The notes under the pieces were generated by a model. It was not told the origin of the DNA and did not search any database. It saw nothing but the letters and a program-made list of their open reading frames with translations. DNA of 64,000 nucleotides. It comes from an uncultured Dialister sp. (GTDB lineage: Bacteria; Bacillota; Negativicutes; Veillonellales; Dialisteraceae). The stretch covers positions 555-64,554 of the forward strand of contig NZ_UPZP01000001.1 of assembly GCF_900538805.1 (NCBI RefSeq), read 5' to 3'. A program made the position numbers and the translations under genes. Shown one piece after another: positions 1-64,000 of this stretch (positions are counted from its first letter, which is position 1; each line of letters starts with the position of its first letter).

Positions 1-357
1 ATGGGTGAAGGCGTGACGGATGTCGGCTGCCGCCCTGTTTCTGTTGTCGGTGTTGCATTCTACGATGACTGCTGCACCGCCGGGGCCGTAGCCTTCGTAG
101 GTGACTTCGTCGAAGCCTGCACCGCTGGCAGCGCCTACGCCTTTAGCGATAGCTCTCTGAATGTTTTCCTTTGGCACGTTGTTCTGTTTAGCCTTGGTGA
201 GGGCCAGTTTCAGACGCATGTTGCCTACGGGATCACCGCCGCCCATGCGGGCTGCAATGGTGATTTCCTTGGAAATTTTGGTGGTAATTCTGGCGCGGAT
301 GGCATCGGTTTTGCCTTTCTTGCGCTTAATGTTTTCCCACTTGGAATGTCCGGACAT
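1..357 (-). CDS. yebC: YebC/PmpR-family probable transcriptional regulator. N-terminal 119 aa only; the gene runs off the window edge.
   Basis: Reverse-strand translation from ATG 357..355 gives [25 protein letters not shown]..., the hallmark YebC/TACO1 N-terminus. This partial ORF is not in the supplied track because it is open at the window edge. Confidence 0.85.
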
Positions 358-363
358 AGTAAA

Positions 364-945
364 TTATTCCTCCTTTTTATTCCACCAGGGTTCGCCCAGA
401 AGGCGGTCGAGGATGATGGCCACGGCGCTTCTCACACAGAGGTGGTTGTAAGTGCCGGCGCCATAAATCGGTTCCACAATGTAATCAAATTTTTTCATCA
501 TTTCCTTGGTCATGCCGAAGCCTGTACCGAAGAGAATGAAGATGGGGGTATCCTCGTCGTGGATTTTCCTGCGCATGGCTGCGTAGGAGATAGTATTAGG
601 ATACACCCTGGCGTCGGTGGTGACAATAGCCGGTTTTTTGCCGGTTTCTTTTTCAATCCATGAAATCGCATCTTCCAGTGTAGGAACCAGTTCGGTTTCT
701 TCAAAGGCTTCTTTGCGATTGGCATTGTAGTGCACGCCGCCGCCTGTTTTCCAGTGATTCATGATGCGAAGGGCCATTTCACGCTGTGCTTCCACAGGAT
801 GCACGATGAAATATTTCTTCACGTCATAGGTTTTTGCCGTTCTGGCAATGTCATGGAGGTCGTAGTTGGTGAGTGCCGTGGTGACGACTTCCATGTGTTT
901 GTTGTAAATAGGATAGTGGATGAGACCTATGTATACAGGTGCCAT
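364..945 (-). CDS. Predicted SPOUT-type SAM-dependent RNA methyltransferase (Methyltrn_RNA_4-like), 194 aa.
   Basis: An in-frame ATG at 945 (MAPVYIGLIHYPIY...) lies 2 nt after the trmD stop. The C-terminus has a Gly-rich FGTGFGM...NHLCVRSAVAIILDRL region typical of the SPOUT knot. Its position downstream of trmD supports the call. Confidence 0.5.
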   Translation of the reverse strand: MAPVYIGLIHYPIYNKHMEVVTTALTNYDLHDIARTAKTYDVKKYFIVHPVEAQREMALRIMNHWKTGGGVHYNANRKEAFEETELVPTLEDAISWIEKETGKKPAIVTTDARVYPNTISYAAMRRKIHDEDTPIFILFGTGFGMTKEMMKKFDYIVEPIYGAGTYNHLCVRSAVAIILDRLLGEPWWNKKEE

Positions 946-947
946 GG

Positions 948-1691
948 TCACTCCTCCTTTTCTTCCCTGATTTCTTCCATGAGTTTCCTGTCTTCTTTGG
1001 AAAGCTCCTGCCCTTCCAGAAGGTCCGGGCGGCAGGTCATGGTGCGGCGGAGGGCTTCTTTCCTTCTCCACCGGGCAATGTTTGCATGGTGGCCGGAAAG
1101 GAGTACGTCAGGCACTTTCCAGCCGTTGTAGTCAGCGGGCTTGGTGTACTGGGGGTATTCCAGGATCGGTTCATAGAAGGAATCGCTGGCTGCGCTTCCT
1201 GCGTCTCCCAGCACGCCGGGCACCATGCGGGCCACGGCGTCGCTGATAACCATGGCTCCCAGTTCGCCGCCGGTGAGGACGTAGTCTCCGATGGAGATGA
1301 GTTCGTCCGCCAGGTGTTCTTCCACCCGGTGATCCACGCCTTCATAGTGGCCGCAGATGAGGACCAGATGGTCATAGTCCCGCTGCAGTTCCTTGGCCCG
1401 GTCCTGGGTGAAGGTCTTTCCTGCCGGTGACAGGAAGATGACCCGATCCCTTGGTCCTTTTTCAGGAAGCACATGATGGCAGGCATCAAAAAGGGGCTGG
1501 CACATCATGAGCATGCCTGCACCGCCGCCGTAAATGGTGTCATCCACCTGTCTGTGGCGGCTTTTGGTAAAGTCTCTGGGATTGGTCACAGCCATTTCTA
1601 TCAGTCCCGCTTCCAAAGCCCGCTTGATCATGCTCTGGTGAAAGAATGCTTCCACGAATTCCGGAAAGAGGGATAATATATCAATTTTCAA
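948..1691 (-). CDS. trmD: tRNA (guanine37-N1)-methyltransferase TrmD, TTG start.
   Basis: MKIDILSLFPEF... with a GGGAGMLMM-type SPOUT motif. The first codon at 1691..1689 is TTG, preceded by GAGG. Confidence 0.93.
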   Translation of the reverse strand: MKIDILSLFPEFVEAFFHQSMIKRALEAGLIEMAVTNPRDFTKSRHRQVDDTIYGGGAGMLMMCQPLFDACHHVLPEKGPRDRVIFLSPAGKTFTQDRAKELQRDYDHLVLICGHYEGVDHRVEEHLADELISIGDYVLTGGELGAMVISDAVARMVPGVLGDAGSAASDSFYEPILEYPQYTKPADYNGWKVPDVLLSGHHANIARWRRKEALRRTMTCRPDLLEGQELSKEDRKLMEEIREEKEE

Positions 1692-1755
1692 GATGACAGC
1701 CTCGAAGGACTTTCCGCCGACCTTTATGAAAGGCGGCAGGTCGTCGTAAAATAAG

Positions 1756-2253
1756 CTATTCCCACTCCGGCAGGCGCACCGTCATACGTCCTGCCTCTAT
1801 ATCTATGGAAAGAACACATGACGGTATGGCCGGAATCAGGATTTCCTTTCCTTCCGGTGTGCTGATGGAGTACACATTGTTGGCTCCGGTTTCTATGATT
1901 TCCTTCACAGTCCCCACAGCCTTTCCGTCTTCCGTTACTACGTTAAGCCCGATGAGCTGGAAGTAGTAGTAGGACCCCTTTTCCCTTCGGGGGAGTTCCG
2001 AGAAAGGAACTTCCACCAGTTTGGAAATCAGGGTTTCCGCCATGTTCCTGTCGTCCACCCCTTCCACATGAAGAATGTATACATTCTTGTGGGGACGGGC
2101 GGACAGGAGGCGGAAAGGTTTTCCTCCGATATAGATGGTTTTGAGTTTTTTAAAAATCTCCGGCCTGTCCGTATCGGGAAGAATACGCAAATCACCCCGC
2201 ACACCATGCGGGGCTACGATTCGGCCGACGATTATCATTTCATCGGGTTTCAT
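1756..2253 (-). CDS. rimM: 16S rRNA processing protein RimM.
   Basis: MKPDEMIIVGRIVAPHGVRGDLRI... from ATG 2253; PRC barrel C-terminus; conserved rpsP-rimM-trmD order. Confidence 0.9.
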   Translation of the reverse strand: MKPDEMIIVGRIVAPHGVRGDLRILPDTDRPEIFKKLKTIYIGGKPFRLLSARPHKNVYILHVEGVDDRNMAETLISKLVEVPFSELPRREKGSYYYFQLIGLNVVTEDGKAVGTVKEIIETGANNVYSISTPEGKEILIPAIPSCVLSIDIEAGRMTVRLPEWE

Positions 2254-2254
2254 A

Positions 2255-2662
2255 TCAGTTGCGGAAAGCGATGATCTTTCCATCTTCCACCAGGATCTCG
2301 CCGCCGGTTAAGGCGTTCATGTCATCCCCCACATGGACGGTGACGATCCGGTTCATGGGCTGACGGTTCAGTTCAGCACCGATGGCCAGCTTTTCCAGGT
2401 GTTCCTTGTCAGCATTCAGCTTATCCTTCACCTGCTGCATACGGGCTTTCTGGGCTTCGTACTGGGCACGGAGAGGAGCGACGGCCTGAATGTTGATTTT
2501 GGCCTGTTCAGCCAGCTTGCCATTTGCTTCGAATTCAAGCTGAGCCATATCGTGTTCGACACGGCTGATATTCTGCCCGATTTCGTTGAGCAGAGTGGTC
2601 TTTAATGTCTCAGTGAGCTTGGATTTCACAGCCACCGGGACAAGAATCTGCATTTCTTCCAT
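2255..2662 (-). CDS. YlqD-family protein.
   Basis: Coiled-coil 135 aa protein between the KH protein and rimM. The track ORF begins with TTG at 2677; the first ATG is at 2662 (MEEMQILVP...). Confidence 0.6.
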   Translation of the reverse strand: MEEMQILVPVAVKSKLTETLKTTLLNEIGQNISRVEHDMAQLEFEANGKLAEQAKINIQAVAPLRAQYEAQKARMQQVKDKLNADKEHLEKLAIGAELNRQPMNRIVTVHVGDDMNALTGGEILVEDGKIIAFRN

Positions 2663-2673
2663 TGAGGCACCTC

Positions 2674-2901
2674 TCAAATAATATCCACAGCCACCTTGCG
2701 GTTTTCACGCAGGGCGCCTGCTTTGACAACGGTGCGGATTGCATTGGCAATGCGGCCTTTTCTGCCGATCACTTTCCCCATGTCTTCCGGGGCAACATGG
2801 ACCTGATAAATTTCCAGGCTGCCCTTTTGGACCAGGGTCACAGAGACGGCGTCAGGGTTCTTGACCAGAGCCTTGACAAGTGTTTCCACTAATTCTTTCA
2901 T
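2674..2901 (-). CDS. KH-domain RNA-binding protein (YlqC/UPF0109).
   Basis: MKELVETLVKALVKNPDAVSV...GRKGRIANAIRTVV (GxxG KH motif); ATG at 2901; immediately downstream of rpsP. Confidence 0.88.
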   Translation of the reverse strand: MKELVETLVKALVKNPDAVSVTLVQKGSLEIYQVHVAPEDMGKVIGRKGRIANAIRTVVKAGALRENRKVAVDII

Positions 2902-2913
2902 ACGCGGCCCCCA

Positions 2914-3177
2914 TTATTTCTTTGCTTCTGCAAACTTAGCAAGGATGCCATTCTTTCTCAGGATAGAACGAACGGTGTCGGTCGGCTGAGCGCCTTTTCC
3001 AAGCCAGGAAAGAACCTTTTCTTCATCGATCTTTACTGGAGCGTCCAGTTTAGCCGGGTCGTACCAGCCGATGGTATCGGTGGGAGCGCCGTTTCTTGCT
3101 TCTCTGGAGTCGATAACTACGATACGGTAGAAAGGATTCTTCTTAGCACCCATACGGGTCAAACGAATTTTTAACAT
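2914..3177 (-). CDS. rpsP: 30S ribosomal protein S16.
   Basis: MLKIRLTRMGAKKNPFYRIVV... from ATG 3177, with GGAGGTG 8 nt upstream. The track ORF starts at an upstream GTG. Confidence 0.95.
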   Translation of the reverse strand: MLKIRLTRMGAKKNPFYRIVVIDSREARNGAPTDTIGWYDPAKLDAPVKIDEEKVLSWLGKGAQPTDTVRSILRKNGILAKFAEAKK

Positions 3178-3205
3178 GAAATTCACCTCCTTGAATTGGT
3201 CTCGG

Positions 3206-4567
3206 TTATTTATGGAACATCCCGGGGAAACCGGACAGATTTCCCAACTTGGATGGATTTATCTTCTTGCCTCTCATCTTTTTCATGGTCTTCTGCATTT
3301 CAGCGAACTGCTTCATCATGCGGTTCACATCCTGGATCTTCACGCCGGCGCCGTTGGCGATACGCTTGCGGCGGCTGCCGTTCAGGATTTTCACATTCGC
3401 CCTTTCTGCAGGGGTCATGGAAAGGATGATAGCCTCAATATGCTTGACTTCCTTGCCGTCCAGGTCGATATCCTTCAGCTGGTCCTTGAACTTGCCCATG
3501 CCTGGGAGCATGCCCAGGATAGACTGGAAGGAACCAAGCTTCCTCACCTGCTTCAGCTGACGCAGGAAATCGTCCAGAGTGAACTCACCCTTCCGAATCT
3601 TTCCTGCCGCATCCTTCAGGGATTCGGCATCCATATTTCTCTGGGCCGTTTCAATCAAAGTTTCCAGATCGCCCAGATCCAGGATACGTCCCGCCATGCG
3701 GTCCGGGTGGAAATCCTCCAGCCCGCCGTCCAGCTTTTCGGAAACACCAATCATCTTGATAGGCTTACCGGTGACAGTCTTGATGGAAAGAGCTGCACCG
3801 CCTCTGGCATCGCCGTCCATCTTTGTCAAGATGGTCCCGTCAATGCCAAGGTTTTCATCGAAGGCCTTCGCCGTGGTCACCGCATCCTGGCCGGTCATGG
3901 AATCCAGCACCAGCAGGATTTCCTGGGGATGAACCTCGGCCTTGATATTCCGAAGCTCCGCCATGAGCTTCTCATCAATGGTCAGGCGCCCTGCCGTATC
4001 CAGGATGACGATATCCCGGTTATAGGACTTCGCCGTATCCACCGCGTAAGAAGCGATGTGCACCGGGTCCACATTCGGCGGCATCCGGTACACCGGCACA
4101 TCAGTCTGCTGGCCCAGAACTTCCAGCTGCTTGATAGCTGCCGGACGGTATACGTCGCAGGCTGCCAGGAGCGGCCGGTGGCCCTTCTTCTTGAACATGA
4201 GCGCCAGCTTGCCGGCGGTGGTGGTCTTACCGGCCCCCTGGAGACCCACCAGCATAATCACCGTCATCCCCGTAGAGGACAGGGTGATTTTACTCTGGGT
4301 GCCCCCCAGAAGCTCCGTCAGCTCATCCCGGACGATTTTGATGACCGTCTGGTCCGGCTTCAGGCTGCCGAAGACCTCCTCACCCATGGCCTTCTCACGG
4401 ACATGGGCAATGAAATCCTTAGCCACCTTGAAATTGACATCCGCCTCCAAAAGCGCCCGTCTGACCTCGCGGAGGGCCCCGTCGATATCACTCTCCGAAA
4501 GCTTCCCTTTTCCCCGCAGATCCTTGAACGCAGACTGCAGCTTGTCTCCTAAACTCTCAAATGGCAT
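3206..4567 (-). CDS. ffh: Signal recognition particle protein Ffh.
   Basis: N, G and M domains present (GLQGAGKTTTAGKLA P-loop, DTAGR, TKMDGDARGGAALS, Met-rich C-terminus). ATG at 4567 with GAAGGTGA upstream. Confidence 0.97.
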   Translation of the reverse strand: MPFESLGDKLQSAFKDLRGKGKLSESDIDGALREVRRALLEADVNFKVAKDFIAHVREKAMGEEVFGSLKPDQTVIKIVRDELTELLGGTQSKITLSSTGMTVIMLVGLQGAGKTTTAGKLALMFKKKGHRPLLAACDVYRPAAIKQLEVLGQQTDVPVYRMPPNVDPVHIASYAVDTAKSYNRDIVILDTAGRLTIDEKLMAELRNIKAEVHPQEILLVLDSMTGQDAVTTAKAFDENLGIDGTILTKMDGDARGGAALSIKTVTGKPIKMIGVSEKLDGGLEDFHPDRMAGRILDLGDLETLIETAQRNMDAESLKDAAGKIRKGEFTLDDFLRQLKQVRKLGSFQSILGMLPGMGKFKDQLKDIDLDGKEVKHIEAIILSMTPAERANVKILNGSRRKRIANGAGVKIQDVNRMMKQFAEMQKTMKKMRGKKINPSKLGNLSGFPGMFHK

Positions 4568-4577
4568 AAGGTCACCT

Positions 4578-4901
4578 TCATTCCCATAAACAGTCTATCA
4601 GTACACGAGCCTTCGTGTGATACTGATCCGGAATCAATTCCATCAGCTCCCTGGCCGCCTTCTCCTTATCCCCTCTCACGGAAACAAGATGAAGAACGGA
4701 TTCATAAGTCATGAGCTGCTCCTCCCCGTGACGCATGGCATCATGCACCGCCTGCCGGGAAATATGAAAATGTTCCGCAATCTCCGCCAGAGTCAGATTC
4801 TCATTATAGTACAAATCAAGACAATCCCTCTGGCGCTTTGTCAGGAGCGCCCCGTATCGGTCCAGGAGCTCTCCCTTTTCAACGATATTTTCTATAGACA
4901 T
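4578..4901 (-). CDS. ylxM: YlxM/UPF0122 putative helix-turn-helix protein upstream of ffh.
   Basis: 107 aa, ...LTLAEIAEHFHISRQAVHDAMRHGEEQL; conserved position 5' of ffh. Confidence 0.85.
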   Translation of the reverse strand: MSIENIVEKGELLDRYGALLTKRQRDCLDLYYNENLTLAEIAEHFHISRQAVHDAMRHGEEQLMTYESVLHLVSVRGDKEKAARELMELIPDQYHTKARVLIDCLWE

Positions 4902-4956
4902 AGTATCACCACAACGAGAATCATTATACAGGAAGAAAAGAGACTTGTCAAGGAAA

Positions 4957-5540
4957 TTTGCTTTACAAAGGTGGGGCCTCTGCGCCCCACGGGTTCAGAG
5001 GGTTCCCCTTCGGGCGCGAAAGGTTCTTAAGATTGGCCAGCCTAAAGGCCGGAGGGTTCTTAAGTTTGACGGGCCCAGGGCCCGAAGGTTGTGGTATCGC
5101 TCTCGGGGGCGATAATTATGAAGTAAGCGTTACGTACTTGCCTTCCCGCCCTCACCGTCATTCTGAACGCAGTGAAGAATCTCGGTAAGTGCCGTAGTTG
5201 AAGAAATCGGTAGTGAATACCAGTCGGCGGGAAGGCTGCGTCATTAGGCGTCGAAAAATAGCGGTATCAGTTCTTTCGGCCCTATCCTCAGGGCTTCGCC
5301 CAGCTCCTTCCTGAGGAAGGAGCCAGCGTTACGGGATTTACGCTATTGTCACCATGACTACATGGCGAAGAGCAAGAGCCTCCTTCCACAAGCAGAAGTC
5401 CTGCAGAGGGCTTCTGGGCCGGGCTATTATGTGAGCAAAGCCTGCACATAAAGCGAACACCTTAATGCCCGGCCAGCAGGTGGCGCCGTTAGGCGACGGA
5501 GGATAGGGGCGTGGATTAGACGTCAGACGTCAAACTAAAT
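4957..5540. repeat. Composite intergenic repeat element, locus 1.
   Basis: Contains GGTTCTTAAG / GGTTCAGAG short tandems, the hairpin atcgctctcgggggcgat, the core CCTTCCCGCC..GTCATTCTGAACGCAGTGAAGAATC..CAGTCGGCGGGAAGG, and a 200-bp module that recurs at 10570-10760. Confidence 0.8.
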
Positions 5541-5624
5541 TACATGCCTTGCCTCCTCCTGCTTGTCAGGGGAAGAGGCGATGGAGGCGGCAGAGGATAG
5601 CTGGCCTTTCGCAAGGGACTTGAT

Positions 5625-5895
5625 GTAGCTCTATGCTTTCCTGTCATTTCGAGCGATGGCCAGCGCCGGTATGAATCCTCCTTTACATGGAGCCAGTGAA
5701 AGGGAGTCGAGAAATCTCCCTTCTGCATGGCCCCTGTCAATGATGTGGCTCTATGCTTTCCTGCCATTTCGAGCGATGGCCAGCGCCAGTATGAATCCTC
5801 CTTTACACGGAGCCAGTGAAAGGGAGTCGAGAAATCTCCCATCCGAATGGTCCCTATCAATAATGACTGATTTTAGTGTAACTCCGGTTTTCCTT
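5625..5895. repeat. Two tandem copies of a ~120-bp unit (TGCTTTCCTGTCATTTCGAGCGATGGCCAGCGCC...).
   Basis: Direct repeats start at 5631 and 5751 with near-identical sequence. A third copy lies at 23805-23950. Confidence 0.85.
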
Positions 5896-5939
5896 ACTTC
5901 ATTAACGCTCCTTACTGTGGAAGGGGGCCTGATGTACTG

Positions 5940-6120
5940 CCATTTTCCTTCCCACCCGCTCTTCATCCTGAGCGCAGCGAAGAATGAAGAGCGGGCGGGA
6001 AGCCGACAGCCAGAAGCCGACAGCCGAAAGCCGAAAGCCGCCTTCACTGTCCCACTCTCCCACTATCCCACTAGCACACTAGCCCACTAGTACACTAGTA
6101 CACTAATACACCAGCCCACC
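5940..6120. repeat. Core hairpin variant plus GCCGAMA and CCCACTAG-type short tandems.
   Basis: A 12-bp perfect stem cccgctcttcat / atgaagagcggg closes the loop CCTGAGCGCAGCGAAGA. It is followed by gccgacagccgaaagccgaaagccg and cccactagcacactagcccactag... Confidence 0.8.
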
Positions 6121-6186
6121 AGCCACCTTTCCTCTCCGCTTCCTATCCATTATAATAAGTATATAAAAATATAGAAAAGAGGTCCT

Positions 6187-7677
6187 ATGATGAAGAAACC
6201 TGTACTTGCCCTTACCCTCTGCGCCCTGATTTCCACGGGCTCCGTGTTTGCCGCCCAGCCCCAGAGGGACAATTTCTACTGGCTGGGGCAGATTAATAAA
6301 GCCTCCGATGTCATCAATACAGACGAAGGACTCCTCACGCCGGAAGAGGGCCATGCCTTTGCCAAAGGCATCGACAAGGTCCTCCGGGATGGAAACCTGC
6401 CCGGTGCGCCCCGTCCCCACAATGTAATTACCTTTGAGCCTTACCTCATCAAGGCCGCCGGCCCCGATGTGACAAAAATCCATGCCGGCCGCTCCTCCCA
6501 GGACATGCTCACCACCGTTGGCATTATGGAACAGCGGGAACACCTCATCACCATGGCGAAAAAGCTGAACAAGGTACAGGCGGATTTCATCCGGCTGGCA
6601 GAGGAAAATAAAGACACCCTCATCCCCAACTACACCAACGGCGTAGCTGCCCAGCCAAACAGTCTGGCCCACTATTTCATCGCCTACGCCAACGCCTACA
6701 GCCGTGACATGCAGCGGGTGCGGGAATACTACAAACGCCTCAACCGCTCCCCCATGGGAAGCACCGTGCTGAACGGCACCGGCTGGCCTTTGGACAGGGA
6801 CCGCATGGCGGACTACCTGGGTTTTGACGGCATCGCCTACAACACCTACGACGCCGGCCAGATTTTCCCTCAGGAAGCACCCATTGAAACCGGCGGCATC
6901 ACCAACTGCATCGCCATCCACACCACCAGCTTCATCGAAGAAATCATGCAGCAGTACGCCCAGCCCCGCCCCTGGATCATCCTGAAAGAAGGCGGCGGAA
7001 ATACCTATGTATCCTCCGCCATGCCCCAGAAAAGAAATCCGGGCCTCCTGAACAGCTGCCGCACCGACGCCTCCACCCTCCTGGGCATGTCCGTGGAAGC
7101 CATGTTCCGCTCCCATAACATTCCCGCCGGCATGGCCGACGGCCGTTTAAACGGCGCCAGAGACATCATGCCGGAGGCCTCCAAAGTTCTCACCGCCATG
7201 GACAAAATCCTGAACAACCTGGTCATCGACCCCGCCCGCTCCCTGGAAGAACTGAACCTGGACTGGACCTGCTCCCAGGAAATCGCCGACGAACTCATGA
7301 AAAATCACGGCATCCCCTTCCGCATGGGCCACCACTTCGCCAGCGAAATCGTCACCTACGCCAGAGCCCATCATATCACCCCCAGAGACTTCACCTACGA
7401 AGACGCCAAGGCTGTCTATGCCAAAGTCTCCGCCGATGACCCCAATCTCCCCCGGGACTTCCCCATGACAGAAGAAGAATGGCAGCACGCCAAAGATCCC
7501 GCCTCCATCGTAAGAAATAGAAAAGTCAAAGGAGGCCCACAGCCGGTAGAACTGGACAAAATGATTCAAATGGCCAAAGACGACCTGGCCGACAATGAAG
7601 CCTGGACAGAAGAAACAGAAAACAAACTGTCCGCTGCTGAAAAGAAACTGAACCAGGACTTCAATAAACTCCTGTAA
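6187..7677 (+). CDS. Fumarate-lyase superfamily protein (argininosuccinate-lyase-like) with a predicted N-terminal signal peptide.
   Basis: Lyase_1 signatures GRSSQDM and SSAMPQKRNPG. The N-terminus MMKKPVLALTLCALISTGSVFAAQP looks like a secretion signal. ATG 6187 is preceded by AAGAGG. Confidence 0.8.
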   Translation: MMKKPVLALTLCALISTGSVFAAQPQRDNFYWLGQINKASDVINTDEGLLTPEEGHAFAKGIDKVLRDGNLPGAPRPHNVITFEPYLIKAAGPDVTKIHAGRSSQDMLTTVGIMEQREHLITMAKKLNKVQADFIRLAEENKDTLIPNYTNGVAAQPNSLAHYFIAYANAYSRDMQRVREYYKRLNRSPMGSTVLNGTGWPLDRDRMADYLGFDGIAYNTYDAGQIFPQEAPIETGGITNCIAIHTTSFIEEIMQQYAQPRPWIILKEGGGNTYVSSAMPQKRNPGLLNSCRTDASTLLGMSVEAMFRSHNIPAGMADGRLNGARDIMPEASKVLTAMDKILNNLVIDPARSLEELNLDWTCSQEIADELMKNHGIPFRMGHHFASEIVTYARAHHITPRDFTYEDAKAVYAKVSADDPNLPRDFPMTEEEWQHAKDPASIVRNRKVKGGPQPVELDKMIQMAKDDLADNEAWTEETENKLSAAEKKLNQDFNKLL

Positions 7678-7703
7678 GGCTGCATGAAATAAAGCAATAT
7701 AAT

Positions 7704-7736
7704 AAACGCCCACCTGCCTGCTGCCGGTGGGCGTTT
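7704..7736 (+). terminator. Rho-independent terminator after the lyase gene.
   Basis: Hairpin aaacgcccacc-tgcctgctgcc-ggtgggcgttt followed by a T-rich tract. Confidence 0.6.
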
Positions 7737-7797
7737 ATATTGATTTCCTTTCAAAACCACAGCATTTATCTGCATAAAACTGCACAAAATTAACATC

Positions 7798-8220
7798 CTA
7801 GTAAGCCAAAAAGCTTTTACTTTTCATAATAACAATATCATATTTCATCGAATCATAAATGTTGGCTCTTTTTTCCCCCCAATAAGTGATTTCTATAGTG
7901 TAATCACCTTTATAATCATAGTGCAGTTCAGAGCCCTCTCTTGATATATTAAAATTAAGATTTTTATTAGAAATTCCTCTATTCCAATCAGCTTTAATTA
8001 AATTTTCATCATAATAATTCATTACATCATCAACATTTTCTACAGAATATAAGGTACAAAAGCCCATGGGCTTTTTATAATTTCTTGTTGAAATCAATAA
8101 TCGCTCTTTTAGATATGTATCACCGTCTATCAATTCTATATCAGGGATTTGATTATACAGTTCTTCCTTGAGAGGAATGGGCTGACGCGAATAGCCAGAG
8201 CCCATGACGAAGCAGTGCAT
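7798..8220 (-). CDS. Hypothetical protein in an AT-rich (~30 % GC) islet.
   Basis: 140 aa ORF with no recognisable motif and strongly atypical composition compared with its ~57 % GC neighbours. No clear SD; start uncertain. Confidence 0.35.
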   Translation of the reverse strand: MHCFVMGSGYSRQPIPLKEELYNQIPDIELIDGDTYLKERLLISTRNYKKPMGFCTLYSVENVDDVMNYYDENLIKADWNRGISNKNLNFNISREGSELHYDYKGDYTIEITYWGEKRANIYDSMKYDIVIMKSKSFLAY

Positions 8221-8313
8221 AAAAATTCTTATAAAAGAAAACTCTATGAATGAATCAGCGCTTCCCTGGAATGGTGGAATAATATGCTAAAATTTCCGCC
8301 CCGCCCCCATAAT

Positions 8314-8348
8314 AAAAGCCCCGTCTGCACAGAGCAAGTCGGGGCTTT
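8314..8348 (-). terminator. Rho-independent terminator downstream of nrdJ.
   Basis: Stem agccccg / cggggct followed by a U-run on the minus strand. Confidence 0.5.
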
Positions 8349-8375
8349 CACATTTCGCAGGATGCTGCGTTTCTG

Positions 8376-10289
8376 TCACAATCCGCAGGCGGACCAGCCG
8401 CATTCTTCGCAGGTGCTGCAATGGCCTTCTACGTGGACGTGGTGGGAGTGGCATTTGGGACATTCCAGGGTGTTATCTACAGGTTTCATTGTTATTATAT
8501 TGGCTTTTTCCTTACTGTCCTCTTTTTTGCTTTCCACTTTTTCCATTTCTTTTTTATCTTCCTTGCCTACGCCCAGGATGTTGCCTCTGCGGCAGCCGTC
8601 GCGGAATACGGTGATTCCTTTGCAGCCGCTTTCCCAGGCGGAGAGGTAGATCCGGTAGATATCTTCAGGGGTGGCACTGTTTTTCAGGTTTACAGTGCTG
8701 GAGATGGAGTTGTCCACGTATTTCTGCATGGCTGCCTGCATGCGGACGCGGTTCATGAAGGGGACGTCGTGGCTTTCGATGACCCAGGGGAAGCGGGCTA
8801 CGATTTCTTCGTCGGAAATGGTGAGGGGCAGGTGGTGGTATTCCAGAAGGTCTTTGATGCTGTGGGCGTAGACCCGGAAATGACCGTGCACTTCTTCCAT
8901 TTTGTGGGTGGTGCGTTCATAGGAAATCTTGTAGAGCGGTTCGCAGCCGCCGGAGAAGCTGCCCATGAGGAGGGAGATGGTGCCGGTGGGAGCGATGGCA
9001 AGAAGGGTGCCGTTCCGAAGGCCGTGCTGATGGATATCTTCATAGAGCTCTGGATCCAGTTCTTTCACCATGTCCATGATGGGAGATTTCTTCGTGGCTT
9101 CCCAGCGGTAGTGACCGAAGGTGCCTTTTTCCTTTGCCCTGTCGCAGGAGGAGTGGAGGGCGGTGAGGAGCATGGTTTTCATGACGCGGCCCATGAAGTC
9201 ATTGGCTTCTTTGGTGCCGTATGTAAGTTTCATGGCGATGAGGGCGTCTGCCACGCCGAAGAGGCCGAGGCCCAGGGAACGCCAGTCGTCGATGCAGGTT
9301 CTATTGGCGTCCAGAGGCTGGGCTTCATAGCCGTAATCCACGATTTCATCCAGGGCGGTAATGCCGTCGTACACGGTCTTTTTGAACCGTTCTTCGTTAA
9401 ATACGGGGCGGGCGCTGAACTTGTCGTCAATCATGGTATACAGGTTCACGCTGCCCAGATTGCAGGCGTTGTATGCATTGCCGCCGAATTCGCCGCAGGG
9501 ATTGGTGATTTCGATGTTGTATTCGTCGTAGCCTGCCAGGAGGTGGCTCTTGTTCATCCGGTCAATGAAAATGGCGCCGGGGTCGCCCCAGTCCCACTGG
9601 GTTTCGCAGAATTCTTTGAAAAATTCGCGGGCTTTGATGGTTCTTTCGATTTTTTCGCCGGTGGCTTCCACGGTGAAGCTCAGGGTATATTCCTTGTCGT
9701 CCCGCACGGCTTCCATGAATTCATCGGTGAAAAGGATGCTGATGTTCATGGAGGACAGCTTTTCTTCGTTCTGTTTGATATGAAGGAATTCGTAAATGTC
9801 GGGATGGCTGCAGTTCAGGCCTACCATCATGGCCCCCCGCCGTCCGTTCTGGCTGATGACTTCGCCGGTGACGTTGAAAATCTTCAGGAAGGAAACGGCG
9901 CCGGTGGAGCTGCGGGCCACGTTCCTCACTTCGCTTCCCTTGGGGCGGAGGTTGGAAATATTGATGCCGATGCCGCCGCCGTAGGAGAAGATACGGGCGA
10001 TTTCATAGTTGGCCCGGAATATGGATTCCAGGTTATCTTCAGGGGAAGGCAGGATATAGCAGTTGGACATGGATACCTTGAATTTCCCCTTGGCCCCTGC
10101 CGCATAAAGGGTGCGGCCTGCAGGGCAGAAGGAGGTGTCTTCCAGGTAGCCCCTCACCCGCTTTTTCAGCTCCGGATCAAAAATGGAGCTCACCCGGTCC
10201 ATGAATTCATCAGGAGTCTTTTCTCCCTTGTGATAGTATTTTTCTTTCAGGATGCCCTGACTGATTGTATTGTCGTACCAGTGGTTCAT
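8376..10289 (-). CDS. nrdJ: Adenosylcobalamin-dependent (class II) ribonucleotide reductase with a C-terminal Cys-rich zinc ribbon.
   Basis: Motifs NPCGE, the GGG...SNCYIL region and the thiyl-radical loop are present. The C-terminus reads CPKCHSHHVHVEGHCSTCEECGW. ATG at 10289 (MNHWYDNTISQ) is preceded by GAGGG. Confidence 0.88.
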   Translation of the reverse strand: MNHWYDNTISQGILKEKYYHKGEKTPDEFMDRVSSIFDPELKKRVRGYLEDTSFCPAGRTLYAAGAKGKFKVSMSNCYILPSPEDNLESIFRANYEIARIFSYGGGIGINISNLRPKGSEVRNVARSSTGAVSFLKIFNVTGEVISQNGRRGAMMVGLNCSHPDIYEFLHIKQNEEKLSSMNISILFTDEFMEAVRDDKEYTLSFTVEATGEKIERTIKAREFFKEFCETQWDWGDPGAIFIDRMNKSHLLAGYDEYNIEITNPCGEFGGNAYNACNLGSVNLYTMIDDKFSARPVFNEERFKKTVYDGITALDEIVDYGYEAQPLDANRTCIDDWRSLGLGLFGVADALIAMKLTYGTKEANDFMGRVMKTMLLTALHSSCDRAKEKGTFGHYRWEATKKSPIMDMVKELDPELYEDIHQHGLRNGTLLAIAPTGTISLLMGSFSGGCEPLYKISYERTTHKMEEVHGHFRVYAHSIKDLLEYHHLPLTISDEEIVARFPWVIESHDVPFMNRVRMQAAMQKYVDNSISSTVNLKNSATPEDIYRIYLSAWESGCKGITVFRDGCRRGNILGVGKEDKKEMEKVESKKEDSKEKANIITMKPVDNTLECPKCHSHHVHVEGHCSTCEECGWSACGL

Positions 10290-10336
10290 ATGAATCCCTC
10301 GTTTCCGTAAGTTTATAGCAGATATATGGTAACACG

Positions 10337-10350
10337 CACAATTTATTGTG
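10337..10350 (-). promoter_or_regulatory. NrdR-box-like palindrome upstream of nrdJ.
   Basis: cacaatttattgtg is a perfect CACAAT-TT-ATTGTG inverted repeat about 50 bp upstream of the nrdJ start, matching the NrdR operator architecture. Confidence 0.5.
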
Positions 10351-10439
10351 TCAAATACCATAAAGGCATACTATATGTTGTATTTCACATAAAATATAGA
10401 AACATTGCGATATTTGAAAATTCTAAAAGATTCGGAGGA

Positions 10440-11060
10440 AAAGGTTGACGGGCCTGAAGGCCCGAAGGGGCTTTGCCCTGCGGGCAAAGGGTTGTGTTCG
10501 CTTTGCTCAGGGGGCGACGGCCCTTCAGGCCGAGGGTTGTGGTATCGCCGCTTCGCGGCGATGAGTATATAGTCAGCGTTACGGGATTTACGCTTGTGTC
10601 AACAGTGCTGCATGACGTAGAGCCGGAGCCTCCTTCCTTAAGCAGAAATCAGCAACATTTCTGAGCCGGGCTAATATGTGAGCATAGCCTGCACACAAAG
10701 CGAACACCTTAAAGCCCGACCAGCAGGTGTCGCCGCAGGCGACGGAGGATAGGTCCGAATTTTCATGACTTGGCTGTTATGCCTCTCCCGTCTTCCTGCT
10801 CACCGGTATGTAGCGGCATTGGACTCACTAACGTCACGCGCCGAAGAACCCCTTCGCCACTTCGTGGCCCTCTTCGCCCCGCTGGGAAGCGTGTCACTGG
10901 ATTCTCAGTCGTCTACCGACTCCCTGCGAATCCAGTTCCCTTGCCACCTAAAAGGGGACGCGAGCACTGCGTTCAGAATGACGGGCCCCGCAGGAAGTCT
11001 CCGCAGCGTCTGACGTCTGATGTCTGACCGTCTGACTGTCTTTTCCTCCCCTGGCATTTC
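10440..11060. repeat. Composite intergenic repeat element, locus 2 (left arm of the inverted pair flanking gyrA).
   Basis: GC hairpins and the REP-like hairpin atcgccgcTTCGgcggcgat. The 200-bp module is shared with 5320-5520. Region 10760-11040 is the reverse complement of parts of 14530-14900. Confidence 0.85.
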
Positions 11061-11074
11061 GACCGCAACGCAAA

Positions 11075-11114
11075 AGAGACAGTGAAGAAATATCGTCATT
11101 TCTTCACTGTCTCT
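11075..11114 (-). terminator. Hairpin terminator downstream of gyrA (bidirectional).
   Basis: agagacagtgaagaaatatcgtcatttcttcactgtctct followed by T-rich sequence. Confidence 0.65.
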
Positions 11115-11137
11115 TTATTTCATCAAAGGATTTCTTT

Positions 11138-13606
11138 TTATTCTTCCTCTTCGTTTTCCGTATCGCCGGAAAGGACGTCGATGGAGGCGATGCGGTCGCC
11201 GTCTTCCAGTCTCTGGAGGATGACGCCCTGGCCTGCTTTGGCTTTCTTGCTGGTAATCTGGCTGGCTTTGGTTTTGATGGTGATGCCCTGTTCGGAAACC
11301 CCTACCAGTTCATCATTGTCATCGGCGGCCACCAGGGCTACCACTTCGAAGCCTTTCTTGAAGTTGCGGACGCCCATGCCGTTTCTTCCCTGGATGCGAT
11401 AGGCATCGGCTTTATTTCTCTTGGCGTTGCCGTCGGCGGAGATGGTGAAGATGTCCTTGTCCGCTGCAATGACGGCACCTACCACTTCATCTTCCACGCC
11501 GTTCACTTCGGAGAGCCGGATGCCGTGGACACCGGCAGCGGCTCTGCCCAGAGCCCTTACTTCGCTGTCGTTAATGGAGAAGCGGATGGCCATGCCGAAG
11601 CGGGTGCCCAGGATGACGTCTTCGTCACCCTTCACGCGGAGCACTGTCACCAGTTCGTCGCCCTCGTTCAGGCGGATGGCGATGAGGCCGTTTTTATTGA
11701 TGTTCCGGTATTCCGCGATTTCCGTCTTCTTCACATAGCCCTTCTTGGTGACCATGAGGAGGTACTTCGTATCTTCGCCGGCGGCGTCGATGTCCAGAAG
11801 CTCCGTCACCCTTTCTCCCTTGGAGAGGCTGGGGATGTAGTTGATCAGGGCACTGCCTCTGGCGGTGCGGCCGGATTTCGGCAGGTCGATGGCGGTCTTC
11901 ATGTATACTTTGCCGTAGTTGGTGAAGAAGAGGATGCGGTTATGGGTGGAGGTGTTCAGAATCTTCCATACATAGTCCTCGTCCTTCATCTTCATGCCGG
12001 ACACGCCGCGGCCGCCTTTCCGCTGTACGCGGATGTCGGCGGAATCCATGCGTTTGATGTAGTTCTGCTTGGTGAGGGTGATGGTCATGGGTTCGTCGGG
12101 CACCAGGTCGGTAATGGTGAAATCTTCCTGGGCGTCGGTGATTTCGGTGCGCCGGTCGTCGCCGAAGTTCTTTTTCTCGTCCTGCAGTTCGTCCTTCACC
12201 ACGTTCATGATTTTGTCCCTGCTGGAGAGGAGGTCTTCCAGGTAAGCGATGGTTTCTTTCACATCCTTGTAGTCAGCTTCCAGTTTGTCCCGTTCCAGTC
12301 CGGTGAGGCGGCGGAGACGCATGTCCAGAATGGCGGTGGACTGCTTGTCGGAGAGGTCAAACTTGCTCATTAATGCATTCTTTGCGATTTCATCGGTTCT
12401 GGATTCGCGGATGGTGCGGATGACTTCGTCGATGTGGTCCAGAGCGATGAGCAAGCCTTCCAAAATATGGGCCTTGGCTTTGGCTTTATCCAGCTCGAAG
12501 CGGCTTCTCCGGGTAATGACTTCTTCCTGGTGTTTCAGGTAATAGTAAAGAATCTGCTTCAGGTTCAGGATGCGGGGATGGCCGTCCACCAGGGCCAGCA
12601 TGATGGCGCCGAAGTTAATCTGCATCTGGGTATGCTTGAAGAGGTTGTTCAGCATGATTTCCGGACTCACGTCGGCGCGGAGCTCGATGGCAATGCGCAT
12701 GCCCGTGCGGTCCGATTCATCGCGGAGCATGGTGATGCCATCAAGCACCTTCTGTCGCTGCAGGTCTGCAATGGACGCAATGAGGCGGGCCTTGTTCACC
12801 TGATACGGGAGCTCGGTGACCACGATGCGGTGTTTGCCCTTCTGCATATCTTCGATGGCGGTTTTCGCCCGGACGGTGATGGAGCCGCGGCCGGTGCGGT
12901 AGGTATCGTCGATGCCCTTCCGGCCCATGATGATGCCGGCAGTCGGGAAATCGGGGCCCTTGATGTATTTCATGAGACCTTCGATGGAAATATCGGGATC
13001 GTCAATCATGGCGGAGAGACCGTCCACCACTTCCGACAGGTTGTGGGGCGGGATATTGGTGGCCATGCCTACGGCAATGCCGTAGGAGCCGTTCACCAGA
13101 AGGTTCGGGATACGGGAAGGCAGCACCACCGGTTCCTGCAGGGAACCGTCATAGTTGGGCATGAAGTCCACCGTATTCTTGTCGATGTCACGGAGCATTT
13201 CCAAGGTGATTTTGGACATGCGCATTTCGGTGTAACGCATGGCCGCCGGAGAGTCGCCATCCACGGAGCCGAAGTTGCCGTGGCCGTCTACCAGGGGATA
13301 GCGGGTGGAGAAATCCTGGGCCATACGGACAGCGGACTCATACACCGCCGAATCGCCGTGGGGATGAAATTTACCGAGTACATCGCCCACGATACGGGCG
13401 GATTTCTTGTAAGGCTTATTCGGAAGCATACCGGCTTCGCTCATGGCATAGAGAATGCGGCGGTGAACCGGCTTCAGACCATCCCTGACATCCGGCAGCG
13501 CACGGGTGACGATGACGGACATGGCATAGTCAATGTAGGAATTTTTCATCTGCCCTTCCAGGGGCGTATTGATGATTTTTCCTTCCTTCCATTCAATGGA
13601 ATCCAT
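11138..13606 (-). CDS. gyrA: DNA gyrase subunit A.
   Basis: [33 protein letters not shown] and the active-site Tyr region are present, as are C-terminal beta-pinwheel repeats and an acidic tail. ATG at 13606 with AAAGGAGGA 5 nt upstream. The track ORF extends 47 codons further upstream without an SD. Confidence 0.96.
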
Positions 13607-13913
13607 AGGTCCTCCTTTGTTGAGGCATAAAAATAAGGGAAGCGCCGGATAAATCAGCGCTCCCCTAAGGACTTCAGGAATGCTGGCAGTCCTTTGGGAA
13701 CTTGCTTTGTTATGCTTATTATACCATAAAACCGCTTCCAGGGCCATTTAAATGCGTTTACAGGCCATTTCCCGTTTTTATTATACGAAGGATGAAATCC
13801 GTTTGAACTGCAGGAAGCCCCATTTCATGGAAATAAAAATTCTCTCTTTTTTTCATTCCTCTTTTTTTATATAATAAGGTATATACTCTTTTTTACCTGA
13901 AGGATGTGGAAGA

Positions 13914-14423
13914 ATGAAGAAATACCTGGCAGCCATTGTGATTGCCATCCTGCTCCTGGGGGGCGGCGGCTATTTTGCCTACGTCCATTTCATCAGCGGC
14001 GGTCCCTGGCAGGGTACCTGGTGGGGTGTGCAGGACGCCGGCGTGAACTGGTCCGGCGACCATATACGGAACCTGGAAACCGTGACCTTTACCAAAAACG
14101 ATGATAAAACCATTACCGTAGAACATAAAGTGCAACAGGGCAGCAAAGAAGTAAACGGCTCCCTGTCAGGCACCGGCACCGTAGACGGCGGCCGCCTGGT
14201 GATTACTCCCGCCAAGGGAGGCAAGGAAATCGCCCTGTCCTACAATACCATGTCCAAAACCATTGAGACCCCTCTTACCAATGCAGACAAAACAGCGGTG
14301 ACCCTTGAGGCCCTCACCCAGGACAACAACGATGAAATGGAGCAGATTCGGAGCGAAATCGTACAGATTTCCCAGAAGCCGGAAAATAAAATCGACACCA
14401 CCCTGTCCTCCTCTAAGAGCTGA
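13914..14423 (+). CDS. Hypothetical membrane-anchored protein.
   Basis: N-terminal transmembrane segment (MKKYLAAIVIAILLLGGGGYFAYV) followed by a soluble domain; GAAGGA precedes the ATG; a terminator follows. Confidence 0.6.
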   Translation: MKKYLAAIVIAILLLGGGGYFAYVHFISGGPWQGTWWGVQDAGVNWSGDHIRNLETVTFTKNDDKTITVEHKVQQGSKEVNGSLSGTGTVDGGRLVITPAKGGKEIALSYNTMSKTIETPLTNADKTAVTLEALTQDNNDEMEQIRSEIVQISQKPENKIDTTLSSSKS

Positions 14424-14434
14424 ATTGCATAATG

Positions 14435-14479
14435 AAAAGGCTATGAAGAAATATCAGGCATTTCTTCATAGCCTTTTTT
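14435..14479 (+). terminator. Rho-independent terminator.
   Basis: aaaaggctatgaagaaatatcaggcatttcttcatagcctttttt. The loop core tgaagaaatatcNNcatttcttca is shared with the 11075-11114 terminator. Confidence 0.7.
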
Positions 14480-14519
14480 GTTGATGATAGTTTCGAAATA
14501 ACATTGGAGCGGGAAATAC

Positions 14520-14930
14520 GGTCAGACGGTCAGACATCAGGCTTCAGATGCTGCGGAGCCTTCCTGCGGGGTCCGTCATTCTGAACGCAGTGCTCGCGTC
14601 CCCTTTTAGGGCCACGCAGTGGCGAAGGGGTTCTTCGGTACATGACAGTAGAGGGAAAAAGACAGTCAGACATCAGACTTCAGACGGTCAGACTTCAGGC
14701 TCCGCGGAGCCTTCCTGCCGGGTCCGTCATTCTGAACGCAGTGAAGAATCTCGGTACATGACGGTAGTGAGCCTAATGCCGTTAACTACCGGTGAGCAGG
14801 AAGGCGGAAGAGGCATCACAGCCACGCAGCGTAGAGCAGGGAGCTTTTTTCCGCTCCTCTTCGCTGCGGTCGAAATGACAATAGAGTGTCTGATGTCTGA
14901 TAGTCTGCCTGTCTGATAGAATCCTCAGCC
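14520..14930. repeat. Composite intergenic repeat element, locus 3 (right arm, inverted relative to locus 2).
   Basis: GTCAGAC-type tandems and two copies of the core gtcattctgaacgcagtg... flanked by CCTTCCTGC..GCAGGAAGG. Confidence 0.85.
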
Positions 14931-14933
14931 CTT

Positions 14934-16049
14934 TTATTTCCTGTGAAAAGTCAGAATCACCATCTCCCTTTCGCAGCTGAACCGGAAGGGGAACCAGCTG
15001 GCATCGCCCCGGGACACGTAGCCTACATTTCTGCCGTCACTGTAAAGGCCCCGGGTATAGGTGAAGGGCGTGATAATGGGCCTTCCGAAAAGGCCGAACT
15101 GGGTGCCGTGGGTGTGACCGGTCAGTGTGATGGCCGCCCCCTTCCGGAAGCCCTCATCCAGAAAAGCGGAATGGTGGGCCAGAAAGACCACCGGCGCCCC
15201 CTCCGGAATCCCGCGGAAAGCCTCGTCGGCCATGGAATCCATTTCTATTTCCATGGCCTTTCCCCGGGACCAGGGATAGTCCACCCCTGCCACATAGAGG
15301 GATGCGCTGTCCCTTTCGATGGCGCCATGCTCATTCACCAGAAGCTTCACCGGCGTCTTCAGAAGCTCCTCTTCAATGTAATCCTTTCCCCGATAGTACT
15401 CATGATTTCCCCACACATAGTAAATGCCGTCCGGGAAATCAGCGTACTTTGACGCCAGCGTATCCGCCGCCTCCGGCATATGGCGGACATCGTCGATGAG
15501 ATCCCCCGTAAAGAAGAGCACCTGCGCCCCTTCCTGCCGGGCCCGGTCAATTTCTCCGGGAAGGTCGGTATACCGGAAATAGGGACCGATGTGGGTATCC
15601 GTCATCTGGGCCGCCTTATAGCCTTCAAAGGCAGGAGGCAGATTCTCCACATATACATCCAGATGCTCCACCTGCTCACTGGTATTTCCGTCCACTGCGC
15701 CATACACCCCGATGCCCGCCGCAAAGAGAAGGGCAAAAAGGGAAAGCCGCCGCACTGCCGTCAAAAGCCTTTTCGGGATAGAGAGGAAAGAAAGAAAAAA
15801 CAGGCAGGGCAGTGCTATGATTTCCGCCACCATAAGCCCGCAGGCCAGATATCCCAGATACAGCGACCAGAGTCCCAGCCCGTCATAGCCTCGGGCATAC
15901 CAGAGGAAATAGCCTGCAGAGAGAAAGGAAATCAGCCAGCTTAGTGCTATATAGAAATAAAACCGTTTCCTCCTGAAAATCACGGACAGGAAAGCGCCGT
16001 TCAGGATTCCCAGGAAGGAGAAAATCATCAGTATCATCCGTTCAAACAT
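14934..16049 (-). CDS. Membrane-anchored metallophosphoesterase (calcineurin-like, YkuE-like).
   Basis: Several N-terminal transmembrane helices, then the GDxHG / GDLID / GNHE phosphoesterase motifs (MTDTHIG, FTGDLID, WGNHEYY, GHTHG). ATG 16049 with AAAGGAGGTG upstream. Confidence 0.8.
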   Translation of the reverse strand: MFERMILMIFSFLGILNGAFLSVIFRRKRFYFYIALSWLISFLSAGYFLWYARGYDGLGLWSLYLGYLACGLMVAEIIALPCLFFLSFLSIPKRLLTAVRRLSLFALLFAAGIGVYGAVDGNTSEQVEHLDVYVENLPPAFEGYKAAQMTDTHIGPYFRYTDLPGEIDRARQEGAQVLFFTGDLIDDVRHMPEAADTLASKYADFPDGIYYVWGNHEYYRGKDYIEEELLKTPVKLLVNEHGAIERDSASLYVAGVDYPWSRGKAMEIEMDSMADEAFRGIPEGAPVVFLAHHSAFLDEGFRKGAAITLTGHTHGTQFGLFGRPIITPFTYTRGLYSDGRNVGYVSRGDASWFPFRFSCEREMVILTFHRK

Positions 16050-16059
16050 GGAGTCACCT

Positions 16060-16345
16060 CCTTTGGGCCGCTTCGCGGCCCGGGTTCAAAAGGTTCAGTG
16101 GGAAAGGTTGACGGCGCCTTCGGCCCCGAAGGTTCTAAAGGTTCTAAGGTTTGACGCAGCCTGCGGCTGCGAGGGTTGTGGTGGCGGCTGCGCCGCAATT
16201 ACAGCCTGCGTTACATGCCCTGCCTCCCCGCCCCTGCGGTCATACTGAGCGGAGCGAAGAATCTTGGTACCGGCCGATAGTGATGCCAACTAGTCCACCA
16301 GCCCACTAGTTCACCAATCCACTAGCACACCAGCCCACCAGCTCA
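16060..16345. repeat. Composite repeat element, locus 4.
   Basis: ggccgcTTCGgcggcc hairpin, GGTTCAAAAGG tandems, core gtcatactgagcggagcgaagaatcttgg, then CCACTAG-type tandems. Confidence 0.8.
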
Positions 16346-17401
16346 CTAGTACACTATTCTCTCCACAAACGCCGCCAGTCTGGCGTGGGGGCCGGCCAGG
16401 GGAATTTCTCTGTATTCTTCCGGCGTAAACCAGCGATATTCTCCTTCCGGCACCGATGCCCCTTCCACAGGATAGGCCTTCATGTGCCATATGCGGTGGG
16501 TGAAGACATGTTTATATTTCCAGAGGAAGCCTTCCGTGTTTCCGTGAAGAAGCTGCTCCAGGCCTTTCCGGGCTTCTTCTTCCGTTTCTCCAAGGACCAT
16601 GGGGAATTCCCACATGGAGGCCAGCATGCCCTTTGACGGTCTTTTATGGAGAAGCACTTTTCCTTCCTCTATCCAGATGCCGCAGGCCGCCTGCTCTTCC
16701 TTTGGCGGTTTTTTAGGTGTGCGGAAGGGGAGCTCCTTTTCTTTTCCATTTCTAAAGGCCCGGCACTCTCCTGCCAGCGGGCAGGCGCTGCAGCGGGGAT
16801 TTTTCGGTATGCATATTTCAGCGCCCAGGTCCATCAGGGCTTCGTTGAAGTCACCGGCCCGCTGCGGCAGGGTCTCATTCACCAGAGCTTCGATTTCCTT
16901 CCTGCCCCGGCTCTTTAATATATCTTCTTCCACCTGGTAAAGGCGGGCATAGACGCGGAGCACATTGCCGTCGATGGCACCTTCCCGCTGCCCGTAGGCC
17001 ATGGAAAGGATAGCGCCGGCGGTATAGCCGCCTATGCCCGGCAGAGCCAGAATGTCCTCCTTTCGGTCAGGAAGAGAGCTGTCGTATTTTTCTTCCATTT
17101 CCCGGGCGGCCTTATGGATATTCCGGGCGCGGCTGTAGTAGCCAAGGCCCTGCCACTGATGAAGCACGTCCGCTTCCTCTGCCTCCGCCAGGTCATGGAT
17201 GGTAGGGAATTTTTCCATCCAGCTGTTGAAATAGGGTTTCACCGCTTCCGTCCGGGTCTGCTGCAGCATGATTTCAGAAATCCACACATGGTAGGGATTC
17301 CTGGGCTTGTCCTCCCGCCAGGGAAGGTCCCTTTTGTGACCGTCGAACCAGGACAAAAGGATTTCCGGCCAGTCTTTTCCCGGTATGTCTTTTTTCATCA
17401 T
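16346..17401 (-). CDS. mutY: A/G-specific adenine DNA glycosylase MutY.
   Basis: HhH-GPD motifs (LPGIGGYTAGAIL), a 4Fe-4S cluster loop (C-x6-C-x2-C-x5-C), and a NUDIX-like C-terminal domain. Confidence 0.92.
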   Translation of the reverse strand: MMKKDIPGKDWPEILLSWFDGHKRDLPWREDKPRNPYHVWISEIMLQQTRTEAVKPYFNSWMEKFPTIHDLAEAEEADVLHQWQGLGYYSRARNIHKAAREMEEKYDSSLPDRKEDILALPGIGGYTAGAILSMAYGQREGAIDGNVLRVYARLYQVEEDILKSRGRKEIEALVNETLPQRAGDFNEALMDLGAEICIPKNPRCSACPLAGECRAFRNGKEKELPFRTPKKPPKEEQAACGIWIEEGKVLLHKRPSKGMLASMWEFPMVLGETEEEARKGLEQLLHGNTEGFLWKYKHVFTHRIWHMKAYPVEGASVPEGEYRWFTPEEYREIPLAGPHARLAAFVERIVY

Positions 17402-17868
17402 GTCATCTCCCGGAAATCATAATCATACACCGTCTCGCCGTCTTCGGCAAAATAGATGGTGCCCCGGATTTTCTTTCCTGAAAGAATCATGGGAAGCCAC
17501 ACCCTGTCTGCCATCCACATGTCATCATAGGGGAAATCCTCCACCCGGAACCAGCGGGGCTCCATTTCATCGGAAAGATGGGGCGTGCCCTTCCAGCCCC
17601 GGGCAAAGTACACAATGCCGGCATGGGACCACTGGGGATCCGAGGGCTGATGGAAATAGAGATCTCCCACCATCACCAGTTTCTCCGGCTCCATCACCAG
17701 GCCGCATTCTTCCAAAAGCTCCCGGCAGGCGCACTGGCGCATGGTTTCTCCGGCTTCGATTTTACCGCCGAAGCCGTTCCATTTCCCGTATCCCATGCCC
17801 CGCCTTTTGCGGCCCAGAAGGATGCTGCCGTCCGCCCTCACCGGGTACACCAGGGATGTGTCCCTCAC
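17398..17868 (-). CDS. NUDIX hydrolase (MutT-like), GTG start immediately after the upstream stop.
   Basis: NUDIX box GKIEAGETMRQCACRELLEECG. Overlaps the mutY start by 4 nt. The first codon is GTG at 17868. Confidence 0.8.
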   Translation of the reverse strand: MRDTSLVYPVRADGSILLGRKRRGMGYGKWNGFGGKIEAGETMRQCACRELLEECGLVMEPEKLVMVGDLYFHQPSDPQWSHAGIVYFARGWKGTPHLSDEMEPRWFRVEDFPYDDMWMADRVWLPMILSGKKIRGTIYFAEDGETVYDYDFREMT

Positions 17869-18377
17869 TTTTTGATTCCTTCGTAGGTTTCAAAATAGAG
17901 TTCCCGGAACATCCGCTTTCCTGCCTCCGTCTTGTAAAGGCGGTGATAGAGGGCTTCATTCTGCTTCAGCGGCGCGCCGTCCTCATACTGGTTCACTAGC
18001 ATATCCGCCTCCGCCAGAATCTGGGCATCCGGGCCGTCGATGCTGCCGTAGGAATGATGATGGGCTACCAGCCAGCAGATACGCTCCGTATCTTCCTTAT
18101 CAAAGCCCAGGGCTTCCAGCATAGGCCGCGCTTCATCGGGACCCAGCTCCTGCTGGATCTGTCCGTCATTCCGGCCAAACCGCCTCTCCCCTTCATGAAT
18201 GCCGATGTCATGCACGTAAGCAGCTGCTTCCAGCCGGAAAAGGGTCTTCTCATCCAGCCCTTCCTCCCTGCCAATCTGGGCAGCGAAGGCATGGACCTTC
18301 AGGAAATGGTGAATCCTGCGGGGATCTCCTTTGTCATAGGTAATCATGGCTTTGCATAATGCAGTCAGTTTATCCAT
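17865..18377 (-). CDS. HD-domain phosphohydrolase.
   Basis: HD motifs (HHFLKVHAF...YVHDIG...HHHS). ATG at 18377 with AAGGAGAA upstream. The track ORF starts 16 codons earlier. Confidence 0.8.
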   Translation of the reverse strand: MDKLTALCKAMITYDKGDPRRIHHFLKVHAFAAQIGREEGLDEKTLFRLEAAAYVHDIGIHEGERRFGRNDGQIQQELGPDEARPMLEALGFDKEDTERICWLVAHHHSYGSIDGPDAQILAEADMLVNQYEDGAPLKQNEALYHRLYKTEAGKRMFRELYFETYEGIKK

Positions 18378-18407
18378 AGTATTTTCTCCTTGTGTTTTTG
18401 TAAATAG

Positions 18408-18707
18408 GGCGTCCTTCGGGCGCAAAGGTTCTTAAGTTTAACCGGCCTGATGGCCGGAGGGTGTTGGTTTGACAGGCCCTTGCGGGCCTGAGGGTTGTGT
18501 GGAGGGAGAATACTGAGCCCCAGACGAAGAATTCCGGTGCCTGCCAATAGTGATACCCACCAGCCGATAGCCCACTAGCTCACCAGCCCACTAGCTCACC
18601 AGCCCACTAGCCCACCAGCCCACTAGCTCACCAGCCCACCAGCCCACTAGCCCACTAGCCCACTAGCCCACTAGCCCACTAGCCCACCAGCCCACTAAGA
18701 ACATTAT
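18408..18707. repeat. Composite repeat element, locus 5, ending in a long CCCACTAG/CCCACCAG array.
   Basis: GGTTCTTAAG modules and cUUCGg hairpins, followed by ~20 tandem 8-mers (18540-18700). Confidence 0.85.
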
Positions 18708-18723
18708 ATCCAAAATGAGGTAA

Positions 18724-18757
18724 GAAAAAAACGGCGCAGCCCATGCTGCGTCGTTTT
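18724..18757 (-). terminator. Rho-independent terminator downstream of skp.
   Basis: The minus-strand RNA aaaaacgacgcagcatgggctgcgccguuuuuuu forms a hairpin followed by a U-run. Confidence 0.7.
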
Positions 18758-18767
18758 TCCGTTTTCA

Positions 18768-19184
18768 TTATTTTGCCAGTTTCTGGGCAACGGCGGAGGT
18801 TACATCTACGCCGCCGTCTACTACGGCACCCTGTTCAAGGATGATATCCAGTCCCTTTTCCTGACGAACCTGCTGGATGGCTTTCATAATGTCGGAAAGG
18901 ATTGGCTGCATGGCAGCTCTTTCTTTCTGGTCCATTTCCTTCTGCAGTTCTGTAGCAATCTGCTGTTTTTCCTGGTCAGTCTTGCCTGCAGAGCGGCTCT
19001 TGAAAGCTTCTTCTGCCTTCTGGGCAGCGGTTCTCATATCAAGCTGGGCCTTCTGCATTTTCGGATGAGCCTGGAGAAGGGCATTGGAATTTACAAATCC
19101 GATTCCTGCTGCGGAAGCGGAGAACATAGCGCCAAATGCGATCATACCAGCAGCGACAGCTGCTACTGCTTTATTCATTTTCAT
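18768..19184 (-). CDS. skp: OmpH/Skp-family periplasmic chaperone.
   Basis: Signal peptide plus a coiled-coil, lysine- and glutamine-rich 138 aa protein; AGGAGG 6 nt upstream. Confidence 0.75.
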   Translation of the reverse strand: MKMNKAVAAVAAGMIAFGAMFSASAAGIGFVNSNALLQAHPKMQKAQLDMRTAAQKAEEAFKSRSAGKTDQEKQQIATELQKEMDQKERAAMQPILSDIMKAIQQVRQEKGLDIILEQGAVVDGGVDVTSAVAQKLAK

Positions 19185-19285
19185 AGTTTCCTCCTAACTG
19201 CGCCCCCGTGATTCGGGAGCCTCAAGGGAAGCGCCGATCGTCACCCTCGGGACGAATCAGTGCTTACCAGGTAAGCATAGTTTAA

Positions 19286-19314
19286 TTTTAATCAAAGAAT
19301 CGACAGGTGTCAAT
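19286..19314 (-). promoter_or_regulatory. Putative sigma-70 promoter for skp, followed by a ~95-nt structured leader.
   Basis: Minus strand reads TTGACA-17nt-TAAAAT. The leader carries nested hairpins (cuuaccugguaag; ugauucg...cgaauca). Confidence 0.4.
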
Positions 19315-19370
19315 GGGCAGGAAGGGATTTCTGGGGAAATCTCGCATCTGATTGGCAGAAATGGAAATTT

Positions 19371-19794
19371 CTATTTTCCCTTGGCTTCGATAGCCGCCGT
19401 TTCCGCTTCCTCCGCCATGGCTTCCTTGGCTTCCTTCAGCGCCGCTTCCCGCACTTCTTCCTTCTTTTCCTTTTTCTTTGTGAAATGGGAAATCACTTCC
19501 GGCACCATGTTGATGACCTTGTCAATGGTTCCGTTGGCGGTGGCGTTCTTAATGGAGAAGAGCTCCACCCTTTCCCCCTTCATGATGAGCACCGCCGTGG
19601 GGGTCACTTTGCCGCCGCCTGCGCCGCCGGAGGTATTGCCGCCGTGGGCGCCGCTGCCGAAGCCGAAGGAAATATCCACGAAAGGAACGATGGTGGCATC
19701 CCCCAGATAGATGGGCTCTCCTACCACCGATTCCGTGGTAATCATTTTTTTGAAATCATCAAAAATCTGCTTTCTTACTTCATCATCCATTGTC
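19371..19794 (-). CDS. ytfJ: YtfJ/GerW-family sporulation protein.
   Basis: GEPIYLGDATIVPFVDISFGFG...GGGKVTPTAVLIMKGERVELFSI is characteristic of the family. ATG 19794 with AAGGGGGAA upstream. Confidence 0.8.
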
Positions 19795-20541
19795 ATTTCC
19801 CCCTTGTCTGAAATGCCAGAATTCTCTTGCCGGTTTGGACAGGGCAAGTTTTATCAGTATATACAGCACATACAGCGGAATGAGCCGGCCCCGGCTCTTT
19901 CCTGTCAGTGTACACTCTTTATCCACATAATTCCACCGGATTTCCTCCGCCGCCTTCGGCAGGAAAGCATAGACCATGCCGCAGAGGATGCCCGTATGCA
20001 TGGGGTCCCCCAGGCCCAGGTTTCCTTTTACTTCCAGGGTTTTGGGAAATCCGTGGGAAATCAGAAGGGAAAGGCTTCCAAGGCATCGCTCCACCAGACC
20101 GTTTTCCAGTGCAAACCGGAACTGGGCAAGGTAGGAGGGATGGGCCTTTTCCTTTGGAGGAGGCGTCTCTTCCTCGTCTTTATGGGAAATGGAAATTTCT
20201 TCCTCCCCATTTCCCTTTTCCTCAGAACCGGTCGGCCCAATTTCTTCTTTTTCTTTCTTATCCGGAACTTCTTCATCCCCCGGACCGGCAGGGCCCATGG
20301 TCTCCTCCCATGCATCCAGTGCATGGTCCAGCTCCTCCATGGCCTCCTCATCATCCTCCTCTTCCGGCTCCTCTTGATCATCATGAAGGGAGAAGACCTT
20401 CCTTTTGGAAACCAGCCCCAAAAGCAGGGACACCTTGATTTCCAATTTCCATTTCTCAAAGGAAAGGGAATAGGAAAAAGAAAGAAGCAGGATAAGGAAT
20501 ACCAGGGCAAGGAGCGCCGCCACGATTTCTACGATGATCAT
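19783..20541 (-). CDS. DUF2953-like membrane protein (ytfI-like) with an acidic low-complexity insert.
   Basis: N-terminal transmembrane segment, an E/D/P-rich linker, then the conserved C-terminal FRFALENGL..GDPMHTGILCG block. Start overlaps the upstream stop as ATGA. Confidence 0.6.
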   Translation of the reverse strand: MIIVEIVAALLALVFLILLLSFSYSLSFEKWKLEIKVSLLLGLVSKRKVFSLHDDQEEPEEEDDEEAMEELDHALDAWEETMGPAGPGDEEVPDKKEKEEIGPTGSEEKGNGEEEISISHKDEEETPPPKEKAHPSYLAQFRFALENGLVERCLGSLSLLISHGFPKTLEVKGNLGLGDPMHTGILCGMVYAFLPKAAEEIRWNYVDKECTLTGKSRGRLIPLYVLYILIKLALSKPAREFWHFRQGGNDNG

Positions 20542-21548
20542 GGCGACCCATAGAGACGGCAGAGCCCGTCGGCCGCCTCCTTGACCTCCTTCACCAGGTA
20601 CGACGGCGCCGTCACCTTCACCAGAGGCGCATGTTTCAGGGCCCAGGCCTTCATGGCGGAAGCGGGGATGGTCACTTCCACTGTCACCAGATCCTGCCGG
20701 GCGGACACCAGATGGGCTGCCTTGCCAAAATCATCCACAATATCACTCATAAGATGCCAGTCCGCCTCAAAGCTGCAGAGCACCGGATTTCCTATATAAA
20801 CACCGTGATAGGCAAAGAGCGCATCCGAAAGCTTTCCGCCCTGCTCCACGCTTTCCAGAGATTTCTGCAGCCGCGCCGGCTCTTCAAGCACCGTCACCTC
20901 CGACATCATGTCCGCCTTGAAAATGGAAATGCCCTCGCTTCCCTCCTCATTGCAGAGAAGGAAGTACCGGTCATCCGAGGCCACCAGCTGGTAGGGACTC
21001 ACACGGTACAATTTGTCCTCGCCGGACACCGTATAGCCATGGTGTTTTTTCCCGTCCGCTTCATAGTGGTCGTAGTAGAAGGAAATCTGCTTCTTCTGCG
21101 TTATGGCCCGAGACAGAAGCGCCAGCACCCCTTCCGACTCTCCCGGCCGTCCCAGGGCAGGCAGGTTCTTTATATTTTCCTTCCCGTCATCAAAGGTGCG
21201 GCTCTGCAGCCGTTTCAGCTTTTCCGCCAGCTGCCGTACCTGCTGGGATGGAAGATGGGAAAAATAGAGAATATCCATAAGCACCTTCAGCTCATTCTGG
21301 GGCAGCACATGATCCCAGTACCAGTCCAGAGCCAGAAGAGCCTCCTTTCCGTTCACCACCCGCATAACCTCCCGGCACACCACCGGCAGGCCCGCGTCCT
21401 TCAGGCGGTTCAGATTCCGCCCGATGGACTTCCTGTTCACCGTCATGCCGTACTCCGCTTCCATGAAATCAAGGATTTCCTGCTGGGTCAGCGGATGGTC
21501 CCGGTCCGACTCCCGAAAAAGGACCTGGGCAATCCGCATAATGGACAT
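20538..21548 (-). CDS. WYL-domain transcriptional regulator (HTH-WYL-WCX).
   Basis: N-terminal winged helix-turn-helix (MSIMRIAQVLFRES...QQEILDFM). Central WYL-like YRVSPYQLVASDDRYFLLC. ATG at 21548. Confidence 0.78.
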   Translation of the reverse strand: MSIMRIAQVLFRESDRDHPLTQQEILDFMEAEYGMTVNRKSIGRNLNRLKDAGLPVVCREVMRVVNGKEALLALDWYWDHVLPQNELKVLMDILYFSHLPSQQVRQLAEKLKRLQSRTFDDGKENIKNLPALGRPGESEGVLALLSRAITQKKQISFYYDHYEADGKKHHGYTVSGEDKLYRVSPYQLVASDDRYFLLCNEEGSEGISIFKADMMSEVTVLEEPARLQKSLESVEQGGKLSDALFAYHGVYIGNPVLCSFEADWHLMSDIVDDFGKAAHLVSARQDLVTVEVTIPASAMKAWALKHAPLVKVTAPSYLVKEVKEAADGLCRLYGSP

Positions 21549-21586
21549 TTTGCTTCCCCTGTCGCTCCGTTCCCCTGCCATCAAGC

Positions 21587-22174
21587 TCACCGCCCTCTGA
21601 TTTTCCGAACGGCTTCATCACTGATGAAAGAAGAAATCATAGTGAAAAAGCGGATAAACGGTGAATCGGCAATCAAGCGAAGGCCCCGGTGCACCAAGAA
21701 GGCAACCGCCGTGCCGCCCAGAAGGTCGCTGGGATAGTGGACCCCCGCAAAGAGCCGGGAAAAGGCAAGGATAAAGGCCATGGCAGCCATTACCTTAGAC
21801 CCCTTCATACGCATGGAAAGAAGCTCCATCACCACCACCGCCCCGTTCATGGTGTGGTTGCTGGGGAAAGACGCATTGGCCTTATGGCCCGTAAAATTCC
21901 AGATCCGATAATCCCTGGTAAAAGGCCGTTTCCGCAGCCATATCTTTCCAATGGCAAAGGAAATCAGGGACGCCGCGCACACGCCCAGAAAAGAAAGGAT
22001 GCAGCAGCGCCGCCGTTCCTCCCGCCCCTTCCCCGGCTCGAACCAGAGAAGCAGACCGTAAATCACAAATGCCCAATGCCCGTAGCGGGTAATCAGATCC
22101 ATCATCAGGTCAAAGGGCCGCACCCTGCCGGCGAGCCCATTGATTTTCCGTACTATATCCAAATCCGGATTCAT
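21587..22174 (-). CDS. PAP2-family phosphatase (membrane).
   Basis: KxxxxxxRP / PSGH / SRxxxxxHxxxD motifs present (RKRPF..., FPSNHT, SRLFAGVHYPSD). ATG 22174 with AAGAGGTG upstream. Confidence 0.8.
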   Translation of the reverse strand: MNPDLDIVRKINGLAGRVRPFDLMMDLITRYGHWAFVIYGLLLWFEPGKGREERRRCCILSFLGVCAASLISFAIGKIWLRKRPFTRDYRIWNFTGHKANASFPSNHTMNGAVVVMELLSMRMKGSKVMAAMAFILAFSRLFAGVHYPSDLLGGTAVAFLVHRGLRLIADSPFIRFFTMISSFISDEAVRKIRGR

Positions 22175-22249
22175 GAAAAAGCACCTCTTTCCACAAGGAA
22201 GCCTACTTACTATTTTTAATTTTATCATAATACCCTTTGTTTGACAAAA

Positions 22250-22800
22250 AAGGGCGGCGGAGCCGGGTTCATGGACACGCCCTGACGGGCGTGAGGGTTC
22301 AAAAGGTTCAAAAGGTTCAAAAGGTTCAGAAGGTTCAAAGGGTGGTGGTATCGCCTTCGGCGATGAGTTTTATAGAATGCCGCTCCGTGGCAAGGAAACA
22401 TAAAGTCAGCATTATGCGACTCCCTCCCGCCGGACATGGTCATTCTAAGCGCAGCGAAGAATCTCGGTACACGGCAGCAGTGAATCACAGGCCGATAAAT
22501 ACCAGTCGGCGGAGAAGTACTACGATTCATACCGTAAACGTCTTAAGCCGGAACACCAGCACACCAGCTCACTAGTCTACGAGAACACTAAGCAGAGCAT
22601 TACATGACTTCCTCCCGCCGGACAGGGTCATTCTGAGCCGTAGGCGAAGAATCTCGGTACGCGGCAGCAGTGACTCATAGGCCGATAAATGCCAGTCGGC
22701 GGAGAAGTACTACAGTACATGCCGATAATGCCTCAGACTAGTACACCAGCTCGCCAGCCCACTAAAGAATCCCAGTCGGCGGGAAGGCATCGTCGGCGCC
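22250..22800. repeat. Composite repeat element, locus 6.
   Basis: GGTTCAAAAG x5, the hairpin atcgccTTCGgcgat, two core copies (gtcattctaagcgcagcgaagaatctcgg / gtcattctgagccgtaggcgaagaatctcgg), each followed by ...ccagtcggcggagaag, and CCACTAG tandems. Confidence 0.85.
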
Positions 22801-22835
22801 TTCATGCTATAATGAATCCACAAGAAAGGATTACC

Positions 22836-23516
22836 ATGAGAAAAGTACTGATTACCCTGGCTTCCATCCTGGCGGTGGTGGGTATTATCCTTCTGAACGC
22901 CCTCACCTTTTCTTCCCGCTATGCCAAGATGATGGAAACCACTGTCACCATCACCTCCGTCGACGATTCCTTCATGGGGAAAAAGATGAAAGAATTCTTT
23001 GCCCGGGAAGACCTGGAAGAAAAGCTGGCCCATGAAATGGAAGGGCTCCCTCTCTTCCCCAATCATCCGGAATACCATGAAGAGCTGGCCTCCCTTATGG
23101 TCTCTCTGGGGCGGGACGCCTCCCTGGAACAGGTCCGCTGCCAGGGAAGGCGCTACTATGGCGGATACCGTGTCCGCCTCTCCATTCCAAAAGAGGAAGC
23201 CATCCTCTGGAAAGACCGCCTCCGGAAAAGCCTTCCGGAAGGGCGCCTTGAATCCATCACCAACACAGACAAATCCCACATCCGCCTCCGCCAGTTCACA
23301 GGCTGGGAAGAAAAGACCGATAAAAACGGCAGTCCCTACCACCAGGGCACCGCCAGCTTCCTCTTGACCCAGGGCGGCATGACCCAGCTCGTCTACATCA
23401 CCGCCGTCATCATGGAACAGGATGACACCATCCTCACCCTTTTCATCTCCGACCATAAACAGGATACAAAGGGGATACCCTTCGATGAAATGTCCGGGCC
23501 CCGCCCCATGATGTGA
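22836..23516 (+). CDS. Hypothetical membrane-anchored protein.
   Basis: ATG 22836 is preceded by AAGGA and a TATAAT box. N-terminal transmembrane segment; no recognisable domain; repeats flank it on both sides. Confidence 0.55.
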   Translation: MRKVLITLASILAVVGIILLNALTFSSRYAKMMETTVTITSVDDSFMGKKMKEFFAREDLEEKLAHEMEGLPLFPNHPEYHEELASLMVSLGRDASLEQVRCQGRRYYGGYRVRLSIPKEEAILWKDRLRKSLPEGRLESITNTDKSHIRLRQFTGWEEKTDKNGSPYHQGTASFLLTQGGMTQLVYITAVIMEQDDTILTLFISDHKQDTKGIPFDEMSGPRPMM

Positions 23517-24300
23517 GGATTTCTCCACTTTATTGTGTCCCCGCTTGCGGGGTGGCAGGCGAACTTGGTTCGTAGGGGAGCAATAGCGACCTGAGAACCA
23601 AGTGAGACGCTTTCCTGTGGAGAAAGGTGGTGGCGTCAGCCACCAAAGGGGGCCCGCAGGGCGCGGCGGGTTGAAGGGTGATGGTGCTATGGGTCCATTC
23701 CGTGGACTGGGTTCATAGGGTTCATAGGGTTCAAGGGTTGTGGATTTCCGCCTTTGGCGGCAATGATTATAAAGTCAGCGTTACATGCTTACCCTTTGTA
23801 TCTCCAGTGCTTTCCTGTCATTTCGAGCGATGGTCATCGCCGGTGTGAATTTCCCTTTACATGAAGCCATTGAAACGGAGTCGAGAAATCTCCTCCCTGA
23901 ATGGCCCCTGTCAATAATGACTGATTTTAGTATAATTCCGGTGTTCCTCCCCTATTAAAGTTCCTTTCTCTGGAATGAGACTGCGTTACGTACACCCCAG
24001 ACAGGTCATTCTGAGCGCCAGCGAAGAATCTTGGTAAGAACTGTAAGTAACATAAACGCCAGTAAATACCGGCAGCCCGGAAAACGTACCAAATGACTCT
24101 TCACTTCCCGCGGCAGTCATTCTGAGCGCCAGCGAAGAATCTTGGTAAGAGCTGTAAGTGACAAGAACGCCAGTAACTACCGGCAGCCAGAAAAGCATGC
24201 TGAATGACTCATCCTCTTCCCTAGAAAACGTCTGAAGCCGGAAGTCTATCTTCTATCTTCTATCTTCTATCTTCTACCTTCTATCGTCTATCTTCTACCT
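23517..24300. repeat. Composite repeat element, locus 7.
   Basis: GC hairpin series, GGTTCATAGG tandems, one copy of the 120-bp unit (23805-23950), two tandem ~110-bp units in reverse orientation (23990-24235), and GATAGAA tandems. Confidence 0.85.
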
Positions 24301-24316
24301 TCCCATATTCTCCACT

Positions 24317-24346
24317 AAAAAAGAGCCCGTGAGAGCTCTTTTTTAG
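24317..24346 (-). terminator. Bidirectional hairpin terminator.
   Basis: aaaaaagagc-ccgtgaga-gctctttttt. Confidence 0.6.
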
Positions 24347-24564
24347 TCTTCCTTATTTTCCTCTTTTTTCCTCATGGCTTCTTCTCTCTGCTTATGGGCC
24401 CGGTCGTAGGCGCCGGTCCGTTTGAGGGCCATGGAAATGACGGCCACCACGGCACAGAGAAGAATGAAAAGGTTCACCGTAGTGACCCCTTCGCCAAAGC
24501 CGATACGGTAGATGGAGTAGAAGAGAACCACCACCAGCAGGAAATCCTGAAATTTTGAAAACAT
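24343..24564 (-). CDS. Small membrane protein (73 aa), hypothetical.
   Basis: Two hydrophobic helices and a basic, charged C-terminus; GGAGGAAGG lies 5 nt before the ATG. Confidence 0.5.
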   Translation of the reverse strand: MFSKFQDFLLVVVLFYSIYRIGFGEGVTTVNLFILLCAVVAVISMALKRTGAYDRAHKQREEAMRKKEENKED

Positions 24565-24655
24565 ACTGCCTTCCTCCGCTCATATATATATTCATACAAT
24601 AGCGGAAAGAAGTGTCTTCGTCAAGTAGGGGAATCGATTAATCCGCGGAAAGCCA

Positions 24656-25447
24656 TTACAGCCCCTTGGGGCTGTCTGCAATTTCCGCCATGCCGTAAAG
24701 AGCCGCTTTTCCCGCAAGCTGTATACGGTTTCCATCCATATGACCGTAAAGCATGCCGCCCCGGGCGGATGCCTGGTAGGCAATAATATCTTTCCTGCCC
24801 AGTTTCTTTGCCCAATAGGGGATGATGTGACAGTGGCCGCTTCCGCACACCGGGTCCTCGTCCACCAGGAGCTTCGGTGCAAAGGAGCGGGACACGCAGT
24901 CCGTATCACGCCCTCCGGCGGTAATGTTGAGGAGCAGTCCCTCCAGTGCCTTTACTCTTTCCATATCCGGCTGTGCCTTCCGAACGTCATCTTCATCGGG
25001 AAGCACGCAGAGCAGGTCCCGTCCCATCCACGCTTCCAGGGGCCTTATGCCTATGGCCTTTTCCATTTCATCCGTCACAGGCACAGGAGTCAGATGATAA
25101 GCGGGGAAATCCATTTCATAAAGGTCCCCCTTCTTCTTCACCGTCAAGGGACCGCTCAGCGTGTCAAAAACCACTTCATCCCTGTCCTTTTCGTAGAACC
25201 GGAAAAGGATATACCCCGAAGTCAGGGTAGCATGGCCGCAGAGGTCGATTTCTCCGCCCGGCGTAAACCAGCGCAGATGGTATCGCCCGCTTTCCCCCTT
25301 CACCATGAAAGCGGTTTCGGAAAAATGATTTTCCCCTGCAATGGCCATCATCATATCATCGGGAATCCATTTCTCCATCACGCACACCGCCGCCTGGTTT
25401 CCCTTAAAAATTTCATCAGTAAATGCGTCGGCCATATACTGTTTCAT
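24656..25447 (-). CDS. PhzF-family isomerase-like protein.
   Basis: MKQYMADAFTDEIFKGNQAAVCV... and ...GEIDLCGHATL are typical of the PhzF/DAP-epimerase-like fold. ATG 25447. Confidence 0.8.
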   Translation of the reverse strand: MKQYMADAFTDEIFKGNQAAVCVMEKWIPDDMMMAIAGENHFSETAFMVKGESGRYHLRWFTPGGEIDLCGHATLTSGYILFRFYEKDRDEVVFDTLSGPLTVKKKGDLYEMDFPAYHLTPVPVTDEMEKAIGIRPLEAWMGRDLLCVLPDEDDVRKAQPDMERVKALEGLLLNITAGGRDTDCVSRSFAPKLLVDEDPVCGSGHCHIIPYWAKKLGRKDIIAYQASARGGMLYGHMDGNRIQLAGKAALYGMAEIADSPKGL

Positions 25448-25593
25448 AGCTCTCACCCTTTCTGCATCACACTTTTCAATCATCTGCACAGCCTGTCCAT
25501 TGACAATATCATAACGCCGCCGTACTATGAAGACAATCTTGAAATTGTATGTATAGCAATTTGATGAAATCTGATTTTGCAAAGGAATATGAT

Positions 25594-26979
25594 ATGCCCA
25601 TCAATTCTTTCGACCATTATCCCCTCTCCTGGAAGCCTGTTTTATCAAGCCTTTCCAAGCCCTACTATCTTTCCCTGGCCGGTGATTTAGAAAAGAAAAT
25701 TCTTTCCGGTGAACTGCCGGAGGGCACCAGGCTCCCGCCGCAGCGCGAACTGGCAGACTATCTGGACCTGAATTATTCCACCATCACCAGGGTGTATAAT
25801 GCCTGCCGCCGGAAAGGACTGGTCTATGGTGTCACAGGTCGTGGCACTTTTGTGGCACCCCATGCTGCCGCATCCATCACCCTTGAGCATCCCTCCAGCC
25901 AAAAGGACATCATAGAAATGGGATTTATCAGCGGGTTTCCGGAACTGGCGGCCCCGGTGGAAACAGCCATGAAAAAAGTGCTTCATCAGAGCTATGTGCG
26001 AAGCCTTCTTTCCTATGAACACCCCTTCGGCTTTCCCCATCAGAGACTGCAGGCAGCAGAATGGCTGTCCCTGCTGGGCGTACATACCGATGCAGAGCAT
26101 ATTATCCTCTTTCAGGGTGCGGAAAATGCATTGACCACCGCCCTCTTTTCCCTTTTCCATCCGGGAGACCGCATTGCAGTAGACACCTACACCTACTCCA
26201 ACTTCATACTCCTTGCCAAAATGAAAGGGCTCTCCCTTGTCCCCATCGCGGGCGACAGGGAGGGCATGATTGCTGATGAACTGGACAGGGCCTGCAGAAA
26301 AATAAAAATTCATGGCATCTACCTCATGCCCTCCTGCTCCAATCCTACCAATATCATGATTTCTCCTGCCCGAAAAGAGGAACTGGCCTATGTGATAAAA
26401 AAGAATCACCTGATATTGATAGAAGACGACCTGTACAGCTGGCTTCGGGCAGAAGAAGGCAGGGCCATGATTTCCATCCATGACCTCACAGGCAGCCGGG
26501 CTTTCTATATTGCCAGCCTTACCAAATGCCTCTGTCCGGGCCTTCGCATCGCCTACGGTGCCTTTACCGATGATATGAAAAGCGACATGGAAGAAGGCTT
26601 TTCCAATATCAGCATCAAAACCTCCTCTCTGGATGCAGAAATCATGAATGAAATGCTTCTGTCCGGCTCCGCCCAAAAGCTGCTGCACCAAAAGGCAGCT
26701 CTGGCCAAAAAGACCTGCTCTCTGTTTGATTCCCTTTTCCCCAGTGTCCCTCCCCAGCCGCCCGGCTACTTCCGCTGGCTTCCCATTTCCGACAGCCGGC
26801 CCTTCGACCAGGTGGAAAAAGAATTTCTACAGCAGGGTATCCACGTTTACCACTCCGGCCGTTTCATGGCCGCGCCTCACGAGGAAAGCAGTTTTCTCCG
26901 CGTATCCCTATGCTCCGCAGGAAATATGGCACGGCTTCGCAGGGGGCTGGAGATAATCAAGAACCATATCCATGCATAA
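25594..26979 (+). CDS. MocR/GntR-family transcriptional regulator with a PLP aminotransferase-like domain.
   Basis: N-terminal winged helix-turn-helix (LPPQRELADYLDLNYSTITRVY) and a C-terminal fold-type-I aminotransferase domain. Divergent from the PhzF gene. Confidence 0.85.
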   Translation: MPINSFDHYPLSWKPVLSSLSKPYYLSLAGDLEKKILSGELPEGTRLPPQRELADYLDLNYSTITRVYNACRRKGLVYGVTGRGTFVAPHAAASITLEHPSSQKDIIEMGFISGFPELAAPVETAMKKVLHQSYVRSLLSYEHPFGFPHQRLQAAEWLSLLGVHTDAEHIILFQGAENALTTALFSLFHPGDRIAVDTYTYSNFILLAKMKGLSLVPIAGDREGMIADELDRACRKIKIHGIYLMPSCSNPTNIMISPARKEELAYVIKKNHLILIEDDLYSWLRAEEGRAMISIHDLTGSRAFYIASLTKCLCPGLRIAYGAFTDDMKSDMEEGFSNISIKTSSLDAEIMNEMLLSGSAQKLLHQKAALAKKTCSLFDSLFPSVPPQPPGYFRWLPISDSRPFDQVEKEFLQQGIHVYHSGRFMAAPHEESSFLRVSLCSAGNMARLRRGLEIIKNHIHA

Positions 26980-27043
26980 AAAAGCGCTGGCTCCATGGCG
27001 GAATCCGAGATCACCAGAGAGTCAGCGTTTTTTATTATATTCT

Positions 27044-27946
27044 TCAGCAGGTATGGCAGTCTTCGTAAATGCCCTTTTCCTTCAAGAGCTGAATCACAGT
27101 ATCCCCGATATCCGCCACAGTCTTCGCCACCGGGATACCTACAGCGTTCAGGGCCGCGATTTTTTCAGCCGCCGTGCCTTTGCCGCCGGAAATGATAGCG
27201 CCGGCGTGGCCCATGCGTTTGCCTGGAGGCGCCATGCGTCCTGCGATGAAGGCAGCCACCGGCTTCTTCATATTTTCATGAATCCAGGCAGCCGCCCTTT
27301 CTTCTGCGTTGCCCCCGATTTCACCAATCATGAGCACCGCTTCTGTTTCCGGATCCTCATTGAAGAGCTTCAGGGTATCGATGAAATCCATGCCCTTGAT
27401 AGGGTCACCGCCGATGCCGATGGCGGTGGTCTGTCCGATGCCGGCCTGGGTGAGCTGGAAGGTGGCTTCGTAGGTGAGGGTGCCGGACTTGGACACCACC
27501 CCCACATGGCCCTTCTTGTAAATCTGGGAAGGGATAATGCCGATATTGGCTTCTCCCACGGAAATGATGCCGGGGCAGTTCGGTCCGATGAGACGGGTCT
27601 TCTTGCCTTCCATGTAGCGGTGTACCTTTACCATGTCTTCCACTGGGATATGTTCCGTAATGCATACCACCAGCTCAAGACCTGCTTCCACGGCCTCCAG
27701 GATGGCGTCTGCTGCAAAGGGGGCAGGCACGAAAATGACGGAAGCATTGGCACCGGTCACTGCCACTGCGTCCCGGACGGTATTGAATACCGGTACGTTA
27801 CAGCATACCTGGCCTGCCTTGCCCGGTGCCGTGCCGCCTACGATGTTCGTGCCGTAAGCCTGCATCTGTTCCGTATGGAAACGGGCGGCCTTTCCTGTAA
27901 TGCCCTGTACAATGACCTTTGTATCTTTATGGATTAATATACTCAT
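27044..27946 (-). CDS. sucD: Succinyl-CoA synthetase alpha subunit.
   Basis: CoA-binding and ligase-CoA domains, with the active His region [14 protein letters not shown]. Confidence 0.95.
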
Positions 27947-27958
27947 GACCGACCCTCC

Positions 27959-29155
27959 TTATTTCTTTTCCTTCTGTTCTTTGGCCAGACGGATAACCTT
28001 CTTAGCCCCTTCATCCATGGAAGATGCAGGGAAAAGGTTCACAATATTCGCTTCATGGAGGATTTCCCGTCCTCTTTCCACATTCCGCCCTTCCAGCCGA
28101 ACCACCACGGGGATGGGGAACTCTTCCTTCCCGCCGGAAAGGAGAGCTGCCGCCTCCACAATGCCCGTGGCAATGACGTCGCACTTATTGATGCCGCCGA
28201 AAATATTAATCAGGATGCCATGGACCTGGTCATCCTCCAGCATGATTTTGAAGGCCGCCACAATCTTCTCCGGTGTAGAATCGCCGCCTACATCCAGGAA
28301 ATTGGCCGGTTCCCCACCGTTCTCCTTGATAATATCCACCGTAGCCATGGCAAGACCCGCACCGTTGACCATGCAGGCCACGTCGCCGCCCAGATTGACA
28401 TAGTTCAGCCCTTCCGCAGCAGCCTCCCTTTCCTTCTGGTCCTCCTCTGTAATATCACGGAGCGCTACGATTTCCGGATGGCGGGACAGGGTACTGTCAT
28501 CAAAATTCAGCTTCGCATCCAGCGCCAGCACCTCATTTTCCTCCGTCACCACCAGCGGATTGCACTCTGCCAGGGAGCAGTCCTTGTCCACGAAAAGTTT
28601 GTACAGATATTTCATGAAAGTCTTCGCCTTCGGCACCACCGCCTGCTCCATGTGGAGAGCATAGGCCATGCGGACCGCCTGGAAATCGGCCAGGCCGATG
28701 GCCGGGTCGATATATTCCTTCAGGATGGCATCCGGATTTTCCGCCGCCACATCTTCGATGGACATGCCGCCGGATTCGGAGCACATCATCACCACGCAGC
28801 GGGACTCCCGGTCCACCACAAAGGAAATATAATATTCCTTCTTAATATGGGCGCCCGCTTCGATGAGAAGGCGGTTCACCTTCTTCCCCTGGGGCCCGGT
28901 CTGTCGGGTTACCAGAGTGCTTCCCAGAAGAGCCTTCGCATACTTTTTCACCTCATCCAGTGAATGGGCCAGCTTCACGCCTCCCGCCTCGCCGCGGCCG
29001 CCGGCATGAATCTGCGCCTTCACCACCACCACCGGCGTGCCGATACGCTTCGCAGCAGCCACCGCATCTTCCACGGTGAATGCCGGATATCCTTCAGGCA
29101 CATGAATGCCATATTCCTTCATAATGGCCTTGCTCTGATATTCATGTATATTCAT
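27959..29155 (-). CDS. sucC: Succinyl-CoA synthetase beta subunit.
   Basis: ATP-grasp N-terminus ([17 protein letters not shown]...) and ligase-CoA C-terminus. ATG 29155 with AAGGGGG 6 nt upstream. Confidence 0.95.
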
Positions 29156-29370
29156 AAACATCCCCCTTTTCGGAAACGAAAGAACCGCCGCTGCGGTTCC
29201 AGAGAAGCAGACATGAAGTCAATGCCTCCCTCTTTTTCGTTTATCAAATTACATTTCTTATCATATCACCTTATGTGTCAGCAAAAAAGATGATGCCCCA
29301 TAAATAAGGTACTCTTTGCGAAATTAGCATAGCCTATATGGAGTATAGTGAGAAAAAGGGATAATATACT

Positions 29371-29535
29371 GGCTGCGCCTATTGGGCGCGAATGGGTTCA
29401 GAGGGTTCAGAGGGTTCAGAGGGTGATGGCAGCGGCTGCGCCGCAGTATTTAGCCTGCGTTACATACTTTCCTTCCCGCTTCCCTAGTCATCCTGAATGT
29501 TGATAAATCCCAATCGGCGGGAAGGAATGCAAATA
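29371..29535. repeat. Composite repeat element, locus 8 (short form).
   Basis: GGTTCAGAG x3, the hairpin gcagcggctgcgccgc, and ccttcccgc..gtcatcctgaa..caatcggcgggaagg. Confidence 0.75.
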
Positions 29536-29830
29536 TCGCGGGCACACCTAAACATGCACAGCCCTCATTTTATGAAGAGCCAAACCGATGAATAAATCTG
29601 TATCTTTTTCTCCCCCTGATACCTCCTCCCCTCCCCCGTGACTATCCCTATAGAAACAGCACCGGCGAAGTCCCCTCAGAAATCCTGCAGGCGCCCATCC
29701 ATGGAGCAGGAGGGAGGGGATGGATAGGAGGCTGCTTCGCTTCAGTGCACTGAAAAATGGAAAATCAAGAGCATAACGGCCAGGGGTAAGGCAGGACGGA
29801 CTGCCTGATGTGGTATGCTCTTTTCCATGC

Positions 29831-29865
29831 AAAAAGGCTTCACACATGTCTGTGAGGCCTTTTTG
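29831..29865 (-). terminator. Terminator downstream of the TerC-family gene.
   Basis: aaaaaggcttcacacatgtctgtgaggccttttt. Confidence 0.6.
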
Positions 29866-29877
29866 ACGTGGAGAATT

Positions 29878-30546
29878 TTATTTCCTATGGCTTTTGAGGT
29901 ATCCCAGGACGCAGACGGCGAGGGCCAGGAAGGCGGGGAGTCCCGTTTCTATCCAGCTGCCCATCGCATTTTCAATCACCGGACCCAGAACTTTGTCGTG
30001 AAGGAACATGGTGCCGGAGGTCCAGCCAATCATGGCGGCACCGGCGTACATGAGGAAGGGGAAGCGATCCAGCACTTTTCCTATGAGCTGGCTTCCCATG
30101 ACGATGATGGGGATGCTTACCATGAGGCCGAAGACCACCAGAAGGAAATCGCCGTTGGCGGCGCCGGCTACGGAGAGGATGTTATCGATGGACATGAGGA
30201 AATCCGCCAGGATAATGGTTTTCACCGCAGTCCACAAGTTATCGGAGGCTTCAATGTGCGGGTCTTCGTCTCCCGGCGCCAGAAGGTGGATGGCAATGGG
30301 GATGAGGAGGATGCCGCCCAGCACCTGAAGGTAGGGAATGGTGAGAAGCCATACGGCCACAACGGTTAGGACCATGCGGAGCCCTACGGCGCCTATGGTA
30401 CCGATCAGGATCGCTTTTTTCCGCTCCTTTTCCGGGAGGCGGTTGGAAGCCATGGCAATGACCACCGCGTTGTCCCCTCCCAGGGATAAATCCATCAATA
30501 TAATGGCTCCTACGCTGAGCCAGAACTGCAGTGTAAATATTTCCAT
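29878..30546 (-). CDS. TerC-family integral membrane protein.
   Basis: Seven predicted transmembrane helices. The conserved GGDNAVVIA and SIDNILSVAG repeats are present. ATG 30546 with GAAAGGGA upstream. Confidence 0.85.
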   Translation of the reverse strand: MEIFTLQFWLSVGAIILMDLSLGGDNAVVIAMASNRLPEKERKKAILIGTIGAVGLRMVLTVVAVWLLTIPYLQVLGGILLIPIAIHLLAPGDEDPHIEASDNLWTAVKTIILADFLMSIDNILSVAGAANGDFLLVVFGLMVSIPIIVMGSQLIGKVLDRFPFLMYAGAAMIGWTSGTMFLHDKVLGPVIENAMGSWIETGLPAFLALAVCVLGYLKSHRK

Positions 30547-30649
30547 GGTTGTCCCTTTCACAATAAAAGAAACGGCATGATTCACTGCCGTTTCTTTCCA
30601 ATGAATAACTGTCAGTCATTATTATAGTCGTTCTTATGGAGGTGTCAAA
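30547..30649 (-). promoter_or_regulatory. Sigma-70 promoter plus a short leader with an intrinsic-terminator-like hairpin upstream of the TerC-family gene.
   Basis: Minus strand reads TTGACA-17-TATAAT. The leader carries gaaagaaacggcagugaaucaugccguuucuuuuauug before the SD. Confidence 0.45.
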
Positions 30650-30661
30650 TGGATGAGAAAT

Positions 30662-31360
30662 TAGACGATAGAAGATAGAAGATAGATGGTAGATGGTAGA
30701 CGATAGAAAATAGATGATAGACTTCAGACTTCTGGCTTCCGGCTTCAGACGTTTTCTAAGGAAGAGGATGAGTCATTCAGCATGCTTTCCGGACTGCCGG
30801 TATTTATTGGCATTTCTGTCACTTGCGGTTCTTACCAAGATTCTTCGCTTCGCTCAGAATGACTGCCGCGGAAGGAGAAGAAAGAAGCATTCGGCATGCT
30901 TTCCGGACTGCCGGTATTTACTGGCATTTCTGTCACTTACGATTCTTGCCAAGATTCTTCGCTGGCGCTCAGAATGACCGGCGTGGAGAGGAGAAAGAAT
31001 CATTCAGCATGCTTTCCGGACTACCGGTATTTACCGGCGTTCCTGTCAATTACGACTCTTACCAAGATTCTTCGCTGGCGCTCAGAATGACCGGCGTGGA
31101 GAGGAGAAAGAAGCATTCAGTATGCTTTCCGGACTGCCGGTATTTATTGGCGTTCCTGCCACTTGCAACTCTTACCAAGATTCTTCGCTGGCGCTCAGAA
31201 TGACCGGCGTGGAGAGGAGAAAGAATCATTCGGCATGCTTTCCGGACTGCCGGTATTTACCGGCGCTTCTATCACTTACAATGCTTACCAGGATTCTTCG
31301 CTGGCGCTCAGAATGACCGGCCCCGGGAACGGCGCCAAGGACACGAAGCCGGAAACCTAA
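30662..31360. repeat. GATAGAA / GCCGGAA tandems followed by a 5 x ~113-bp tandem array.
   Basis: Units begin at 30781, 30896, 31009, 31122 and 31235. Each reads ATGCTTTCCGGACTGCCGGTATTTA-(variable 25 nt)-ACCAAGATTCTTCGCTGGCGCTCAGAATGACCGGCGTGGAGAGGAGAAAGAA. Confidence 0.9.
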
Positions 31361-31367
31361 AGCCCTC

Positions 31368-31964
31368 TCACTCCTCTGCCTTTCCGATGGTGCCCAGTTT
31401 TTCCAGAAGGTCGATGTGGATGGGTGTGTAGGTGCCGGGGTGTTTTCTCAGGTAGAACTGTTCTTCTTCCGGCGCTTCGTAGAAGTTTTCCAGCGGTTTC
31501 ATTTCTGTCCTGATTTTCGGGCGTCTTCCGCCTTCGCCTTCAAATTCGTTGAAAACGATGGCGGCGTCGGTCATGCGGCGGGTGATGCCCCGGTTCTGCA
31601 GGAAGATGAGGTAGTAGGAGATCTGCATGGTGTCTTCGCGGCTGGTGTAGTAAACGCCGCTTTTGAACTGGGGCCCCACGGCTTTTCCCTGGATTCCGTC
31701 GGTGTAGGGGTTGATGATGGTGAAGAAGAGGGAGAGGAGGCTCACGATGTCGATTTTCTTTGGGTTGTAGATAACCTGTATGCATTCTCTGCCTTCCACT
31801 TTCCCGCTGTATATGTCTTCTTTGGAGGGCGCCTCCCGGCTGCAGTTGGCAAAGCCCGCCCGCACCCGGGCTACGCCTTTGACCCGGGAGAAGACTTCCT
31901 GCAGTCCGTAGTAGGGTCCTCCTGCCAGGTACAGTTCTTTCATAAATGCTCCGTTAATGTACAT
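31368..31964 (-). CDS. msrA: MsrA-like protein (peptide methionine sulfoxide reductase fold) lacking the canonical catalytic Cys.
   Basis: Homologous to MsrA across the whole length (EA.Q..Y.P, G.QY.S.IYY), but the GCFWG motif reads AGGPYYG. AAAGGAGGAA lies 6 nt before ATG 31964. Confidence 0.75.
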   Translation of the reverse strand: MYINGAFMKELYLAGGPYYGLQEVFSRVKGVARVRAGFANCSREAPSKEDIYSGKVEGRECIQVIYNPKKIDIVSLLSLFFTIINPYTDGIQGKAVGPQFKSGVYYTSREDTMQISYYLIFLQNRGITRRMTDAAIVFNEFEGEGGRRPKIRTEMKPLENFYEAPEEEQFYLRKHPGTYTPIHIDLLEKLGTIGKAEE

Positions 31965-31985
31965 AGTTTCCTCCTTTATTTCATA

Positions 31986-32019
31986 AAAAGGGAGCGTCCG
32001 GAAACGGGCGCTCCCTTTT
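31986..32019 (-). terminator. Bidirectional terminator between the meaB and msrA-like genes.
   Basis: aaaagggagcg-tccggaaacgg-gcgctccctttt. Confidence 0.65.
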
Positions 32020-32034
32020 GAAATTCAGATTTCC

Positions 32035-33201
32035 TCAGGAATCCAGATGGCGGGCGGCGGCTCTGTCAAGGTCGAATGTCTTAATCAGTTCCGCCACTGC
32101 CTGGCTGGGCGATACCACACCTGCCAGCACCGCTGCCCTCACTTCCGGAAGTCTGCCTTTGATGACAGGGTCTTCGTAGAAGAGGTTGTGCAGGTGCTCG
32201 TCAATCATGGTCTTCACCCAGGCGATAATCTGCCGCTGGCGGCGGTTTTCAAAGGCGCCGGACTGTTTCGTCACCTTTTCAAATTCCCGCATCACCGCCC
32301 AAAGCTCTAAGAGCCCTGTTTTTTTCAGGGCGGAGCAGCGATAGGCGTGGGTTTTCCAGCCTTCCGTGGCGGGGCGGATAAATTCCACCATCCGTTCATA
32401 TTCGCCCTGGGTGACCTTGGCCCTTTCCAGATTGTCGCCATCTGCCTTATTGACTACGATGGCGTCTGCCAGTTCCATGATGCCTTTCTTGATGCCCTGC
32501 AGGTCATCGCCTGCACCGGTGAGGACCACCAGCATGAAGAAATCGACCATGGAGCGGACCGTGGTTTCGGACTGTCCTACGCCGACGGTTTCCACCAGGA
32601 TCACGTTGCAGCCTGCGGCTTCGCAGAGCATCATGGTTTCACGGCTTTTTCTGGCCACACCGCCCAGGGTGCCGCCGGAGGGAGAGGGTCTGATGAAGCA
32701 GTTTGGCTCCCGGGACAGTTTCTGCATTCTGGTCTTATCCCCCAGGATGGACCCGCCGGTGATGGAGCTGGTGGGGTCCACCGCCAGCACGGCCACTTTA
32801 TAGCCCTGCTGGCAGAGGAGCTGTCCGAAGGCTTCGATGAATGTACTTTTCCCTGCGCCGGGAACGCCGGTAATCCCGATGCGAAGGGAGTGTCCGGTTC
32901 TTGGAAGGAGTGCCTGCAGCACGCGCTGGGCTTTGTCGAAGTCCTTGGGAGCATTGCTCTCGATGAGGGTAATGGCCCTGGCCAGTATCATACGATCCCC
33001 CTTCTTCACGCCTTCCACGTAGTCTTCCACGGACATTTTCTTCCGAAGAGGCACGCGGCGAAGGTTTTCCTTCGGGTAGTACTTGGCGCTGGTGACGCTG
33101 TTCACGGCACTGTCAATCCCGCGCATGACGGTACAGGCAAATTCAGGGTTCTTTTCCTTCGGCACCCAGCTGGGTCTCAGGTCATCATCGTTATCAGGCA
33201 T
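32035..33201 (-). CDS. meaB: Methylmalonyl-CoA mutase accessory GTPase MeaB/ArgK.
   Basis: P-loop GVPGAGKST, switch motifs DPTS...GG.LGD and NKAD. The start is uncertain: the first ATG is 33201; an internal ATG at 33036 would give a 333 aa canonical length. Confidence 0.85.
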   Translation of the reverse strand: MPDNDDDLRPSWVPKEKNPEFACTVMRGIDSAVNSVTSAKYYPKENLRRVPLRKKMSVEDYVEGVKKGDRMILARAITLIESNAPKDFDKAQRVLQALLPRTGHSLRIGITGVPGAGKSTFIEAFGQLLCQQGYKVAVLAVDPTSSITGGSILGDKTRMQKLSREPNCFIRPSPSGGTLGGVARKSRETMMLCEAAGCNVILVETVGVGQSETTVRSMVDFFMLVVLTGAGDDLQGIKKGIMELADAIVVNKADGDNLERAKVTQGEYERMVEFIRPATEGWKTHAYRCSALKKTGLLELWAVMREFEKVTKQSGAFENRRQRQIIAWVKTMIDEHLHNLFYEDPVIKGRLPEVRAAVLAGVVSPSQAVAELIKTFDLDRAAARHLDS

Positions 33202-33212
33202 AAGCGCTTACC

Positions 33213-35408
33213 TTAACCTTCCCTGGCTTCAGCTTTAGCGCGGTCTACAAGAATCTGCAGAAGTTCGATGCAGCACTTCGGGATGTTGGTGCCCGGTCCG
33301 AAGATGGCGGTGGCGCCATGGTCATAGAGGAACTGGTAGTCCTGGGGCGGGATAACGCCGCCGATGCAGACGAGGATATCGCTGCGGCCCCGTTTCTTCA
33401 GTTCTTCCACCAGAGCAGGAAGCAGTGTCTTGTGGCCTGCTGCCAAAGAGGAGAAGCCAACAATATGAACATCGTTATCTACGGCATCCTGGGCAGCTTC
33501 TTCCGGTGTCTGGAAGAGAGGACCTACGTCCACGTCCCAGCCCATGTCGGCAAAGGAGGATGCCAGTACCTTCTGGCCTCTGTCGTGTCCGTCCTGGCCC
33601 ATCTTGCAGAAGAAGATACGGGGGCGGCGGCCTTCGAGCTGTTCAAATTCATCAATCAGTTTCTTGGCCTTGTCAAACTGTCCGTTATCCTGGAATTCGC
33701 TGGAGTAAACGCCGGATACGGTATGGATGGTGGCGTTGTAGCGGCCGGATACCTTTTCCACGGCGTCGGAAATTTCACCAAGGGAGCAGCGGTCATGGGC
33801 TGCCTGTACGGCGGCATCCAGAAGGTTGCCGTTTTCGCGGCTTTCCGCACATTTGGTGATGTGTTCCAGATCCCGGCGTACCTTTTCGGGGTCCCGGATG
33901 GAGCGAAGTTTTTCAAGGCGCTTAATCTGTGCGTTCCGAACGGCGGTGTTATCTATGGAGAGGACGTTCAGCGGATCTTCCTTGGCCAGACGGTACTTGT
34001 TCAGGCCTACGATGGTTTCTCTGCCGGAGTCGATGTCTGCCTGGCGGCGGGCAGCGCATTCCTCGATACGCATCTTCGGAAGGCCGGTGGCAATGGCCTT
34101 GGCCATGCCGCCCAGGGATTCCACTTCCTGGATATGGGCCCAGGACCGTTTAATCATTTCATTGGTCAGGTATTCCAGGTAGTAGGAGCCGCCCCAGGGG
34201 TCGATAATCTTGCAGACTTTAGTTTCATCCTGGATATAGAGCTGTGTATTTCTTGCCAGACGGGCGGAGAAATCTGTCGGCAGTGCGATGGCTTCATCCA
34301 GCGCATTGGTGTGCAGGGACTGGGTGTGGCCCAGAGCTGCGGACATGGCTTCCATACAGGTCCTGGTGATGTTGTTGAAGGGGTCCTGTTCGGTGAGGGA
34401 CCAGCCGGAGGTCTGGGAATGGGTACGGAGGGCCATGGATTTAGGATTCTTGGCGCCGAAGCCCTTCAGAATCTTGGCCCACAGCACTCTGGCGGCCCTC
34501 ATTTTGGCCACTTCCATGAAGTAGTTCTTGCCCTGGTCCCAGAAGAAGGACAGACGTTTGGCGAAGGCATCCACCGGCAGTCCTGCTTTTTCGCCGCAGC
34601 GGATGTATTCCATGCCGTCGGCCAGGGTGTAGCCCAGTTCCAGGTCGCAGGTAGCGCCGCATTCCTGGATGTGGTAGCCGGAAATGGAAATGGAGTTGAA
34701 TTTCGGCATGTACTTGGTGGTGTATTCGAAGATATCGCCGATGATGCGCATGGACATGGCCGGCGGATAGATGTAGGTGTTGCGGACCATGAATTCCTTC
34801 AGGATATCATTCTGGATGGTGCCCTGGAGAATCTTCCTGTCCACGCCCTGTTCAATGCCGGCGCAGATGAAGAAGGCCAGGATAGGAAGGACGGCGCCGT
34901 TCATGGTCATGGATACGGACATCTGGTCCAGCGGAATGCCATCGAAGAGGATGTTCATATCCAGCATGGAACATACCGATACGCCTGCCTTGCCCACATC
35001 GCCTACAACGCGGGGGTTGTCCGCATCGTAGCCGCGATGGGTTGGAAGGTCGAATGCAATGGACAGCCCTTTCTGTCCGGCAGCCAGGTTTCTTTTATAG
35101 AAAGCGTTGGATTCTTCGGCGGTGGAGAAGCCGGCGTACTGGCGTACGGTCCATGGACGGAATACGTACATGGTGGAGTATGGACCTCTCAGGAAGGGCG
35201 GGATGCCGCTCATGAAATCCAGATGATTGCATTCTTTGTAAATGTCCTTGGTGTAGAGCGGACCTACGGGGATACGTTCCAGGGTGGTGTCATACAAATC
35301 ATTGTAGGATTTGCCGGTGGTTTCTTCCAGGTCCTTTTTCCAGGTGTCGTAATCGCAGGAAGGATGGGCTTCCAGGTCGAGTTTTGTGAAATCGGGATTC
35401 ATTGCCAT
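33213..35408 (-). CDS. mutB: Methylmalonyl-CoA mutase large (catalytic, B12-binding) subunit.
   Basis: TIM-barrel substrate domain ([40 protein letters not shown]) and a C-terminal cobalamin domain with DGHDRG. AGAGGAGG upstream. Confidence 0.95.
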
Positions 35409-35409
35409 A

Positions 35410-37689
35410 TTATTTTACCTCCTCTTCCGTAATCTTCATGCCTTTTTCTCTCTGAAGACTGCGGATGATCTCATAGCAGTTTGCCTTCACACTGATGAAA
35501 TCGTCAACACCGGCATCTCGATATGTCTGTTCCAGGTCCTTAGGCGCTGCGCCTGCCAGGAAAACCTTCCCTTTGCCGAGTACTTTCTTCAGACGGGGAG
35601 CCAGGGCCGGTACGTCTTCCGGATAGGTATCATCCTTGGAGCAGATGACGGCGCAGTCATAGGGTGTGCCCTTGTCATCGCAGCCTTTCTTCAGTGCTTC
35701 CACGCATTTATCCCAGCGGGAGCCCGGCTTTCCTTCATCATCCTGGAAGCCGTTGTTCAGATGGACATTGAATTCGCCTACCTGCAGGAAGGAGGTGGAG
35801 AAGTCGGCCCTTGCCTTGTGCTGCGGGATGCGGCCCATGTTGGCCAGGAATACTTCCACGTTCTTTCCTGTTTCCTTCTTGTAATTTTCCGTATCGAAGC
35901 GGAGCCGTTCGAACCGCTCTGTCCAGCGGTGTTCCGTAATGGGACGAACCTTTTCCACTTCTCCCTCCGGAGTGATGGCTTTGTATACCTCGTTCTGGGT
36001 GGCGCCGGCAGAGAAGGCTTCGATGGCTTTATCCAGCTTCCCTTCCGTGGGAGCTGCTTCCAGCTCTTCCAGCTTCCTGCCCAGATATTCCTTATCCATA
36101 TCCTTTCTGTAGTCCTCTACGGCCTTCACAAGCTGTTTCTTCAGGGCAGCCGTATCTTCCGGTCTTGGTTCGATGAGCTCTTCTGCCATGTTCGGATACA
36201 TGTTGTTGCCTACGGCCCGGTCCTTGCGGAAATCCAGTGCCTTGAAGCGCTGTTTCAGGATGGCAAGAATCTGTTCCTGCGGATGCTCTTCCTTGAGAGC
36301 CTTGGTGAAGCCGCCCATGGATTCGATTTTCTGGAATTCCTGCCAGATTTTTTCGGCCATTTCCTTGGTCAGGTGTTCCAGTGCCCAGGAGCCGCCGGCT
36401 GGGTCGATAGGACGGAGCATGCCGAATTCTTCCTGCAGGATAATGTGGGCATTTCTTGCAATACGGCGGGAGAATTCATCGCCCTTTCTCACCGTTTCAT
36501 CGTAAGGTTCGTTTTCGTAGGTATCTACGCCGCCTACCACAGCGGAGAACATGGCGGTGGTATTTCTAAGCATGTTCACGCCGGCATCAAAAATGGTGCG
36601 GTAGAAATAGGCAGGGCGGGAATGGATGCGGCAGCTTCTGTCCGCCTCTTCTGCACCGAAGGCCTTCATAATGTTGGCCCATACCTCCCGGGCAGCCCGG
36701 AGTTTGGCAATTTCGATGAAGAAAATGGTGCCCACGTTGAAGCCGAAGTTGATGGACTGGGCAATATCGTGGATGGAAATTCCTCTCTTTTCCATTTCAC
36801 GGATATATTCCACAGCCATGGCAAATGTATAGGCCACTTCCTGCACCGCATTGGCGCCGCCTCTGGAGAATACTTCGCTCCTCGGCATAATGGTGCGGAG
36901 GCCCGGTGCATTCTTCCTTGCCCAGCGGATGGATTCCGCCATGTCGTCGTAGCAGGCAGAAAGGGGTTTTGGCAGGGTGCCGTTCTTGGCCAGCTGGGAC
37001 AGGGGGTTGGCGCCGATGACGCCATGAAGTTTGCTGGTATCTTTTCCCTTTGCTTTCAGTGCAGCAGATACCAGCGCAATCATGCGGATGGAAGAAGGTC
37101 CGCAGTACATCATGAATGGATATGTTTCAAGGTCAAGACCGTCAAGAAGGCGGGCCATGTCTTCCAACGTGGTAATGGACACACCGGTATCCCCCGGTTT
37201 TACGGCGTCCTTCACATCCACGCCATCGGTGGAAGCACTGTCAAGGCGGACATTGTACACCGTGGAACCTTTGTCGATTTCATGTTTCAGGAGCTCATTA
37301 TTTTCAGAAGGCAGCGTTTCGTCGCAGGCCTGGGCAATCCCCCAGGGCGCTTCCTTGTAGCCGTTCACCGAAGCGCCGCGGAGATAATCGCCCATACCCG
37401 GATAATCGTCGGTGGGCAGGTCCTTATCCATAGCCACCGGGCCTGTGCGGAGCGTGTAGATAGGATCAAAGGTAATGCCTTCGTAGGTCTTTGTATACAT
37501 AAGCTTATCGAAGGGCTTCCCCTTCAGAAGAGCATTGCACGCATCAATCCATTCCTCCCATGTGGGCGGTGTAAACTCATCAAATTTAACTGCCGGGAAA
37601 TCCGTTTTTCCTTCTGATTTTTTAAGGATAGCTTCCAGTTCTTTATCTGTCAGCTGTTTTACCGGTTCCTGGGATTTCTGTTCATCCAT
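35410..37689 (-). CDS. mutA: Methylmalonyl-CoA mutase small subunit.
   Basis: Mutase-fold paralogue with no DxHxxG at the C-terminus; ends 1 nt before mutB. ATG at 37689 (MDEQKSQEP) with AAGGAGGA 8 nt upstream. The track ORF starts 8 codons earlier without an SD. Confidence 0.88.
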
Positions 37690-37802
37690 GAATATATCCT
37701 CCTTTGACAACATCAGAGAAGTAAAGAGTCCGATGATTTCAGTTCTTTTCCGGACAATTTCACCACTTGCGATGTTTCACCTCCTTCAAAGGTATTTACA
37801 TT

Positions 37803-38065
37803 AAAAAAGCCGGCACCTATAGATGGCAGCCGGTAAAAGGGACGCTGTGTCCCAATCCCCTCCCCATCGCTCGCAGGTTTGCGGAAACACTGAGTAACCA
37901 GTGCTTCCTTAACGGTGATTCATTGACAGATAGTTCTCCTGGCTCGGATTCCTCATGCCTGCTCGCCTTCCCAGGTTTCCCCAGTGACATCATTGAGCAG
38001 GTACTCCTCCTTACAGTGGCGGGACCGCTCCGGCTTATACCGGATTCTCTTTTATGCTTACGCAT
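37803..38065 (-). ncRNA. Candidate cobalamin riboswitch with an intrinsic terminator in the 5' leader of mutA-mutB-meaB.
   Basis: The minus-strand RNA contains ..AGAGAAUCCGGUAUAAGCCGGAGCGGUCCCGCCACUGUAAGG.. matching the conserved GGUG.AA.UCC...GC.G.CCCGC.ACUGUAA.G core. A B12-box-like GAGCCAGGAGAACU lies ~75 nt downstream. The hairpin accggcugccaucuauaggugccggcuuuuuu follows. Confidence 0.5.
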
Positions 38066-38104
38066 CTGTCAGCAATGTGAAATTGTCCAAAAGACTACAG
38101 TCAC

Positions 38105-38134
38105 AGTATAATTCATTATTTTCTAAATGTCAAT
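38105..38134 (-). promoter_or_regulatory. Putative promoter driving the riboswitch-like leader.
   Basis: Minus strand reads TTGACA-18-TATACT within an AT-rich divergent intergenic region. Confidence 0.4.
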
Positions 38135-38280
38135 TATTCTATTGTAATTTTTAGTTAATCTTATTGCTAAATAATACTATTATTTACAAATACTATTTGA
38201 AATTGAGCAGAATAAGGCAGTATAATGAGTAAAGATTAAACGTATCATTTGAATTTCAAAATAAAAGAAATGAGGAGACC

Positions 38281-38760
38281 ATGGTGAATAAGGAAATCGA
38301 AATGGAAAGACAGAAATCGGTGGAACTGACAAAGCAGTTTGCAGAGCAGGAAGGAAGACGTCCCCGTATGTACATTGCGGAAATGGAAGAGGATGGCTCA
38401 AAAGAACAAAGAAAGCTGGCTGCCACCACCTTTGCCGATGCCGGCTGGGACGTGGACGTGGGCTCCCTGGAAACGCCGGAAGATACAGCCCGAAGCGCCG
38501 TGGACAACGACGTCCATTTCATCTACTACACGTCGGACAGCCTAAACAGGGTGCATCTCCTCATAGAGCTGGAAAGGGCCCTCACCCTTCTGGGACGGGA
38601 TGATATCCTTATCGCCCTCCATCAGGGCACAGAAGGCGAAAAAGAAGACCTCTTCCGCTACGGTGTGGCCGCCGTCTTCCCCAGGGACTACCCCCTGGAA
38701 CAGGCAGGCCTCACCATGCTGGGTCTCCTCATGGCACAGGCTCAGGAAGAGGAGTCGTGA
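38281..38760 (+). CDS. Standalone B12-binding-domain homologue lacking the DxHxxG motif.
   Basis: Alignable to the mutB C-terminus (RPRMYIAEMEEDGSKEQRKLAATTFADAGWDVDVGSLETPEDTARSAVDNDVH versus [54 protein letters not shown]). The His ligand is replaced. The start may be ATG 38302 (AAGGA 7 nt upstream). Confidence 0.6.
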   Translation: MVNKEIEMERQKSVELTKQFAEQEGRRPRMYIAEMEEDGSKEQRKLAATTFADAGWDVDVGSLETPEDTARSAVDNDVHFIYYTSDSLNRVHLLIELERALTLLGRDDILIALHQGTEGEKEDLFRYGVAAVFPRDYPLEQAGLTMLGLLMAQAQEEES

Positions 38761-38764
38761 TAGT

Positions 38765-38930
38765 TGTTAGACGAAAGACGATAGAAGATAGAAGATAGAA
38801 GATAGAAGATAGAAGATAGAAGATAGAAGCAGGACATTGGAAGGATAGAGAATAAAAGAAAGATGGCTGCAGAAAACCTGCAGCCGGAAGCCAACAGCCA
38901 GTAACCGGAAGCCGATAACTCCCCTATTTT
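38765..38930. repeat. GATAGAA x ~8 and GCCGGAA-type heptamer tandems.
   Basis: gatagaagatagaagatagaag... followed by gcagccggaagccaacagccagtaaccggaagccgataac. Confidence 0.85.
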
Positions 38931-39026
38931 CCGTCGTCAATGACGCACCATTTCACCAGAAAGGACGTTTTCACTTCTACCTGCTGCGTCGTGTTGTCAA
39001 CACAGCTGGCGACGTATTTATGCAAT

Positions 39027-39058
39027 AAAAAAAGCAGTGCCGAAGCACTGCTTTTTTT
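39027..39058. terminator. Bidirectional Rho-independent terminator.
   Basis: aaaaaaagcagtgc-cgaa-gcactgcttttttt; serves the minus-strand decarboxylase operon and the plus-strand 38281 gene. Confidence 0.75.
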
Positions 39059-39078
39059 ATGCGTAGTTCAAGCTGGGA

Positions 39079-39495
39079 TTAGCCAACGGTGAACAGCGGA
39101 TCGCCGCCCTGTACGGACTGGCCTTCAGTAACCTGCATGGAGGTAACCTTGCCATCGCAAGGAGCCATGATCGGGTTGCCCATCTTCATAGCTTCCAGAA
39201 CGAGGACTTCGTCGCCGGCTGCTACTGCATCACCAACATGTTTGTTGATGCGGATAACTTTACCAGGCATCGGAGCTTCAACGGATTCGCCTGCACCTGC
39301 AGGAGCTGCTGCCGGAGCGGGAGCCGGAGCCGGTGCTGGAGCCGGAGCCGGAGCTGCTGCCGGAGCCGGAGCTGCTGCTGGAGCTGGAGCTGCTTTCGGA
39401 GCTGCTGCCGGAGCCGGAGCTGCTGCTGCAGCGCCGCCATCTTTAACTACTACATCGTAATCCTGGCCGTTAACTGTTACAGTAAATTTTCTCAT
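39079..39495 (-). CDS. mmdC: Biotin carboxyl carrier subunit (methylmalonyl-CoA decarboxylase gamma / 1.3S-like) with an Ala/Pro linker.
   Basis: C-terminal biotinyl domain with EAMKM; long (AP)n linker; AGGAGG 7 nt upstream. Confidence 0.9.
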   Translation of the reverse strand: MRKFTVTVNGQDYDVVVKDGGAAAAAPAPAAAPKAAPAPAAAPAPAAAPAPAPAPAPAPAPAAAPAGAGESVEAPMPGKVIRINKHVGDAVAAGDEVLVLEAMKMGNPIMAPCDGKVTSMQVTEGQSVQGGDPLFTVG

Positions 39496-39533
39496 TGTCT
39501 TTCCTCCTAAATGATTGTACTTTCAACTTTCAA

Positions 39534-39848
39534 TTAGAACTGCTGATTGCCGGAAACGCCCGCAATGCGGGCTGCGGTTGTCCAGCCGGTTCTAGCTGCC
39601 GGGCGGATGGAGACGATTTCGCCGCCACCCATAGCAACGATAGCAGCAGCGATAGCTGCTACGACTGCACCATTGTCAGCGGCTTTAGGAGCTGCTGCTG
39701 GAGCTGCAGCTGCTCTCTTGGGAGCTGCGGCCGGTGCCGGTGCTGCGGACTGATTGAGAGATGAACGTACCTGCCAGATCATGATCAGGGCAATTACTGC
39801 AACAACGGCAGCAAATACCGCGATATACATAACTGTACTGTTATCCAT
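39534..39848 (-). CDS. mmdD: Small membrane anchor subunit of the Na+-translocating decarboxylase (MmdD/OadG-like).
   Basis: An N-terminal transmembrane helix followed by an Ala/Pro-rich segment. ATG 39848 with AAAGGA upstream. The track ORF starts at an upstream TTG. Confidence 0.6.
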   Translation of the reverse strand: MDNSTVMYIAVFAAVVAVIALIMIWQVRSSLNQSAAPAPAAAPKRAAAAPAAAPKAADNGAVVAAIAAAIVAMGGGEIVSIRPAARTGWTTAARIAGVSGNQQF

Positions 39849-39889
39849 CTGTACCCATCCTTTCAATTAGAGTATTTAAGCGGCAAATA

Positions 39890-41419
39890 TTAGAGCGGAA
39901 TGTTTCCGTGTTTCTTTGCCGGGTGTACTTCGTGCTTGGAAGCAAGCATCTTCAGAGCATTGATAATTGTCGGACGAGTATTATGCGGATCAATAACTGC
40001 ATCTACATAGCCGCGTTCTGCAGCTTTGTAAGGAGTAGCGAATTCTTCCACATATTCCTTTGTACGCTGTTCTTTGTTCGGATCTTTCTTGAAGATGATG
40101 TTAGCTGCACCTGCAGGTCCCATAACAGCGATTTCAGCGGTCGGCCAAGCGAATACCTGGTCAGCGCCCTGTTCACGGGAGCACATAGCGATGTAGGAGC
40201 CGCCGTATGCTTTACGGAGAATCATGGTGATCTTCGGAACGGTAGCTTCGCAGTAAGCGAACAGCATCTTAGCGCCGTGACGAATTACGCCGGCATATTC
40301 CTGCTGTTTGCCGGGCAGGAAGCCTGGTACGTCGACGATGTTAAGAACCGGAATGTTGAAGCAGTCGCAGAAACGAATGAAACGAGCTGCTTTATCAGAT
40401 GCGTTGTAGTCAAGGCAGCCTGCCATGAATGCCGGCTGGTTAGCAATGATACCAACAGTCTGTCCGTCCATACGAGCGAAGCAGGTGATGATGTTCTTTG
40501 CGAATTCCTTAGCTACATCGTAGTATTCGCCGTTATCTACAATGGACTTAATAACATCGTACATGTTATATGGAGCATTGGAGCTTTCAGGCATAATGGT
40601 GTCGAGAGCCGGATCGGTTCTGGTGGGATCATCACCGGTTTCAACGATAGGAGCATCTTCCATGTTGTTGGACGGCAGGAAGGAGAGCAGGTAACGAATC
40701 TGTTTAATGCAGTCTTCGTCGTTTTCAGCTGCGAACTGAGCTACACCGGAAGTACGGTTGTGGGTCATTGCGCCGCCGAGTGCTTCAGCTGTAATCTTTT
40801 CACCTGTTACGGATTCAACAACAGCCGGGCCGGTCAGGAACATCTGGGATGTTTTCTTAACCATGTAAATGAAGTCGGTCAGAGCCGGGGAGTATACAGC
40901 GCCGCCTGCAGATGGTCCCATGATTGCGGAAATCTGAGGAATAACGCCGGATGCAATGGTGTTGCACCAGAAAATCTTGCCGTAGCCGGAGAGGGCATCG
41001 ACAGCTTCCTGAATACGAGCTCCGCCGGAATCGTTCAGGCCTACGCAAGGTGCACCGACTTTCAGAGCCAGTTCATTTACGTGAACGATTTTAGCTGCAT
41101 GCATTTCACCAAGGGAGCCGCCTTCAACGGTGAAGTCCTGAGCGAATGCAAATACAAGTCTTCCATCAACAGTGCCGTAGCCTGTTACTACACCTTCACC
41201 AGGGAGATCTTTCTTTTCCTGGCCGAAGTTGTGGCAGCGGGATTTTACAAGGGCATTAACTTCTACGAAAGTGCCTTCATCAAACAGAAGAGCAAGTCTT
41301 TCACGAGCAGTCAGTTTGCCTTTTGCATGCTGTTTTTCAACACGTTTTTCGCCACCCATAGCCTCTACATGAGCGAGGTTTTTATGGAGAAGTTCAATTC
41401 TTTCTTCAACAGTTGCCAT
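39890..41419 (-). CDS. mmdA: Methylmalonyl-CoA decarboxylase alpha subunit (carboxyltransferase).
   Basis: Carboxyl_trans domain across the full length (the ERIELLHKN..GGEKRVEKQHAKGKLTARERL N-terminus is typical of PCC-beta and MmdA). Confidence 0.95.
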   Translation of the reverse strand: MATVEERIELLHKNLAHVEAMGGEKRVEKQHAKGKLTARERLALLFDEGTFVEVNALVKSRCHNFGQEKKDLPGEGVVTGYGTVDGRLVFAFAQDFTVEGGSLGEMHAAKIVHVNELALKVGAPCVGLNDSGGARIQEAVDALSGYGKIFWCNTIASGVIPQISAIMGPSAGGAVYSPALTDFIYMVKKTSQMFLTGPAVVESVTGEKITAEALGGAMTHNRTSGVAQFAAENDEDCIKQIRYLLSFLPSNNMEDAPIVETGDDPTRTDPALDTIMPESSNAPYNMYDVIKSIVDNGEYYDVAKEFAKNIITCFARMDGQTVGIIANQPAFMAGCLDYNASDKAARFIRFCDCFNIPVLNIVDVPGFLPGKQQEYAGVIRHGAKMLFAYCEATVPKITMILRKAYGGSYIAMCSREQGADQVFAWPTAEIAVMGPAGAANIIFKKDPNKEQRTKEYVEEFATPYKAAERGYVDAVIDPHNTRPTIINALKMLASKHEVHPAKKHGNIPL

Positions 41420-41501
41420 TCTTACACCTCCAAAAATTTTAGGGTCCCCCGCAGGGGGGGATGAGCTGTCAGGACTGACAGCTCATATGCCATCATTCAA
41501 A

Positions 41502-41954
41502 TTATTTCTTGAAGGATGGGCCGCCGGGGCGTTCTGTCAGTTCAAGCAGAAGGCCAGTTGCCTTTGGATGCAAGAATGCAATATGACAGCCGCCTGCACC
41601 AACACGGAACTTCTTGTCGATGAGCGGAACTTCTTTAGCCTGCAGATCAGCCAGAGCAGCTTCGATGTCATCTACACGGAGAGCAACATGCTGGAAGCCG
41701 TTCTTGCCGCCATTAGCTTTTTCAATGAAACGAGCAATCGGGCCGTCCGGAGTGGTGGAACCCAGGAATTCGAGTTCGCAAGCTTCGGTCTGAGCGGAAG
41801 GTTTGAAGAAGCTTGTGGTTACATGCTGTTCTTCAACGGTTTCATCCGGCAGAGAAGGTTCAAGTCCGAAAATGTCTTTCATCTGCTGTTTAATCTTTGC
41901 GAGATCTTTAACAGCTACGCCAACATGATCGACAGTTAAAACTTTGAATGCCAT
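41502..41954 (-). CDS. mce: Methylmalonyl-CoA epimerase (glyoxalase/VOC family).
   Basis: MAFKVLTVDHVGVAVKDL... with two VOC modules. AAAGGAGGAG upstream of ATG 41954. The track ORF starts 45 codons earlier. Confidence 0.85.
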   Translation of the reverse strand: MAFKVLTVDHVGVAVKDLAKIKQQMKDIFGLEPSLPDETVEEQHVTTSFFKPSAQTEACELEFLGSTTPDGPIARFIEKANGGKNGFQHVALRVDDIEAALADLQAKEVPLIDKKFRVGAGGCHIAFLHPKATGLLLELTERPGGPSFKK

Positions 41955-41973
41955 AATAACTCCTCCTTTAAAA

Positions 41974-42912
41974 TTATTTGAATATTTTGCCCACGATGGA
42001 ATCAACGACTGTGTACGGATCGGTTTTCCGTTCAAAGACTTGTTCCACGTAGTCATTAAATTCACCCGTCTTGGAGATATTTTCTTCAATATGACGGGAA
42101 ATGCGGTCGTGAATCATTTCAAGCATTTCGGAGCGAGCCCGATCGCGTCTTCTTTCATCAAGAACGCCGGATTCTTCCAAGTACTTGCGATGATCACCCA
42201 GGGCTGCTACTACATCATCTACACCCTGGTCTTTGTTCGCAATCGTCCGTTCAATCGGAGGACGCCAGTTCTGGGCTTCGCCTAAATCCAGCATCATTTC
42301 GATTTCAACGTTCAGACGATCTGCGCCGTCACGATCACATTTATTGATGACAAATACATCACCAATTTCGAGGATACCTGCTTTGATAGCCTGAATATCG
42401 TCACCAAGTCCAGGTACGAGCACAACAAGTGTTGTATCCGCATTTTTGACGATATCGACTTCTGACTGTCCTACGCCTACTGTTTCGATGAAAATTACAT
42501 CGAGACCGAAAGCATCCATCAGTTTTACCGCATCAGCTGTCTTGCGGGAAAGTCCCCCAAGGCTGCCGCGCGTGCCCATACTACGGATATAAACACCCTT
42601 ATCCAAGGTCAGGTCGTTCATTCTGATACGGTCGCCGAGGATGGCGCCGCCGGAGAACGGACTGGTAGGATCGACTGCAACGATACCTACGGTTTTACCC
42701 TGTTCACGGTACTTCTTGATCAGGGCATCTGACAGTGTGCTCTTACCCGCACCAGGTGCACCAGTGATACCGATGACCTGTGCACGACCGGTATGATGAT
42801 AGATATCTTTCATGATATCTTCAAAACCATCCCGTTCGTCTTCAACGATGGTAATTGCTCTCGCTAAGGCACGTCTGTTTCCATTCCAAAAATCTTTCAT
42901 TGAGAATTCCAT
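41974..42912 (-). CDS. meaB: Second MeaB/ArgK-type mutase-associated GTPase.
   Basis: P-loop GAPGAGKST, DPTSPFSGGAILGD, NKCD. ATG 42912 (MEFSMKDFW). Confidence 0.85.
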   Translation of the reverse strand: MEFSMKDFWNGNRRALARAITIVEDERDGFEDIMKDIYHHTGRAQVIGITGAPGAGKSTLSDALIKKYREQGKTVGIVAVDPTSPFSGGAILGDRIRMNDLTLDKGVYIRSMGTRGSLGGLSRKTADAVKLMDAFGLDVIFIETVGVGQSEVDIVKNADTTLVVLVPGLGDDIQAIKAGILEIGDVFVINKCDRDGADRLNVEIEMMLDLGEAQNWRPPIERTIANKDQGVDDVVAALGDHRKYLEESGVLDERRRDRARSEMLEMIHDRISRHIEENISKTGEFNDYVEQVFERKTDPYTVVDSIVGKIFK

Positions 42913-43033
42913 GGATACACCGCCTTTTCGAAGAGTAAAGAGAAATAATATAGTTGCAAGGGGCTGAGGATTGCCCCCAGTCCCAAGCAGCCACATTACA
43001 CCATAACGCTAGTCAATAACAGCTGTAAGCAGA

Positions 43034-43432
43034 TTATTTCTTAACGTTTTCTTTGATGAAGTCAATAACTTTCTTTGTTGGGGTGCCAGGTGTGAAGATA
43101 GCTTTTACGCCAGCTTTTTCGAGGCCCGGGATATCGTCTTCGGGGATTACGCCGCCGCCGATAACCAGAACGTCGCCCATTCCTTTAGCTTTCAGTGCTT
43201 CTACAACTTCCGGGAAAAGGGTGTTGTGAGCGCCGGAGAGCAGGGACAGAGCTACTACATCAACGTCTTCTGCGTCTGCTGCTTCAACAATCTGTTCTAC
43301 AGTCTGACGAAGACCGGTGTAAATAACTTCCATGCCTGCGTCGCGAAGTGCACGGGCAATAACTTTTGCACCACGATCGTGTCCATCAAGACCCGGTTTA
43401 GCTACGAGTACTCTGATACGTTTGTCTGCCAT
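43034..43432 (-). CDS. Acyl-CoA mutase small subunit (standalone cobalamin-binding domain).
   Basis: 132 aa with DGHDRG and GGVIP motifs; GGAGG upstream. Confidence 0.9.
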
Positions 43433-43496
43433 TGTAAATTACCTCCAGAAATATGTTGAGTAATGTAATATTCTCTTGCTTCAGGCTGCCCTAAGA

Positions 43497-45158
43497 TTAA
43501 AGGGTGTTGTGCGGTTTGTATTCGCCGAATACTTTACGGAGAACGCCGCAGATTTCGCCTTCGGTGCAGTAAGCACGTACGCAGTCGAGGATGACTGGCA
43601 TAAGGTTAACATGGTCAGGACCTTCAGCCGGAGTCTGAGCTGCTTTTTCAAGTTTAGCCAGTTCTTCAGCAACCTTAGCCTGGTCACGGTTTTCCTTATC
43701 CTTAGCGAGCTGAGCTTTCTTTCTTTCGCCAACGGAAGCATCAATCTTCAGCAGGCCGGTAACCGGCGGTTCTTCCATGGTGAACTTGTTGACGCCAACG
43801 ATTGTTCTTTCGCCGGATTCAACAGCCATCTGCCAAGCATAAGCAGAATCCTGAATTTCTTTCTGGATGTAGCCTTTATCAATAGCTTCTACAGCGCCGC
43901 CCATTTCGTCAATCTTCTTGATGTAAGCCATAACTTCTTCTTCGATGGCGTTGGTCAGTGCTTCAACATAGTAGGAGCCGCCGAGCGGATCAACTACGTC
44001 AGCCAGGCCGGATTCGTAAGCAACGATCTGCTGGGTACGGAGAGCGATGGTTACGGATTCAGTGGTCGGAAGAGCCAGAGCTTCATCGCGGGAGTTGGTG
44101 TGCAGGGACTGGGTGCCGCCCATAACTGCTGCTGCGGTCTGGAGAGCAACACGGATGATGTTGTTGTTCGGCTGCTGAGCGGTCAGCATGGAGCCTGCGG
44201 TCTGGGTGTGGAAACGAAGTTTCATGGACTTCGGGTTTTCAGCATGGAATCTTTCTTTCAGGATTCTAGCCCAGATACGACGGGAAGCACGGAACTTAGC
44301 AACTTCTTCGAGTACGTTGTTGTGAGCGTTCCAGAAGAAGGACAGACGTGGAGCGAATTCATCAATCTTCATGCCTGCTTTCAGAGCTGCTTCGATGTAA
44401 GCAATACCATCGGCAATGGTGAATGCAACTTCCTGAGCAGCGGTGGAACCAGCTTCACGGATATGGTAGCCGGAAATGGAAATGGTGTTCCACTTCGGTA
44501 CGTTTGCGGAGCAGTATTCGAAGATATCGGTAATCAGACGCATGGACGGTTTAACCGGGAAAATGTAGGTGCCGCGTGCTGCGTATTCCTTGAGGATATC
44601 GTTCTGAATGGTGCCGCGGAGTGCGGATGCCGGAACGCCCTGTTTTTCAGCTACTGCAATGTACATAGCCAGCAGGACGGAAGCCGGTGCGTTGATGGTC
44701 ATGGAAGTGGAAACTTTGCCAAGATCAATGCCGTCGAACAGTCTTTCCATATCGTAGAGGGAGTCGATAGCTACGCCTACTTTACCAACTTCGCCAGCAG
44801 ACATTTTGTCATCGGAGTCATAGCCGATCTGGGTCGGGAGGTCGAATGCAACGGACAGGCCGGTGCCGCCGTTAGCAATCAGGTATTTATAACGTTTGTT
44901 GGATTCTTCAGCGGTGGAGAAGCCAGCGTACATACGCATGGTCCACAGACGGCCGCGATACATGGTGGGCTGTACGCCACGGGTGTATGGATATTCACCA
45001 GGGAAACCGAGGTCTCTTTCATAGTCGAAACCTTCGAGATCGAGTGGTGTGTACAGGTTCTTATGTTTCAGACCAACTCTTTCCGGATGTTTTGCAACCT
45101 GTTTTGCATATTCTGCATTGTAGGCATCAAGTTTAGCTTTCAGGGATTCGTTAGACAT
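43497..45158 (-). CDS. Acyl-CoA (methylmalonyl-CoA-type) mutase large catalytic subunit, lacking a B12 domain (split mutase).
   Basis: TIM-barrel mutase domain ([40 protein letters not shown]); ends without a cobalamin domain. AGGAGG upstream. Confidence 0.9.
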
Positions 45159-45365
45159 GAGTTCATCTTCCTCCTAAAAAAGTAAGTATGTAACTATCTG
45201 GAAGTCTGTCCCTTTTTCATGGGAACCGCGGCTTTGTGCTCTTCTTGTTCCATTTCCGGGGAAAACTTCCGTCAGGGTTCCGCAAAGGCTTTCGCTGCTG
45301 CAGCGATCGTTTGAATCTTCTTGCAGCAGCTTTCGGACTCTTGCGAGACCCATGTGTATGACACT
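45159..45365 (-). promoter_or_regulatory. ~200-nt structured 5' leader of the split-mutase operon.
   Basis: Lies between the predicted promoter and the SD. Contains a 9-bp hairpin gcugcugca..ugcagcagc and other GC helices. Confidence 0.35.
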
Positions 45366-45390
45366 GTCATTGACAGCTATCACCATAGGT

Positions 45391-45418
45391 AATTATACAA
45401 TATTTGGATTATTTGTAA
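45391..45418 (-). promoter_or_regulatory. Putative sigma-70 promoter for the split-mutase operon.
   Basis: Minus strand reads TTTACA-16-TGtATAAT (extended -10). Confidence 0.45.
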
Positions 45419-45447
45419 AGTATTAAAGCACTTCTTGAAAAATTAAA

Positions 45448-46995
45448 TTATTTCTTGAAATGCATATCTCCGGTTTCAGCCAGGCTTTCATGGAATTTGA
45501 ATGCTTCCTGGAGGAGATGCGGGGTCTGGCTGTTGCCGCAGGCAGCGCATGCTCTTTCGTAGTAATCCATGAGCTGATCTCTGAAGGACGGATGAGCAAC
45601 GTTGTTGATGATAACCTTTGCTCTTTCCTTCGGGGTCAGGCCGCGAACATCTGCAACACCCTGTTCAGAGATGAATACATGGGTATCATGTTCGGTGTGG
45701 TCAACATGGGAGCACATCGGAACAACTGCAGAAATCTTGCCGCCCTTTGTGGTGCTGTGGCAGAAGAAGCAGGACAGGAATGCGTTGCGGGCGAAGTCGC
45801 CGGAGCCGCCGATACCGTTCATCAGCTTGGTGCCAGTTACATGGGTGGAGTTTACATGGCCGTAAATATCCATTTCCAGAGCGGTGTTCATGCCGATAAC
45901 GCCGATACGACGAACAACTTCACCGTTGTTGGAAATTTCCTGCGGACGAAGAACGATCTTCTTGTTGTACTTCTGGATGTTAGCATAGAAGCGTTTCAGT
46001 CCATCCGGGGATGGGGACAGGGAAGTACCGGAAATCATGTCGATCTTGTCTTTATCAATCAGGTCGAACATGCCATCCTGAATAACTTCGGTGTATACGG
46101 AGAGGTTCTTGAAATCGGATTCAACGAGGCCGTGAATAACAGCGTTTGCTACGTTGCCTACGCCGGACTGCAGTGGAAGCAGGTTTTCCGGCAGTCTTCC
46201 GTGTTTTACTTCGTTCTTCAGGAAGTCAACCAGGTTGTTGCCCATAGCTTCTGCATCATCATCCAGCGGAGCCAGTGTACGGGTTACATCAGGCATATCG
46301 CATGGAACGATAGCAACGATCTTTGCGGGATCGCAAGGAATGTACGGGGTGCCTACGCGGTCGCCGGCGTGGAGAATCGGAATCGGTTCACAGAATGGCG
46401 GATTCTTACGCATGTAAATATCAGCCATGCCTACCAGGTCCAGCGGCTGGGTGGTGTTGACTTCTACAATGACTTTCTTTGCAGTGTCAACATATACCGG
46501 AGAGTTGCCGATAGCGGTTGTCGGATAAAGTTCGCCGTTCGGTCCGATCTTGCAGACTTCAACTACTGCAAAATCCGGGCCTGTTACATGTTCACCCTTT
46601 ACGTTGGTGAAGAAGCCGGCACGTACCTGCTGTGCAACATGGGACAGGTGCAGATCGTAGTAGTTTACCTTGCCTGCATTGATAGCTTTTCTCAGGTTGG
46701 CATTGGTCTGGTAAGGCATACGGTTTCTGATGCCGTTTACAGCAACCAGTTCGGTATCAATCTGGGAACCGGTGGATGCGCCGGTCCAGATGTCGACCTG
46801 GAATGGAGTCTCTTTCATGCGTTCTGCGAGTTCATGCATTGTAATTTTCGGATAGCCGCAGGGCGTAAATCCGGAAATACCGATGATATCGCCAGCACTG
46901 AACATTTTAGCTGCAGTCTTGGCATCGCATACCTTGGAGAGAAGACCTTTGTCTTCGATTCTGCTAAGGAATTCACTATCATTGGTGTCGATCAT
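45448..46995 (-). CDS. Succinyl-CoA:propionate (acetate) CoA-transferase, AcH/Cat1/ScpC family.
   Basis: Acetyl-CoA hydrolase/transferase N- and C-domains. ATG 46995 (MIDTNDSEF) with GGGAGG 9 nt upstream. The track ORF starts upstream without an SD. Confidence 0.88.
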   Translation of the reverse strand: MIDTNDSEFLSRIEDKGLLSKVCDAKTAAKMFSAGDIIGISGFTPCGYPKITMHELAERMKETPFQVDIWTGASTGSQIDTELVAVNGIRNRMPYQTNANLRKAINAGKVNYYDLHLSHVAQQVRAGFFTNVKGEHVTGPDFAVVEVCKIGPNGELYPTTAIGNSPVYVDTAKKVIVEVNTTQPLDLVGMADIYMRKNPPFCEPIPILHAGDRVGTPYIPCDPAKIVAIVPCDMPDVTRTLAPLDDDAEAMGNNLVDFLKNEVKHGRLPENLLPLQSGVGNVANAVIHGLVESDFKNLSVYTEVIQDGMFDLIDKDKIDMISGTSLSPSPDGLKRFYANIQKYNKKIVLRPQEISNNGEVVRRIGVIGMNTALEMDIYGHVNSTHVTGTKLMNGIGGSGDFARNAFLSCFFCHSTTKGGKISAVVPMCSHVDHTEHDTHVFISEQGVADVRGLTPKERAKVIINNVAHPSFRDQLMDYYERACAACGNSQTPHLLQEAFKFHESLAETGDMHFKK

Positions 46996-47489
46996 TACTA
47001 TCATCCTCCCAAAAATGAAAAATAAATTATATAAAAGTCCGCAGCCGCAAAACCTGATGACTCTCGTCAGCATTGCCGCAGAACTTTTTACCCTCAAAAA
47101 AAACAGCCGCCTAATCCATGTGGAATGAGTTCATCTTAAGATTATGTATCTCCGGAAACAGTAATACTATAATCACAAGACCAAACCCTCCAATCGTAAG
47201 ATTTTGCTGACTGCATTTTGGCTCATTCAATCACCAGTATTATTATAACACACTTTTCCCTATGAAAACCCCCTAAATGAACCATTTGTCTTACAAAATC
47301 CTTTTTACCCATTATAAATAATTCCTATTAGACAAATTATGGATTACGTGACCCATAACCCTATATTTACAAATGCCTCGATTAATTGACGCAAAATTAA
47401 TTGAAATATTTCCATCTATAGCCTTCCATGACATGTATATGGAAATTTATGAATCGCGCCAAAATCATGTATGAATGGGGAAAAGGATT

Positions 47490-47583
47490 AGTGAGCTAGT
47501 GATCTAGTGATCTAGTGAGCTAGTGAGCTAGTGAGCTAGTCCACCAGCCCACTAGTACACTAGCCCACCAGTACACCAGTTCA
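47490..47583. repeat. CTAGTGA / CCACTAG-type tandem array.
   Basis: gtgagctagtgatctagtgatctagtgagctagtgagctagtgagctagtccaccagcccactag... ends at the stop codon of the ligase gene. Confidence 0.85.
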
Positions 47584-48801
47584 CTTCCTGCAGGATGCGC
47601 AGAGTGCCGAGAGGCTCCAGAAGCAGAAGGACACGGAGCGGCTGAAGAGGACGTGGTCTCCCATGCTGATGACCGAGAGGGCCATGACCATGAGGACGCC
47701 GCCAAGGCCCATGGATTTCGTGAAGCTGTCATTTCCATGGCGGTAATTTCTCCAGCAGAGGATTCCCTGGGCAAAGAATGCCAAAAGAAAGGCCATGCCG
47801 CCGGGGATTCCCACCTCTGCCAGCATGTTGAGGTACATGTTGTGGGCGTGGAAGATGAGCACTCCCTCTTCCTGGATGAAGAAATTATAGTCCGGATAGG
47901 CCAGGAAATAGGCCCCCCAGCCCACGCCCAGAAGAGGATGCTCCTCTATCATGGCCATGGTGCTTTCCCACAGAGCAAAGCGCAGGTCCACGGACGTATC
48001 TTCCCCGGAAAAGAGGGAGAGGAACCGTTCCACCACCTGCCCGTGGTAGAAGGCCAGCACCACCGGCACCAGAAGGAAGAGGAGGCCGAACCTTTTATCA
48101 TAAAAGAGAGTAAGCCCCAGCACGATGGCTGCCAGGCTGACCCAGGCGCCCCTGGAATAGGTAAGGGCCAGGCATAGAAGAAGGGAAAGAAGAATCACCG
48201 CAAAGACGGTCTTTTTCTTCACCGCCCTCTCCCGTAAGGTAAAGGCAGTGAGGATGCTGATGATCATGAGAAGATAGGCACCGAAAAGATTCGGGTTCTC
48301 CAGGGTGGAATACATACGCCTCCGAAGGAGGGGGAACCTTTCCGGGTCCACCCAGCTCTGGGCTTCCATATCCGCCGCCATATCCGCCGCATTGGCATAC
48401 TGGAAAAATCCGTACACCACCGTCACCACGGCTCCCGCCAAAAAGGCATAGAGGGCTTTCTCCTTTTCCTTCTCCGTGGAAACGGTGGTATAGATAAGAA
48501 GGTACACCAAGGCATACATCAAGGGCTGCAGCGCCCAGTTCATGAAAGAAAAGGCCATGTCCTTCGACACGAAGGCGGACAGAAAGGAGCACACCAGAAA
48601 AACAGCCCCCAGCTGCCAGAGAGGCGGGAGCGCAAGTGCCACTTCCCCCTTCTTCCTCCAGTTATACAGCCATGCCACCACGGCTGGCAGAAGGGTGACA
48701 TAAAAAAGAAAGGGGTTCAAAGGCAGCAGAAAAAGAGTAGCATAGAGCAGGTACAGAATATGCTGCTTCGAACAAAGACCATTTTCAGAAACTTTCCCCA
48801 T
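47581..48801 (-). CDS. O-antigen ligase / Wzy_C-family membrane protein.
   Basis: About 10 transmembrane helices with a central periplasmic loop carrying the YSRGAWVSL motif region. GGAGGA 5 nt upstream. Confidence 0.7.
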   Translation of the reverse strand: MGKVSENGLCSKQHILYLLYATLFLLPLNPFLFYVTLLPAVVAWLYNWRKKGEVALALPPLWQLGAVFLVCSFLSAFVSKDMAFSFMNWALQPLMYALVYLLIYTTVSTEKEKEKALYAFLAGAVVTVVYGFFQYANAADMAADMEAQSWVDPERFPLLRRRMYSTLENPNLFGAYLLMIISILTAFTLRERAVKKKTVFAVILLSLLLCLALTYSRGAWVSLAAIVLGLTLFYDKRFGLLFLLVPVVLAFYHGQVVERFLSLFSGEDTSVDLRFALWESTMAMIEEHPLLGVGWGAYFLAYPDYNFFIQEEGVLIFHAHNMYLNMLAEVGIPGGMAFLLAFFAQGILCWRNYRHGNDSFTKSMGLGGVLMVMALSVISMGDHVLFSRSVSFCFWSLSALCASCRK

Positions 48802-48879
48802 GGATTCCTCCGGTATATGAAATCGGTTACATTTCTTTTATTATATCGGACCCCGCCGCCGGTAGCAATGAAAATATGT

Positions 48880-49215
48880 CCATGGACCGCTTCGCGGCCG
48901 GGTTCAAAGGGTTCAAAGGGTTCAAAGGGTTCAGAAGGTTCAGAAGGTGATGGTATCGCCGCTTTTGGCGGCGATGAGTATAAAAAGAGCGTTACGGGAT
49001 TACCTTCCAGCCCTGCTCGTCATTCCAAGCAAAGCGAAGAAGCATGGTACGTGCCGCGATTGAGACAATCAGCAGCAGACCAATTCAGCCAGTAAATTTC
49101 TCCGTTTCCGACCGTCGAAATGATGATGGAACGGAGCCGATGCATTCCTGAAAGTGAAGGTTTCGGTCAGCCCACTGCAGAATCCCAGGCAGCGGGAAAG
49201 CGTCAGGCACTTGCA
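48880..49215. repeat. Composite repeat element, locus 12.
   Basis: ggaccgcTTCGgcggcc hairpin, GGTTCAAAGG x5, atcgccgcttttggcggcgat, and the core cgtcattccaagcaaagcgaagaagc. Confidence 0.8.
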
Positions 49216-49288
49216 TCTGCAGCCCCGGGCTTCTTCTCTTTTCATGGTACAATATAAACAGAAGATATTTCCTTACAAGGAGGTCATC

Positions 49289-49957
49289 ATGAACAAACGA
49301 ATGATAGTGGACACGGGGATGCTGATTTCCTTTCTTGTCCTCCTGGACTACCGTTTCGTGAGGAATTTCGGCCATGAAACGCTGGCCATTGTTTTCTTTC
49401 TTCTTTTTCTTCTCCACACCTGGTTCAACAGGCAGTGGTATGCTTCCCTTGGCCGGGGACGGTGGAACATGGACAGGAAGCTCACGTTCCTTGCAGATGT
49501 GCTTCTCCTCGGCTCCTTTGCAGCGGTCATGGGAAGCGGGCTCATGATTTCCCATACCCTGCCCACGGGCATGCAGAAGGCGCCGCTCCTCGCCCATCAG
49601 GTCCATCATGTGGCAGGCTATGTCATGCTGATTGCCCTGGGCTTCCATCTGGGCCTTCACTGGAGCGCCATCCTTTCCCGCCTGGAAAGGGGCCTGGGCT
49701 TTGGAAAAATCCCCCATCTTTCCCTTGTCTATAAAGTGCTTCTCCTTCTCATAGCAGCAGGGGGCATTTATTTCTCCCTTTATTACAGCATAGGAAGCAG
49801 GCTTCTCCTTCTCCGCATCCCCAATGCAAGGAGCATTCCTGTCACCCTCTGGACCTTTACCTTCGGCCACCTTCTTATCCTTTCCCTCTATGCAGCAGCT
49901 GCCTACTATGTGCAGAAATTCTTCCGGCAGAGGAAACGGAAACCGGTGCGGTCATAG
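49289..49957 (+). CDS. Hypothetical polytopic membrane protein.
   Basis: AGGAGG 6 nt before the ATG; about 6 transmembrane helices with conserved His residues. Confidence 0.55.
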   Translation: MNKRMIVDTGMLISFLVLLDYRFVRNFGHETLAIVFFLLFLLHTWFNRQWYASLGRGRWNMDRKLTFLADVLLLGSFAAVMGSGLMISHTLPTGMQKAPLLAHQVHHVAGYVMLIALGFHLGLHWSAILSRLERGLGFGKIPHLSLVYKVLLLLIAAGGIYFSLYYSIGSRLLLLRIPNARSIPVTLWTFTFGHLLILSLYAAAAYYVQKFFRQRKRKPVRS

Positions 49958-49962
49958 GCATG

Positions 49963-50000
49963 AAAAAAAACAGGAGCGGAAAACCGTTCCTGTTTTTTTA
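49963..50000. terminator. Bidirectional terminator.
   Basis: aaaaaaaacaggagcgg-aaaa-ccgttcctgttttttt. Confidence 0.65.
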
Positions 50001-50003
50001 TGC

Positions 50004-51533
50004 TTATTTCTCTTCCCCGTTCCAGTAGGCCGTCTTGATGCCAAGCACCTTTTCCGAATCGAAGGAGGCTTTGCTGTCTTTGGAGTAATGACGGGCAGCG
50101 CGGATGACATATTTCAGTCCCAGGTAAAGCATGGGCACGTTGCAGTACACCATGATGATATTTCCTAAATCGGAGAAGGCCCACAGGTTGGACAGGTCGT
50201 AGCCTGCAATGTTGCAGGCTATGCCGAAGGCTGCCACGAAAATGCAGAGCCCCCGGATGAAGTTGATGAATCCTTTGGAGGAAGAAATACGGTTGGCTGA
50301 AATTTCAGAGAAAGAAACGAAGCCGATGACGCAGGTGTAGGCAAAGAGGCAGAAGCAGACGGAAACCATAATCTGCACCAGTACCTGCAGCATATCCGGT
50401 GACAGCCCGTTCACAGAGAGGAGGAACTTGCTGTAAGTGCCGGCTGCTTTCCATGCCGCCGGATCCAGCGCCCATTCATGGGCCATGACGATGATAAAGC
50501 CGGTCATGGTGCAGATAACATGGGTATCCAGGAATACGCCCAGAGCGGAAATAATGCCCTGTTCGCAGGGATGATGGGCTTCGGCGGATGCAGCGGCCAT
50601 GGTAATGGTGCCCTGGCCGGCTTCGTTGGACATGAGGCCCCGCTTTACCCCCTGCAGAAGGGCGGTGCCCAGGAATCCCCCGAAAATGGCTTCCGGTTTG
50701 AAGGCTCCTGCTAACACGGCTTTAAAGAAATAGGGGACACTGTCCAGATTAAAGAGAATCAGCAGTACCGCGGTAACCACATAAATAACAGCCATCACCG
50801 GCACCAGGATATCTGCCCAGTGGGACACTCGGCGGATGCCGCCGAAGGCCATGAAGGCCACCAGAAGGATGACAAGCACCGAAACCACATAGTAGAAGGT
50901 GGACTGCACAGGAATTTGGATATTTTCAATGAGCCCTGCCATGGCGCCTACGGAAGTGACTACATTAAATCCCTGCGCCGGCAGGCACATGAGGGCATAC
51001 ACGATGTAAACCACAGACAGGATAGTGCCTACCCACACCTTATTCCCGCAGAGCTTTCTGGCATAGAAAGGAAGTCCGCCTACGAAGGTATTTCCTCTTT
51101 TTTCCTTAAAAATCTGGGCCAGGGTGCCTTCGGTAAAGGCGGTGGCCATACCGAAGAAAGCGGAAACCCACATCCAGAAGAGGGCTCCCGGACCGCCGGC
51201 GGCAATGGCGCCGGTGACGCCGATCATATTGCCCGGGCCTACGCGCATGGCGGTGCTCAGAAGGAATGCTGCCAGCGGCGATATGCCGGTCTTAATACTT
51301 CTTTTTGATGCCAGCGTATGGACGCCGGTGGTAAACAGCCTGACCTGGATGAAGCCAAGGCGGATGGTGAAATAAATGCCGGACCCCACCAGCACGATGA
51401 TGGCCAGTGAAAAGGACCCTAATATGGGAATATTCTTCCAGAAGCCGAACATTTTAGGGAAATCCCAGAAAAAATCGGAAACCGGAGTGACGAAGCTCAA
51501 TACCGCGTTCAGCGCAGCAAATAAGTTTTCCAT
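50004..51533 (-). CDS. Sodium:alanine symporter family (AGCS) transporter.
   Basis: AGCS signature regions; AAGGGAGAGAGG upstream of ATG 51533 (MENLFAALN). Confidence 0.88.
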   Translation of the reverse strand: MENLFAALNAVLSFVTPVSDFFWDFPKMFGFWKNIPILGSFSLAIIVLVGSGIYFTIRLGFIQVRLFTTGVHTLASKRSIKTGISPLAAFLLSTAMRVGPGNMIGVTGAIAAGGPGALFWMWVSAFFGMATAFTEGTLAQIFKEKRGNTFVGGLPFYARKLCGNKVWVGTILSVVYIVYALMCLPAQGFNVVTSVGAMAGLIENIQIPVQSTFYYVVSVLVILLVAFMAFGGIRRVSHWADILVPVMAVIYVVTAVLLILFNLDSVPYFFKAVLAGAFKPEAIFGGFLGTALLQGVKRGLMSNEAGQGTITMAAASAEAHHPCEQGIISALGVFLDTHVICTMTGFIIVMAHEWALDPAAWKAAGTYSKFLLSVNGLSPDMLQVLVQIMVSVCFCLFAYTCVIGFVSFSEISANRISSSKGFINFIRGLCIFVAAFGIACNIAGYDLSNLWAFSDLGNIIMVYCNVPMLYLGLKYVIRAARHYSKDSKASFDSEKVLGIKTAYWNGEEK

Positions 51534-51666
51534 ATTCCTCTCTCCCTTCTTATGAAATGGCCGGTCATGATGAATCATTCATGACCGGCCTTTGATGGGA
51601 AACCGATTCATTAAGTCTGATTTTGCAGAAATGAAACCGGCCCTTCCCTTTCAACTCAATTTCCTG

Positions 51667-52917
51667 TTACTGCTCTGCCCCTGCCGCTTTGATGGCCAGC
51701 GCCAGCTTGTGGGCCAGACCTTCCATCTTGGCCTTGGATACGGAGCATACTGCCAGGCGGATGCCCTTCTTCAAAGGTACCAGGAATACATTCTGTTTTT
51801 CCAGGTCATCGCACACCGCCTGGGAATGGGTGACGGGAATGGTGATGAAGAATCCGGAAATATAAGGAACAAATTTCACGCCCTCTTCCTTTGCTTCCTT
51901 CATGAAGATGGCAGCCCTATCCTGGATCAGCTTGAAATAGCGGGCCCTTTCTTCATCGAGCTGCTTGATTTTCTCCGGATTTTCACAGATATGAATCATG
52001 GCATTCTGGGCGGCGCTGTTGCAGTTGGACCAGGTAGCACGGCTGCTGTACTGGTTGATGTCCACGAATTCCTTAATCACATCTTTGTCGGAGGAAATAC
52101 CGATCATGGCGCCCATGCGCTGGCCGTACATGGTGAAGCCCTTGGACAGGGTGTAGGCGCAGACCACAAGGATATTCTTCGGAAGGCCGCCAAAGACCTT
52201 GAAGAACTTCCGGCATTCCTGCTTTTCGCCGCTGTAGTCCAAATAAGCCACATCGGGAACCAGAATGGCATTTTTCTTTCCATCGGCCACGGCATCCTTC
52301 AGTACATCCACCGCTTCCTGCCATTCAGCCACGGACATGCAGTATCCCGTGGGGTTGTTGGCAATGCCGTTCAAAATGATGACGATGTTGTCCTGCTTCT
52401 TCAGGATATCCTTCACTGCTTCCTTAAAGGCGGGACCATTGAAATGACCTTCTTCGGTGAGGAAGGAAAAACTCCTCACCCTGCGGTTGTTATCGTCGAT
52501 GAGACTGTCATAGGCGCCCCAGTGCCAGTCCGTAATGAGCACTTCGTCCCCCGGTTCCGAATAATTGTGAACCACATGGTGGAGCACGCCGGTGCCGCCG
52601 GGTGTGGAACAGGCATCCACATAGCCTTCAGGACGGGACTCGCCGAAACACTGGTCAATGCAGTCATCCAGGAACTTCCGATACCCCTGGATAGGCGCAT
52701 AGGCACAGATTTCCTTCGGAGAAAGCTCCTTCAGCGCTTCCTTCACCACATCCAGCACCACCAGATTTCCATCTTCATCCAGAATGGAACCGACCGTACC
52801 GTTGACCACCTTATCATTGCCGATTTTCTCAGCCAGGGCAATGGCCCTGTTGTTGGCCGCAAAAATATTGTCTTCCGCACTTTTACCCTTGGCATGGGGT
52901 GCTGCTAAACTGAACAT
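51667..52917 (-). CDS. PLP-dependent aminotransferase, class I (aspartate/alanine aminotransferase-like).
   Basis: Fold-type I aminotransferase with the conserved NPTG and SKGF Lys region. AAGGAGG 7 nt upstream of ATG 52917. Confidence 0.85.
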   Translation of the reverse strand: MFSLAAPHAKGKSAEDNIFAANNRAIALAEKIGNDKVVNGTVGSILDEDGNLVVLDVVKEALKELSPKEICAYAPIQGYRKFLDDCIDQCFGESRPEGYVDACSTPGGTGVLHHVVHNYSEPGDEVLITDWHWGAYDSLIDDNNRRVRSFSFLTEEGHFNGPAFKEAVKDILKKQDNIVIILNGIANNPTGYCMSVAEWQEAVDVLKDAVADGKKNAILVPDVAYLDYSGEKQECRKFFKVFGGLPKNILVVCAYTLSKGFTMYGQRMGAMIGISSDKDVIKEFVDINQYSSRATWSNCNSAAQNAMIHICENPEKIKQLDEERARYFKLIQDRAAIFMKEAKEEGVKFVPYISGFFITIPVTHSQAVCDDLEKQNVFLVPLKKGIRLAVCSVSKAKMEGLAHKLALAIKAAGAEQ

Positions 52918-53059
52918 AAAAAGCCTCCTTGAAACCGGAAAAATAAAGCAATTCAGCCAAAAAGCCCGCAGCAAAACAACGCCGCAGGCTTCGTTGCCCA
53001 TTTTCCTGTGAAATTGACGACTTTATTATAATGCATGGGTGATGAAAAAGAAAGGGGAG

Positions 53060-53455
53060 AATGGCCCGCCTGCGGCGGGCCGGGTTTAGAGGGGAAGGTT
53101 CTTAAGATTGACCGGCCCCTTGGGCCGGAGGGTTCTTAGGATTGACGGCCCATGGGACCGAGGGTTGTGGTATCGCCGCCTTTGGCGGCGATGAGTTTTA
53201 TAGTCAGCGTTACGGGTCTGCCTTCCCGCCGAGCAAGTCATTCTGAACGAAGCGAAGAATCTTGGTGAACGCCGCCAGTGATTCATCTGTCGATAAATAT
53301 CAATCGGCGGGAAAGAGGCGTCTGATAGTCTGATGTCTGCCATCTCTCTTGCTTTCGGGAATACAGCCAAAAGTCGGCGGATAGCGGCAAGCGGTAAGCG
53401 GACAGCGGATAGCGGATAGCTGTATCACCCCAGCTCACTAGTCCACCAGCCCACT
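53060..53455. repeat. Composite repeat element, locus 13.
   Basis: GGTTCTTAAGATTGAC modules; atcgccgcctttggcggcgat; ccttcccgccga..gtcattctgaacgaagcgaagaatcttgg..tcggcgggaaag; GCGGATA and CCACTAG tandems. Confidence 0.85.
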
Positions 53456-53500
53456 TTCCGTTATAATAACAGAGACATCCTATTGCATTGGAGGTTTTTC

Positions 53501-54592
53501 ATGATAACCAAATATGCGGACCTGCTGCTGGCCGCCCTTTTTGCCCTGCTTACAGGCTTCTTCGTTCCCTTTTCCCCTTCCCGCCTTCTGGAAAGCATCA
53601 ACTGGAACCTTCTGGGCATCCTTTTCTGCCTCATGACTATTACCGCAGAAATCGGGAAATGGGGCATCCCCCGGGCTCTCTGCCTTGATTTCTTTGCAGG
53701 GAAAACGACGGTGCGTAAAATGGCCCGCTTTTTCATATTCGCCTGTTTTTTCTCTTCCATGGTCATAACCAATGACATATCCCTCATCATTTTCGTTCCC
53801 TTTTCCATTTCCATCTTCATCGAAATCCGGCAGAGGATGCTCCTGATTCCTTTGATCACCCTGGAAACCATAGCCGCCAATATGGGCAGCGCCCTTACGC
53901 CCATAGGAAATCCGCAGAATCTATTCATTTACGATTTCTACCACCTGTCCCTTCCTGCCTTTCTTTCCATTACGGCGCCGGTGGTCCTTATCAGCGGCGT
54001 CCTCATCTACCTGGCAGGATGCCTTTTTCCAAAGGACAGGGCTCCCGCCCTGCCTCCCATGGAAATGGTGGTGCCAAAGAAGAAATCGCTGCTCCTTCTT
54101 TTCCTTCTTCTCCTGTGCATTCTTCACGTTCTCCGTCTCATCCCGCTGCCCCTGGTGATGGCGGCGGTGGTGCCGGCCATGATCCTTCTGGACCGGGGCG
54201 TCTTCTTCCATGTGGATTATAAGCTGCTCCTCCTCTTCGCCCTTCTTTTTATGGCCGTAAGAAATCTGGGGCGCATGGACGTCATCAGCACCGTGGCCCG
54301 GGAAGTTCTCACGGGCCATGAATTCTGGGTATCCCTTCTCCTTTCCCAGTTCATCAGCAACGTACCGGCCACAGTCATGCTTTCTTCCTATACAGACAAT
54401 GCAGCGCCCCTCCTCCTTGGCGTGGACATCGGCGGCCTGGGCACCCTCATCGCCTCCATGGCCAGCCTCATTTCCTTCAAGGCCTACGCCAATATCCCCT
54501 CCGCCGGAAAGAAGGAGTACCTGACCCTCTTTTCCCTGTACAACCTGGTGCTCCTTGCTGTGCTTATACTTTGGTACCTGGCGGTGTACTAG
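53501..54592 (+). CDS. ArsB/NhaD-superfamily permease (anion/citrate-transporter-like).
   Basis: 10-12 transmembrane helices, with the conserved NPQN and duplicated CitMHS-like halves; GGAGG 7 nt upstream. Confidence 0.7.
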   Translation: MITKYADLLLAALFALLTGFFVPFSPSRLLESINWNLLGILFCLMTITAEIGKWGIPRALCLDFFAGKTTVRKMARFFIFACFFSSMVITNDISLIIFVPFSISIFIEIRQRMLLIPLITLETIAANMGSALTPIGNPQNLFIYDFYHLSLPAFLSITAPVVLISGVLIYLAGCLFPKDRAPALPPMEMVVPKKKSLLLLFLLLLCILHVLRLIPLPLVMAAVVPAMILLDRGVFFHVDYKLLLLFALLFMAVRNLGRMDVISTVAREVLTGHEFWVSLLLSQFISNVPATVMLSSYTDNAAPLLLGVDIGGLGTLIASMASLISFKAYANIPSAGKKEYLTLFSLYNLVLLAVLILWYLAVY

Positions 54593-54600
54593 GGAAGCAT

Positions 54601-54644
54601 AAAAAAACGGGATACCATGGATTTCCAGGGTATCCCGTTTTTTC
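54601..54644. terminator. Bidirectional terminator.
   Basis: aaaaaaacgggatacc...ggtatcccgtttttt. Confidence 0.65.
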
Positions 54645-55131
54645 AGTCTACATTCTTCGTTCCTCCGGCATTGACGGTGGTGTCATCGCCGATGTGCCAG
54701 ACAGTGTTGACACGGACTCTTCCGTCGGCATCGCCGTCACTGTTATAGCGGATTCTTCCATCGCCGCCCATTTCCAGCATCGGTCTGCCTTCGGGGATTT
54801 TCTTTTCTTCCTTGTACCCCAGGGCTTCCAGTTCCCTGGCGTATTCCTTCTTGAGCTTCATGAGGCTTTCATGGTCTTTGTCCTTTACATCATGGTGTTC
54901 CAGCATATCCTTGATGACGCTGGCCAGCTCATAGCGGGTGATACTGCCACGGCTAAAGAAATCGGAGGTATAGGAAGGGGCTTTTCCTTCCCGGCAGAGG
55001 GTTTCCACGGTCCGGTAATCCCAGGATTTGGGACTCACCGGGTCGAAGGAGTTCGGCGCGTACAGGTTGTAGGCAAAGCCGGTGATGGACGCAGCCGCCA
55101 GAAGGGCGGTGAGGAAAAGTGTCTTTTTCAT
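54643..55131 (-). CDS. Secreted protein with an SLH-like segment.
   Basis: Signal peptide MKKTLFLTALLAAASITGFA. A region FSRGSITRYELASVIKDML resembles an S-layer-homology motif. Confidence 0.5.
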   Translation of the reverse strand: MKKTLFLTALLAAASITGFAYNLYAPNSFDPVSPKSWDYRTVETLCREGKAPSYTSDFFSRGSITRYELASVIKDMLEHHDVKDKDHESLMKLKKEYARELEALGYKEEKKIPEGRPMLEMGGDGRIRYNSDGDADGRVRVNTVWHIGDDTTVNAGGTKNVD

Positions 55132-55132
55132 G

Positions 55133-55774
55133 CTAGTCACATATCTTTCCTTCAATGACTTTCAGGAGGTCATCCCTGCCTTCGCCGGTTAAGGCGGAGT
55201 AGGCAATGGGCGGATAATCTCCGGGAAAATATTTTTCCAGAAGCTTTTTATTCTTCACCAGTTCATTCCGTTTCAGCTTATCCCCTTTGGTGCCGATAAT
55301 CTGGAGGGAAGGGGCAATGGAGCGGAGCCATTCGTAGGCTTTCATGTCGATGGGAAGGCCGGGATGGCGGAGGTCAATCAAAAGACCAATCATCTGAAGG
55401 GTGGGAGAATGTTCCAGGTAGTCTGCAATGAAGGCGGACCAGCTGTCCTTGTTCTGCTGGCTTGTCTTGGCAAATCCATACCCCGGCAGGTCCACCAGGT
55501 ACCAGTCCTGCCTCACTTCTTCTTCCTCTTCCATCCTTCTGGACTGGATGGCGTAGTAGTTGATGGTTCTGGTCTTTCCTGGCTCCCTGCTCACAAAGGC
55601 CAGTTTCTTCCTGCCGCAGAGGGAGTTGATGAGGGATGATTTTCCCACATTGGACCGTCCGATGAAGGCGATTTCTTTCCTGCCGTCATTCACATACTGG
55701 CTGCGATTCACTGCAGCACGGACGTAGGCGGAAGAAAATATATGAAATTCATCCATTTTTTTGATTTCTGACAA
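55133..55774 (-). CDS. engB: Ribosome-biogenesis GTPase EngB/YsxC, TTG start.
   Basis: G1 GRSNVGKSS, G3 DLPGYG, G4 TKGDK. AGGAGG sits 7 nt upstream of TTG 55774 and 25 nt upstream of the first ATG. Confidence 0.9.
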   Translation of the reverse strand: MSEIKKMDEFHIFSSAYVRAAVNRSQYVNDGRKEIAFIGRSNVGKSSLINSLCGRKKLAFVSREPGKTRTINYYAIQSRRMEEEEEVRQDWYLVDLPGYGFAKTSQQNKDSWSAFIADYLEHSPTLQMIGLLIDLRHPGLPIDMKAYEWLRSIAPSLQIIGTKGDKLKRNELVKNKKLLEKYFPGDYPPIAYSALTGEGRDDLLKVIEGKICD

Positions 55775-55846
55775 GGGCTTGCCTCCTTACTGCCGGGGTA
55801 TCCGGATCTTATGTGTCCTGGAAGCACCGATTCAATCAGCGCTTCC

Positions 55847-58171
55847 TTATTTCACCAGGGCGTGGCTGAGTACGTCATCCACATTCTTCACATATACGAA
55901 ATGGAGCTTTTCCCGCACCGAAGCCGGCAGTTCTTCCAAATCCCGCTTATTCTTTTCAGGAAGGAGAATCTGTTTGATGCCAAACTGGTTGGCTGCCAGT
56001 ACCTTTTCCTTCACGCCGCCGATAGGAAGAACTTCGCCGGTTAAGGTGATTTCCCCGGTCATGGCGGTGTCGCCTCTCACCTTTCTTCCGGTATAGGCGG
56101 AGGCCATGGCGGTGGCCATGGTGACGCCGGCGGAGGGACCGTCCTTGGGCACTGCCCCTTCCGGCAGGTGGATATGGGTATCCAGGGTTTCATAGAAATC
56201 GTCCTTAAGGCCCAGCTCCTTGGCACGGCTGCGGATGTAGGTATAAGCCGTTTCTGCCGATTCCTTCATCACATCTCCCAGCTGTCCCGTGAGGATGAGG
56301 TTTCCCTTACCCTTGATGGTGACTGCTTCCGTATCCAATACTTCGCCGCCTGCCATGGTCCAGGCCAGGCCGTTCACCCTGCCTACGGCATCGGGATGTT
56401 CTTCCGCCATGGGCATGAATTTCACAGGGCCCAGGTATTTTTCCAGTGTTTTGGAATTCAGGGCAGGAAGGCTGTCATCTTCAAGCACGATTTTCTTCCC
56501 CACCTTGCGGCAGAGGGAGCCGATGGTCCTTTCCAGTTCCCGGACTCCCGCTTCCCTGGTGTAGCCTTCGATGACACGGCGGATGAGAAGGTCCGTGAAA
56601 CGGATGTCCTTTGCCTTGAGGCCGTTTCTCTTCATCTGCCGGGGAATAAGGTACTGTTTGGCAATCTTCACCTTTTCCTCTTCCGTGTAGCCGGTGAGCT
56701 CGATGAGTTCCATACGGTCAAGAAGGGCCGGCGGAATAGTGGACACCGTGTTGGCGGTGGCCAGGAAGAACACTTTGGATAAATCGAAGGGAATGTCGAT
56801 GTAATTATCATGGAAAGCCCTGTTCTGCTCCGGATCCAGCGCTTCCAGCAGGGCCGATGCGGGGTCGCCCCGGAAGTCTGCACCTACCTTGTCGATTTCA
56901 TCCAGCAGAATAAGGGGATTCTTTGTCTTTGCCTGTCCGATGGCTTCGATGAACCGGCCCGGCATGGCGCCGATGTAGGTGCGGCGGTGACCGCGGATTT
57001 CCGCTTCATCATGAATGCCGCCCAGGGAAATGCGGGCAAATTTCCGCCCCATGGCGTTGGCAATGGACTGGGCCAGGGAGGTCTTGCCTACGCCTGGCGG
57101 TCCGACGAAGCAGATAATGGGAGCCTTTGCATCCGGTGCCAGCACGCGGACTGCCAGGTATTCCAGGATTCTTTCCTTGATTTTGGAAAGGCCGTAATGG
57201 TCCTGATCCAGTACCTTCTTCGCTTCCTTCAGGTCCAGCTTGTCCTGGCTTTCCGTATCCCAGGGAAGGCTGAAAATCCAGTCCAGATAGTTTCTGGCCA
57301 CCGCAGTTTCCGCCATCATCGGCGGCATGGCAGCCAAGTGGTCGATTTCCTTCCCGATTTTTGCCTTGAATTCTTCAGGAATGCCGGAGTCCTTCAGTTT
57401 CTTCCTGTAATCGTCCGCTTCCTTTTCCTGGCTCACCGTATCGCCCAGGCGGTCATGGATGGACTTGATTTTCTGGCGCAGGTAGTAGTCCTGCTGCTCT
57501 TTGTCCATTTTAGCGCGGACGTCGCCATTGATTTCCGCTTCCAGCCGTCCGATCTGGATTTCCTGGTCCAGCAGGCGGTGAACCAGACGGAGCCTTTCCA
57601 TGACGTTGATTTCCTCCAGCACGTCCTGGCGCTGCCTTGGAGAAAGGATAAGCTGGGCGGAAAGGAAATCCGCCGTTTCGCCGGGGTCCGTAATCTGCTT
57701 GAGCTGGTCCATCTGTTCGTCGGGAAGGCCCTGCTTGGTGCTGCGGAGCCATTCGAAGAAGGCCTTCAGAATGGTCCTTCTGTAGGCTTCCGCCTTCAGT
57801 TCGTCGTCCGGCATAATGTCTTCCAGGTCATCCACCTCTGCCATGAGGCAGCGGCTGTCCCTTTCGTAAGAAAGGATTTTCACCCGGGAAACCCCTTCTG
57901 CCAGCACCCGCACCAGTCCGCCGGGGAGCTGGATCATCTGGCTGATTTTCACCACCGTACCGGTCAGGTACACATCATCCGGCGAGTCAGCGCCCTGTCT
58001 TTCCAGGGCTGTCACGATGTAGCGGTCGCCCCTGCTGGCCAGGCGCACGGCATCGGCCGAATCTTTCCTGCCTATATCAAGGTTTACCGTCATTTTCGGG
58101 TAAACCACAATGTCCCTCAACGGTACCAGCGGCAGGGTGAGTCCATTGTTTTCTTTTGTGTTTTCACTCAT
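55847..58171 (-). CDS. lon: ATP-dependent protease Lon.
   Basis: LON N-domain, AAA+ (GPPGVGKTS), and protease domain with the catalytic Ser (DGPSAG). GGAGGA 6 nt before ATG 58171. Confidence 0.95.
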
Positions 58172-58373
58172 ATATGATTCCTCCATACCGGGAAAGTTCT
58201 GCTGTCGCACAGCTTCCCCAGTTTATTGTAACACATGGAAGAGTATGAATTCCTTATTTTATTAAAATCCTTAATCTCTTTTATGTAACCCCCTCACAGA
58301 GGTCACAAAAGCCGGAGCTATGGGCTCCGGCTTTCCGGAAGTGCAGGGCGCTTCCATATTCTGCAGAATCAAA

Positions 58374-59609
58374 TCAGCTGTCCTTCCTCGTGAGGATGGG
58401 TTCGGAGTGGTTCTTCACCACTTCTTCCGTCACCGTGCACTTCACCACGTCCTTCATGCTGGGGATTTCATACATGACGTGCTGCATGATTTTTTCAATG
58501 ATGGCACGAAGTCCCCGGGCCCCCGTATTTCTTTCGATGGCCTGGCGGGCAATGGCGTGGATGGCGCCGTCGTCAAATTCCAGTTCCACATGGTCCATGG
58601 CCAGAAGTTTCTGGTACTGACGGACAAGGGCGTTCTTCGGTTCCGTGAGAATCTTCACAAGGGCCTCTTCATTCAAAGGATGGAGAGGAACAATCACAGG
58701 GAGACGGCCGATAAATTCGGGAATGAGACCGAATTTCAGGAGATCCTCCGGCTGCACCTGCTGCAGGAGCTCTGCCATGTCCTTTTCATCCTTCTTCTCG
58801 ATATCCGCACCGAATCCCATGACGCTCTTGGTGAGACGGCGGTCAATGACCTTGTCGATGCCTGCAAAGGCGCCGCCGCAGATGAAGAGGATATTGGTGG
58901 TGTCGATCTGGATCATTTCCTGGTTCGGATGCTTCCTGCCGCCCTGGGGCGGTACGCTGGCCACGGTGCCTTCCAGAATCTTCAGCAGGGCCTGCTGCAC
59001 CCCTTCGCCGGATACGTCCCTGGTGATGGAGGGGTTTTCCGATTTCCTTGCGATTTTATCGATTTCATCGATATAGACAATGCCCCGTTCCGCCTTGTCG
59101 ATATCGTAGTCCGCCGCCTGGATGAGGCGGAGGAGAATGTTTTCCACGTCTTCCCCTACATAGCCGGCTTCCGTAAGGGTGGTGGCGTCGGAGATGGCAA
59201 AGGGTACATCCAGGAAACGGGCCAGGGTCTGGGCAAGGAGTGTCTTGCCGCTGCCGGTGGGCCCCAGCATGATGATGTTGGACTTCTGCAGCTCCACATC
59301 ATCGTCTTCCCCTTCGTGTTCAATGCGCTTGTAGTGGTTGTACACAGCCACGGCCAGTGCCATTTTCGCATCGTCCTGTTCGATGACATACTGGTCCATG
59401 TATTTCTTGATTTCTTCCGGCGTAGGCAGCTTGAAATGGGGCGCTGCCTTTTTCTTGTCTGCCTTCAGCTCTTCCCGGAGGATATTGGAGCACACTTCGA
59501 TGCATTCGTTGCAGATATAGACGCCGGGGCCGGCAATCAGTTTTTCCACTTCATCCCCGGAGCGGCCGCAGAAGCTGCAGACCGGAGTTCCTTCATTTTT
59601 CCTGTTCAA
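58374..59609 (-). CDS. clpX: ATP-dependent Clp protease ATP-binding subunit ClpX, TTG start.
   Basis: C4 zinc finger CSFCG...[12 protein letters not shown], and sensor motifs. The in-frame start is TTG 59609 with AAAGGAGG 7 nt upstream; there is no nearby in-frame ATG. Confidence 0.93.
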
Positions 59610-59621
59610 TGGAAACCTCCT

Positions 59622-60227
59622 TTATTTGGCAGTCATTTTCTGCAAATCATTGCGGGTCAGAATCTGGTCGATGAGGCCATAGTTCTTTGCCATTTCGGCG
59701 GTCATGAAATTGTCCCTTTCCGTGTCCCTGGCAATGGTTTCCAGCGGCTGTCCGCTGTGTTTGGAAAGAATGCCGTTCAGTTCTTCCCGAAGGCGCAGGA
59801 TTTCACGGGCATGGATTTCGATTTCCGTAGCCTGTCCCTGTACGCCGCCCAGGGGCTGGTGAATCATAATGTTGGAATGGGGCAGTGCATAGCGCTTGCC
59901 GGCGGCACCGGCGGTCAAAAGCACCGCTGCCATGCTGGCGCAGGAGCCGATGCAGATGGTAGATACATCGGGGCGGATATACTGCATGGTATCGTAAATG
60001 GCCAGCCCTGCGGTTACCACGCCGCCGGGGCTGTTGATGTAAAGATGGATATCCTTGGACGGATCTTCTGCTTCCAGGAAGAGGAGCTGGGCAATGATGA
60101 CATTGGCCATGTGGTCTTCAATCTGGCCGTCCAGGAATATGATGCGGTCCTTCAGAAGGCGGGAGTAAATGTCATAGGACCTTTCTCCCTGTGCTGTCTG
60201 CTCAACTACGATGGGTACATATGCCAT
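59622..60227 (-). CDS. clpP: ATP-dependent Clp protease proteolytic subunit.
   Basis: Ser-His-Asp triad context ([13 protein letters not shown]). ATG 60227. Confidence 0.95.
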
Positions 60228-60387
60228 AGTGGTCACACCTTTCTTTCTTGGATACAGGAATTTCTCCATGAAATTCCGTTTTTTCCATATGGTCGAAAGA
60301 GACGCCGGTTCACCCCGCGTCTCTTTTTACAAACAATCAGTTTCCTGATATTCCATTCAGTGCTTCATAAGCAGCCGTGAAGGCAGA

Positions 60388-61899
60388 TTATTTGGATTCT
60401 GCCTGACGGATGGTTTCAATGATTTCAGCTTTTTTAGCTTTGGATTCCAGGGCAATGCCTTTTTCTGCGGCATAGGCTTTCAGGTCCTTTACTGTCATGG
60501 ATTCAAAGTTGTCTTTCTTTTCTTCCGCTTTCGGAGCTTCTTCAGCCTTGGGAGCTTCTTCTGCTTTGTCTTCAGCCTTGGCTTCTTCTGCTTCCTTCTT
60601 GTCAGCTTCAGCCTTCTTGGCTGCGCCGTAGATGAAAGCGGCTGCCTTCTTGCGGAGTACGGAATTGACCAGCATGCCTACGCGGTTTTCGTCTTTGATA
60701 ATCTTCATGACATCGTTGGGGTCAGCATTGAACTGATGAGCCATGCTGTATATTTCCATGGAGAGATCTTCGTTGGTCACGGTGAGATTTTCCTTGTCAG
60801 CAATGGTTTCCAGAACCAGTCCCTGACGTACCTGTTCAGCAGCCATCTTTTCATAGTTCTTGCGGAGCTGTTCCATGGTCTGGCCGATGTTCTTCAGGTA
60901 TTCTTCCATGGTGGTGTTTCTGGATTCCATGTTCAGTTTCATTTCGTCCACGATTTCGTCAATGCGCTGTTCCACCATTTCCTGGGGGATATCAACCTTG
61001 GCATTGGCTACAGCCTGGTTAACGAGAGCTTCATGGTAAGCTTCTTCTGCCTGCTGGAATGCCTGCAGCTGCATCTGCTGTTTCACAGCAGCCTTCAGTT
61101 CATCCATGGTTTCAAACTGGCTGATGGATTTAGCGAAATCATCATTCAGTTCAGGAAGCTGTTTGCGCTTTACGTCGCTGATATGGACTTCAAATTCTGC
61201 TTCCTTGCCCTTCAGTGCGTCTACGAAGTAGTTTTCCGGGAAGGTTACTTTAACGGTTACATCGTCGCCGGCCTTATGTCCTTCCAGCTGGTCTTCGAAG
61301 CCGGGGATAAAGCTCTGGGAACCGATTTCCAGAGGATAGGTCTTGCCTTCGCCGCCTTCAAAGGGCTTTCCGTCAATGGTGCCTTTGAAATCAATAACTG
61401 CGAAGTCGCCCTTCTTCAGTTCTGTGCCTTCTTCTGCCTTTTCTAGTCTTGCATTCTGTTCAGCAGCGCCTTTGAGCTGTGCCATCACCTGGTCATCGGT
61501 GATTTCGGGGGATGCCTTTTCAGCTTCCAGGCCTTTGTATTCGCCCAGTTCCACTTCCGGACGTTTTACGAAAGTAGCAGTGAAAGCGGCACCTTCTGCT
61601 TCGGAGAATTTGTCTTCCTTCACATCGGGAGCGGTGACGGGAATCAGCTTTTCCTGACGGAGTGCTGCGTCTACGGCTTCGTTGATGACAATGTCCTTGG
61701 CTTCTGCTTCAATGGCTTCCTTGCCGAAATGCATTTCCAGGATTTTGCGGCTTGCCTTGCCCTTACGGAAACCGGGGATTCTTACCTGGTTGGCAATGCG
61801 GGATACCGCTCTCTTGAATCCTTTCTGTACAACTTCAGCCGGCAGTTCGATGCCTACAGAAACCTTGTGCTGATCCAGTGCCTCTACTTTTACGTTCAT
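60388..61899 (-). CDS. tig: Trigger factor with a ~75 aa C-terminal extension.
   Basis: Ribosome-binding N-terminus (GFRKGK), FKBP PPIase domain and C-domain. The extra tail holds an EAK-rich region and MTVKDLKAYAAEKGIALESKAKKAEIIETI. Confidence 0.92.
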   Translation of the reverse strand: MNVKVEALDQHKVSVGIELPAEVVQKGFKRAVSRIANQVRIPGFRKGKASRKILEMHFGKEAIEAEAKDIVINEAVDAALRQEKLIPVTAPDVKEDKFSEAEGAAFTATFVKRPEVELGEYKGLEAEKASPEITDDQVMAQLKGAAEQNARLEKAEEGTELKKGDFAVIDFKGTIDGKPFEGGEGKTYPLEIGSQSFIPGFEDQLEGHKAGDDVTVKVTFPENYFVDALKGKEAEFEVHISDVKRKQLPELNDDFAKSISQFETMDELKAAVKQQMQLQAFQQAEEAYHEALVNQAVANAKVDIPQEMVEQRIDEIVDEMKLNMESRNTTMEEYLKNIGQTMEQLRKNYEKMAAEQVRQGLVLETIADKENLTVTNEDLSMEIYSMAHQFNADPNDVMKIIKDENRVGMLVNSVLRKKAAAFIYGAAKKAEADKKEAEEAKAEDKAEEAPKAEEAPKAEEKKDNFESMTVKDLKAYAAEKGIALESKAKKAEIIETIRQAESK

Positions 61900-62059
61900 A
61901 AAAAATATTCCTCCTTAAGTCGGCTTACCGACAAATGATACCTTTTTTGGTCCTTTTCATGTACGATAAATCGCAAGTTATATTTTAGCATAAAGGCTTT
62001 AAAAAAACAAATTTTTCGATAAAGATTATGGAAAAAGGCGGTTTTTCCGCCGGTTTTCT

Positions 62060-62941
62060 TTATGAAATACCATTTTCCGATAAGCTTTCCGCCAGGCGGA
62101 AGAAAAGGAGGGCGCTCTGGGCATGGATTTCCCCCTTCCGCCGGGCCAGGTACAGATTCGACAACAGGGACTCTTCAGAAAGCATCCCCAAAGTAAGGTC
62201 CCTGCTTTTTTCAAGCACCGTCACCGGCGCCACCGCCGCCCCCAGTCCTTCCTCCGCCCATTCCCTGCAGGTTCTGGCATCGTCGGCCACGCAGTACACA
62301 TCGGGGCGGTACTTTTCTTTCCCGCACTCCTCCAGTATGATTTTCTCCCACCGCCTGTAAAGGATGAGGGGCATGTCCCCCAAATCCCCAAGATGAAGGC
62401 TTCCTCCCCTAAAGAAGGAAAAGGCCTTTTTAGAAACGCCTACGGCCATGGCGGACTTTCCCAGGGAGATAAGGTCCAGACCGTAGAGGGAAAAGGGAGA
62501 GCGCAGGAGGGATACATCCACCTTCCCCTTCCGGAGCTGCTCTAAGAGCTCATAGCTGTTTCCTTCATACACCTTAATCTGGATGTGGGGATAGCGGTCC
62601 CTGTATTCCCGAAGGAGCCGGTAAAGTTCTCCATGGCCGCCGGAGGACACCATACCCAGACGAAGGATGCCCTGGTGCCCGGTCTTCAGCGTGCCGATTT
62701 CCTCCCGGGCCGCCGTTTCCAGGTCAAGCATTTCCACTGCATACCGGTACAGCCGGCTTCCCGCCTCCGTAGGCACCACCTGCCGGGCCCCTCTTTCAAA
62801 AAGGGTGGTGCCCAGTTCCTTTTCCAGAAGGTGCATCTGGCTGGAGAGTGGCGGCTGGGAAATATGGAGCTTCCTGGCGGCACCGGTAATGGTGCCCTCT
62901 TCTATAATGGTTTTAAAGTATCTGAGCTGCCTTAGGTCCAT
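62060..62941 (-). CDS. LysR-family transcriptional regulator.
   Basis: N-terminal helix-turn-helix (LRYFKTIIEEGTITGAARKLHISQPPLSSQMHLLEKELG) and a LysR substrate-binding domain. Confidence 0.9.
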   Translation of the reverse strand: MDLRQLRYFKTIIEEGTITGAARKLHISQPPLSSQMHLLEKELGTTLFERGARQVVPTEAGSRLYRYAVEMLDLETAAREEIGTLKTGHQGILRLGMVSSGGHGELYRLLREYRDRYPHIQIKVYEGNSYELLEQLRKGKVDVSLLRSPFSLYGLDLISLGKSAMAVGVSKKAFSFFRGGSLHLGDLGDMPLILYRRWEKIILEECGKEKYRPDVYCVADDARTCREWAEEGLGAAVAPVTVLEKSRDLTLGMLSEESLLSNLYLARRKGEIHAQSALLFFRLAESLSENGIS

Positions 62942-63020
62942 CTATATCTTCTCCATATGGTTTTTGATGAAATCAATATTTTTCATATGCCTTCATACCT
63001 GCTATGATACATGTATTCCA

Positions 63021-63039
63021 TTAAATATGCAATATTTAA
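63021..63039. promoter_or_regulatory. Palindromic LysR-type operator candidate in the LysR/chrA divergent region.
   Basis: ttaaatatgcaatatttaa (T-N11-A-like perfect inverted repeat). Confidence 0.4.
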
Positions 63040-63104
63040 TTTCGAGCCCGGTTGAATTGTATACACTAAAACTTATTGTATAGCCGGCAGGAAAGGATGG
63101 ACAG

Positions 63105-63666
63105 GATGAAATTACTATTACAGCTGTTTCTGATTTTTGCAAAAATGGGGGCTGTCACCTTCGGCGGCGGCTACGCCATGCTTCCCATTCTCCAGCGGGA
63201 GGTGGTGGACAACCACCACTGGGCCACGGAGGAGGAGCTCATGGACTACTATGCCCTGGGCCAGGTGACGCCGGGCATGATTGCGGTGAACGTGGCCACC
63301 TTCATCGGCCTCAAGCTCAAAGGCTTCTGGGGCGGCATTTTCGCCACCATCGGCGTCATCACCCCTTCCATGATCATCATCACCGTCATTGCCATGTTCC
63401 TCACCCAGTTTGAAGAAAATCCCTACGTGGCCCATGCATTTACGGGCATCCGGGCCTGCGTATGCATCCTCATCCTGGATGCGGTCATTAAACTGGGCAG
63501 GAAATCGGTGAAGGATAAAAGGACCCTCTTCATTTTCCTTGCCATTCTTCTGATTTCCCTCTTTGCTCCCGTGTCCCCCGTATTTTCTGTCATCGCCGCA
63601 GGCATGGCAGGGTTCTTCCTTATGCCCTCCGTTAAGAAAGCAAAGAAAGAGGGTGCTTCCAGATGA
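63105..63666 (+). CDS. chrA: Chromate transporter ChrA, N-terminal-half homologue (CHR short chain).
   Basis: MKLLLQLFLIFAKMGAVTFGGGYAMLP.. is the typical ChrA-family start; GGAAAGG 9 nt upstream. The track ORF starts at an upstream TTG. Confidence 0.8.
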
Positions 63667-64000
63667 TATGGCTCCAGATGTTCTGGGAATTTTTCAAGGC
63701 AGGCCTCTTTGCCGTAGGCGGCGGTCTCGCCACCCTTCCCTTCCTCTATGACATTTCCCAGCGTACCGGCTGGTTCACGGCGGAAGACATTGCCAACATG
63801 ATTGCCATTTCCGAATCCACCCCCGGTCCTTTGGGTGTCAATATGGCCACCTACGCCGGCTTCCAGGCCCTGGGCATTCCCGGCGGCATTTATACCACCC
63901 TGTCCCTCACGGCGCCGGCTATCATCGTCATTTCCATCGTTTATTCCATCCTGAAGAAATTCAAGGAATCGGAAATCATGGGCCGCATTTTCTACGGTCT
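63663..64000 (+). CDS. chrA: Chromate transporter ChrA, second short-chain half (partial, runs off the window).
   Basis: MIWLQMFWEFFKAGLFAVGGGLATLPF.. Start overlaps the upstream stop as ATGA. Confidence 0.8.
   Translation, partial: MIWLQMFWEFFKAGLFAVGGGLATLPFLYDISQRTGWFTAEDIANMIAISESTPGPLGVNMATYAGFQALGIPGGIYTTLSLTAPAIIVISIVYSILKKFKESEIMGRIFYG

Follow-up and report, generated by a model that had tools for sequence, protein, structure and literature searches.

Modular palindromic repeats in the intergenic DNA of a gut Dialister and a core hairpin that recurs beside GIY-YIG nuclease genes in other phyla

The intergenic DNA of an uncultured Dialister close to D. succinatiphilus carries a dense family of palindromic modules, which appears from its sequence to be a new variant of the REP/BIME-like mosaics. 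The window that was analysed is a single stretch of 64 kb. The reading that is favoured here, with a probability of roughly 0.55, is that the repeats are palindromic DNA modules of the Dialister lineage, that a short hairpin in their core (hairpin A) is the recognition structure of a nuclease, and that the clusters are reshaped by recombination and slippage. Hairpin A would function as DNA, in single-stranded or extruded form, and a GIY-YIG nuclease would recognize it, much as RAYT transposases are served by REP sequences. The Dialister cores would then be non-autonomous derivatives set within lineage-specific arms. Recombination and slippage would expand and contract the clusters once these have been seeded, and the clusters may act as substrates for the rearrangement of neighbouring genes.

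A sequence-only reading of the window had listed 13 loci, and direct reading of the sequence found the same kit of non-coding modules at all 13 (Table 1). Its claim that this dense modular family is explained by no gene was borne out, as the ORFs inside the elements have no Pfam match. According to the gene map made in this analysis, modules fill 13 of the 16 intergenic gaps of at least 250 bp and occupy about 6 kb, or 9% of the window; the earlier wording that almost every larger gap carries elements is therefore fair. The three module-free gaps are a cobalamin-riboswitch leader, the region upstream of gyrA and 45159-45447. The self-comparison that had been proposed, performed with BLAST, gave 97 non-self matches, nearly all inside the listed loci; the exceptions were one paralogous pair of methylmalonyl-CoA mutase genes and one low-complexity coding repeat. 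Four small additional pieces were also found in this way (11060-11119, 14431-14520, 39025-39060 and 54602-54643). A 26-mer of the core occurs six times in the window with up to three mismatches (0.00 expected) and AGCGTTACG five times (0.12 expected), while GGGTTGTGGT by itself is not significant (seven occurrences, 3.4 expected). Using a covariance model of the core, 19 copies with E <0.05 were identified in the window, 12 of them full length and all intergenic.

Table 1. Repeat clusters of the 64-kb window and their component modules.
Feature	Position	Strand	Composition and basis
Locus 1, left part	4970-5086	+	GC-rich hairpins alternating with GGTTCAGAG and GGTTCTTAAGWTTGAC units; repeat families D13, D18
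Locus 1, module M4	5087-5134	+	REP-like palindrome (ATCGC..GCGAT) with AGCGTTACG tail
Further M4 copies	10535-10583, 16174-16215, 22341-22416, 23736-23785, 48941-48996, 53163-53214		
Locus 1, full core	5135-5241	+	Arms CCTTCCCGCC/GGCGGGAAGG around two hairpins; 101.8 bits, E 6.5e-29
Hairpins in locus 1 full core	5158-5180 (hairpin A)		Second hairpin is GGTA-N30-TACC
Locus 1, module X	5321-5507	+	~190 nt, includes AGCCTGCACAYAA; fold z -3.4
Module X, second copy	10571-10753		82% over 187 nt
Locus 1, family Z	5621-5865	+	Two tandem 120-nt units; unit is hairpin A with ~50-nt apical insertion (GTCATTTCGAGCG...GTCGAGAAATCTC)
Family Z, third copy	23797-23919		
Locus 1, mini core	5941-6009	+	Hairpin A lengthened into 60-nt perfect-stem palindrome; -37.5 kcal/mol, z -6.7; covariance model 30.2 bits
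Locus 1, terminal arrays	6000-6127	+	Heptamer AGCCGAC, then octamer CCCACTAG
Locus 2	10440-11060	+	Hairpin/GGTT units, M4, X, module Y, core pieces, GTCTGAC array; inverted partner of 14431-14824, so that the pair brackets gyrA
Locus 2, degenerate inverted core pieces	10785-10895, 10913-11004	-	
Locus 3	14431-14930	+	GTCAGAC arrays, core fragment, full core 14704-14810 (90.7 bits)
Locus 4	16060-16357	+	Hairpins with GGTTC units, M4, 3'-truncated core 16217-16291, octamer array that overruns the stop codon of gene 16346-17401
Locus 5	18408-18707	+	Hairpins with GGTTCTTAAG units, degenerate core 18484-18581, CCCACTAG x18
Locus 6	22250-22800	+	Hairpin, GGTTCAAAA x5, M4, two cores in 190-nt tandem (22416-22523, 22605-22713)
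Locus 7	23600-24302	+	Hairpins, GGGTTCATA x3.6, M4, one Z unit, two cores (23983-24090, 24096-24201), TCTATCT x8; inverted partner of 30671-30979
Locus 8	29371-29535	+	Hairpin, GGGTTCAGA x3.4, M4-like unit, internally deleted core 29465-29531
Locus 9	30656-31337	-	TAGAAGA array and five tandem 113-nt core units, minus orientation
Locus 10	38759-38930	+	TAGAAGA x9 and AGCCGAY-type heptamers, arrays only
Locus 11	47489-47585	.	Two inverted octamer arrays, TAGTGAGC x6.5 then CCCACYAG x6
Locus 12	48880-49215	+	Hairpin, GGGTTCAAA x5, M4, insertion-interrupted core 48997-49205 (33.9 bits)
Locus 13	53060-53455	+	Hairpins, GGTTCTTAAGATTGAC x2, M4, full core 53215-53321 (87.8 bits), arrays (GTCTGAY, GCGGATA, octamer)

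The modules follow a collinear order. From 5' to 3', GC hairpins and their GGTTC units come first, followed by a REP-like palindrome that ends in GCGTTACG, by the core of about 95 nt and, finally, by arrays of 7-8-nt units. The order and co-orientation of the modules are fixed and polar genome-wide, and the BOX-like modularity described earlier, which is BIME-like as well, is real; independent insertion of separate elements does not explain such an order. For instance, GCGTTAC lies within 60 nt upstream of the core in 48 of 93 cores. All the modules named in the sequence-only reading are present, but the 120-nt unit and the X unit of about 190 nt had gone unnamed. The tandem arrays were confirmed by TRF and by a second repeat finder. 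Their units are the octamer CCCACTAG, the heptamers TCTATCT/TAGAAGA, GTCTGAC, AGCCGAC and GCGGATA, and the 9-mer GGTTCAAAR, and longer tandem units of 113 nt (x4.8), 120 nt (x2) and 190 nt (x1.8) are also found. A tRNA-like origin of the GGTTCAAA units was considered and rejected; ARAGORN found no tRNA or tmRNA in the window. Nothing mobile was found past the right end of the window.

The core arms CCTTCCCGCC and GGCGGGAAGG are TIR-like, and each Dialister core holds a single hairpin A, the palindrome being formed by the other arms. Since the RNAalifold consensus of the core was weak (only eight pairs), a hand-specified structure was tested, in which the core is 92% paired with some compensatory pairs. 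The Dialister cores show modest covariation, since their copies are of recent origin and resemble one another and since the search pattern forced part of the sequence. The folds of several modules are more stable than those of shuffled sequences (z -2.3 to -6.7).

The family is genome-wide. In 119 stretches of human-gut metagenome, 107 distinct core copies were found, and the copy number is thus not restricted to this region, a restriction that would have refuted the sequence-only reading. The modules other than the core are Dialister-specific in the sample, being absent from 0.85 Mb of other phyla and from 0.84 Mb of viral contigs. Differences between strains stem from unequal homologous recombination between units, from array slippage, from microhomology deletions, and from gain or loss of whole composites or gene cassettes. 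At the site of locus 9, some other strains carry a 6.6-kb metabolic gene cassette between direct copies of the unit. Between strains, an X unit of about 90 nt is present or absent, a hybrid core has arisen from unequal recombination, one array differs by 84 bp, and indels are bounded by microhomology. Composites were found at sites that are empty in other strains, and one site has three alleles (empty, a MITE and a 620-bp composite). In a more distant Dialister, the orthologous sites hold decayed copies or none. The large strain-specific insertions were considered as autonomous partners and were found to be unrelated IS3, IS21 and integrase elements. Recombination alone suffices to account for every polymorphism examined: none was an insertion event with defined ends, and no target-site duplication was seen at any filled/empty comparison or cross-phylum pair. 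Of the earlier description of the family as self-propagating or recombination-driven, the part on recombination stands, but self-propagation can only be inferred, as no transposition signature was seen.

Hairpin A occupies 26-30 nt inside the core and reads TGTCAYYCTGA, then GCGNAGC or GCGNNAGC, then GAAGRRTCTC, which gives a DNA mini-hairpin apex together with tandem G·A pairs. It was found in more than 15 bacterial phyla, including candidate-phyla bacteria, and also in viral contigs, with compensatory changes. Between cross-phylum partner copies, 37 double-sided changes were counted against 10.9 ± 3.0 in shuffles, none of the 500 shuffles reaching 37, and slid controls scored far below hairpin A in the same test. 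In an independent count, 85 of the 91 non-forced copies are paired, using five Watson-Crick stem types. The unpaired flanks are conserved as well: T stands at position -1 in 84% of copies, and GTCA and TCT are kept. Of 262 copies in other phyla, 89 lie within 150 nt of a second copy in inverted orientation, and there is a slight preference for convergent over divergent gene contexts (32 against 17). When CUGA...GAAG is read as a hammerhead, a kink-turn or a box C/D motif, the register is wrong, and these readings were rejected; the covariation is that of a simple hairpin containing a symmetric 2x2 G·A loop. Hairpin A has no Rfam entry, and a literature search gave nothing relevant on its sequence, its translated peptides or Dialister repeats.

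The apex matches exactly both consensus forms of the known mini-hairpins d(GCGNAGC) and d(GCGNNAGC), which occur at single-strand initiation sites and in phage N4 promoters (PMC13037366). These are far more stable as DNA than as RNA, resist nucleases and bind SSB poorly (PMC13037366). The stem below the apex of hairpin A has 5 bp, as in the N4 promoter hairpins. Whereas each published mini-hairpin is an individual functional site on a phage or plasmid (PMC13037366), hairpin A is dispersed as a repeat and has, in addition, tandem G·A pairs and conserved flanks. Nearest-neighbour DNA energies of the isolated hairpin are no better than those of shuffles; its proposed stability rests on the published special motifs, which lie outside the nearest-neighbour model.

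In other phyla, hairpin A is found close to genes of one nuclease family. At six loci selected by the motif, a GIY-YIG gene lies 30-145 nt from the hairpin, and the Pfam GIY-YIG domain was confirmed in the hairpin-adjacent genes. Conversely, when distinct loci were chosen by the protein alone, flanking hairpins were present at six out of six. Beside GIY-YIG genes, 17 hairpin motifs were counted in 4.9 kb, against four in 16.9 kb elsewhere (~15-fold), often as inverted pairs or tandem arrays. Across phyla, the small GIY-YIG genes concerned share about 70% identity. The Dialister sample of 1.13 Mb gave no GIY-YIG homologue; the partner enzyme is therefore missing or unsampled there. A Pfam scan of 150 small ORFs near Dialister cores gave only housekeeping functions among the 25 families listed.

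It may tentatively be proposed from these sequences, at rather less than even odds, that hairpin A and a small COG2827-type GIY-YIG nuclease together make up a pan-bacterial system that spreads horizontally; the Dialister mosaics would be its non-autonomous offspring and would drive the gain, loss and inversion of cassettes. Such a system would be a structural analogue of REP/RAYT in which the nuclease has another fold and an ultra-stable DNA mini-hairpin serves as the handle. Alternatively, the adjacency could reflect homing of the GIY-YIG gene into hairpin sites. The partnership is possibly new; the literature search gave nothing relevant on GIY-YIG proteins with REP or palindromic repeats. 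The position of the hairpin on both sides of GIY-YIG genes hints at an undescribed repeat-plus-nuclease system and possibly at a second, independent origin of REP-like systems. The physical tie to a nuclease family also gives the widespread small GIY-YIG proteins a testable function.

The repeats might instead be passive and enzyme-free. Clusters would then arise and spread only through the host's own recombination, gene conversion and slippage, acting on palindromes already present, and the hairpin would recur as an intrinsically favoured, very stable DNA structure. This would agree with the strain polymorphisms, all of the recombination, slippage or microhomology type, and with the finding of neither a transposase nor a GIY-YIG gene in the Dialister sample. 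We nevertheless consider it unlikely. A 26-nt sequence that is nearly identical in more than 15 phyla, unpaired flanks included, points to a shared reader rather than to convergence. The tight link to one nuclease family and the presence of composites at sites without an earlier repeat also argue against a purely passive origin.

The sequence-only reading had considered RNA-level structure probable, which would make the elements small RNAs, UTR stabilizers or processing sites transcribed from one strand. The helices are real: the folds beat shuffles, compensatory changes occur, and the elements of the window occupy the space between a gene end and the following promoter. However, the orientation of the cores relative to the flanking genes is random genome-wide (18/18/21/13 in the four flank configurations), and 35 cores are co-oriented and 42 anti-oriented with the majority gene strand, which serves in these tests as a proxy for replication direction. 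The near-uniform plus orientation of the elements is local to this window and not family-wide; a strand bias tied to transcription or replication, striking in the window, is gone in 83 contigs. Mismatches in the core show no strand asymmetry, with 52 of the G·U type and 42 of the A·C type. Because orientation is random, G·U mismatches are not in excess and the apex is a stable DNA mini-hairpin, far less stable as RNA, DNA palindromes fit better than a strand-specific RNA. The orthologous sites of a related Dialister, decayed or empty, show that the elements are not conserved in place, and the RNAalifold consensus is weak. The Rfam check that had been suggested revealed no family for the elements. 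In the window, only the cobalamin riboswitch was found at the gathering score and at E up to 10; the 60-nt palindrome gave only chance matches to microRNA models, and 18 cross-phylum loci gave nothing relevant at the gathering score. An RNA function is thus distinctly improbable.

Slightly more doubtful is the explanation that the modules are DNA or transcription signals kept for the benefit of the cell, such as terminators, insulators, or gyrase, IHF or primase sites. E. coli BIMEs bind gyrase, IHF and Pol I, and the elements of the window stand between one transcription unit and the next, with consensus promoters immediately downstream. Published mini-hairpins also act at primase and single-stranded promoter sites (PMC13037366). 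Against such a role, the GC hairpins of the modules are followed by GGTT units, not by T-runs, and a terminator scan rarely matches them; true terminator-like palindromes (e.g., 18727-18758 and 24314-24347) lie outside the modules, and good promoters just outside. Furthermore, presence at the same site varies between strains, and copy number changes freely.

Several known families resemble the Dialister repeats in architecture. The BIMEs of E. coli are mosaics of REP/PU units with fixed linker motifs. Like them, the Dialister clusters are intergenic, alternate palindromic units with a few conserved linkers in defined arrangements, and vary in unit number. The sequences are unrelated, and the Dialister clusters are larger (up to 1.2 kb), combining structured units of about 95-190 nt with 7-8-nt arrays in one polar order, whereas BIME units occur in alternating orientations. 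BOX of Streptococcus pneumoniae and NIME/Correia of Neisseria are likewise modular, dense intergenic repeats. An A-B(n)-C-like polarity, a variable internal copy number, and rearrangement with strain variation are shared with them, but they belong to other taxa, no sequence similarity or Rfam match was found, and they contain nothing comparable to the short-period arrays or to the pan-bacterial hairpin. The modules are not known to match any BOX, BIME or Correia consensus, and the likeness is architectural only. The STRR sequences, 7-nt tandem repeats of heterocystous cyanobacteria, share the intergenic arrays and the occurrence of several sequence families per genome, unlike which the arrays of this Negativicute stand at the ends of composites, include 8-nt units and vary in length between strains. 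The TIR-like core arms recall DDE-type MITEs, but are not accompanied by a target-site duplication.

The closest comparison is with the REP/REPIN-RAYT systems known from Pseudomonas and Enterobacteria (PMC3116915, PMC3337134, PMC3479197). The Dialister repeats are, like REPs, short extragenic imperfect palindromes with many copies per genome, often clustered. The absence of target-site duplication and, in other phyla, repeats that flank a small nuclease gene are further common traits (PMC3116915, PMC3337134, PMC3479197), while the inverted doublets with a spacer that are frequent among REPs have a counterpart in some of the hairpin copies of other phyla. The gene flanked by hairpin A is, however, a GIY-YIG nuclease and not a Y1 HUH transposase, and the Dialister hairpin is single, enclosed within a palindromic shell of about 95 nt, with no partner gene found. 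Mobilization of a classical REP/REPIN by a RAYT (an IS200-like Y1 HUH transposase) encoded elsewhere in the genome, which the clustered palindromes, the inverted doublets, the lack of target-site duplication and the slight preference for convergent contexts might suggest, is very improbable, since the foot of hairpin A is TGTC instead of GTAG, since REPs are lineage-specific and vertically inherited whereas hairpin A is common to many phyla, and since the RAYT/IS200 partner sought on the advice of the sequence-only reading gave no significant tblastn match, either in 1.13 Mb of Dialister (best E 1.3) or, for other phyla, in 1.7 Mb surrounding the hairpin, a provisional negative obtained with approximate sequences of IS200 TnpA and E. 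coli RayT as queries. One marginal transposase match near cores came from a type I restriction S subunit.

If the clusters take up a similar share of the whole genome as they do in the window, they would form a large part of a small gut-bacterial genome. They also mark differences between strains, including the metabolic cassette, promoter-adjacent indels and the inverted copies that bracket gyrA, and therefore matter for strain typing, for breaks in metagenome assembly and for the genome plasticity of an abundant human-gut genus. A separate, AT-rich MITE of 158 bp in the same genomes behaves classically.

The loci are best supported as clusters of lineage-specific, non-autonomous DNA palindromes around a hairpin (hairpin A) that elsewhere accompanies a GIY-YIG nuclease. 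The kit of parts described by the sequence-only reading was found, on direct reading, at 4957-6120 and at the other twelve loci. It comprises short GC hairpins with GGTTCAAAR or GGTTCTTAAGATTGAC units between them, a REP-like palindrome (ATCGCCGC-loop-GCGGCGAT) that precedes GAGTWTATAGTCAGCGTTACG, a core (CCTTCCCGCC...GTCATTCTGAGCGNAGCGAAGAATCTYGGTA...CAGTCGGCGGGAAGG) and arrays of 7-8-nt units. The short arrays were confirmed by Tandem Repeats Finder and a repeat search, and longer tandems were found besides (see table). Self-BLAST of the window gave 97 non-self matches, which lie in these loci except for a pair of paralogous genes and a coding repeat of low complexity. A 26-mer of the core was observed six times in the window against 0.00 expected, AGCGTTACG five times against 0.12, and a covariance model of the core found 19 copies there, all intergenic. 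Based on the gene calls of public assemblies and our own ORF scoring, modules are present in 13 of the 16 intergenic gaps of at least 250 bp; the loci total about 6 kb, or 9% of the window. Two independent assemblies contain the window sequence at 100% identity, so an assembly artefact is excluded. ORFs through the elements had no Pfam match, which agrees with the earlier statement that no annotated gene explains them.

Coordinates of repeats and neighbouring features (window positions unless a retrieved comparison stretch, L, is named)
Feature	Position	Strand	Remark
113-nt unit, 4.8 copies	30773-31321		tandem repeat search
120-nt unit, 2 copies	5621-5865		tandem repeat search
190-nt unit, 1.8 copies	22418-22764		tandem repeat search
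Mini palindrome, 60 nt, hairpin A relative	5941-6009		z -6.7
Cobalamin riboswitch	37912-38084	-	91.8 bits, ahead of methylmalonyl-CoA mutase operon
Consensus-like promoters	4951-4923, 22247-22219, 10354-10326, 18404-18376	-	
113-nt unit copies bordering cassette	L003/L005/L006 14098-14385 and 20951-21261		
IS3-family element, IS21-family element, tyrosine-integrase segment	L212 848-2308; L186 451-2927; L215 4723-6980		in or beside repeat clusters

Exact protein matches assign the window to an uncultured Dialister from human-gut metagenomes, with D. succinatiphilus as a close relative. The window genes are ordinary housekeeping genes (ffh-rpsP-rimM-trmD, argininosuccinate lyase, ribonucleotide reductase, gyrA, mutY, tig-clpP-clpX-lon), together with a methylmalonyl-CoA mutase/decarboxylase propionate cluster behind the cobalamin riboswitch; this riboswitch accounts for one large intergenic gap free of repeats. 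No transposase was found in or beside the window. In the window, several clusters have a consensus-like promoter of the downstream gene immediately beyond their hairpin end, so that the clusters fill the space between a transcription unit and the next promoter.

A core pattern search of human-gut metagenomes returned at least 119 stretches (1.07 Mb, median 52% GC) with at least 107 distinct core sequences. The family is therefore genome-wide, and the earlier reservation that its copies might be limited to this region no longer holds. In the core alignment, arms of 10 nt (CCTTCCCGCC/GGCGGGAAGG) accompany hairpin A (ATTCT / GA / GC / GNA / GC / GA / AGAAT; apex GCGNAGC, GCGNNAGC or GCC-GNA-GGC) and a second hairpin (GGTA-N30-TACC). 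Standard pairs fill 92% of the core structure cells in 75 sequences, versus 35-59% with slid partners. Compensatory changes run from G-C to A-U in the apical stem and from C-G to U-A in the arms. The scope for variation is small, as the copies resemble one another and the search pattern fixes part of the sequence. Hairpin A has relatives in the mini palindrome and in family Z (120 nt), which shares both foot and G·A pairs with it (GTCATTTCGAGCG...GTCGAGAAATCTC) and has an apical insertion of about 50 nt. Counts on 93 unique cores show collinear, co-oriented modules across the genome(s): on the core strand, GCGTTAC lies within 60 nt of the core 48 times upstream and three times downstream, against a single case in reverse orientation, and GGTTC 9-mer tandems 39 times upstream (within 400 nt) and 10 times downstream (within 300 nt), with none reversed upstream. 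This fixed order is explained by none of the hypotheses tested. In 0.85 Mb from other phyla and 0.84 Mb of viral contigs, modules other than hairpin A either did not occur or occurred no more often than expected by chance. Densely packed mosaics of intergenic repeats are already known (BIME, BOX, NIME, REPIN, STRR), and the Dialister family is a new, unusually elaborate variant of them.

The proposal that the family is recombination-driven was borne out by strain comparison: a single hybrid core in one strain matches two tandem cores in another, which indicates unequal homologous recombination between cores. In three assemblies a 6.6-kb cassette from LamB to D-Glu cyclase (LamB/YcsF, Nramp, allophanate-hydrolase-like subunits, biotin carboxylase, D-Glu cyclase) has direct copies of the 113-nt unit on both sides; at this site in the window (30586-31367) the cassette is absent and the 4.8-copy array alone is left. 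Between strains, the length of one heptamer array varies by 84 bp (12 units), indels of 90-270 bp end at 4-6-nt microhomologies or similar hairpins, and modules are exchanged cassette-fashion. No target-site duplication was seen for the family in these comparisons, and the larger strain-specific insertions near clusters consist of ordinary insertion sequences (IS3, IS21) and an integrase gene, with ends unrelated to the family. Such exchanges would suit a rival explanation in which the repeats arise by recombination only, without an enzyme; the gene that neighbours hairpin A in other phyla (see below) speaks for an enzyme.

Two pairs of inverted element copies are potential inversion substrates: one of about 350 bp (10771-11119 with 14431-14824) brackets gyrA, and one of about 310 bp (24004-24302, plus, with 30671-30979, minus) a 6.4-kb gene block. 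A site with three alleles was seen at a bidirectional terminator: the window (54592-54643) has nothing inserted there, a second strain (L356) carries a 158-bp AT-rich MITE unrelated to the repeat family, and a third (L355) a composite of about 620 bp. The MITE, which has 19-bp terminal inverted repeats (CTAGGGAAGCACTGATTAA) and is also found in another comparison stretch (L146 3236-3395), represents a distinct family of classical elements in these genomes.

A further rival is that the elements are structured RNAs. The suggested RNA-level structure stands insofar as several modules fold better than shuffled controls, but a strand-specific RNA is not favoured by the evidence. Relative to the core, flanking genes at the metagenome loci take the four possible arrangements 18, 18, 21 and 13 times; on contigs with strong gene-strand bias, 35 core loci are co-oriented and 42 anti-oriented to the majority strand; and multi-locus contigs are mixed in core orientation in 18 cases versus 15 uniform. 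As orientation is mixed genome-wide, the near-uniform plus orientation of the window cores is local. The core arms show 52 G·U-type versus 42 A·C-type mismatches, the G·U type being no commoner, and the RNAalifold consensus is weak. No Rfam family matches the window repeats or covers the cross-phylum hairpin A.

Hairpin A was searched for with the pattern GTCATTCTRARCG(N1-2)AGYGAAGAATCT in one genome per species. At least 120 stretches were found among the genomes scanned, with Nitrospirota, Acidobacteriota, Chloroflexota, Bacteroidota, Planctomycetota, Saccharibacteria, Gracilibacteria, Omnitrophota, Ignavibacteria, Deltaproteobacteria, Clostridia and others as hosts, and the IMG/VR viral collection contributed 94 more. 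Of 102 scored cross-phylum cases, 94 have the hairpin between genes, without orientation bias; a third of the copies have an inverted partner 10-40 nt away, tandem arrays also occur, and T stands at position -1 in 84%. A paired stem is present in 85 of the 91 copies not forced by the search pattern (TT/AA 34, TC/GA 34, CC/GG 7, TG/CA 5; more rarely CT/AG 2, TT/GA 2, a wobble, and TA/TA 1). In 39 loosely anchored partner copies, double-sided changes fill 37 cells versus 10.9 ± 3.0 in shuffles, none of 500 shuffles reaching 37, and the covariation score is 0.38 versus at most 0.137 for slid partners. The copies of an inverted pair often differ in stem, each being compensated internally; therefore each 26-mer folds on itself.

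The two G·A pairs of hairpin A lie in the 5'-Y-GA-R-3' context, in which tandem G·A pairs of DNA tend to adopt the sheared form; the d(ATGAGCGAAT) duplex is an example. The expected fold is predicted by standard nearest-neighbour parameters with no special stability, since such motifs are not parameterised; the case for the structure comes from covariation and not from energy. The apex variants coincide exactly with the DNA mini-hairpin in its two published consensus forms, GCGNAGC and GCGNNAGC. According to a 2026 review (PMC13037366), the motif has extraordinary stability as DNA and far less as RNA, resists nucleases, binds SSB poorly, and is found where primase recognises single-stranded phage and plasmid origins and in single-stranded promoters of phage N4.

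A small GIY-YIG protein (Pfam PF01541) emerged when ORFs close to the hairpin in other phyla were clustered. Its gene begins 30-145 nt after the hairpin at six motif-selected loci, three of which have a further hairpin about 40 nt past the stop codon. An unbiased test, a search by the protein itself, gave 1896 relatives, the best 120 of which are 67-100% identical to the query and come from different phyla. The contexts of eight protein-selected relatives represent six distinct loci, and in all six hairpin A lies directly upstream and/or downstream of the gene, as inverted pairs, a four-copy 38-nt tandem or expanded-apex forms. Motif density is 17 in the 4.9 kb within 200 nt of GIY-YIG genes versus 4 in the remaining 16.9 kb. 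Among Saccharibacteria, Deltaproteobacteria, Chloroflexota, Nitrospirota and Syntrophales, GIY-YIG proteins of about 95 aa (records P0031-P0150) share 67-75% identity, which is unusually high between such distant hosts and suggests horizontal spread.

This layout matches that of RAYT genes, which are flanked by REP sequences (PMC3116915, PMC3337134); the nuclease fold differs. Classical REPs driven by a RAYT are thus another rival, and the RAYT/IS200-like transposase raised as a possible partner did not appear: no Y1/RAYT homologue was found in the 1.13 Mb of Dialister sequence sampled and no Y1 homologue near the hairpin in other phyla. A GIY-YIG homologue was likewise not found in the same 1.13 Mb. 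Host-serving signals, which the promoters beside the clusters might suggest, and likewise structured RNAs, sit poorly with the orthologous gaps of a more divergent Dialister (L004, genes 83-95% identical), which hold decayed copies or nothing. For palindromes built around a nuclease-associated hairpin, the clusters would grow, shrink and recombine via host processes and move neighbouring genes; we infer that the nuclease acts on the hairpin, that the Dialister cores descend from a hairpin/nuclease system, and how new clusters are seeded. No published account of the hairpin/GIY-YIG link was found in the literature searched, which is not proof of novelty. If confirmed, the link would be a new repeat-nuclease partnership, and a widespread orphan GIY-YIG nuclease family would gain a function.

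Several minor observations were made. In Acidobacteriota and Saccharimonadales (stretches L014, L020, L042, L054, L119) the hairpin pair is nested in a longer lineage-specific palindrome (ACAGGCTGCGGAAAAA...TTTTTCCGCAGCCTGT), which parallels the Dialister-specific arms around the same hairpin. In viral contigs (L246-L339, e.g. L270 4156-5229 and L286) the hairpin lies at 18 loci near a shared 357-aa ORF, whose opening residues look capsid-like by eye; one 9.8-kb viral contig has seven copies, on one strand throughout. In a Fibrobacter MAG (L041 7195-7220) hairpin A lies inside an ORF with a lipoprotein-signal-like start (MKNSFPSVILSVAKNLAMLSIAAVMFVACGG), which suggests that the repeat can be translated. 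In the window, octamer arrays span the stop codons of a mutY-like gene (array 16285-16356; gene 16346-17401, minus strand) and of the gene at 47581-48801 (minus strand; array 47536-47585), so that slippage could change the C-termini of both. The only repeat signals inside genes of the window are the methylmalonyl-CoA mutase paralogues (34276-35176 and 44065-44968, about 70% DNA identity) and the Ala/Gly/Pro-rich linker repeat of a biotin-carrier gene (39275-39450).

Follow-up and report, generated by a model that had tools for sequence, protein, structure and literature searches.

The closest described kinds of repeat to the array reported here are the CGTC/TGTC-tagged REP superfamily (Di Nocera, De Gregorio and Rocco 2013, BMC Genomics 14:522; PMC3733652) and the dRS3/NIME arrays of Neisseria (Bentley et al. 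2007; PMC1797815). In the 2013 paper, a CGTC REP has a plain stem of 8–9 bp that opens with A-T and T-A pairs, a loop of 4–5 nt, a CGTC (or TGTC/CCTC) tag, and a 3-nt unpaired tail with the consensus CCA. The elements form mostly head-to-head dimers with spacers of 20–100 nt; head-tail dimers are negligible and clusters are rare. Four families were reported from five phyla, and dRS3 was filed as CGTC-1. NIME are arrays of dRS3 hairpins (ATTCCC-N8-GGGAAT) separated by RS elements of 50–150 bp, and were stated in 2007 to be absent outside Neisseria (PMC1797815). REP, BIME, and REPIN elements are mobilised by RAYT (TnpA_REP) transposases (Nunvar 2010, PMC2817692; Bertels and Rainey 2011, PMC3116915).

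The array analysed here belongs to an uncultured gut Dialister and was studied within a 64,000-nucleotide stretch of its genome, called the window below. It is located on the minus strand, with the stop codon of msrA on one side and the promoter of a gene for a TerC-family membrane protein on the other (Table 1). It is not a gene but an active hotspot of repeats, and its general kind is known. It is probably a non-coding satellite that arose when one member of a REP-type family was amplified head-to-tail. Slippage or unequal recombination would add and remove its units, and the array would be a substrate for recombination. Literature searches with the core DNA and with typical translations (HSERSEES and similar) retrieved no relevant paper, and a literature search on Dialister repeats found nothing.

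Organization of the tandem array

The array consists of five head-to-tail units of about 113 bp, as the initial annotation had proposed. Tandem Repeats Finder reports 4.8 copies with a period of 113 at positions 30773–31321 (89% matches, score 842), a repeat search gives spacings of 113, 113, and 113, and the period is 113–115 bp overall. The unit starts proposed in that annotation are accurate to within 1 nt: ATGCTTTCC begins at 30782 and not at 30781, and the first period is 114–115. On the minus strand, the last unit finishes with ...GAATGACTCATCCTCTTCC at 30760. Counted in ascending coordinates, the fifth unit is incomplete: its first ~87 nt are common to the other units, after which the msrA flank begins. 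In the same ascending order, units 2–4 are mutually 91–92% identical in the unit alignment, and unit 1 is 86–90% identical to them. The differences between units had been assigned to an internal segment, and in the alignment they are concentrated in a stretch of ~30 nt; the two-state columns of the alignment comprise 23 transitions and 12 transversions. The unit ends are far better conserved than the interior, and the segment TAAATACCGG is nearly invariant over the wider family. Judged from the sequences, this strong conservation could reflect a function beyond that of the hairpin.

Table 1. Features of the array and of related loci in the window. Units are numbered along the minus strand.
Feature	Position	Strand	Basis or remark
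Tandem array of five REP-derived units	30760–31317	minus	Tandem Repeats Finder, sequence, unit alignment; unit starts (first G of GTCATTC) at 31317, 31204, 31091, 30978, and 30863
Core hairpin, unit 1	31292–31317	minus	Coordinates, fold, family covariation, mini-hairpin rule
Core hairpin, unit 2	31179–31204	minus	Coordinates
Core hairpin, unit 3	31066–31091	minus	Coordinates
Core hairpin, unit 4	30953–30978	minus	Coordinates
Core hairpin, unit 5	30839–30863	minus	GCGAAGC triloop
Conserved tail module TTAGAAAACGTCTGAAGCCGGAAGCC...	30720–30759	minus	Ends the array
Degenerate 7-mer tract (TCTATCN)n, after the array	30662–30729	minus	Tandem Repeats Finder, repeat search
Perfect sigma-70-type promoter TTGACA-16-TATAAT of the TerC gene	30621–30648	minus	Directly downstream of the 7-mer tract
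msrA (PF01625 PMSR)	31368–31964	minus	Stop codon 50 nt upstream of the first unit
TerC-family membrane protein gene	29878–30585	minus	Downstream of the array
Sister array, two units, period 111	24005–24220	plus	Inverted orientation, 6.4 kb away
Solo core hairpin within full composite element	5157–5181	plus	Closed by pairing arms CCTTCCCGCC / GGCGGGAAGG
Further solo cores	14726–14750, 16239–16263, 22439–22463, 22627–22653, 53237–53261	plus	

The module from which the array is built is dispersed in the genome, which agrees with the earlier suggestion of a satellite-like amplification. The 13-nt core GTCATTCTGARCG is present, with at most one mismatch, in 15 copies in the window, compared to 0.17 expected from shuffles. 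All 15 cores are intergenic, between ORFs with Pfam hits (housekeeping genes), and the intergenic regions across this Dialister genome are mosaic. Other tandem duplications of the family are found in the window (2 × 111, 2 × 190, and 2 × 151) and elsewhere (3 × 128 in L239 and 2 × 127 in L155). The linker upstream of the unit 5 hairpin, CCGCGGCA, is similar to units of the TerC-side and 24-kb arrays.

The two-copy array at 23990–24235 had been described as the reverse complement of the five-unit array; the two form arms of 105–113 nt that are 81–85% complementary. Behind the sister array lie a 7-mer tract (24245–24302) and the tail module seen at the five-unit array, which also closes the TerC-side arrays of other strains. 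The proposed kinship to the 2 × 120-bp array (5621–5865) and to the copy at 23805–23950 was abandoned. The match extends over only 13–26 nt (CCNGTCATTYYGAGCG), and the local alignment score of the 113-bp and 120-bp units, equalled by 95–201 of 1,000 shuffles, is not significant; the reverse complement scores higher.

Structure and distribution of the core hairpin

Each unit opens, on the minus strand, with a hairpin of 25–26 nt, GTC-ATTCT-GA-GCGCCAGC-GA-AGAAT-C, and neighbouring hairpins of the array are separated by 87–89 bp. The hairpin is built from a Watson-Crick stem of 5 bp, tandem G.A/A.G pairs, and a GCGNNAGC mini-hairpin at its apex. The loop variants of the Dialister copies fit GCGNAGC or GCGNNAGC, and all but one of the 3-nt loops in cross-phylum copies are NAG, giving GCGNAGC. 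GCGNAGC and GCGNNAGC are the stable DNA mini-hairpin sequences (PMC13037366).

Among the matches listed from genomes, metagenomes, and viral contigs, the hairpin motif occurs in members of more than 20 phyla as well as in viral sequences. Outside Dialister, it is mostly part of inverted pairs 60–125 nt long, with 94 of the 144 cores among the matches listed having an inverted partner. The generic cross-phylum element L076 is such an inverted doublet, which folds as one long hairpin (z = −12.5). Among the cross-phylum cores listed, the free Y/R pair of the stem is T-A in 79, C-G in 54, and mismatched in 3. The stem covaries strongly: when the left half alone was constrained, its substitutions were mostly answered on the right among the matches listed: T6→C by G in 79 cases and by A in 14, G11→A by T in 64 and by C in 19, and T5→C by a pairing base in 34 cases versus 3. 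On these sequence grounds, the Dialister core is the local form of a hairpin motif common to many bacterial phyla, and the hairpin is under selection across bacteria. The selected hairpin most likely acts as a folded single strand that is recognised by some protein.

Comparison with known repeat systems

Like the CGTC REPs (PMC3733652), the family has a short stem-loop that carries an unpaired (C/T)GTC tag on one side and is followed by a short unpaired tail. The base before GTC in the cross-phylum cores is T in 114, C in 19, A in 6, and G in 6 of the matches listed, and the solo Dialister copies at 5157 and 14726 carry the CGTC tag. In the units of the array, GTC is invariant and is preceded by G in four units (CCGGTC) and by A in one (GGCAGTC); the tag of these units, GGTC or AGTC, may set them apart from the published REPs. 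The stem opens, as in CGTC REPs, with A-T and T-A pairs (ATTC.../...GAAT), both of which are invariant in 44 of 44 Dialister-type copies. The arms ATTCY-GA-GC / GC-GA-RGAAT provide nine stacked positions, seven Watson-Crick and two G.A pairs, in agreement with the stem length of 8–9 bp. However, tandem G.A pairs break up the stem, and its apex is a GNA/GNNA mini-hairpin, which sets it apart from the plain stem-loop given in the paper's text; this exact variant may still be one of the four CGTC families. With the GC/GC pairs taken as part of the stem, the loop has 3 nt (GNA) or 4 nt (GNNA), and the counting used in the paper may differ. The tail that follows GAAT is CTC in 67, CCC in 20, CTA in 15, CTG in 14, CTT in 10, and CCA in 10 of the matches listed; the C is constant, and the remainder departs from the CCA consensus.

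The predominance of head-to-head inverted pairs among the listed cross-phylum cores also resembles CGTC REPs, whereas the Dialister copies are not dimers but single hairpins within a larger composite unit, arranged head-to-tail. Both groups are extragenic, occur in several phyla, and have no known dedicated transposase. The host of the array is a Negativicute, and the distribution of the motif over more than 20 phyla, among the matches listed, and viral contigs is wider than the five phyla given there.

The array resembles NIME in being an intergenic array with a hairpin of ~20 nt framed by ATTC.../...GAAT, here once every ~113 bp. As in NIME, repeat number and array length vary among strains at syntenic positions (3–5 and 1–3 in the two arrays of Dialister), and the arrays are located at recombination end points, beside variable gene content, in genomes with mosaic intergenic regions. 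However, NIME string together many RS families, whereas a single unit is repeated here. The Dialister hairpin, ATTCT-GA-GCGNNAGC-GA-AGAAT (ATTCT-N11/12-AGAAT), has only the ATTC/GAAT frame in common with dRS3. The neighbouring genes are metabolic and do not encode surface antigens, and no partner enzyme is known for the Dialister array, whereas a phage transposase/recombinase that targets dRS3 is known.

The family shares with REP and REPIN elements the abundance of imperfect palindromes outside genes, in which an unpaired tetranucleotide on the 5′ side is conserved, the inverted doublets of ~60–125 nt that fold as one long hairpin, the clusters reiterated in tandem, and the GCGNAGC apex loops, which are also present in enterobacterial REPs. 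It differs in its tag, which is (T/C)GTC and not GTAG, and the ORFs scanned in the window include no RAYT (Y1 HUH transposase), a gene that REP/REPIN genomes carry as a single copy flanked by its REPs. Each lineage has its own REPIN sequences, whereas the hairpin described here is nearly identical across phyla, and BIMEs alternate in orientation, whereas the Dialister array is strictly head-to-tail.

MIRU-VNTR and pneumococcal BOX elements are intergenic tandem repeats of ~40–110 bp, which have a modular architecture, occupy several loci, and are oriented with the flanking genes. Their copy number varies between strains and can be used for typing, and MIRUs carry short overlapping ORFs. We know of no conserved hairpin in these systems that is common to phyla. 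The array is similar to them as a strain-variable intergenic tandem repeat, but its sequence is unrelated.

Variation among strains and a neighbouring gene cluster

Comparison of array lengths confirmed the expectation that copy number differs between strains: other gut metagenome assemblies have three to five units at this site. In ten other assemblies, which are ~97% identical to the window in the flanks, the numbers of recognisable cores after msrA are 3, 3, 3, 3, 3, 4, 4, 4, 4, and 5; these exact counts are provisional, all comparison sequences being short-read metagenome assemblies. The spacing in one assembly with four cores suggests a fifth, degenerate unit. In most strains, the same unit forms a second, direct array before TerC, with one to three recognisable cores and, in some, extra modules between them. 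Some of the TerC-side alleles interleave a second module.

Between the msrA-side and TerC-side arrays is a cluster of seven genes: pxpA/LamB, Nramp, pxpB, pxpC, biotin carrier, biotin carboxylase, and D-Glu cyclase. The two arrays flank the cluster in one genome, as L004 and L263 are overlapping pieces of one contig; L001 and L011 also overlap, with 99% identity. The cluster is absent from the genome of the window and from one independent assembly, L262, with the junction inside the array. L262, a 178-kb scaffold reached by a sucC look-up, has an independent msrA–array–TerC arrangement with a different array composition. Positions 30654–30999 of the window have homology to two arrays, that on the msrA side in L010 and that on the TerC side in L011. 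A database look-up of the TerC protein returned no record for the version with an ATG start, and only the window's own contig for that with a GTG start. The difference of seven genes could be the result of a deletion in this lineage or of a Campbell-type insertion in others.

Formation and remodelling of the array

In the mechanism that we favour, REP-type repeats fill the intergenic regions of this gut Dialister genome, and one member of the family would have been amplified. Each unit has four parts. One is an intact CGTC/TGTC-tagged REP hairpin, with its GTC tag, its ATTCT/AGAAT stem of 5 bp, its tandem G.A pairs, and its GCGNNAGC apex. The others are a spacer of ~60 nt under little constraint, the decayed outer end of a partner hairpin that is inverted elsewhere (..CTGAATGAC), and a pyrimidine-rich linker. 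The 113-bp repeats would gain and lose units by replication slippage or unequal homologous recombination, giving rise to a variable-number tandem repeat; slippage or unequal crossover is suggested by the head-to-tail structure together with the allele series. The array would also serve recombination as a substrate through which genes beside it are deleted or re-inserted. The differences in copy number, the second array before TerC, and the absence of the cluster with a junction inside the array together indicate that it acts in this way. We infer that the array has no dedicated cellular function as an array.

An alternative, which we consider unlikely, is that an enzyme recognising the hairpin builds and remodels the array by repeated recombination at the hairpin and not by passive slippage. 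Candidates would be a site-specific recombinase or transposase, as proposed for dRS3/NIME, a RAYT-like HUH nuclease, or an IS110-type enzyme. Every array of the family has exactly one hairpin per period, with the unit boundaries a few nucleotides from the GTC tag, and a conserved partner would be needed to account for the conservation of the motif in more than 20 phyla, among the matches listed, and in viral contigs. In its tandem G.A pairs and mini-hairpin apex, the motif is similar to the imperfect single-stranded DNA hairpins that HUH enzymes use. GCGNAGC loops also belong to enterobacterial REPs, and filamentous phages integrate at dRS3 by means of a transposase/recombinase that they encode (PMC1797815). 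Recurrent GTCATT(C)|TTCGGACC junctions, at which another module is joined directly behind the tag, point in the same direction. However, this junction was the only recurrent one in a search for breakpoints after GTCATT, which was confounded by loop-length variants and by coding matches to GTCATT, and the few junctions possibly derive from one inherited event. No transposase or recombinase domain was detected among the scanned ORFs of the window, and the definers of CGTC-type REPs found no dedicated transposase for them (PMC3733652). An autonomous parent element was not found either: none of the hairpins in ~1.7 Mb of loci is interrupted by an insertion of 0.3–4 kb, and the inspected loci with two cores hold ordinary genes, purC and PHA synthase.

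A MITE origin, also suggested in the initial annotation, is only a loose fit. The two unit ends have 8 of 9 nt in common (GTCATTCTG / CTGAATGAC), no target-site duplication was seen, complete cross-phylum elements have no consistent flanking duplication, and no long arm-bounded element was found. The CGTC-tagged REP or NIME kind is the better match to the array.

Coding potential, RNA structure, and assembly

It is improbable that the units act as RNA, either as hairpins in the msrA 3′ UTR that guard the operon mRNA from 3′ exonucleases, as terminators or insulators before the TerC promoter, or as one small RNA per unit. The minus strand has no intrinsic terminator between the msrA stop codon and the array, and read-through into the array is therefore likely. 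The units run in the direction of the two flanking genes, and REPs located 3′ of genes are known to act as RNA elements (PMC3733652). In addition, solo elements of the family fold with a closing stem (z = −3 to −4), and cognate closing arms pair slightly better than non-cognate ones (permutation p = 0.003). However, the units of the array have lost most of this stem, the energy of which is about −20 to −30 kcal/mol in the solo elements versus −8 to −14 kcal/mol in the array; therefore, we do not claim a structured RNA. The fold of a single unit, calculated for single-stranded DNA, is no better than that of shuffles (z = −0.3 to −1.35), and the unit as a whole, called structured in the initial annotation, is not a specially structured element. 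The RNAalifold consensus retains only the 25-nt hairpin. A three-helix structure considered for the Dialister-type element was rejected, as its hand-drawn helices beyond the core hairpin have pair counts no higher than column shuffles.

The suggestion of an sRNA is likewise without support, since no Rfam family matches at gathering or permissive thresholds. The search of the whole window identified only a cobalamin riboswitch, located elsewhere, that of the array region with E up to 10 only chance-level snoRNA/lncRNA hits, and that of 18 cross-phylum loci only a tRNA. When the left arm alone was constrained, right-arm transitions giving T.G were about as frequent as those giving C.A, which gives no clear strand-specific wobble signature that would tell RNA from DNA. 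Elements of the window are also found in divergent promoter regions, one of them (16239) is antisense to both neighbours, and no promoter was found inside a unit. An RNA role for the array units is thus not supported. Nevertheless, the position of the array between the end of an operon and a perfect promoter may give it a role in transcript stability, termination, or insulation.

It is very improbable that the array is an assembly artefact in which repeats were expanded or collapsed, or in which the msrA-side and TerC-side arrays were falsely joined. All data come from short-read metagenome assemblies, the window was probably taken from the only contig that matches it at 100% identity (L012/L258), and units common to both arrays could mislead an assembler. 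However, the array is present in more than ten independent assemblies, and ten of them, from different studies and assemblers, have arrays of three to five units at the same site. The units differ by ~10% and are hence distinguishable, and the two arrays within one genome are only 81–88% identical, which is too low for shared 141-mers. The msrA–array–TerC join recurs in the independent 178-kb scaffold L262.

We give almost no credence to a repeat protein, small peptides, or a CRISPR-like repeat-spacer array, despite ORFs of 64–126 aa that run across units, a 193-aa ORF placed over the array of L010 by a gene caller, and unit ends that are conserved around a variable middle. The array is non-coding, as the initial annotation had argued: with a period of 113–115, which 3 does not divide, the frame of the ORFs shifts at each unit, and none of them has a Pfam hit. 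Any ORF would also be disrupted whenever a unit is gained or lost. The variable segments, unlike spacers, are homologous among units, and no cas domain is present among the scanned ORFs of the window.

Implications

For annotators, the analysis means that ORFs called over the array are spurious. The array is a practical strain marker (VNTR) for a common human-gut Dialister, and its locus is a documented hotspot for the presence or absence of a seven-gene metabolic and manganese-uptake cluster. Hairpin-plus-spacer arrays similar to NIME extend beyond Neisseria.

The hairpin itself is tiny and nearly letter-identical in more than 20 phyla, among the matches listed, and in viral contigs; its stem covaries, and its apex matches the unusually stable DNA mini-hairpin. 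It is conceivable, though we think it rather doubtful, that the 21-nt ATTCY-GA-GCGNAGC-GA-RGAAT with its (T/C)GTC tag is a pan-prokaryotic, phage-borne recognition site, folded in single-stranded DNA, for a widespread recombinase or nuclease not yet linked to it, and that head-to-tail arrays like the one in Dialister, and NIME, are footprints of its repeated action. If so, the hairpin would be a general mark for the swapping of gene cassettes in and out, the seven-gene pxp/Nramp cluster, with an array on either side, would be an example of these cassettes, and the recurrent GTCATT| junctions would be points of cleavage and joining. To our knowledge, no protein has so far been tied to CGTC-type REPs, and a family that is so widespread and clearly selected is a good place to seek it.

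Organization and setting of the array

The uncultured Dialister sp. from the human gut carries one tandem array between msrA and a TerC-family gene (30773-31321 in Tandem Repeats Finder; period 113, 4.8 copies, 89% matches, score 842). A repeat search and direct inspection of the sequence agree, with spacings of 113, 113 and 113. The first period is 114-115; of the fifth unit, only the first ~87 nt are shared with the others. By these three lines, the five-copy 113-bp array of the initial annotation is present, and the unit starts it gave are correct to within one base. Units 2-4 are 91-92% identical to each other and 86-90% identical to unit 1. Substitutions between units are mostly transitions (23 vs 12), and the unit alignment places the differences mainly in a ~30-nt interior stretch, in agreement with the variable segment proposed from the sequence. 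The two-unit sister array near 24 kb is indeed a reverse-complement relative (81-85% over 105-113 nt). The suggested kinship with 120-bp units at 5621-5865 and 23805-23950 has a shared stretch of 13-26 nt as its basis and does not reach significance.

Positions of the array and of other features in the window
Feature	Position	Strand	Remark
Methylmalonyl-CoA mutase genes, then meaB	upstream of msrA	minus	
msrA	31368-31964	minus	stop codon at 31368
Array	31317-30760	minus	
Conserved tail module	30759-30720	minus	
Degenerate 7-mer tract	30729-30662	minus	Tandem Repeats Finder
Perfect TTGACA-16-TATAAT promoter	30648-30621	minus	
TerC promoter and leader	30546-30648	minus	
TerC-family gene	29878-30585	minus	
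Two-unit sister array	24005-24220	plus	
GntR-aminotransferase and PhzF genes	24343-26979		after sucD
Mosaic intergenic regions	5010-5420, 16050-16350, 18420-18770, 22230-22700, 23520-24350, 48805-49090, 53005-53485		
Cores with insertion	14575-14650; 10910-10982	plus; minus	
Inverted repeat of these cores	10947-11051 / 14506-14610		flanks gyrA
Cobalamin riboswitch	37912-38084	minus	full-length, 91.8 bits
Methylmalonyl-CoA mutase systems	33213-37713; 41974-45158		
Biotin-carrier gene	39079-39495	minus	
(GCCGGA)n-type repeat	39297-39432		6/12/18 nt

The ORFs spanning the array change frame at each unit and have no Pfam match. An Rfam search of the array matched no family, and the label sRNA is without support. 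Among the ORFs scanned across the 64-kb window, no transposase, recombinase or cas domain was found, and those with Pfam matches are housekeeping genes. The TerC promoter is followed by a short leader that contains a terminator-like hairpin (AAGAAACGGCA...TGCCGTTTCTTTT) and, from its sequence, looks like an attenuator; no yybP-ykoY riboswitch was detected at this leader.

The cobalamin riboswitch is positioned ~200 nt upstream of the methylmalonyl-CoA mutase, meaB and msrA genes. It thus precedes a B12-dependent enzyme, not a gene of B12 synthesis or uptake, which is unusual. Methylmalonyl-CoA mutase is encoded twice in the window, by separate systems that each have a MeaB of their own. One is formed of two large subunits; in the other, the catalytic and B12-binding parts are separate proteins, and its genes adjoin those for the epimerase, carboxyltransferase, and biotin carrier of a succinate-to-propionate pathway. 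The repeat within the biotin-carrier gene presumably encodes an Ala/Pro/Gly-rich linker.

Structure of the unit and the core family

On the minus strand, each unit opens with GTCATTCTGAGCGCCAGCGAAGAATC. The predicted fold of the core hairpin, the GTC-tagged stem-loop at this position, has a 5-bp stem ATTCT/AGAAT, above which are two G.A/A.G oppositions with both sides in 5'-YGAR-3' context. Tandem G.A pairs in such a context would be sheared. The upper part is formed by two G-C pairs and a GNNA loop, or a GNA loop in unit 5. The apex, GCGCCAGC or GCGAAGC, conforms to the GCGNNAGC / GCGNAGC rule for unusually stable DNA mini-hairpins (PMC13037366). The remainder comprises a variable spacer of ~60 nt, a small hairpin CCGG-CAGT-CCGG, the segment ..GCATGCTGAATGAY, whose final 9 nt match the reverse complement of the unit start at 8/9 nt, and a pyrimidine-rich linker. 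The description of a structured unit is not supported; whole units are no more stable when folded than their shuffles (z = -0.3 to -1.35).

The window contains 15 copies of the 13-nt core where 0.17 would be expected, and all 15 are intergenic. Solo cores are parts of a larger composite element, as a comparison of 44 different copies (window plus gut metagenome contigs) shows: ..AGCGTTACGGG.., CCTTCCCGCC and ~6 nt precede the core hairpin, and TCTCGGTA, a variable hairpin, TAAATACCAGTC and GGCGGGAAGG follow it. The pyrimidine and purine arms of solo copies can pair with about -20 to -30 kcal/mol; those of array units pair weakly (-8 to -14 kcal/mol). Cognate arms are slightly better paired than non-cognate ones (permutation p = 0.003). 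RNAalifold retained the core hairpin alone in Dialister-type copies, and pair counts of other helices were not above column shuffles in the 44 copies. An additional pair inside the core covaries, being G-C in 31 copies, A-T in 11 and unpaired in 2. Members of the family are often tandemly duplicated, both in the window (2 x 111, 2 x 190, 2 x 120, 2 x 151) and beyond it (3 x 128 in contig L239, 2 x 127 in L155).

Most long intergenic regions of the window are mosaics that share one module order and include 7-, 8- and 9-mer tracts. They begin with (GGGTTCARA)n, or with GGTTCTTAAGRTTGAC repeats with a GGCC hairpin, continue with the hairpin GGTATCGCC-N4-GGCGAT, TATAAAGTCAGCGTTACGGG and the core element, and end in microsatellite tracts of 7-mers (TCTATCT), 8-mers (CCCACTAG) or GCCGACA type. 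Two cores contain a ~22-nt insertion inside the hairpin, with CGCAGTG on each side, and form a 105-nt inverted repeat that is 90% complementary.

Conservation of the hairpin across phyla

The pattern GTCATTCYGARCG-N3-4-CGARGAATC matched at least 120 stretches in species-representative genomes, at least 120 in metagenomes (longer pattern), and at least 120 in IMG/VR viral contigs (L269-L348). Hosts among the matches listed for the species-representative genomes include Nitrospirota, Chloroflexota, Acidobacteriota, Planctomycetota, Verrucomicrobiota, Bacteroidota, Bacillota, Desulfobacterota, Alpha- and Betaproteobacteria, Gemmatimonadota, Omnitrophota, Fibrobacterota, the candidate phyla radiation, one Nanoarchaeota MAG, and others. 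Among the matches listed, the two facing degenerate positions form T-A 79 times and C-G 54 times, with 3 mismatches; with one exception, 3-nt loops read NAG, giving GCGNAGC; and 94/144 cores have an inverted partner at most 250 nt away. Paired cores give elements of 60-125 nt, (T)GTCATTC...GAATGAC(A), that fold as one long hairpin (z = -12.5 for that of L076). Right arms often have their own compensated stem variants (ATCCT/AGGAT, ATGCT/AGCAT, ACCCT/AGGGT).

Covariation was tested in 700 distinct instances in which the left arm alone was constrained and the right arm was read freely. The change of T6 to C was accompanied by a compensating G opposite in 79 instances and a non-compensating A in 14, T5 to C by G in 34 and A in 3, G11 to A by T in 64 and non-compensating C in 19, and C7 to T by A in 33 and the wobble-forming G in 16. 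Because left-arm changes are mostly compensated opposite, the local hairpin is under selection. In the right arm, transitions that create T.G and C.A occur at similar frequency, and the selected fold could thus be that of either RNA or single-stranded DNA.

Variation between strains

Ten gut metagenome contigs encoding an identical MsrA protein were compared, and flanking DNA is ~97% identical to the window in the four that were aligned. After msrA, five contigs have 3 recognisable cores, four have 4, and one has 5; in L006, with 4, the spacing suggests an additional, degenerate fifth unit. The initial reading is correct: the array does not code for protein, is a satellite-like expansion of a mobile-repeat module, and varies in copy number.

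In 10/10 contigs, seven genes lie beyond the array, namely LamB/YcsF (pxpA), Nramp, pxpB, pxpC, biotin carrier, biotin carboxylase and D-Glu cyclase, and beyond them a second, direct array of the same unit precedes TerC, with 1-3 recognisable cores and extra modules between some. Both arrays are on one contig in ERZ28657890 scaffold_8, of which L004 and L263 are overlapping pieces, and L001 and L011 overlap with 99% identity. The window is without the seven genes. Its segment 30654-30999 is homologous to the msrA-side array of L010 and also to the TerC-side array of L011; therefore, the junction is inside the array. Contig L012/L258 (64,375 bp), which matches the window at 100% identity, is probably the sequence from which the window comes. 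On the independent 178-kb scaffold L262, msrA, array and TerC follow in this order too, with a differently composed array: two units, an extra module, and two units, one of these with a MITE. Recombination between the two direct arrays is the simplest account of the seven-gene difference, and may have deleted the genes or inserted them as a circle (Campbell type).

The MITE, ~170 nt long and of another kind, is inside the last array unit of L262 (L262:4200-4365) and is bounded by terminal inverted repeats GGGAAGCACTGATTAA.../...TTAATCAGCGCTTCCC, with an apparent duplication of CTAG. Its end also truncates family elements in gut contigs L145, L163, L168 and L201; the MITE thus seems to target these repeats. 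At a recurring junction, GTCATT(C)|TTCGGACCTATCC (L260:3585-3600, L260:3780-3795, L262:3930-3945, L263:3975-3990), the hairpin is cut directly after the tag and joined to another module, with an intact GTCATTC... 75-160 nt on. Its recurrence may go back to one inherited event, or may hint that the tag is a cleavage site. Gene content also varies after sucD, adjoining the 24-kb repeat region: among L259-L268, four contigs are without both the GntR-aminotransferase and PhzF genes, and one is without GntR alone.

Comparison with known elements

The Dialister elements share their general design with GTAG-type REP/REPIN-RAYT systems. However, the tag of the hairpin differs, and no RAYT was seen among the ORFs scanned in the window. 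Enterobacterial REPs carry GCGNAGC loops (PMC2817692), as does the cross-phylum hairpin. The CGTC/TGTC-tagged REP superfamily (PMC3733652) forms head-to-head dimers with 20-100-nt spacers and has no known transposase. The cross-phylum hairpin is alike in both respects, in its tag (T in 114 and C in 19 of 145 among the matches listed), in a stem that opens A-T, T-A, and in its short tail. Compared with the description of the superfamily in the text of that paper, it differs in the tandem G.A pairs and mini-hairpin apex.

The same source files Neisseria dRS3 as CGTC-1 and calls head-tail dimers of CGTC families 'negligible' and clusters 'rare', so that repetition of a single unit, as in Dialister, is rare among them. 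NIME arrays consist of dRS3 hairpins with 50-150-bp elements between them, vary in length by strain, are sited at recombination end points, and were reported absent outside Neisseria as of 2007 (PMC1797815). The Dialister array has the NIME architecture but repeats one single unit. It is a REP-derived, NIME-like, variable-number element that acts as a documented recombination junction.

Follow-up and report, generated by a model that had tools for sequence, protein, structure and literature searches.

A classical cobalamin riboswitch in the leader of the mutA-mutB-meaB operon of an uncultured Dialister sp.: a probable transcriptional OFF switch accompanied by a covarying long-range helix

The stretch of DNA analyzed here, referred to as the window (64,000 nucleotides from an uncultured Dialister sp.), carries on its minus strand an operon for a B12-dependent methylmalonyl-CoA mutase (MCM) and its chaperone, preceded by a long untranslated leader (Table 1). 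The encoded MutA is 95% identical to its counterpart in Dialister succinatiphilus YIT 11850 and 99% identical to a protein from one human-gut metagenome contig. The leader has the organization of a riboswitch in the 5′ region of an mRNA: the aptamer lies on the same strand as mutA, with a promoter upstream and a terminator downstream, followed by mutA itself. Downstream of meaB is an MsrA-like gene (31368-31964, minus strand) in which the catalytic GCFWG motif is replaced by GGPYYG, so that its product is catalytically dead; a TerC gene and sucCD follow. A shorter MsrA-like homolog containing AGKIAE is located between the riboswitch and mutA in Phascolarctobacterium (L033, 3334-3756), and the gene would seem to encode a pseudo-enzyme that regularly accompanies the operon under riboswitch control.

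Upstream of the riboswitch, also on the minus strand, lies a second methylmalonyl-CoA mutase (39079-45158) that has no riboswitch; this enzyme consists of two separate polypeptides, a subunit of 553 aa and a B12-binding one of 132 aa (GLDGHDRG), and is accompanied by its own MeaB and methylmalonyl-CoA decarboxylase genes. The genome thus holds two MCM systems, with only MutAB-MeaB under riboswitch control. A divergent plus-strand gene (38281-38760, 159 aa) is located between the second-mutase operon and the riboswitch promoter and therefore makes read-through from upstream unlikely. Its product has no Pfam match, shows ~38% identity to the C-terminal, B12-binding domain of MutB, and lacks the DxHxxG histidine (EEDGSKEQ). 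In most Dialister loci, this gene has been retained on the upstream side of the riboswitch, and extra copies occur after mutB in L016, L018, and L052. Directly past its stop codon, the window contains a TAGAAGA tandem repeat of 8.9 copies (38768-38829).

Table 1. Elements of the mutA leader and the operon that follows it, in order of transcription (positions in the window)
Feature	Position	Strand	Description and basis
Sigma-70-type promoter, TTGACA-17-TATACT	38105-38133	-	11 of 12 positions match
P0 5′ strand, AGUCUUUUGGACAAUUUCAC	38077-38096	-	Extreme 5′ end of predicted transcript (first 20 nt), directly upstream of P1
Cobalamin riboswitch aptamer (RF00174) with P6 extension	37912-38084	-	cmscan; alignment to V. 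parvula and S. sputigena mutA riboswitches
P4/L4, P5/L5, GCCACUG core	38009-38047	-	String occurs once in the window
B12 box, GAGCCAGGAGAACU	37932-37945	-	String occurs once in the window
Optional inserted hairpin	37883-37908	-	Between AAUCACCGUU linker and P13; missing from many relatives
P13 stem-loop, ACCUG-CGAGCGA-UGGGG	37862-37878	-	Same motif annotated P13/L13 in Data Set S1 of PMC9600662
Switching sequence, GAUGGGGAGGGGAUU	37854-37868	-	5′ half of predicted antiterminator; folding
P14, variable hairpin, GGGAC-ACAGC-GUCCC	37839-37853	-	Sequence varies between relatives, pairing kept
Intrinsic terminator	37803-37833 (quoted string to 37834)	-	Stem 37810-37833, U6 tract 37803-37808
Perfect extended Shine-Dalgarno-like element, ACCUUUGAAGGAGGUGAA	37776-37793	-	Conserved; between terminator and P0 3′ strand
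P0 3′ strand, GUGAAAUUGUCCGGAAAAGAACU	37741-37763	-	40 nt downstream of U tract
mutA ribosome-binding site, AAAGGAGG, and ATG at 37689	37687-37705	-	Sequence AAAGGAGGAnnnAUUCAUGGAUGAA conserved
Operon mutA-mutB-meaB	32035-37689	-	Regulated operon
mutA-like beta subunit	35410-37689	-	759 aa; mutase domain, no DxHxxG motif
mutB, catalytic B12-binding subunit	33213-35408	-	731 aa; carries GQDGHDRG; NF006944, 1220 bits (cut-off 876)
meaB, GTPase chaperone	32035-33201	-	

Transcription is predicted to start near 38098, downstream of a promoter whose sequence (TTGACAnnUAGAAnAnAAUGAAUUAUACU) is kept across the Dialister loci. An earlier interpretation made from the letters of the window (the sequence-only reading) had named this promoter; both boxes are present, with a spacer of 17 rather than 18 nt. 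The terminator folds as CCGGC(U)GCC/GGUGCCGG, with eight pairs, one bulge, and a 7-nt loop (-12.4 kcal/mol), and is followed by U6; because of the bulge, it was missed by a simple terminator scanner. A terminator stem with covarying arms and a U tract occurs in all leaders of the clade. The terminator string quoted in the same reading lies at 37803-37834; the distance given there to the mutA Shine-Dalgarno (SD) sequence, about 115 nt, is corrected here to ~100 nt (the U tract ends at 37803 and the SD begins at 37705). The mutA gene starts 114 nt past the U tract, co-oriented with the leader, and a promoter scan found no promoter-like site between the terminator and mutA.

A cmscan search against Rfam, which had been proposed as a check on the cobalamin-riboswitch-like leader described in front of the mutase operon, confirmed this description: the aptamer matches RF00174 (Cobalamin) with 91.8 bits (E 1.8e-21) over model positions 1-189 of 189, compared with a gathering score of 31.5 bits. 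It is the sole Rfam family matched in the whole 64-kb window, and scanning the leader below the Rfam threshold brought up no additional known family. The strings earlier quoted as aptamer core and B12-box-like sequence each occur once, the second being the B12 box itself; the upper coordinate given at that time (38065) cuts off the first 19 nt of the aptamer, which contain the 5′ strand of P1. The GCCACUG/GGUCCCGCC core is invariant in an alignment with two tested riboswitches. The window RNA is a genuine cobalamin riboswitch of ordinary architecture, joining a known, experimentally characterized group, and by analogy to this group it would be expected to bind adenosylcobalamin (AdoCbl) or another corrinoid.

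To place the leader among its relatives, 57 genome loci from Dialister, Phascolarctobacterium, Succiniclasticum, and Veillonellaceae or Acidaminococcaceae were gathered. Of these, 52 extend far enough upstream to be informative, and every one of the 52 has RF00174 ahead of mutA on the same strand; the contig of L001 ends before the aptamer is complete. The best 120 homologs listed in the protein search are all at least 64% identical and of the Dialister or Phascolarctobacterium type, with Veillonella not among them.

Riboswitches in front of mutase genes have already been documented, and the closest relative represses. Kennedy et al. (2022, mBio; PMC9600662) assayed 86 cobalamin-riboswitch reporters in B. 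subtilis, 38 of which repress GFP on corrinoid addition, 37 of these 38 having an intrinsic terminator. Their category "corrinoid-dependent isoenzyme" comprises four cases: two from D. propionicus (mutA-1 and mutA-2), one that fits V. parvula mutA, and a fourth inferred to be S. sputigena mutA (PMC9600662). The earlier expectation that riboswitches of this family are not placed before B12-dependent enzymes is outdated in light of these cases. The V. parvula DSM 2008 element precedes Vpar_1761-1763 (mutA-mutB-meaB), is assigned to this category, belongs to the repressing 38 in the class "Transcriptional", and served as one of two models ("promiscuous"), responding in vivo to Cbl, pCbl, CreCba, and Cbi (PMC9600662). 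Its leader, with the native ribosome-binding site (RBS), regulates the fused reporter in cis, in a construct that starts at P1, and hence lacks any P0-like 5′ strand, and in a heterologous host, B. subtilis (PMC9600662).

The resemblance between the V. parvula element and the window extends from the host (Negativicutes/Veillonellaceae) and the downstream mutA-mutB-meaB genes to the aptamer core and the expression platform, which in V. parvula consists of the AAUCACCGUU linker, a P13 of the form ACCUR-CGAGCGA-URGG, and a GGGGAUU tract, followed by a terminator with U6. The aptamer core, AAUCACCGUU, ACCUG-CGAGCGA-UGGGGAGGGGAUU, the GGGGAUU tract, and the terminator of the window all align with the mutA riboswitches of both V. 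parvula and S. sputigena, and folding predicts that the V. parvula antiterminator draws on the same segment as that of the window. The window differs from V. parvula in a shorter spacer between the G tract and the terminator, with one hairpin (P14), and in the extra hairpin before P13. Other platforms of the Negativicutes type, namely, those of Sporomusa ovata nifH, nikA, tonB1, and tonB3 and Selenomonas sputigena btuB1, btuB2, and mutA, likewise combine a CGAGCGA-type L13 with UGGGGAGGGGAUU and a subsequent terminator, and all seven are within the repressing reporter set (PMC9600662). In the RNAs of these two species, the G tract pairs directly with the pyrimidine-rich 5′ arm of the terminator; in the window, by contrast, the arm is CCGGCUGCC, and the antiterminator would form via the P14 3′ strand and linker into the distal arm and loop.

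The Dialister-clade leader contains two further features: a long-range helix, P0, and an SD-like element. The published V. parvula construct was made without the 5′ flank and would lack the 5′ strand of any equivalent of P0. P0 joins the first nucleotides of the predicted transcript to a segment close to mutA, and the minimum free energy (MFE) fold computed for the entire leader (z -2.9) includes this pairing. The helix covaries: in 21 distinct sequences of the Dialister clade, standard pairs occupy 93% of cells and 7 of the 16 pairs have changes on both sides, counts that are somewhat favored by the fact that the P0 register of L016, L052, L138, and L140 was set by hand. Examples of the paired segments include UUUAGAC/GUCUAAA, UUGGAC/GUCCGG, UGCGGAC/G-CCGCA, CCGCAGC/GCUGCGG, and UGCAGU/GCUGCA. 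None of 500 shuffles reached the observed pairing, and slid controls gave only 33-51%. The helix measures ~20 bp in the window and in L004 and 11-13 bp in the four loci registered by hand; many of its positions are G-U pairs on the mutA-sense strand, and in many relatives 6-10 nt separate the end of its 3′ strand from the mutA SD. For the Phascolarctobacterium and Succiniclasticum leaders, RNAduplex gave no P0 above shuffled controls.

These properties bear on whether the complementarity belongs to the RNA or to the DNA. Were it a DNA-level inverted repeat, the two copies could be operator half-sites or could include the -35 element of a plus-strand promoter (TTGTCC-18-TATAAT, 38083-38112), and the P0 5′ copy does overlap this promoter-like site, the divergent gene does start at 38281, and most Dialister sequences do share the same core, GACAAUUUCA/UGAAAUUGUC. 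This explanation is nevertheless improbable, given that L016, L052, L138, and L140 preserve the complementarity despite differing in sequence and that the G-U pairs of the helix would become A-C mismatches on the other strand and in a DNA-level symmetry. The helix also persists in three loci with a different upstream neighborhood: tblastn places the B12-binding-like paralog of L016 and L052 downstream of mutB, not upstream of the riboswitch, and the upstream gene called in L138 encodes a DUF362 protein. Moreover, a better plus-strand promoter, TTGAAA-18-TATAAT (38197-38226), lies nearer the divergent gene.

As an RNA helix, P0 would operate on read-through transcripts, the 5′ end of which would pair 40 nt past the terminator and enclose the whole riboswitch just upstream of the mutA RBS. 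Its function is probably to stabilize or insulate the mRNA, either by protecting the 5′ end or by insulating the RBS from the structured leader. Both 5′-terminal stem stabilizers and STAB-SD elements are known in Firmicute mRNAs, including the aprE and ermC leaders and the cryIIIA STAB-SD. Similar to these elements, P0 holds the first transcript nucleotides in a helix next to the RBS, and the leader has an SD-like sequence without a start codon; in contrast to them, the P0 segments are ~330 nt apart and enclose a complete riboswitch and terminator, and the stabilizing role is putative here. No description of a clamp helix like P0 was found in the literature searched. An RNase III processing stem was also considered and is a weak candidate, with only 11-13 bp in L016, L052, L138, and L140.

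The SD-like element has no properly spaced start codon; its core (GAAGGAGGUGAA) is preceded by a complementary ACCUUU, and GGAGGUGA recurs in the mutA leaders of Phascolarctobacterium. A role as a STAB-SD or as a standby site is possible. An upstream ORF starting from the GUG before AAAUUGUC was rejected, as the triplet varies among relatives (GUG, UUG, GGG, UGG, CUG, and GCG) and the SD-like element is 13-19 nt away, too far for normal initiation. The conserved G of this putative start triplet is accounted for by its pairing with C21 of P0.

P0 can form only on read-through transcripts, which argues that the leader and mutA constitute one mRNA and against a stand-alone sRNA. Riboswitch-controlled non-coding RNAs are known for B12-dependent pathways, namely, Listeria Rli55, Enterococcus EutX, and Listeria AspocR. 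The last of these is described in PMC11575231. They share with the window a cobalamin riboswitch tied to a B12-dependent catabolic pathway and a ligand-dependent termination that yields a short RNA, but they act in trans or antisense and make expression of the pathway depend on B12, whereas the riboswitch of the window belongs to the leader of the very mRNA that encodes the enzyme, with repression by B12 as its predicted effect. The sequence-only reading had offered a riboswitch-terminated sRNA as one of two implications of the placement before mutA. For the window, this would entail a EutX/Rli55-type RNA (~295 nt, or its read-through extension) that sequesters a regulator or base-pairs in trans, with mutA transcribed from a promoter of its own. 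A strong terminator ~100 nt before the mutA RBS and conserved elements past it (the SD-like sequence and the P0 3′ strand) are compatible with such an RNA, and a terminated fragment will exist in any case, so that a secondary role is possible. It is very unlikely to be the main function, considering that the co-oriented mutA comes next without an intervening promoter-like site, that the order riboswitch-terminator-mutA is kept over three genera, that P0 connects the 5′ leader with nucleotides adjacent to the mutA SD, implying a single mRNA, and that the V. parvula leader with its native RBS acts in cis on a fused reporter (PMC9600662).

For a riboswitch acting in cis on mutA, the direction of switching depends on which segments compete. 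Alternative terminator and antiterminator structures, the folding of which had also been suggested earlier, were examined in 15 Dialister-clade leaders and two tested relatives, each folded from the platform up to the terminator loop, i.e., with polymerase at the decision point. In all 17, the pre-terminator MFE structure has 5-12 nt from the 5′ arm and loop of the terminator engaged by L13, the P13 3′ strand, or the G tract, predicting an antiterminator built on these segments. Forcing P13 to form left the terminator arm largely free, at a cost of 2.6-9.4 kcal/mol relative to the unconstrained fold; 1-3 nt of the 5′ arm were paired in the seven leaders counted, and the arm was largely free in the rest. 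For the window, the respective energies are -19.6 kcal/mol unconstrained and -13.2 kcal/mol with P13 forced. Its predicted antiterminator segment includes GAUGGGGAGGGG, with GAUGG pairing with CCAUC (37822-37826) and GGAGGGGA with UCCCUUUU, and the predicted partners of the switching sequence are the P14 3′ strand, the linker, and the terminator 5′ arm and loop. From lineage to lineage, the complementary stretches vary in concert (CCAUC/GAUGG, CCCAU/AUGGG, and UCCCU/AGGGA), and the P13 stem occurs as CCUG/UGGG, CCUA/UAGG, and CCCA/UGGG. The full-length MFE fold contains the terminator together with a portion of the alternative helix; therefore, the switch must be kinetic.

Two other arrangements of the platform were tried and rejected: an antiterminator formed by the aptamer P4 strand (AGCCGG) with CCGGCU, which shows no covariation in loci with a CCGAC arm, and P14 as the regulated terminator, which is ruled out by the lack of a consistent U tract after P14. 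RNAalifold applied to the platform was uninformative, recovering only invariant pairs, as MAFFT misaligned the variable hairpins (indels).

Stabilization of P13 by the ligand through an L5-L13 kissing loop is established for the class (cited in PMC9600662). The L13 motif of the window is identical to the one annotated in Data Set S1 (PMC9600662), no convincing register between L5 (UCCCG) and L13 (CGAGCGA) was derived, and RNAalifold returned an alternative register for P13. P13, the helix that the ligand would stabilize, and the predicted antiterminator both require the 3′ strand of P13; thus, the ligand should favor termination. In the mechanism proposed, RNA polymerase would begin near 38098, and without corrinoid the switching sequence (end of L13, P13 3′ strand, and G tract) would pair with the P14 3′ strand, linker, and terminator 5′ arm and loop, the resulting antiterminator permitting read-through into mutA. 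Once a corrinoid is bound, P13 would be stabilized by the L5-L13 kissing loop and the G-rich segment withdrawn, so that P14 and the terminator could form and transcription would stop at ~37803. The window riboswitch is, with good confidence, a classical adenosylcobalamin-type, cis-acting transcriptional OFF switch on mutA-mutB-meaB of Dialister; the direction assigned to Dialister itself follows from folding models and from analogy to the tested homologs. The opposite, ON-type behavior, also raised by the sequence-only reading, in which corrinoid prevents the terminator so that mutase is made only when the cofactor is available, is highly improbable: it has in its favor physiological logic only, together with the increase of MCM expression by B12 in Xylanibacter ruminicola, where no riboswitch is near the MCM genes (PMC11575231), and against it stand the V. 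parvula mutA homolog and three other mutA riboswitches in the repressing set (PMC9600662), the sharing of the P13 3′ strand with the predicted antiterminator and not with the terminator, and the lack, once P13 is formed, of any free segment complementary to the terminator 5′ arm.

Placing one of the two mutase systems under a B12 riboswitch of the OFF type would depart from the expected logic of expressing the enzyme only when its cofactor is present. Repression of a B12-dependent enzyme by B12 is counter-intuitive, and no explanation for B12 repression of MCM was found in the literature searched. In the gut, Dialister, Phascolarctobacterium, and Veillonella convert succinate to propionate via methylmalonyl-CoA mutase and depend on shared corrinoids, and the arrangement is conserved among them. 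Since only MutAB-MeaB of the two mutase systems is riboswitch controlled, corrinoid scarcity would raise the levels of apo-enzyme and of its loading chaperone. This suggests a scarcity response, in which low B12 leads to more apo-mutase and chaperone and abundance trims the surplus, a logic that would parallel riboswitch control of B12 uptake. Such a response is relevant to the influence of B12 supply on propionate production.

The riboswitch as such is ordinary, and the relative nearest to it has been characterized before; the remaining interest lies in the regulatory logic and the P0 clamp. It is possible, though the proposal is a tentative one, that the Dialister-clade mutA leader holds a second regulatory layer, omitted from published reporters and composed of the P0 clamp and the SD-like element without a start codon. 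If P0 sets stability, processing, or translation only on read-through transcripts, then the leader would be a two-tier switch, which, if true, would raise the MutAB-MeaB isozyme specifically under B12 scarcity, beside the riboswitch-free second mutase. A functional P0 clamp would also be an addition to riboswitch architecture.

Several additional RNA elements were observed in the gathered loci. Phascolarctobacterium and Succiniclasticum have a second conserved element between the terminator of the cobalamin riboswitch and mutA (L042, 3710-3900; also L022-L048). It begins with UAUAUACGGCCUGGACAACCGU, continues with conserved blocks, and in some loci (e.g., L041 and L042) is accompanied by a second terminator-like U tract; it had no Rfam match even at E<=1 and possibly represents a cis-regulatory RNA not yet described. 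Downstream of mutA-mutB-meaB, four Phascolarctobacterium loci have an additional riboswitch of the AdoCbl or Cobalamin family (L033, 9948-10080; L034, 9951-10123; L039, 9776-9909; and L057, 9782-9915), and a NiCo riboswitch is present in L055. Finally, some Veillonellaceae have tandem cobalamin aptamers upstream of mutA (L052, 2930-3104 and 3586-3756; L138, with B12 boxes at 586 and 1254), and these resemble D. propionicus mutA-1 and mutA-2.
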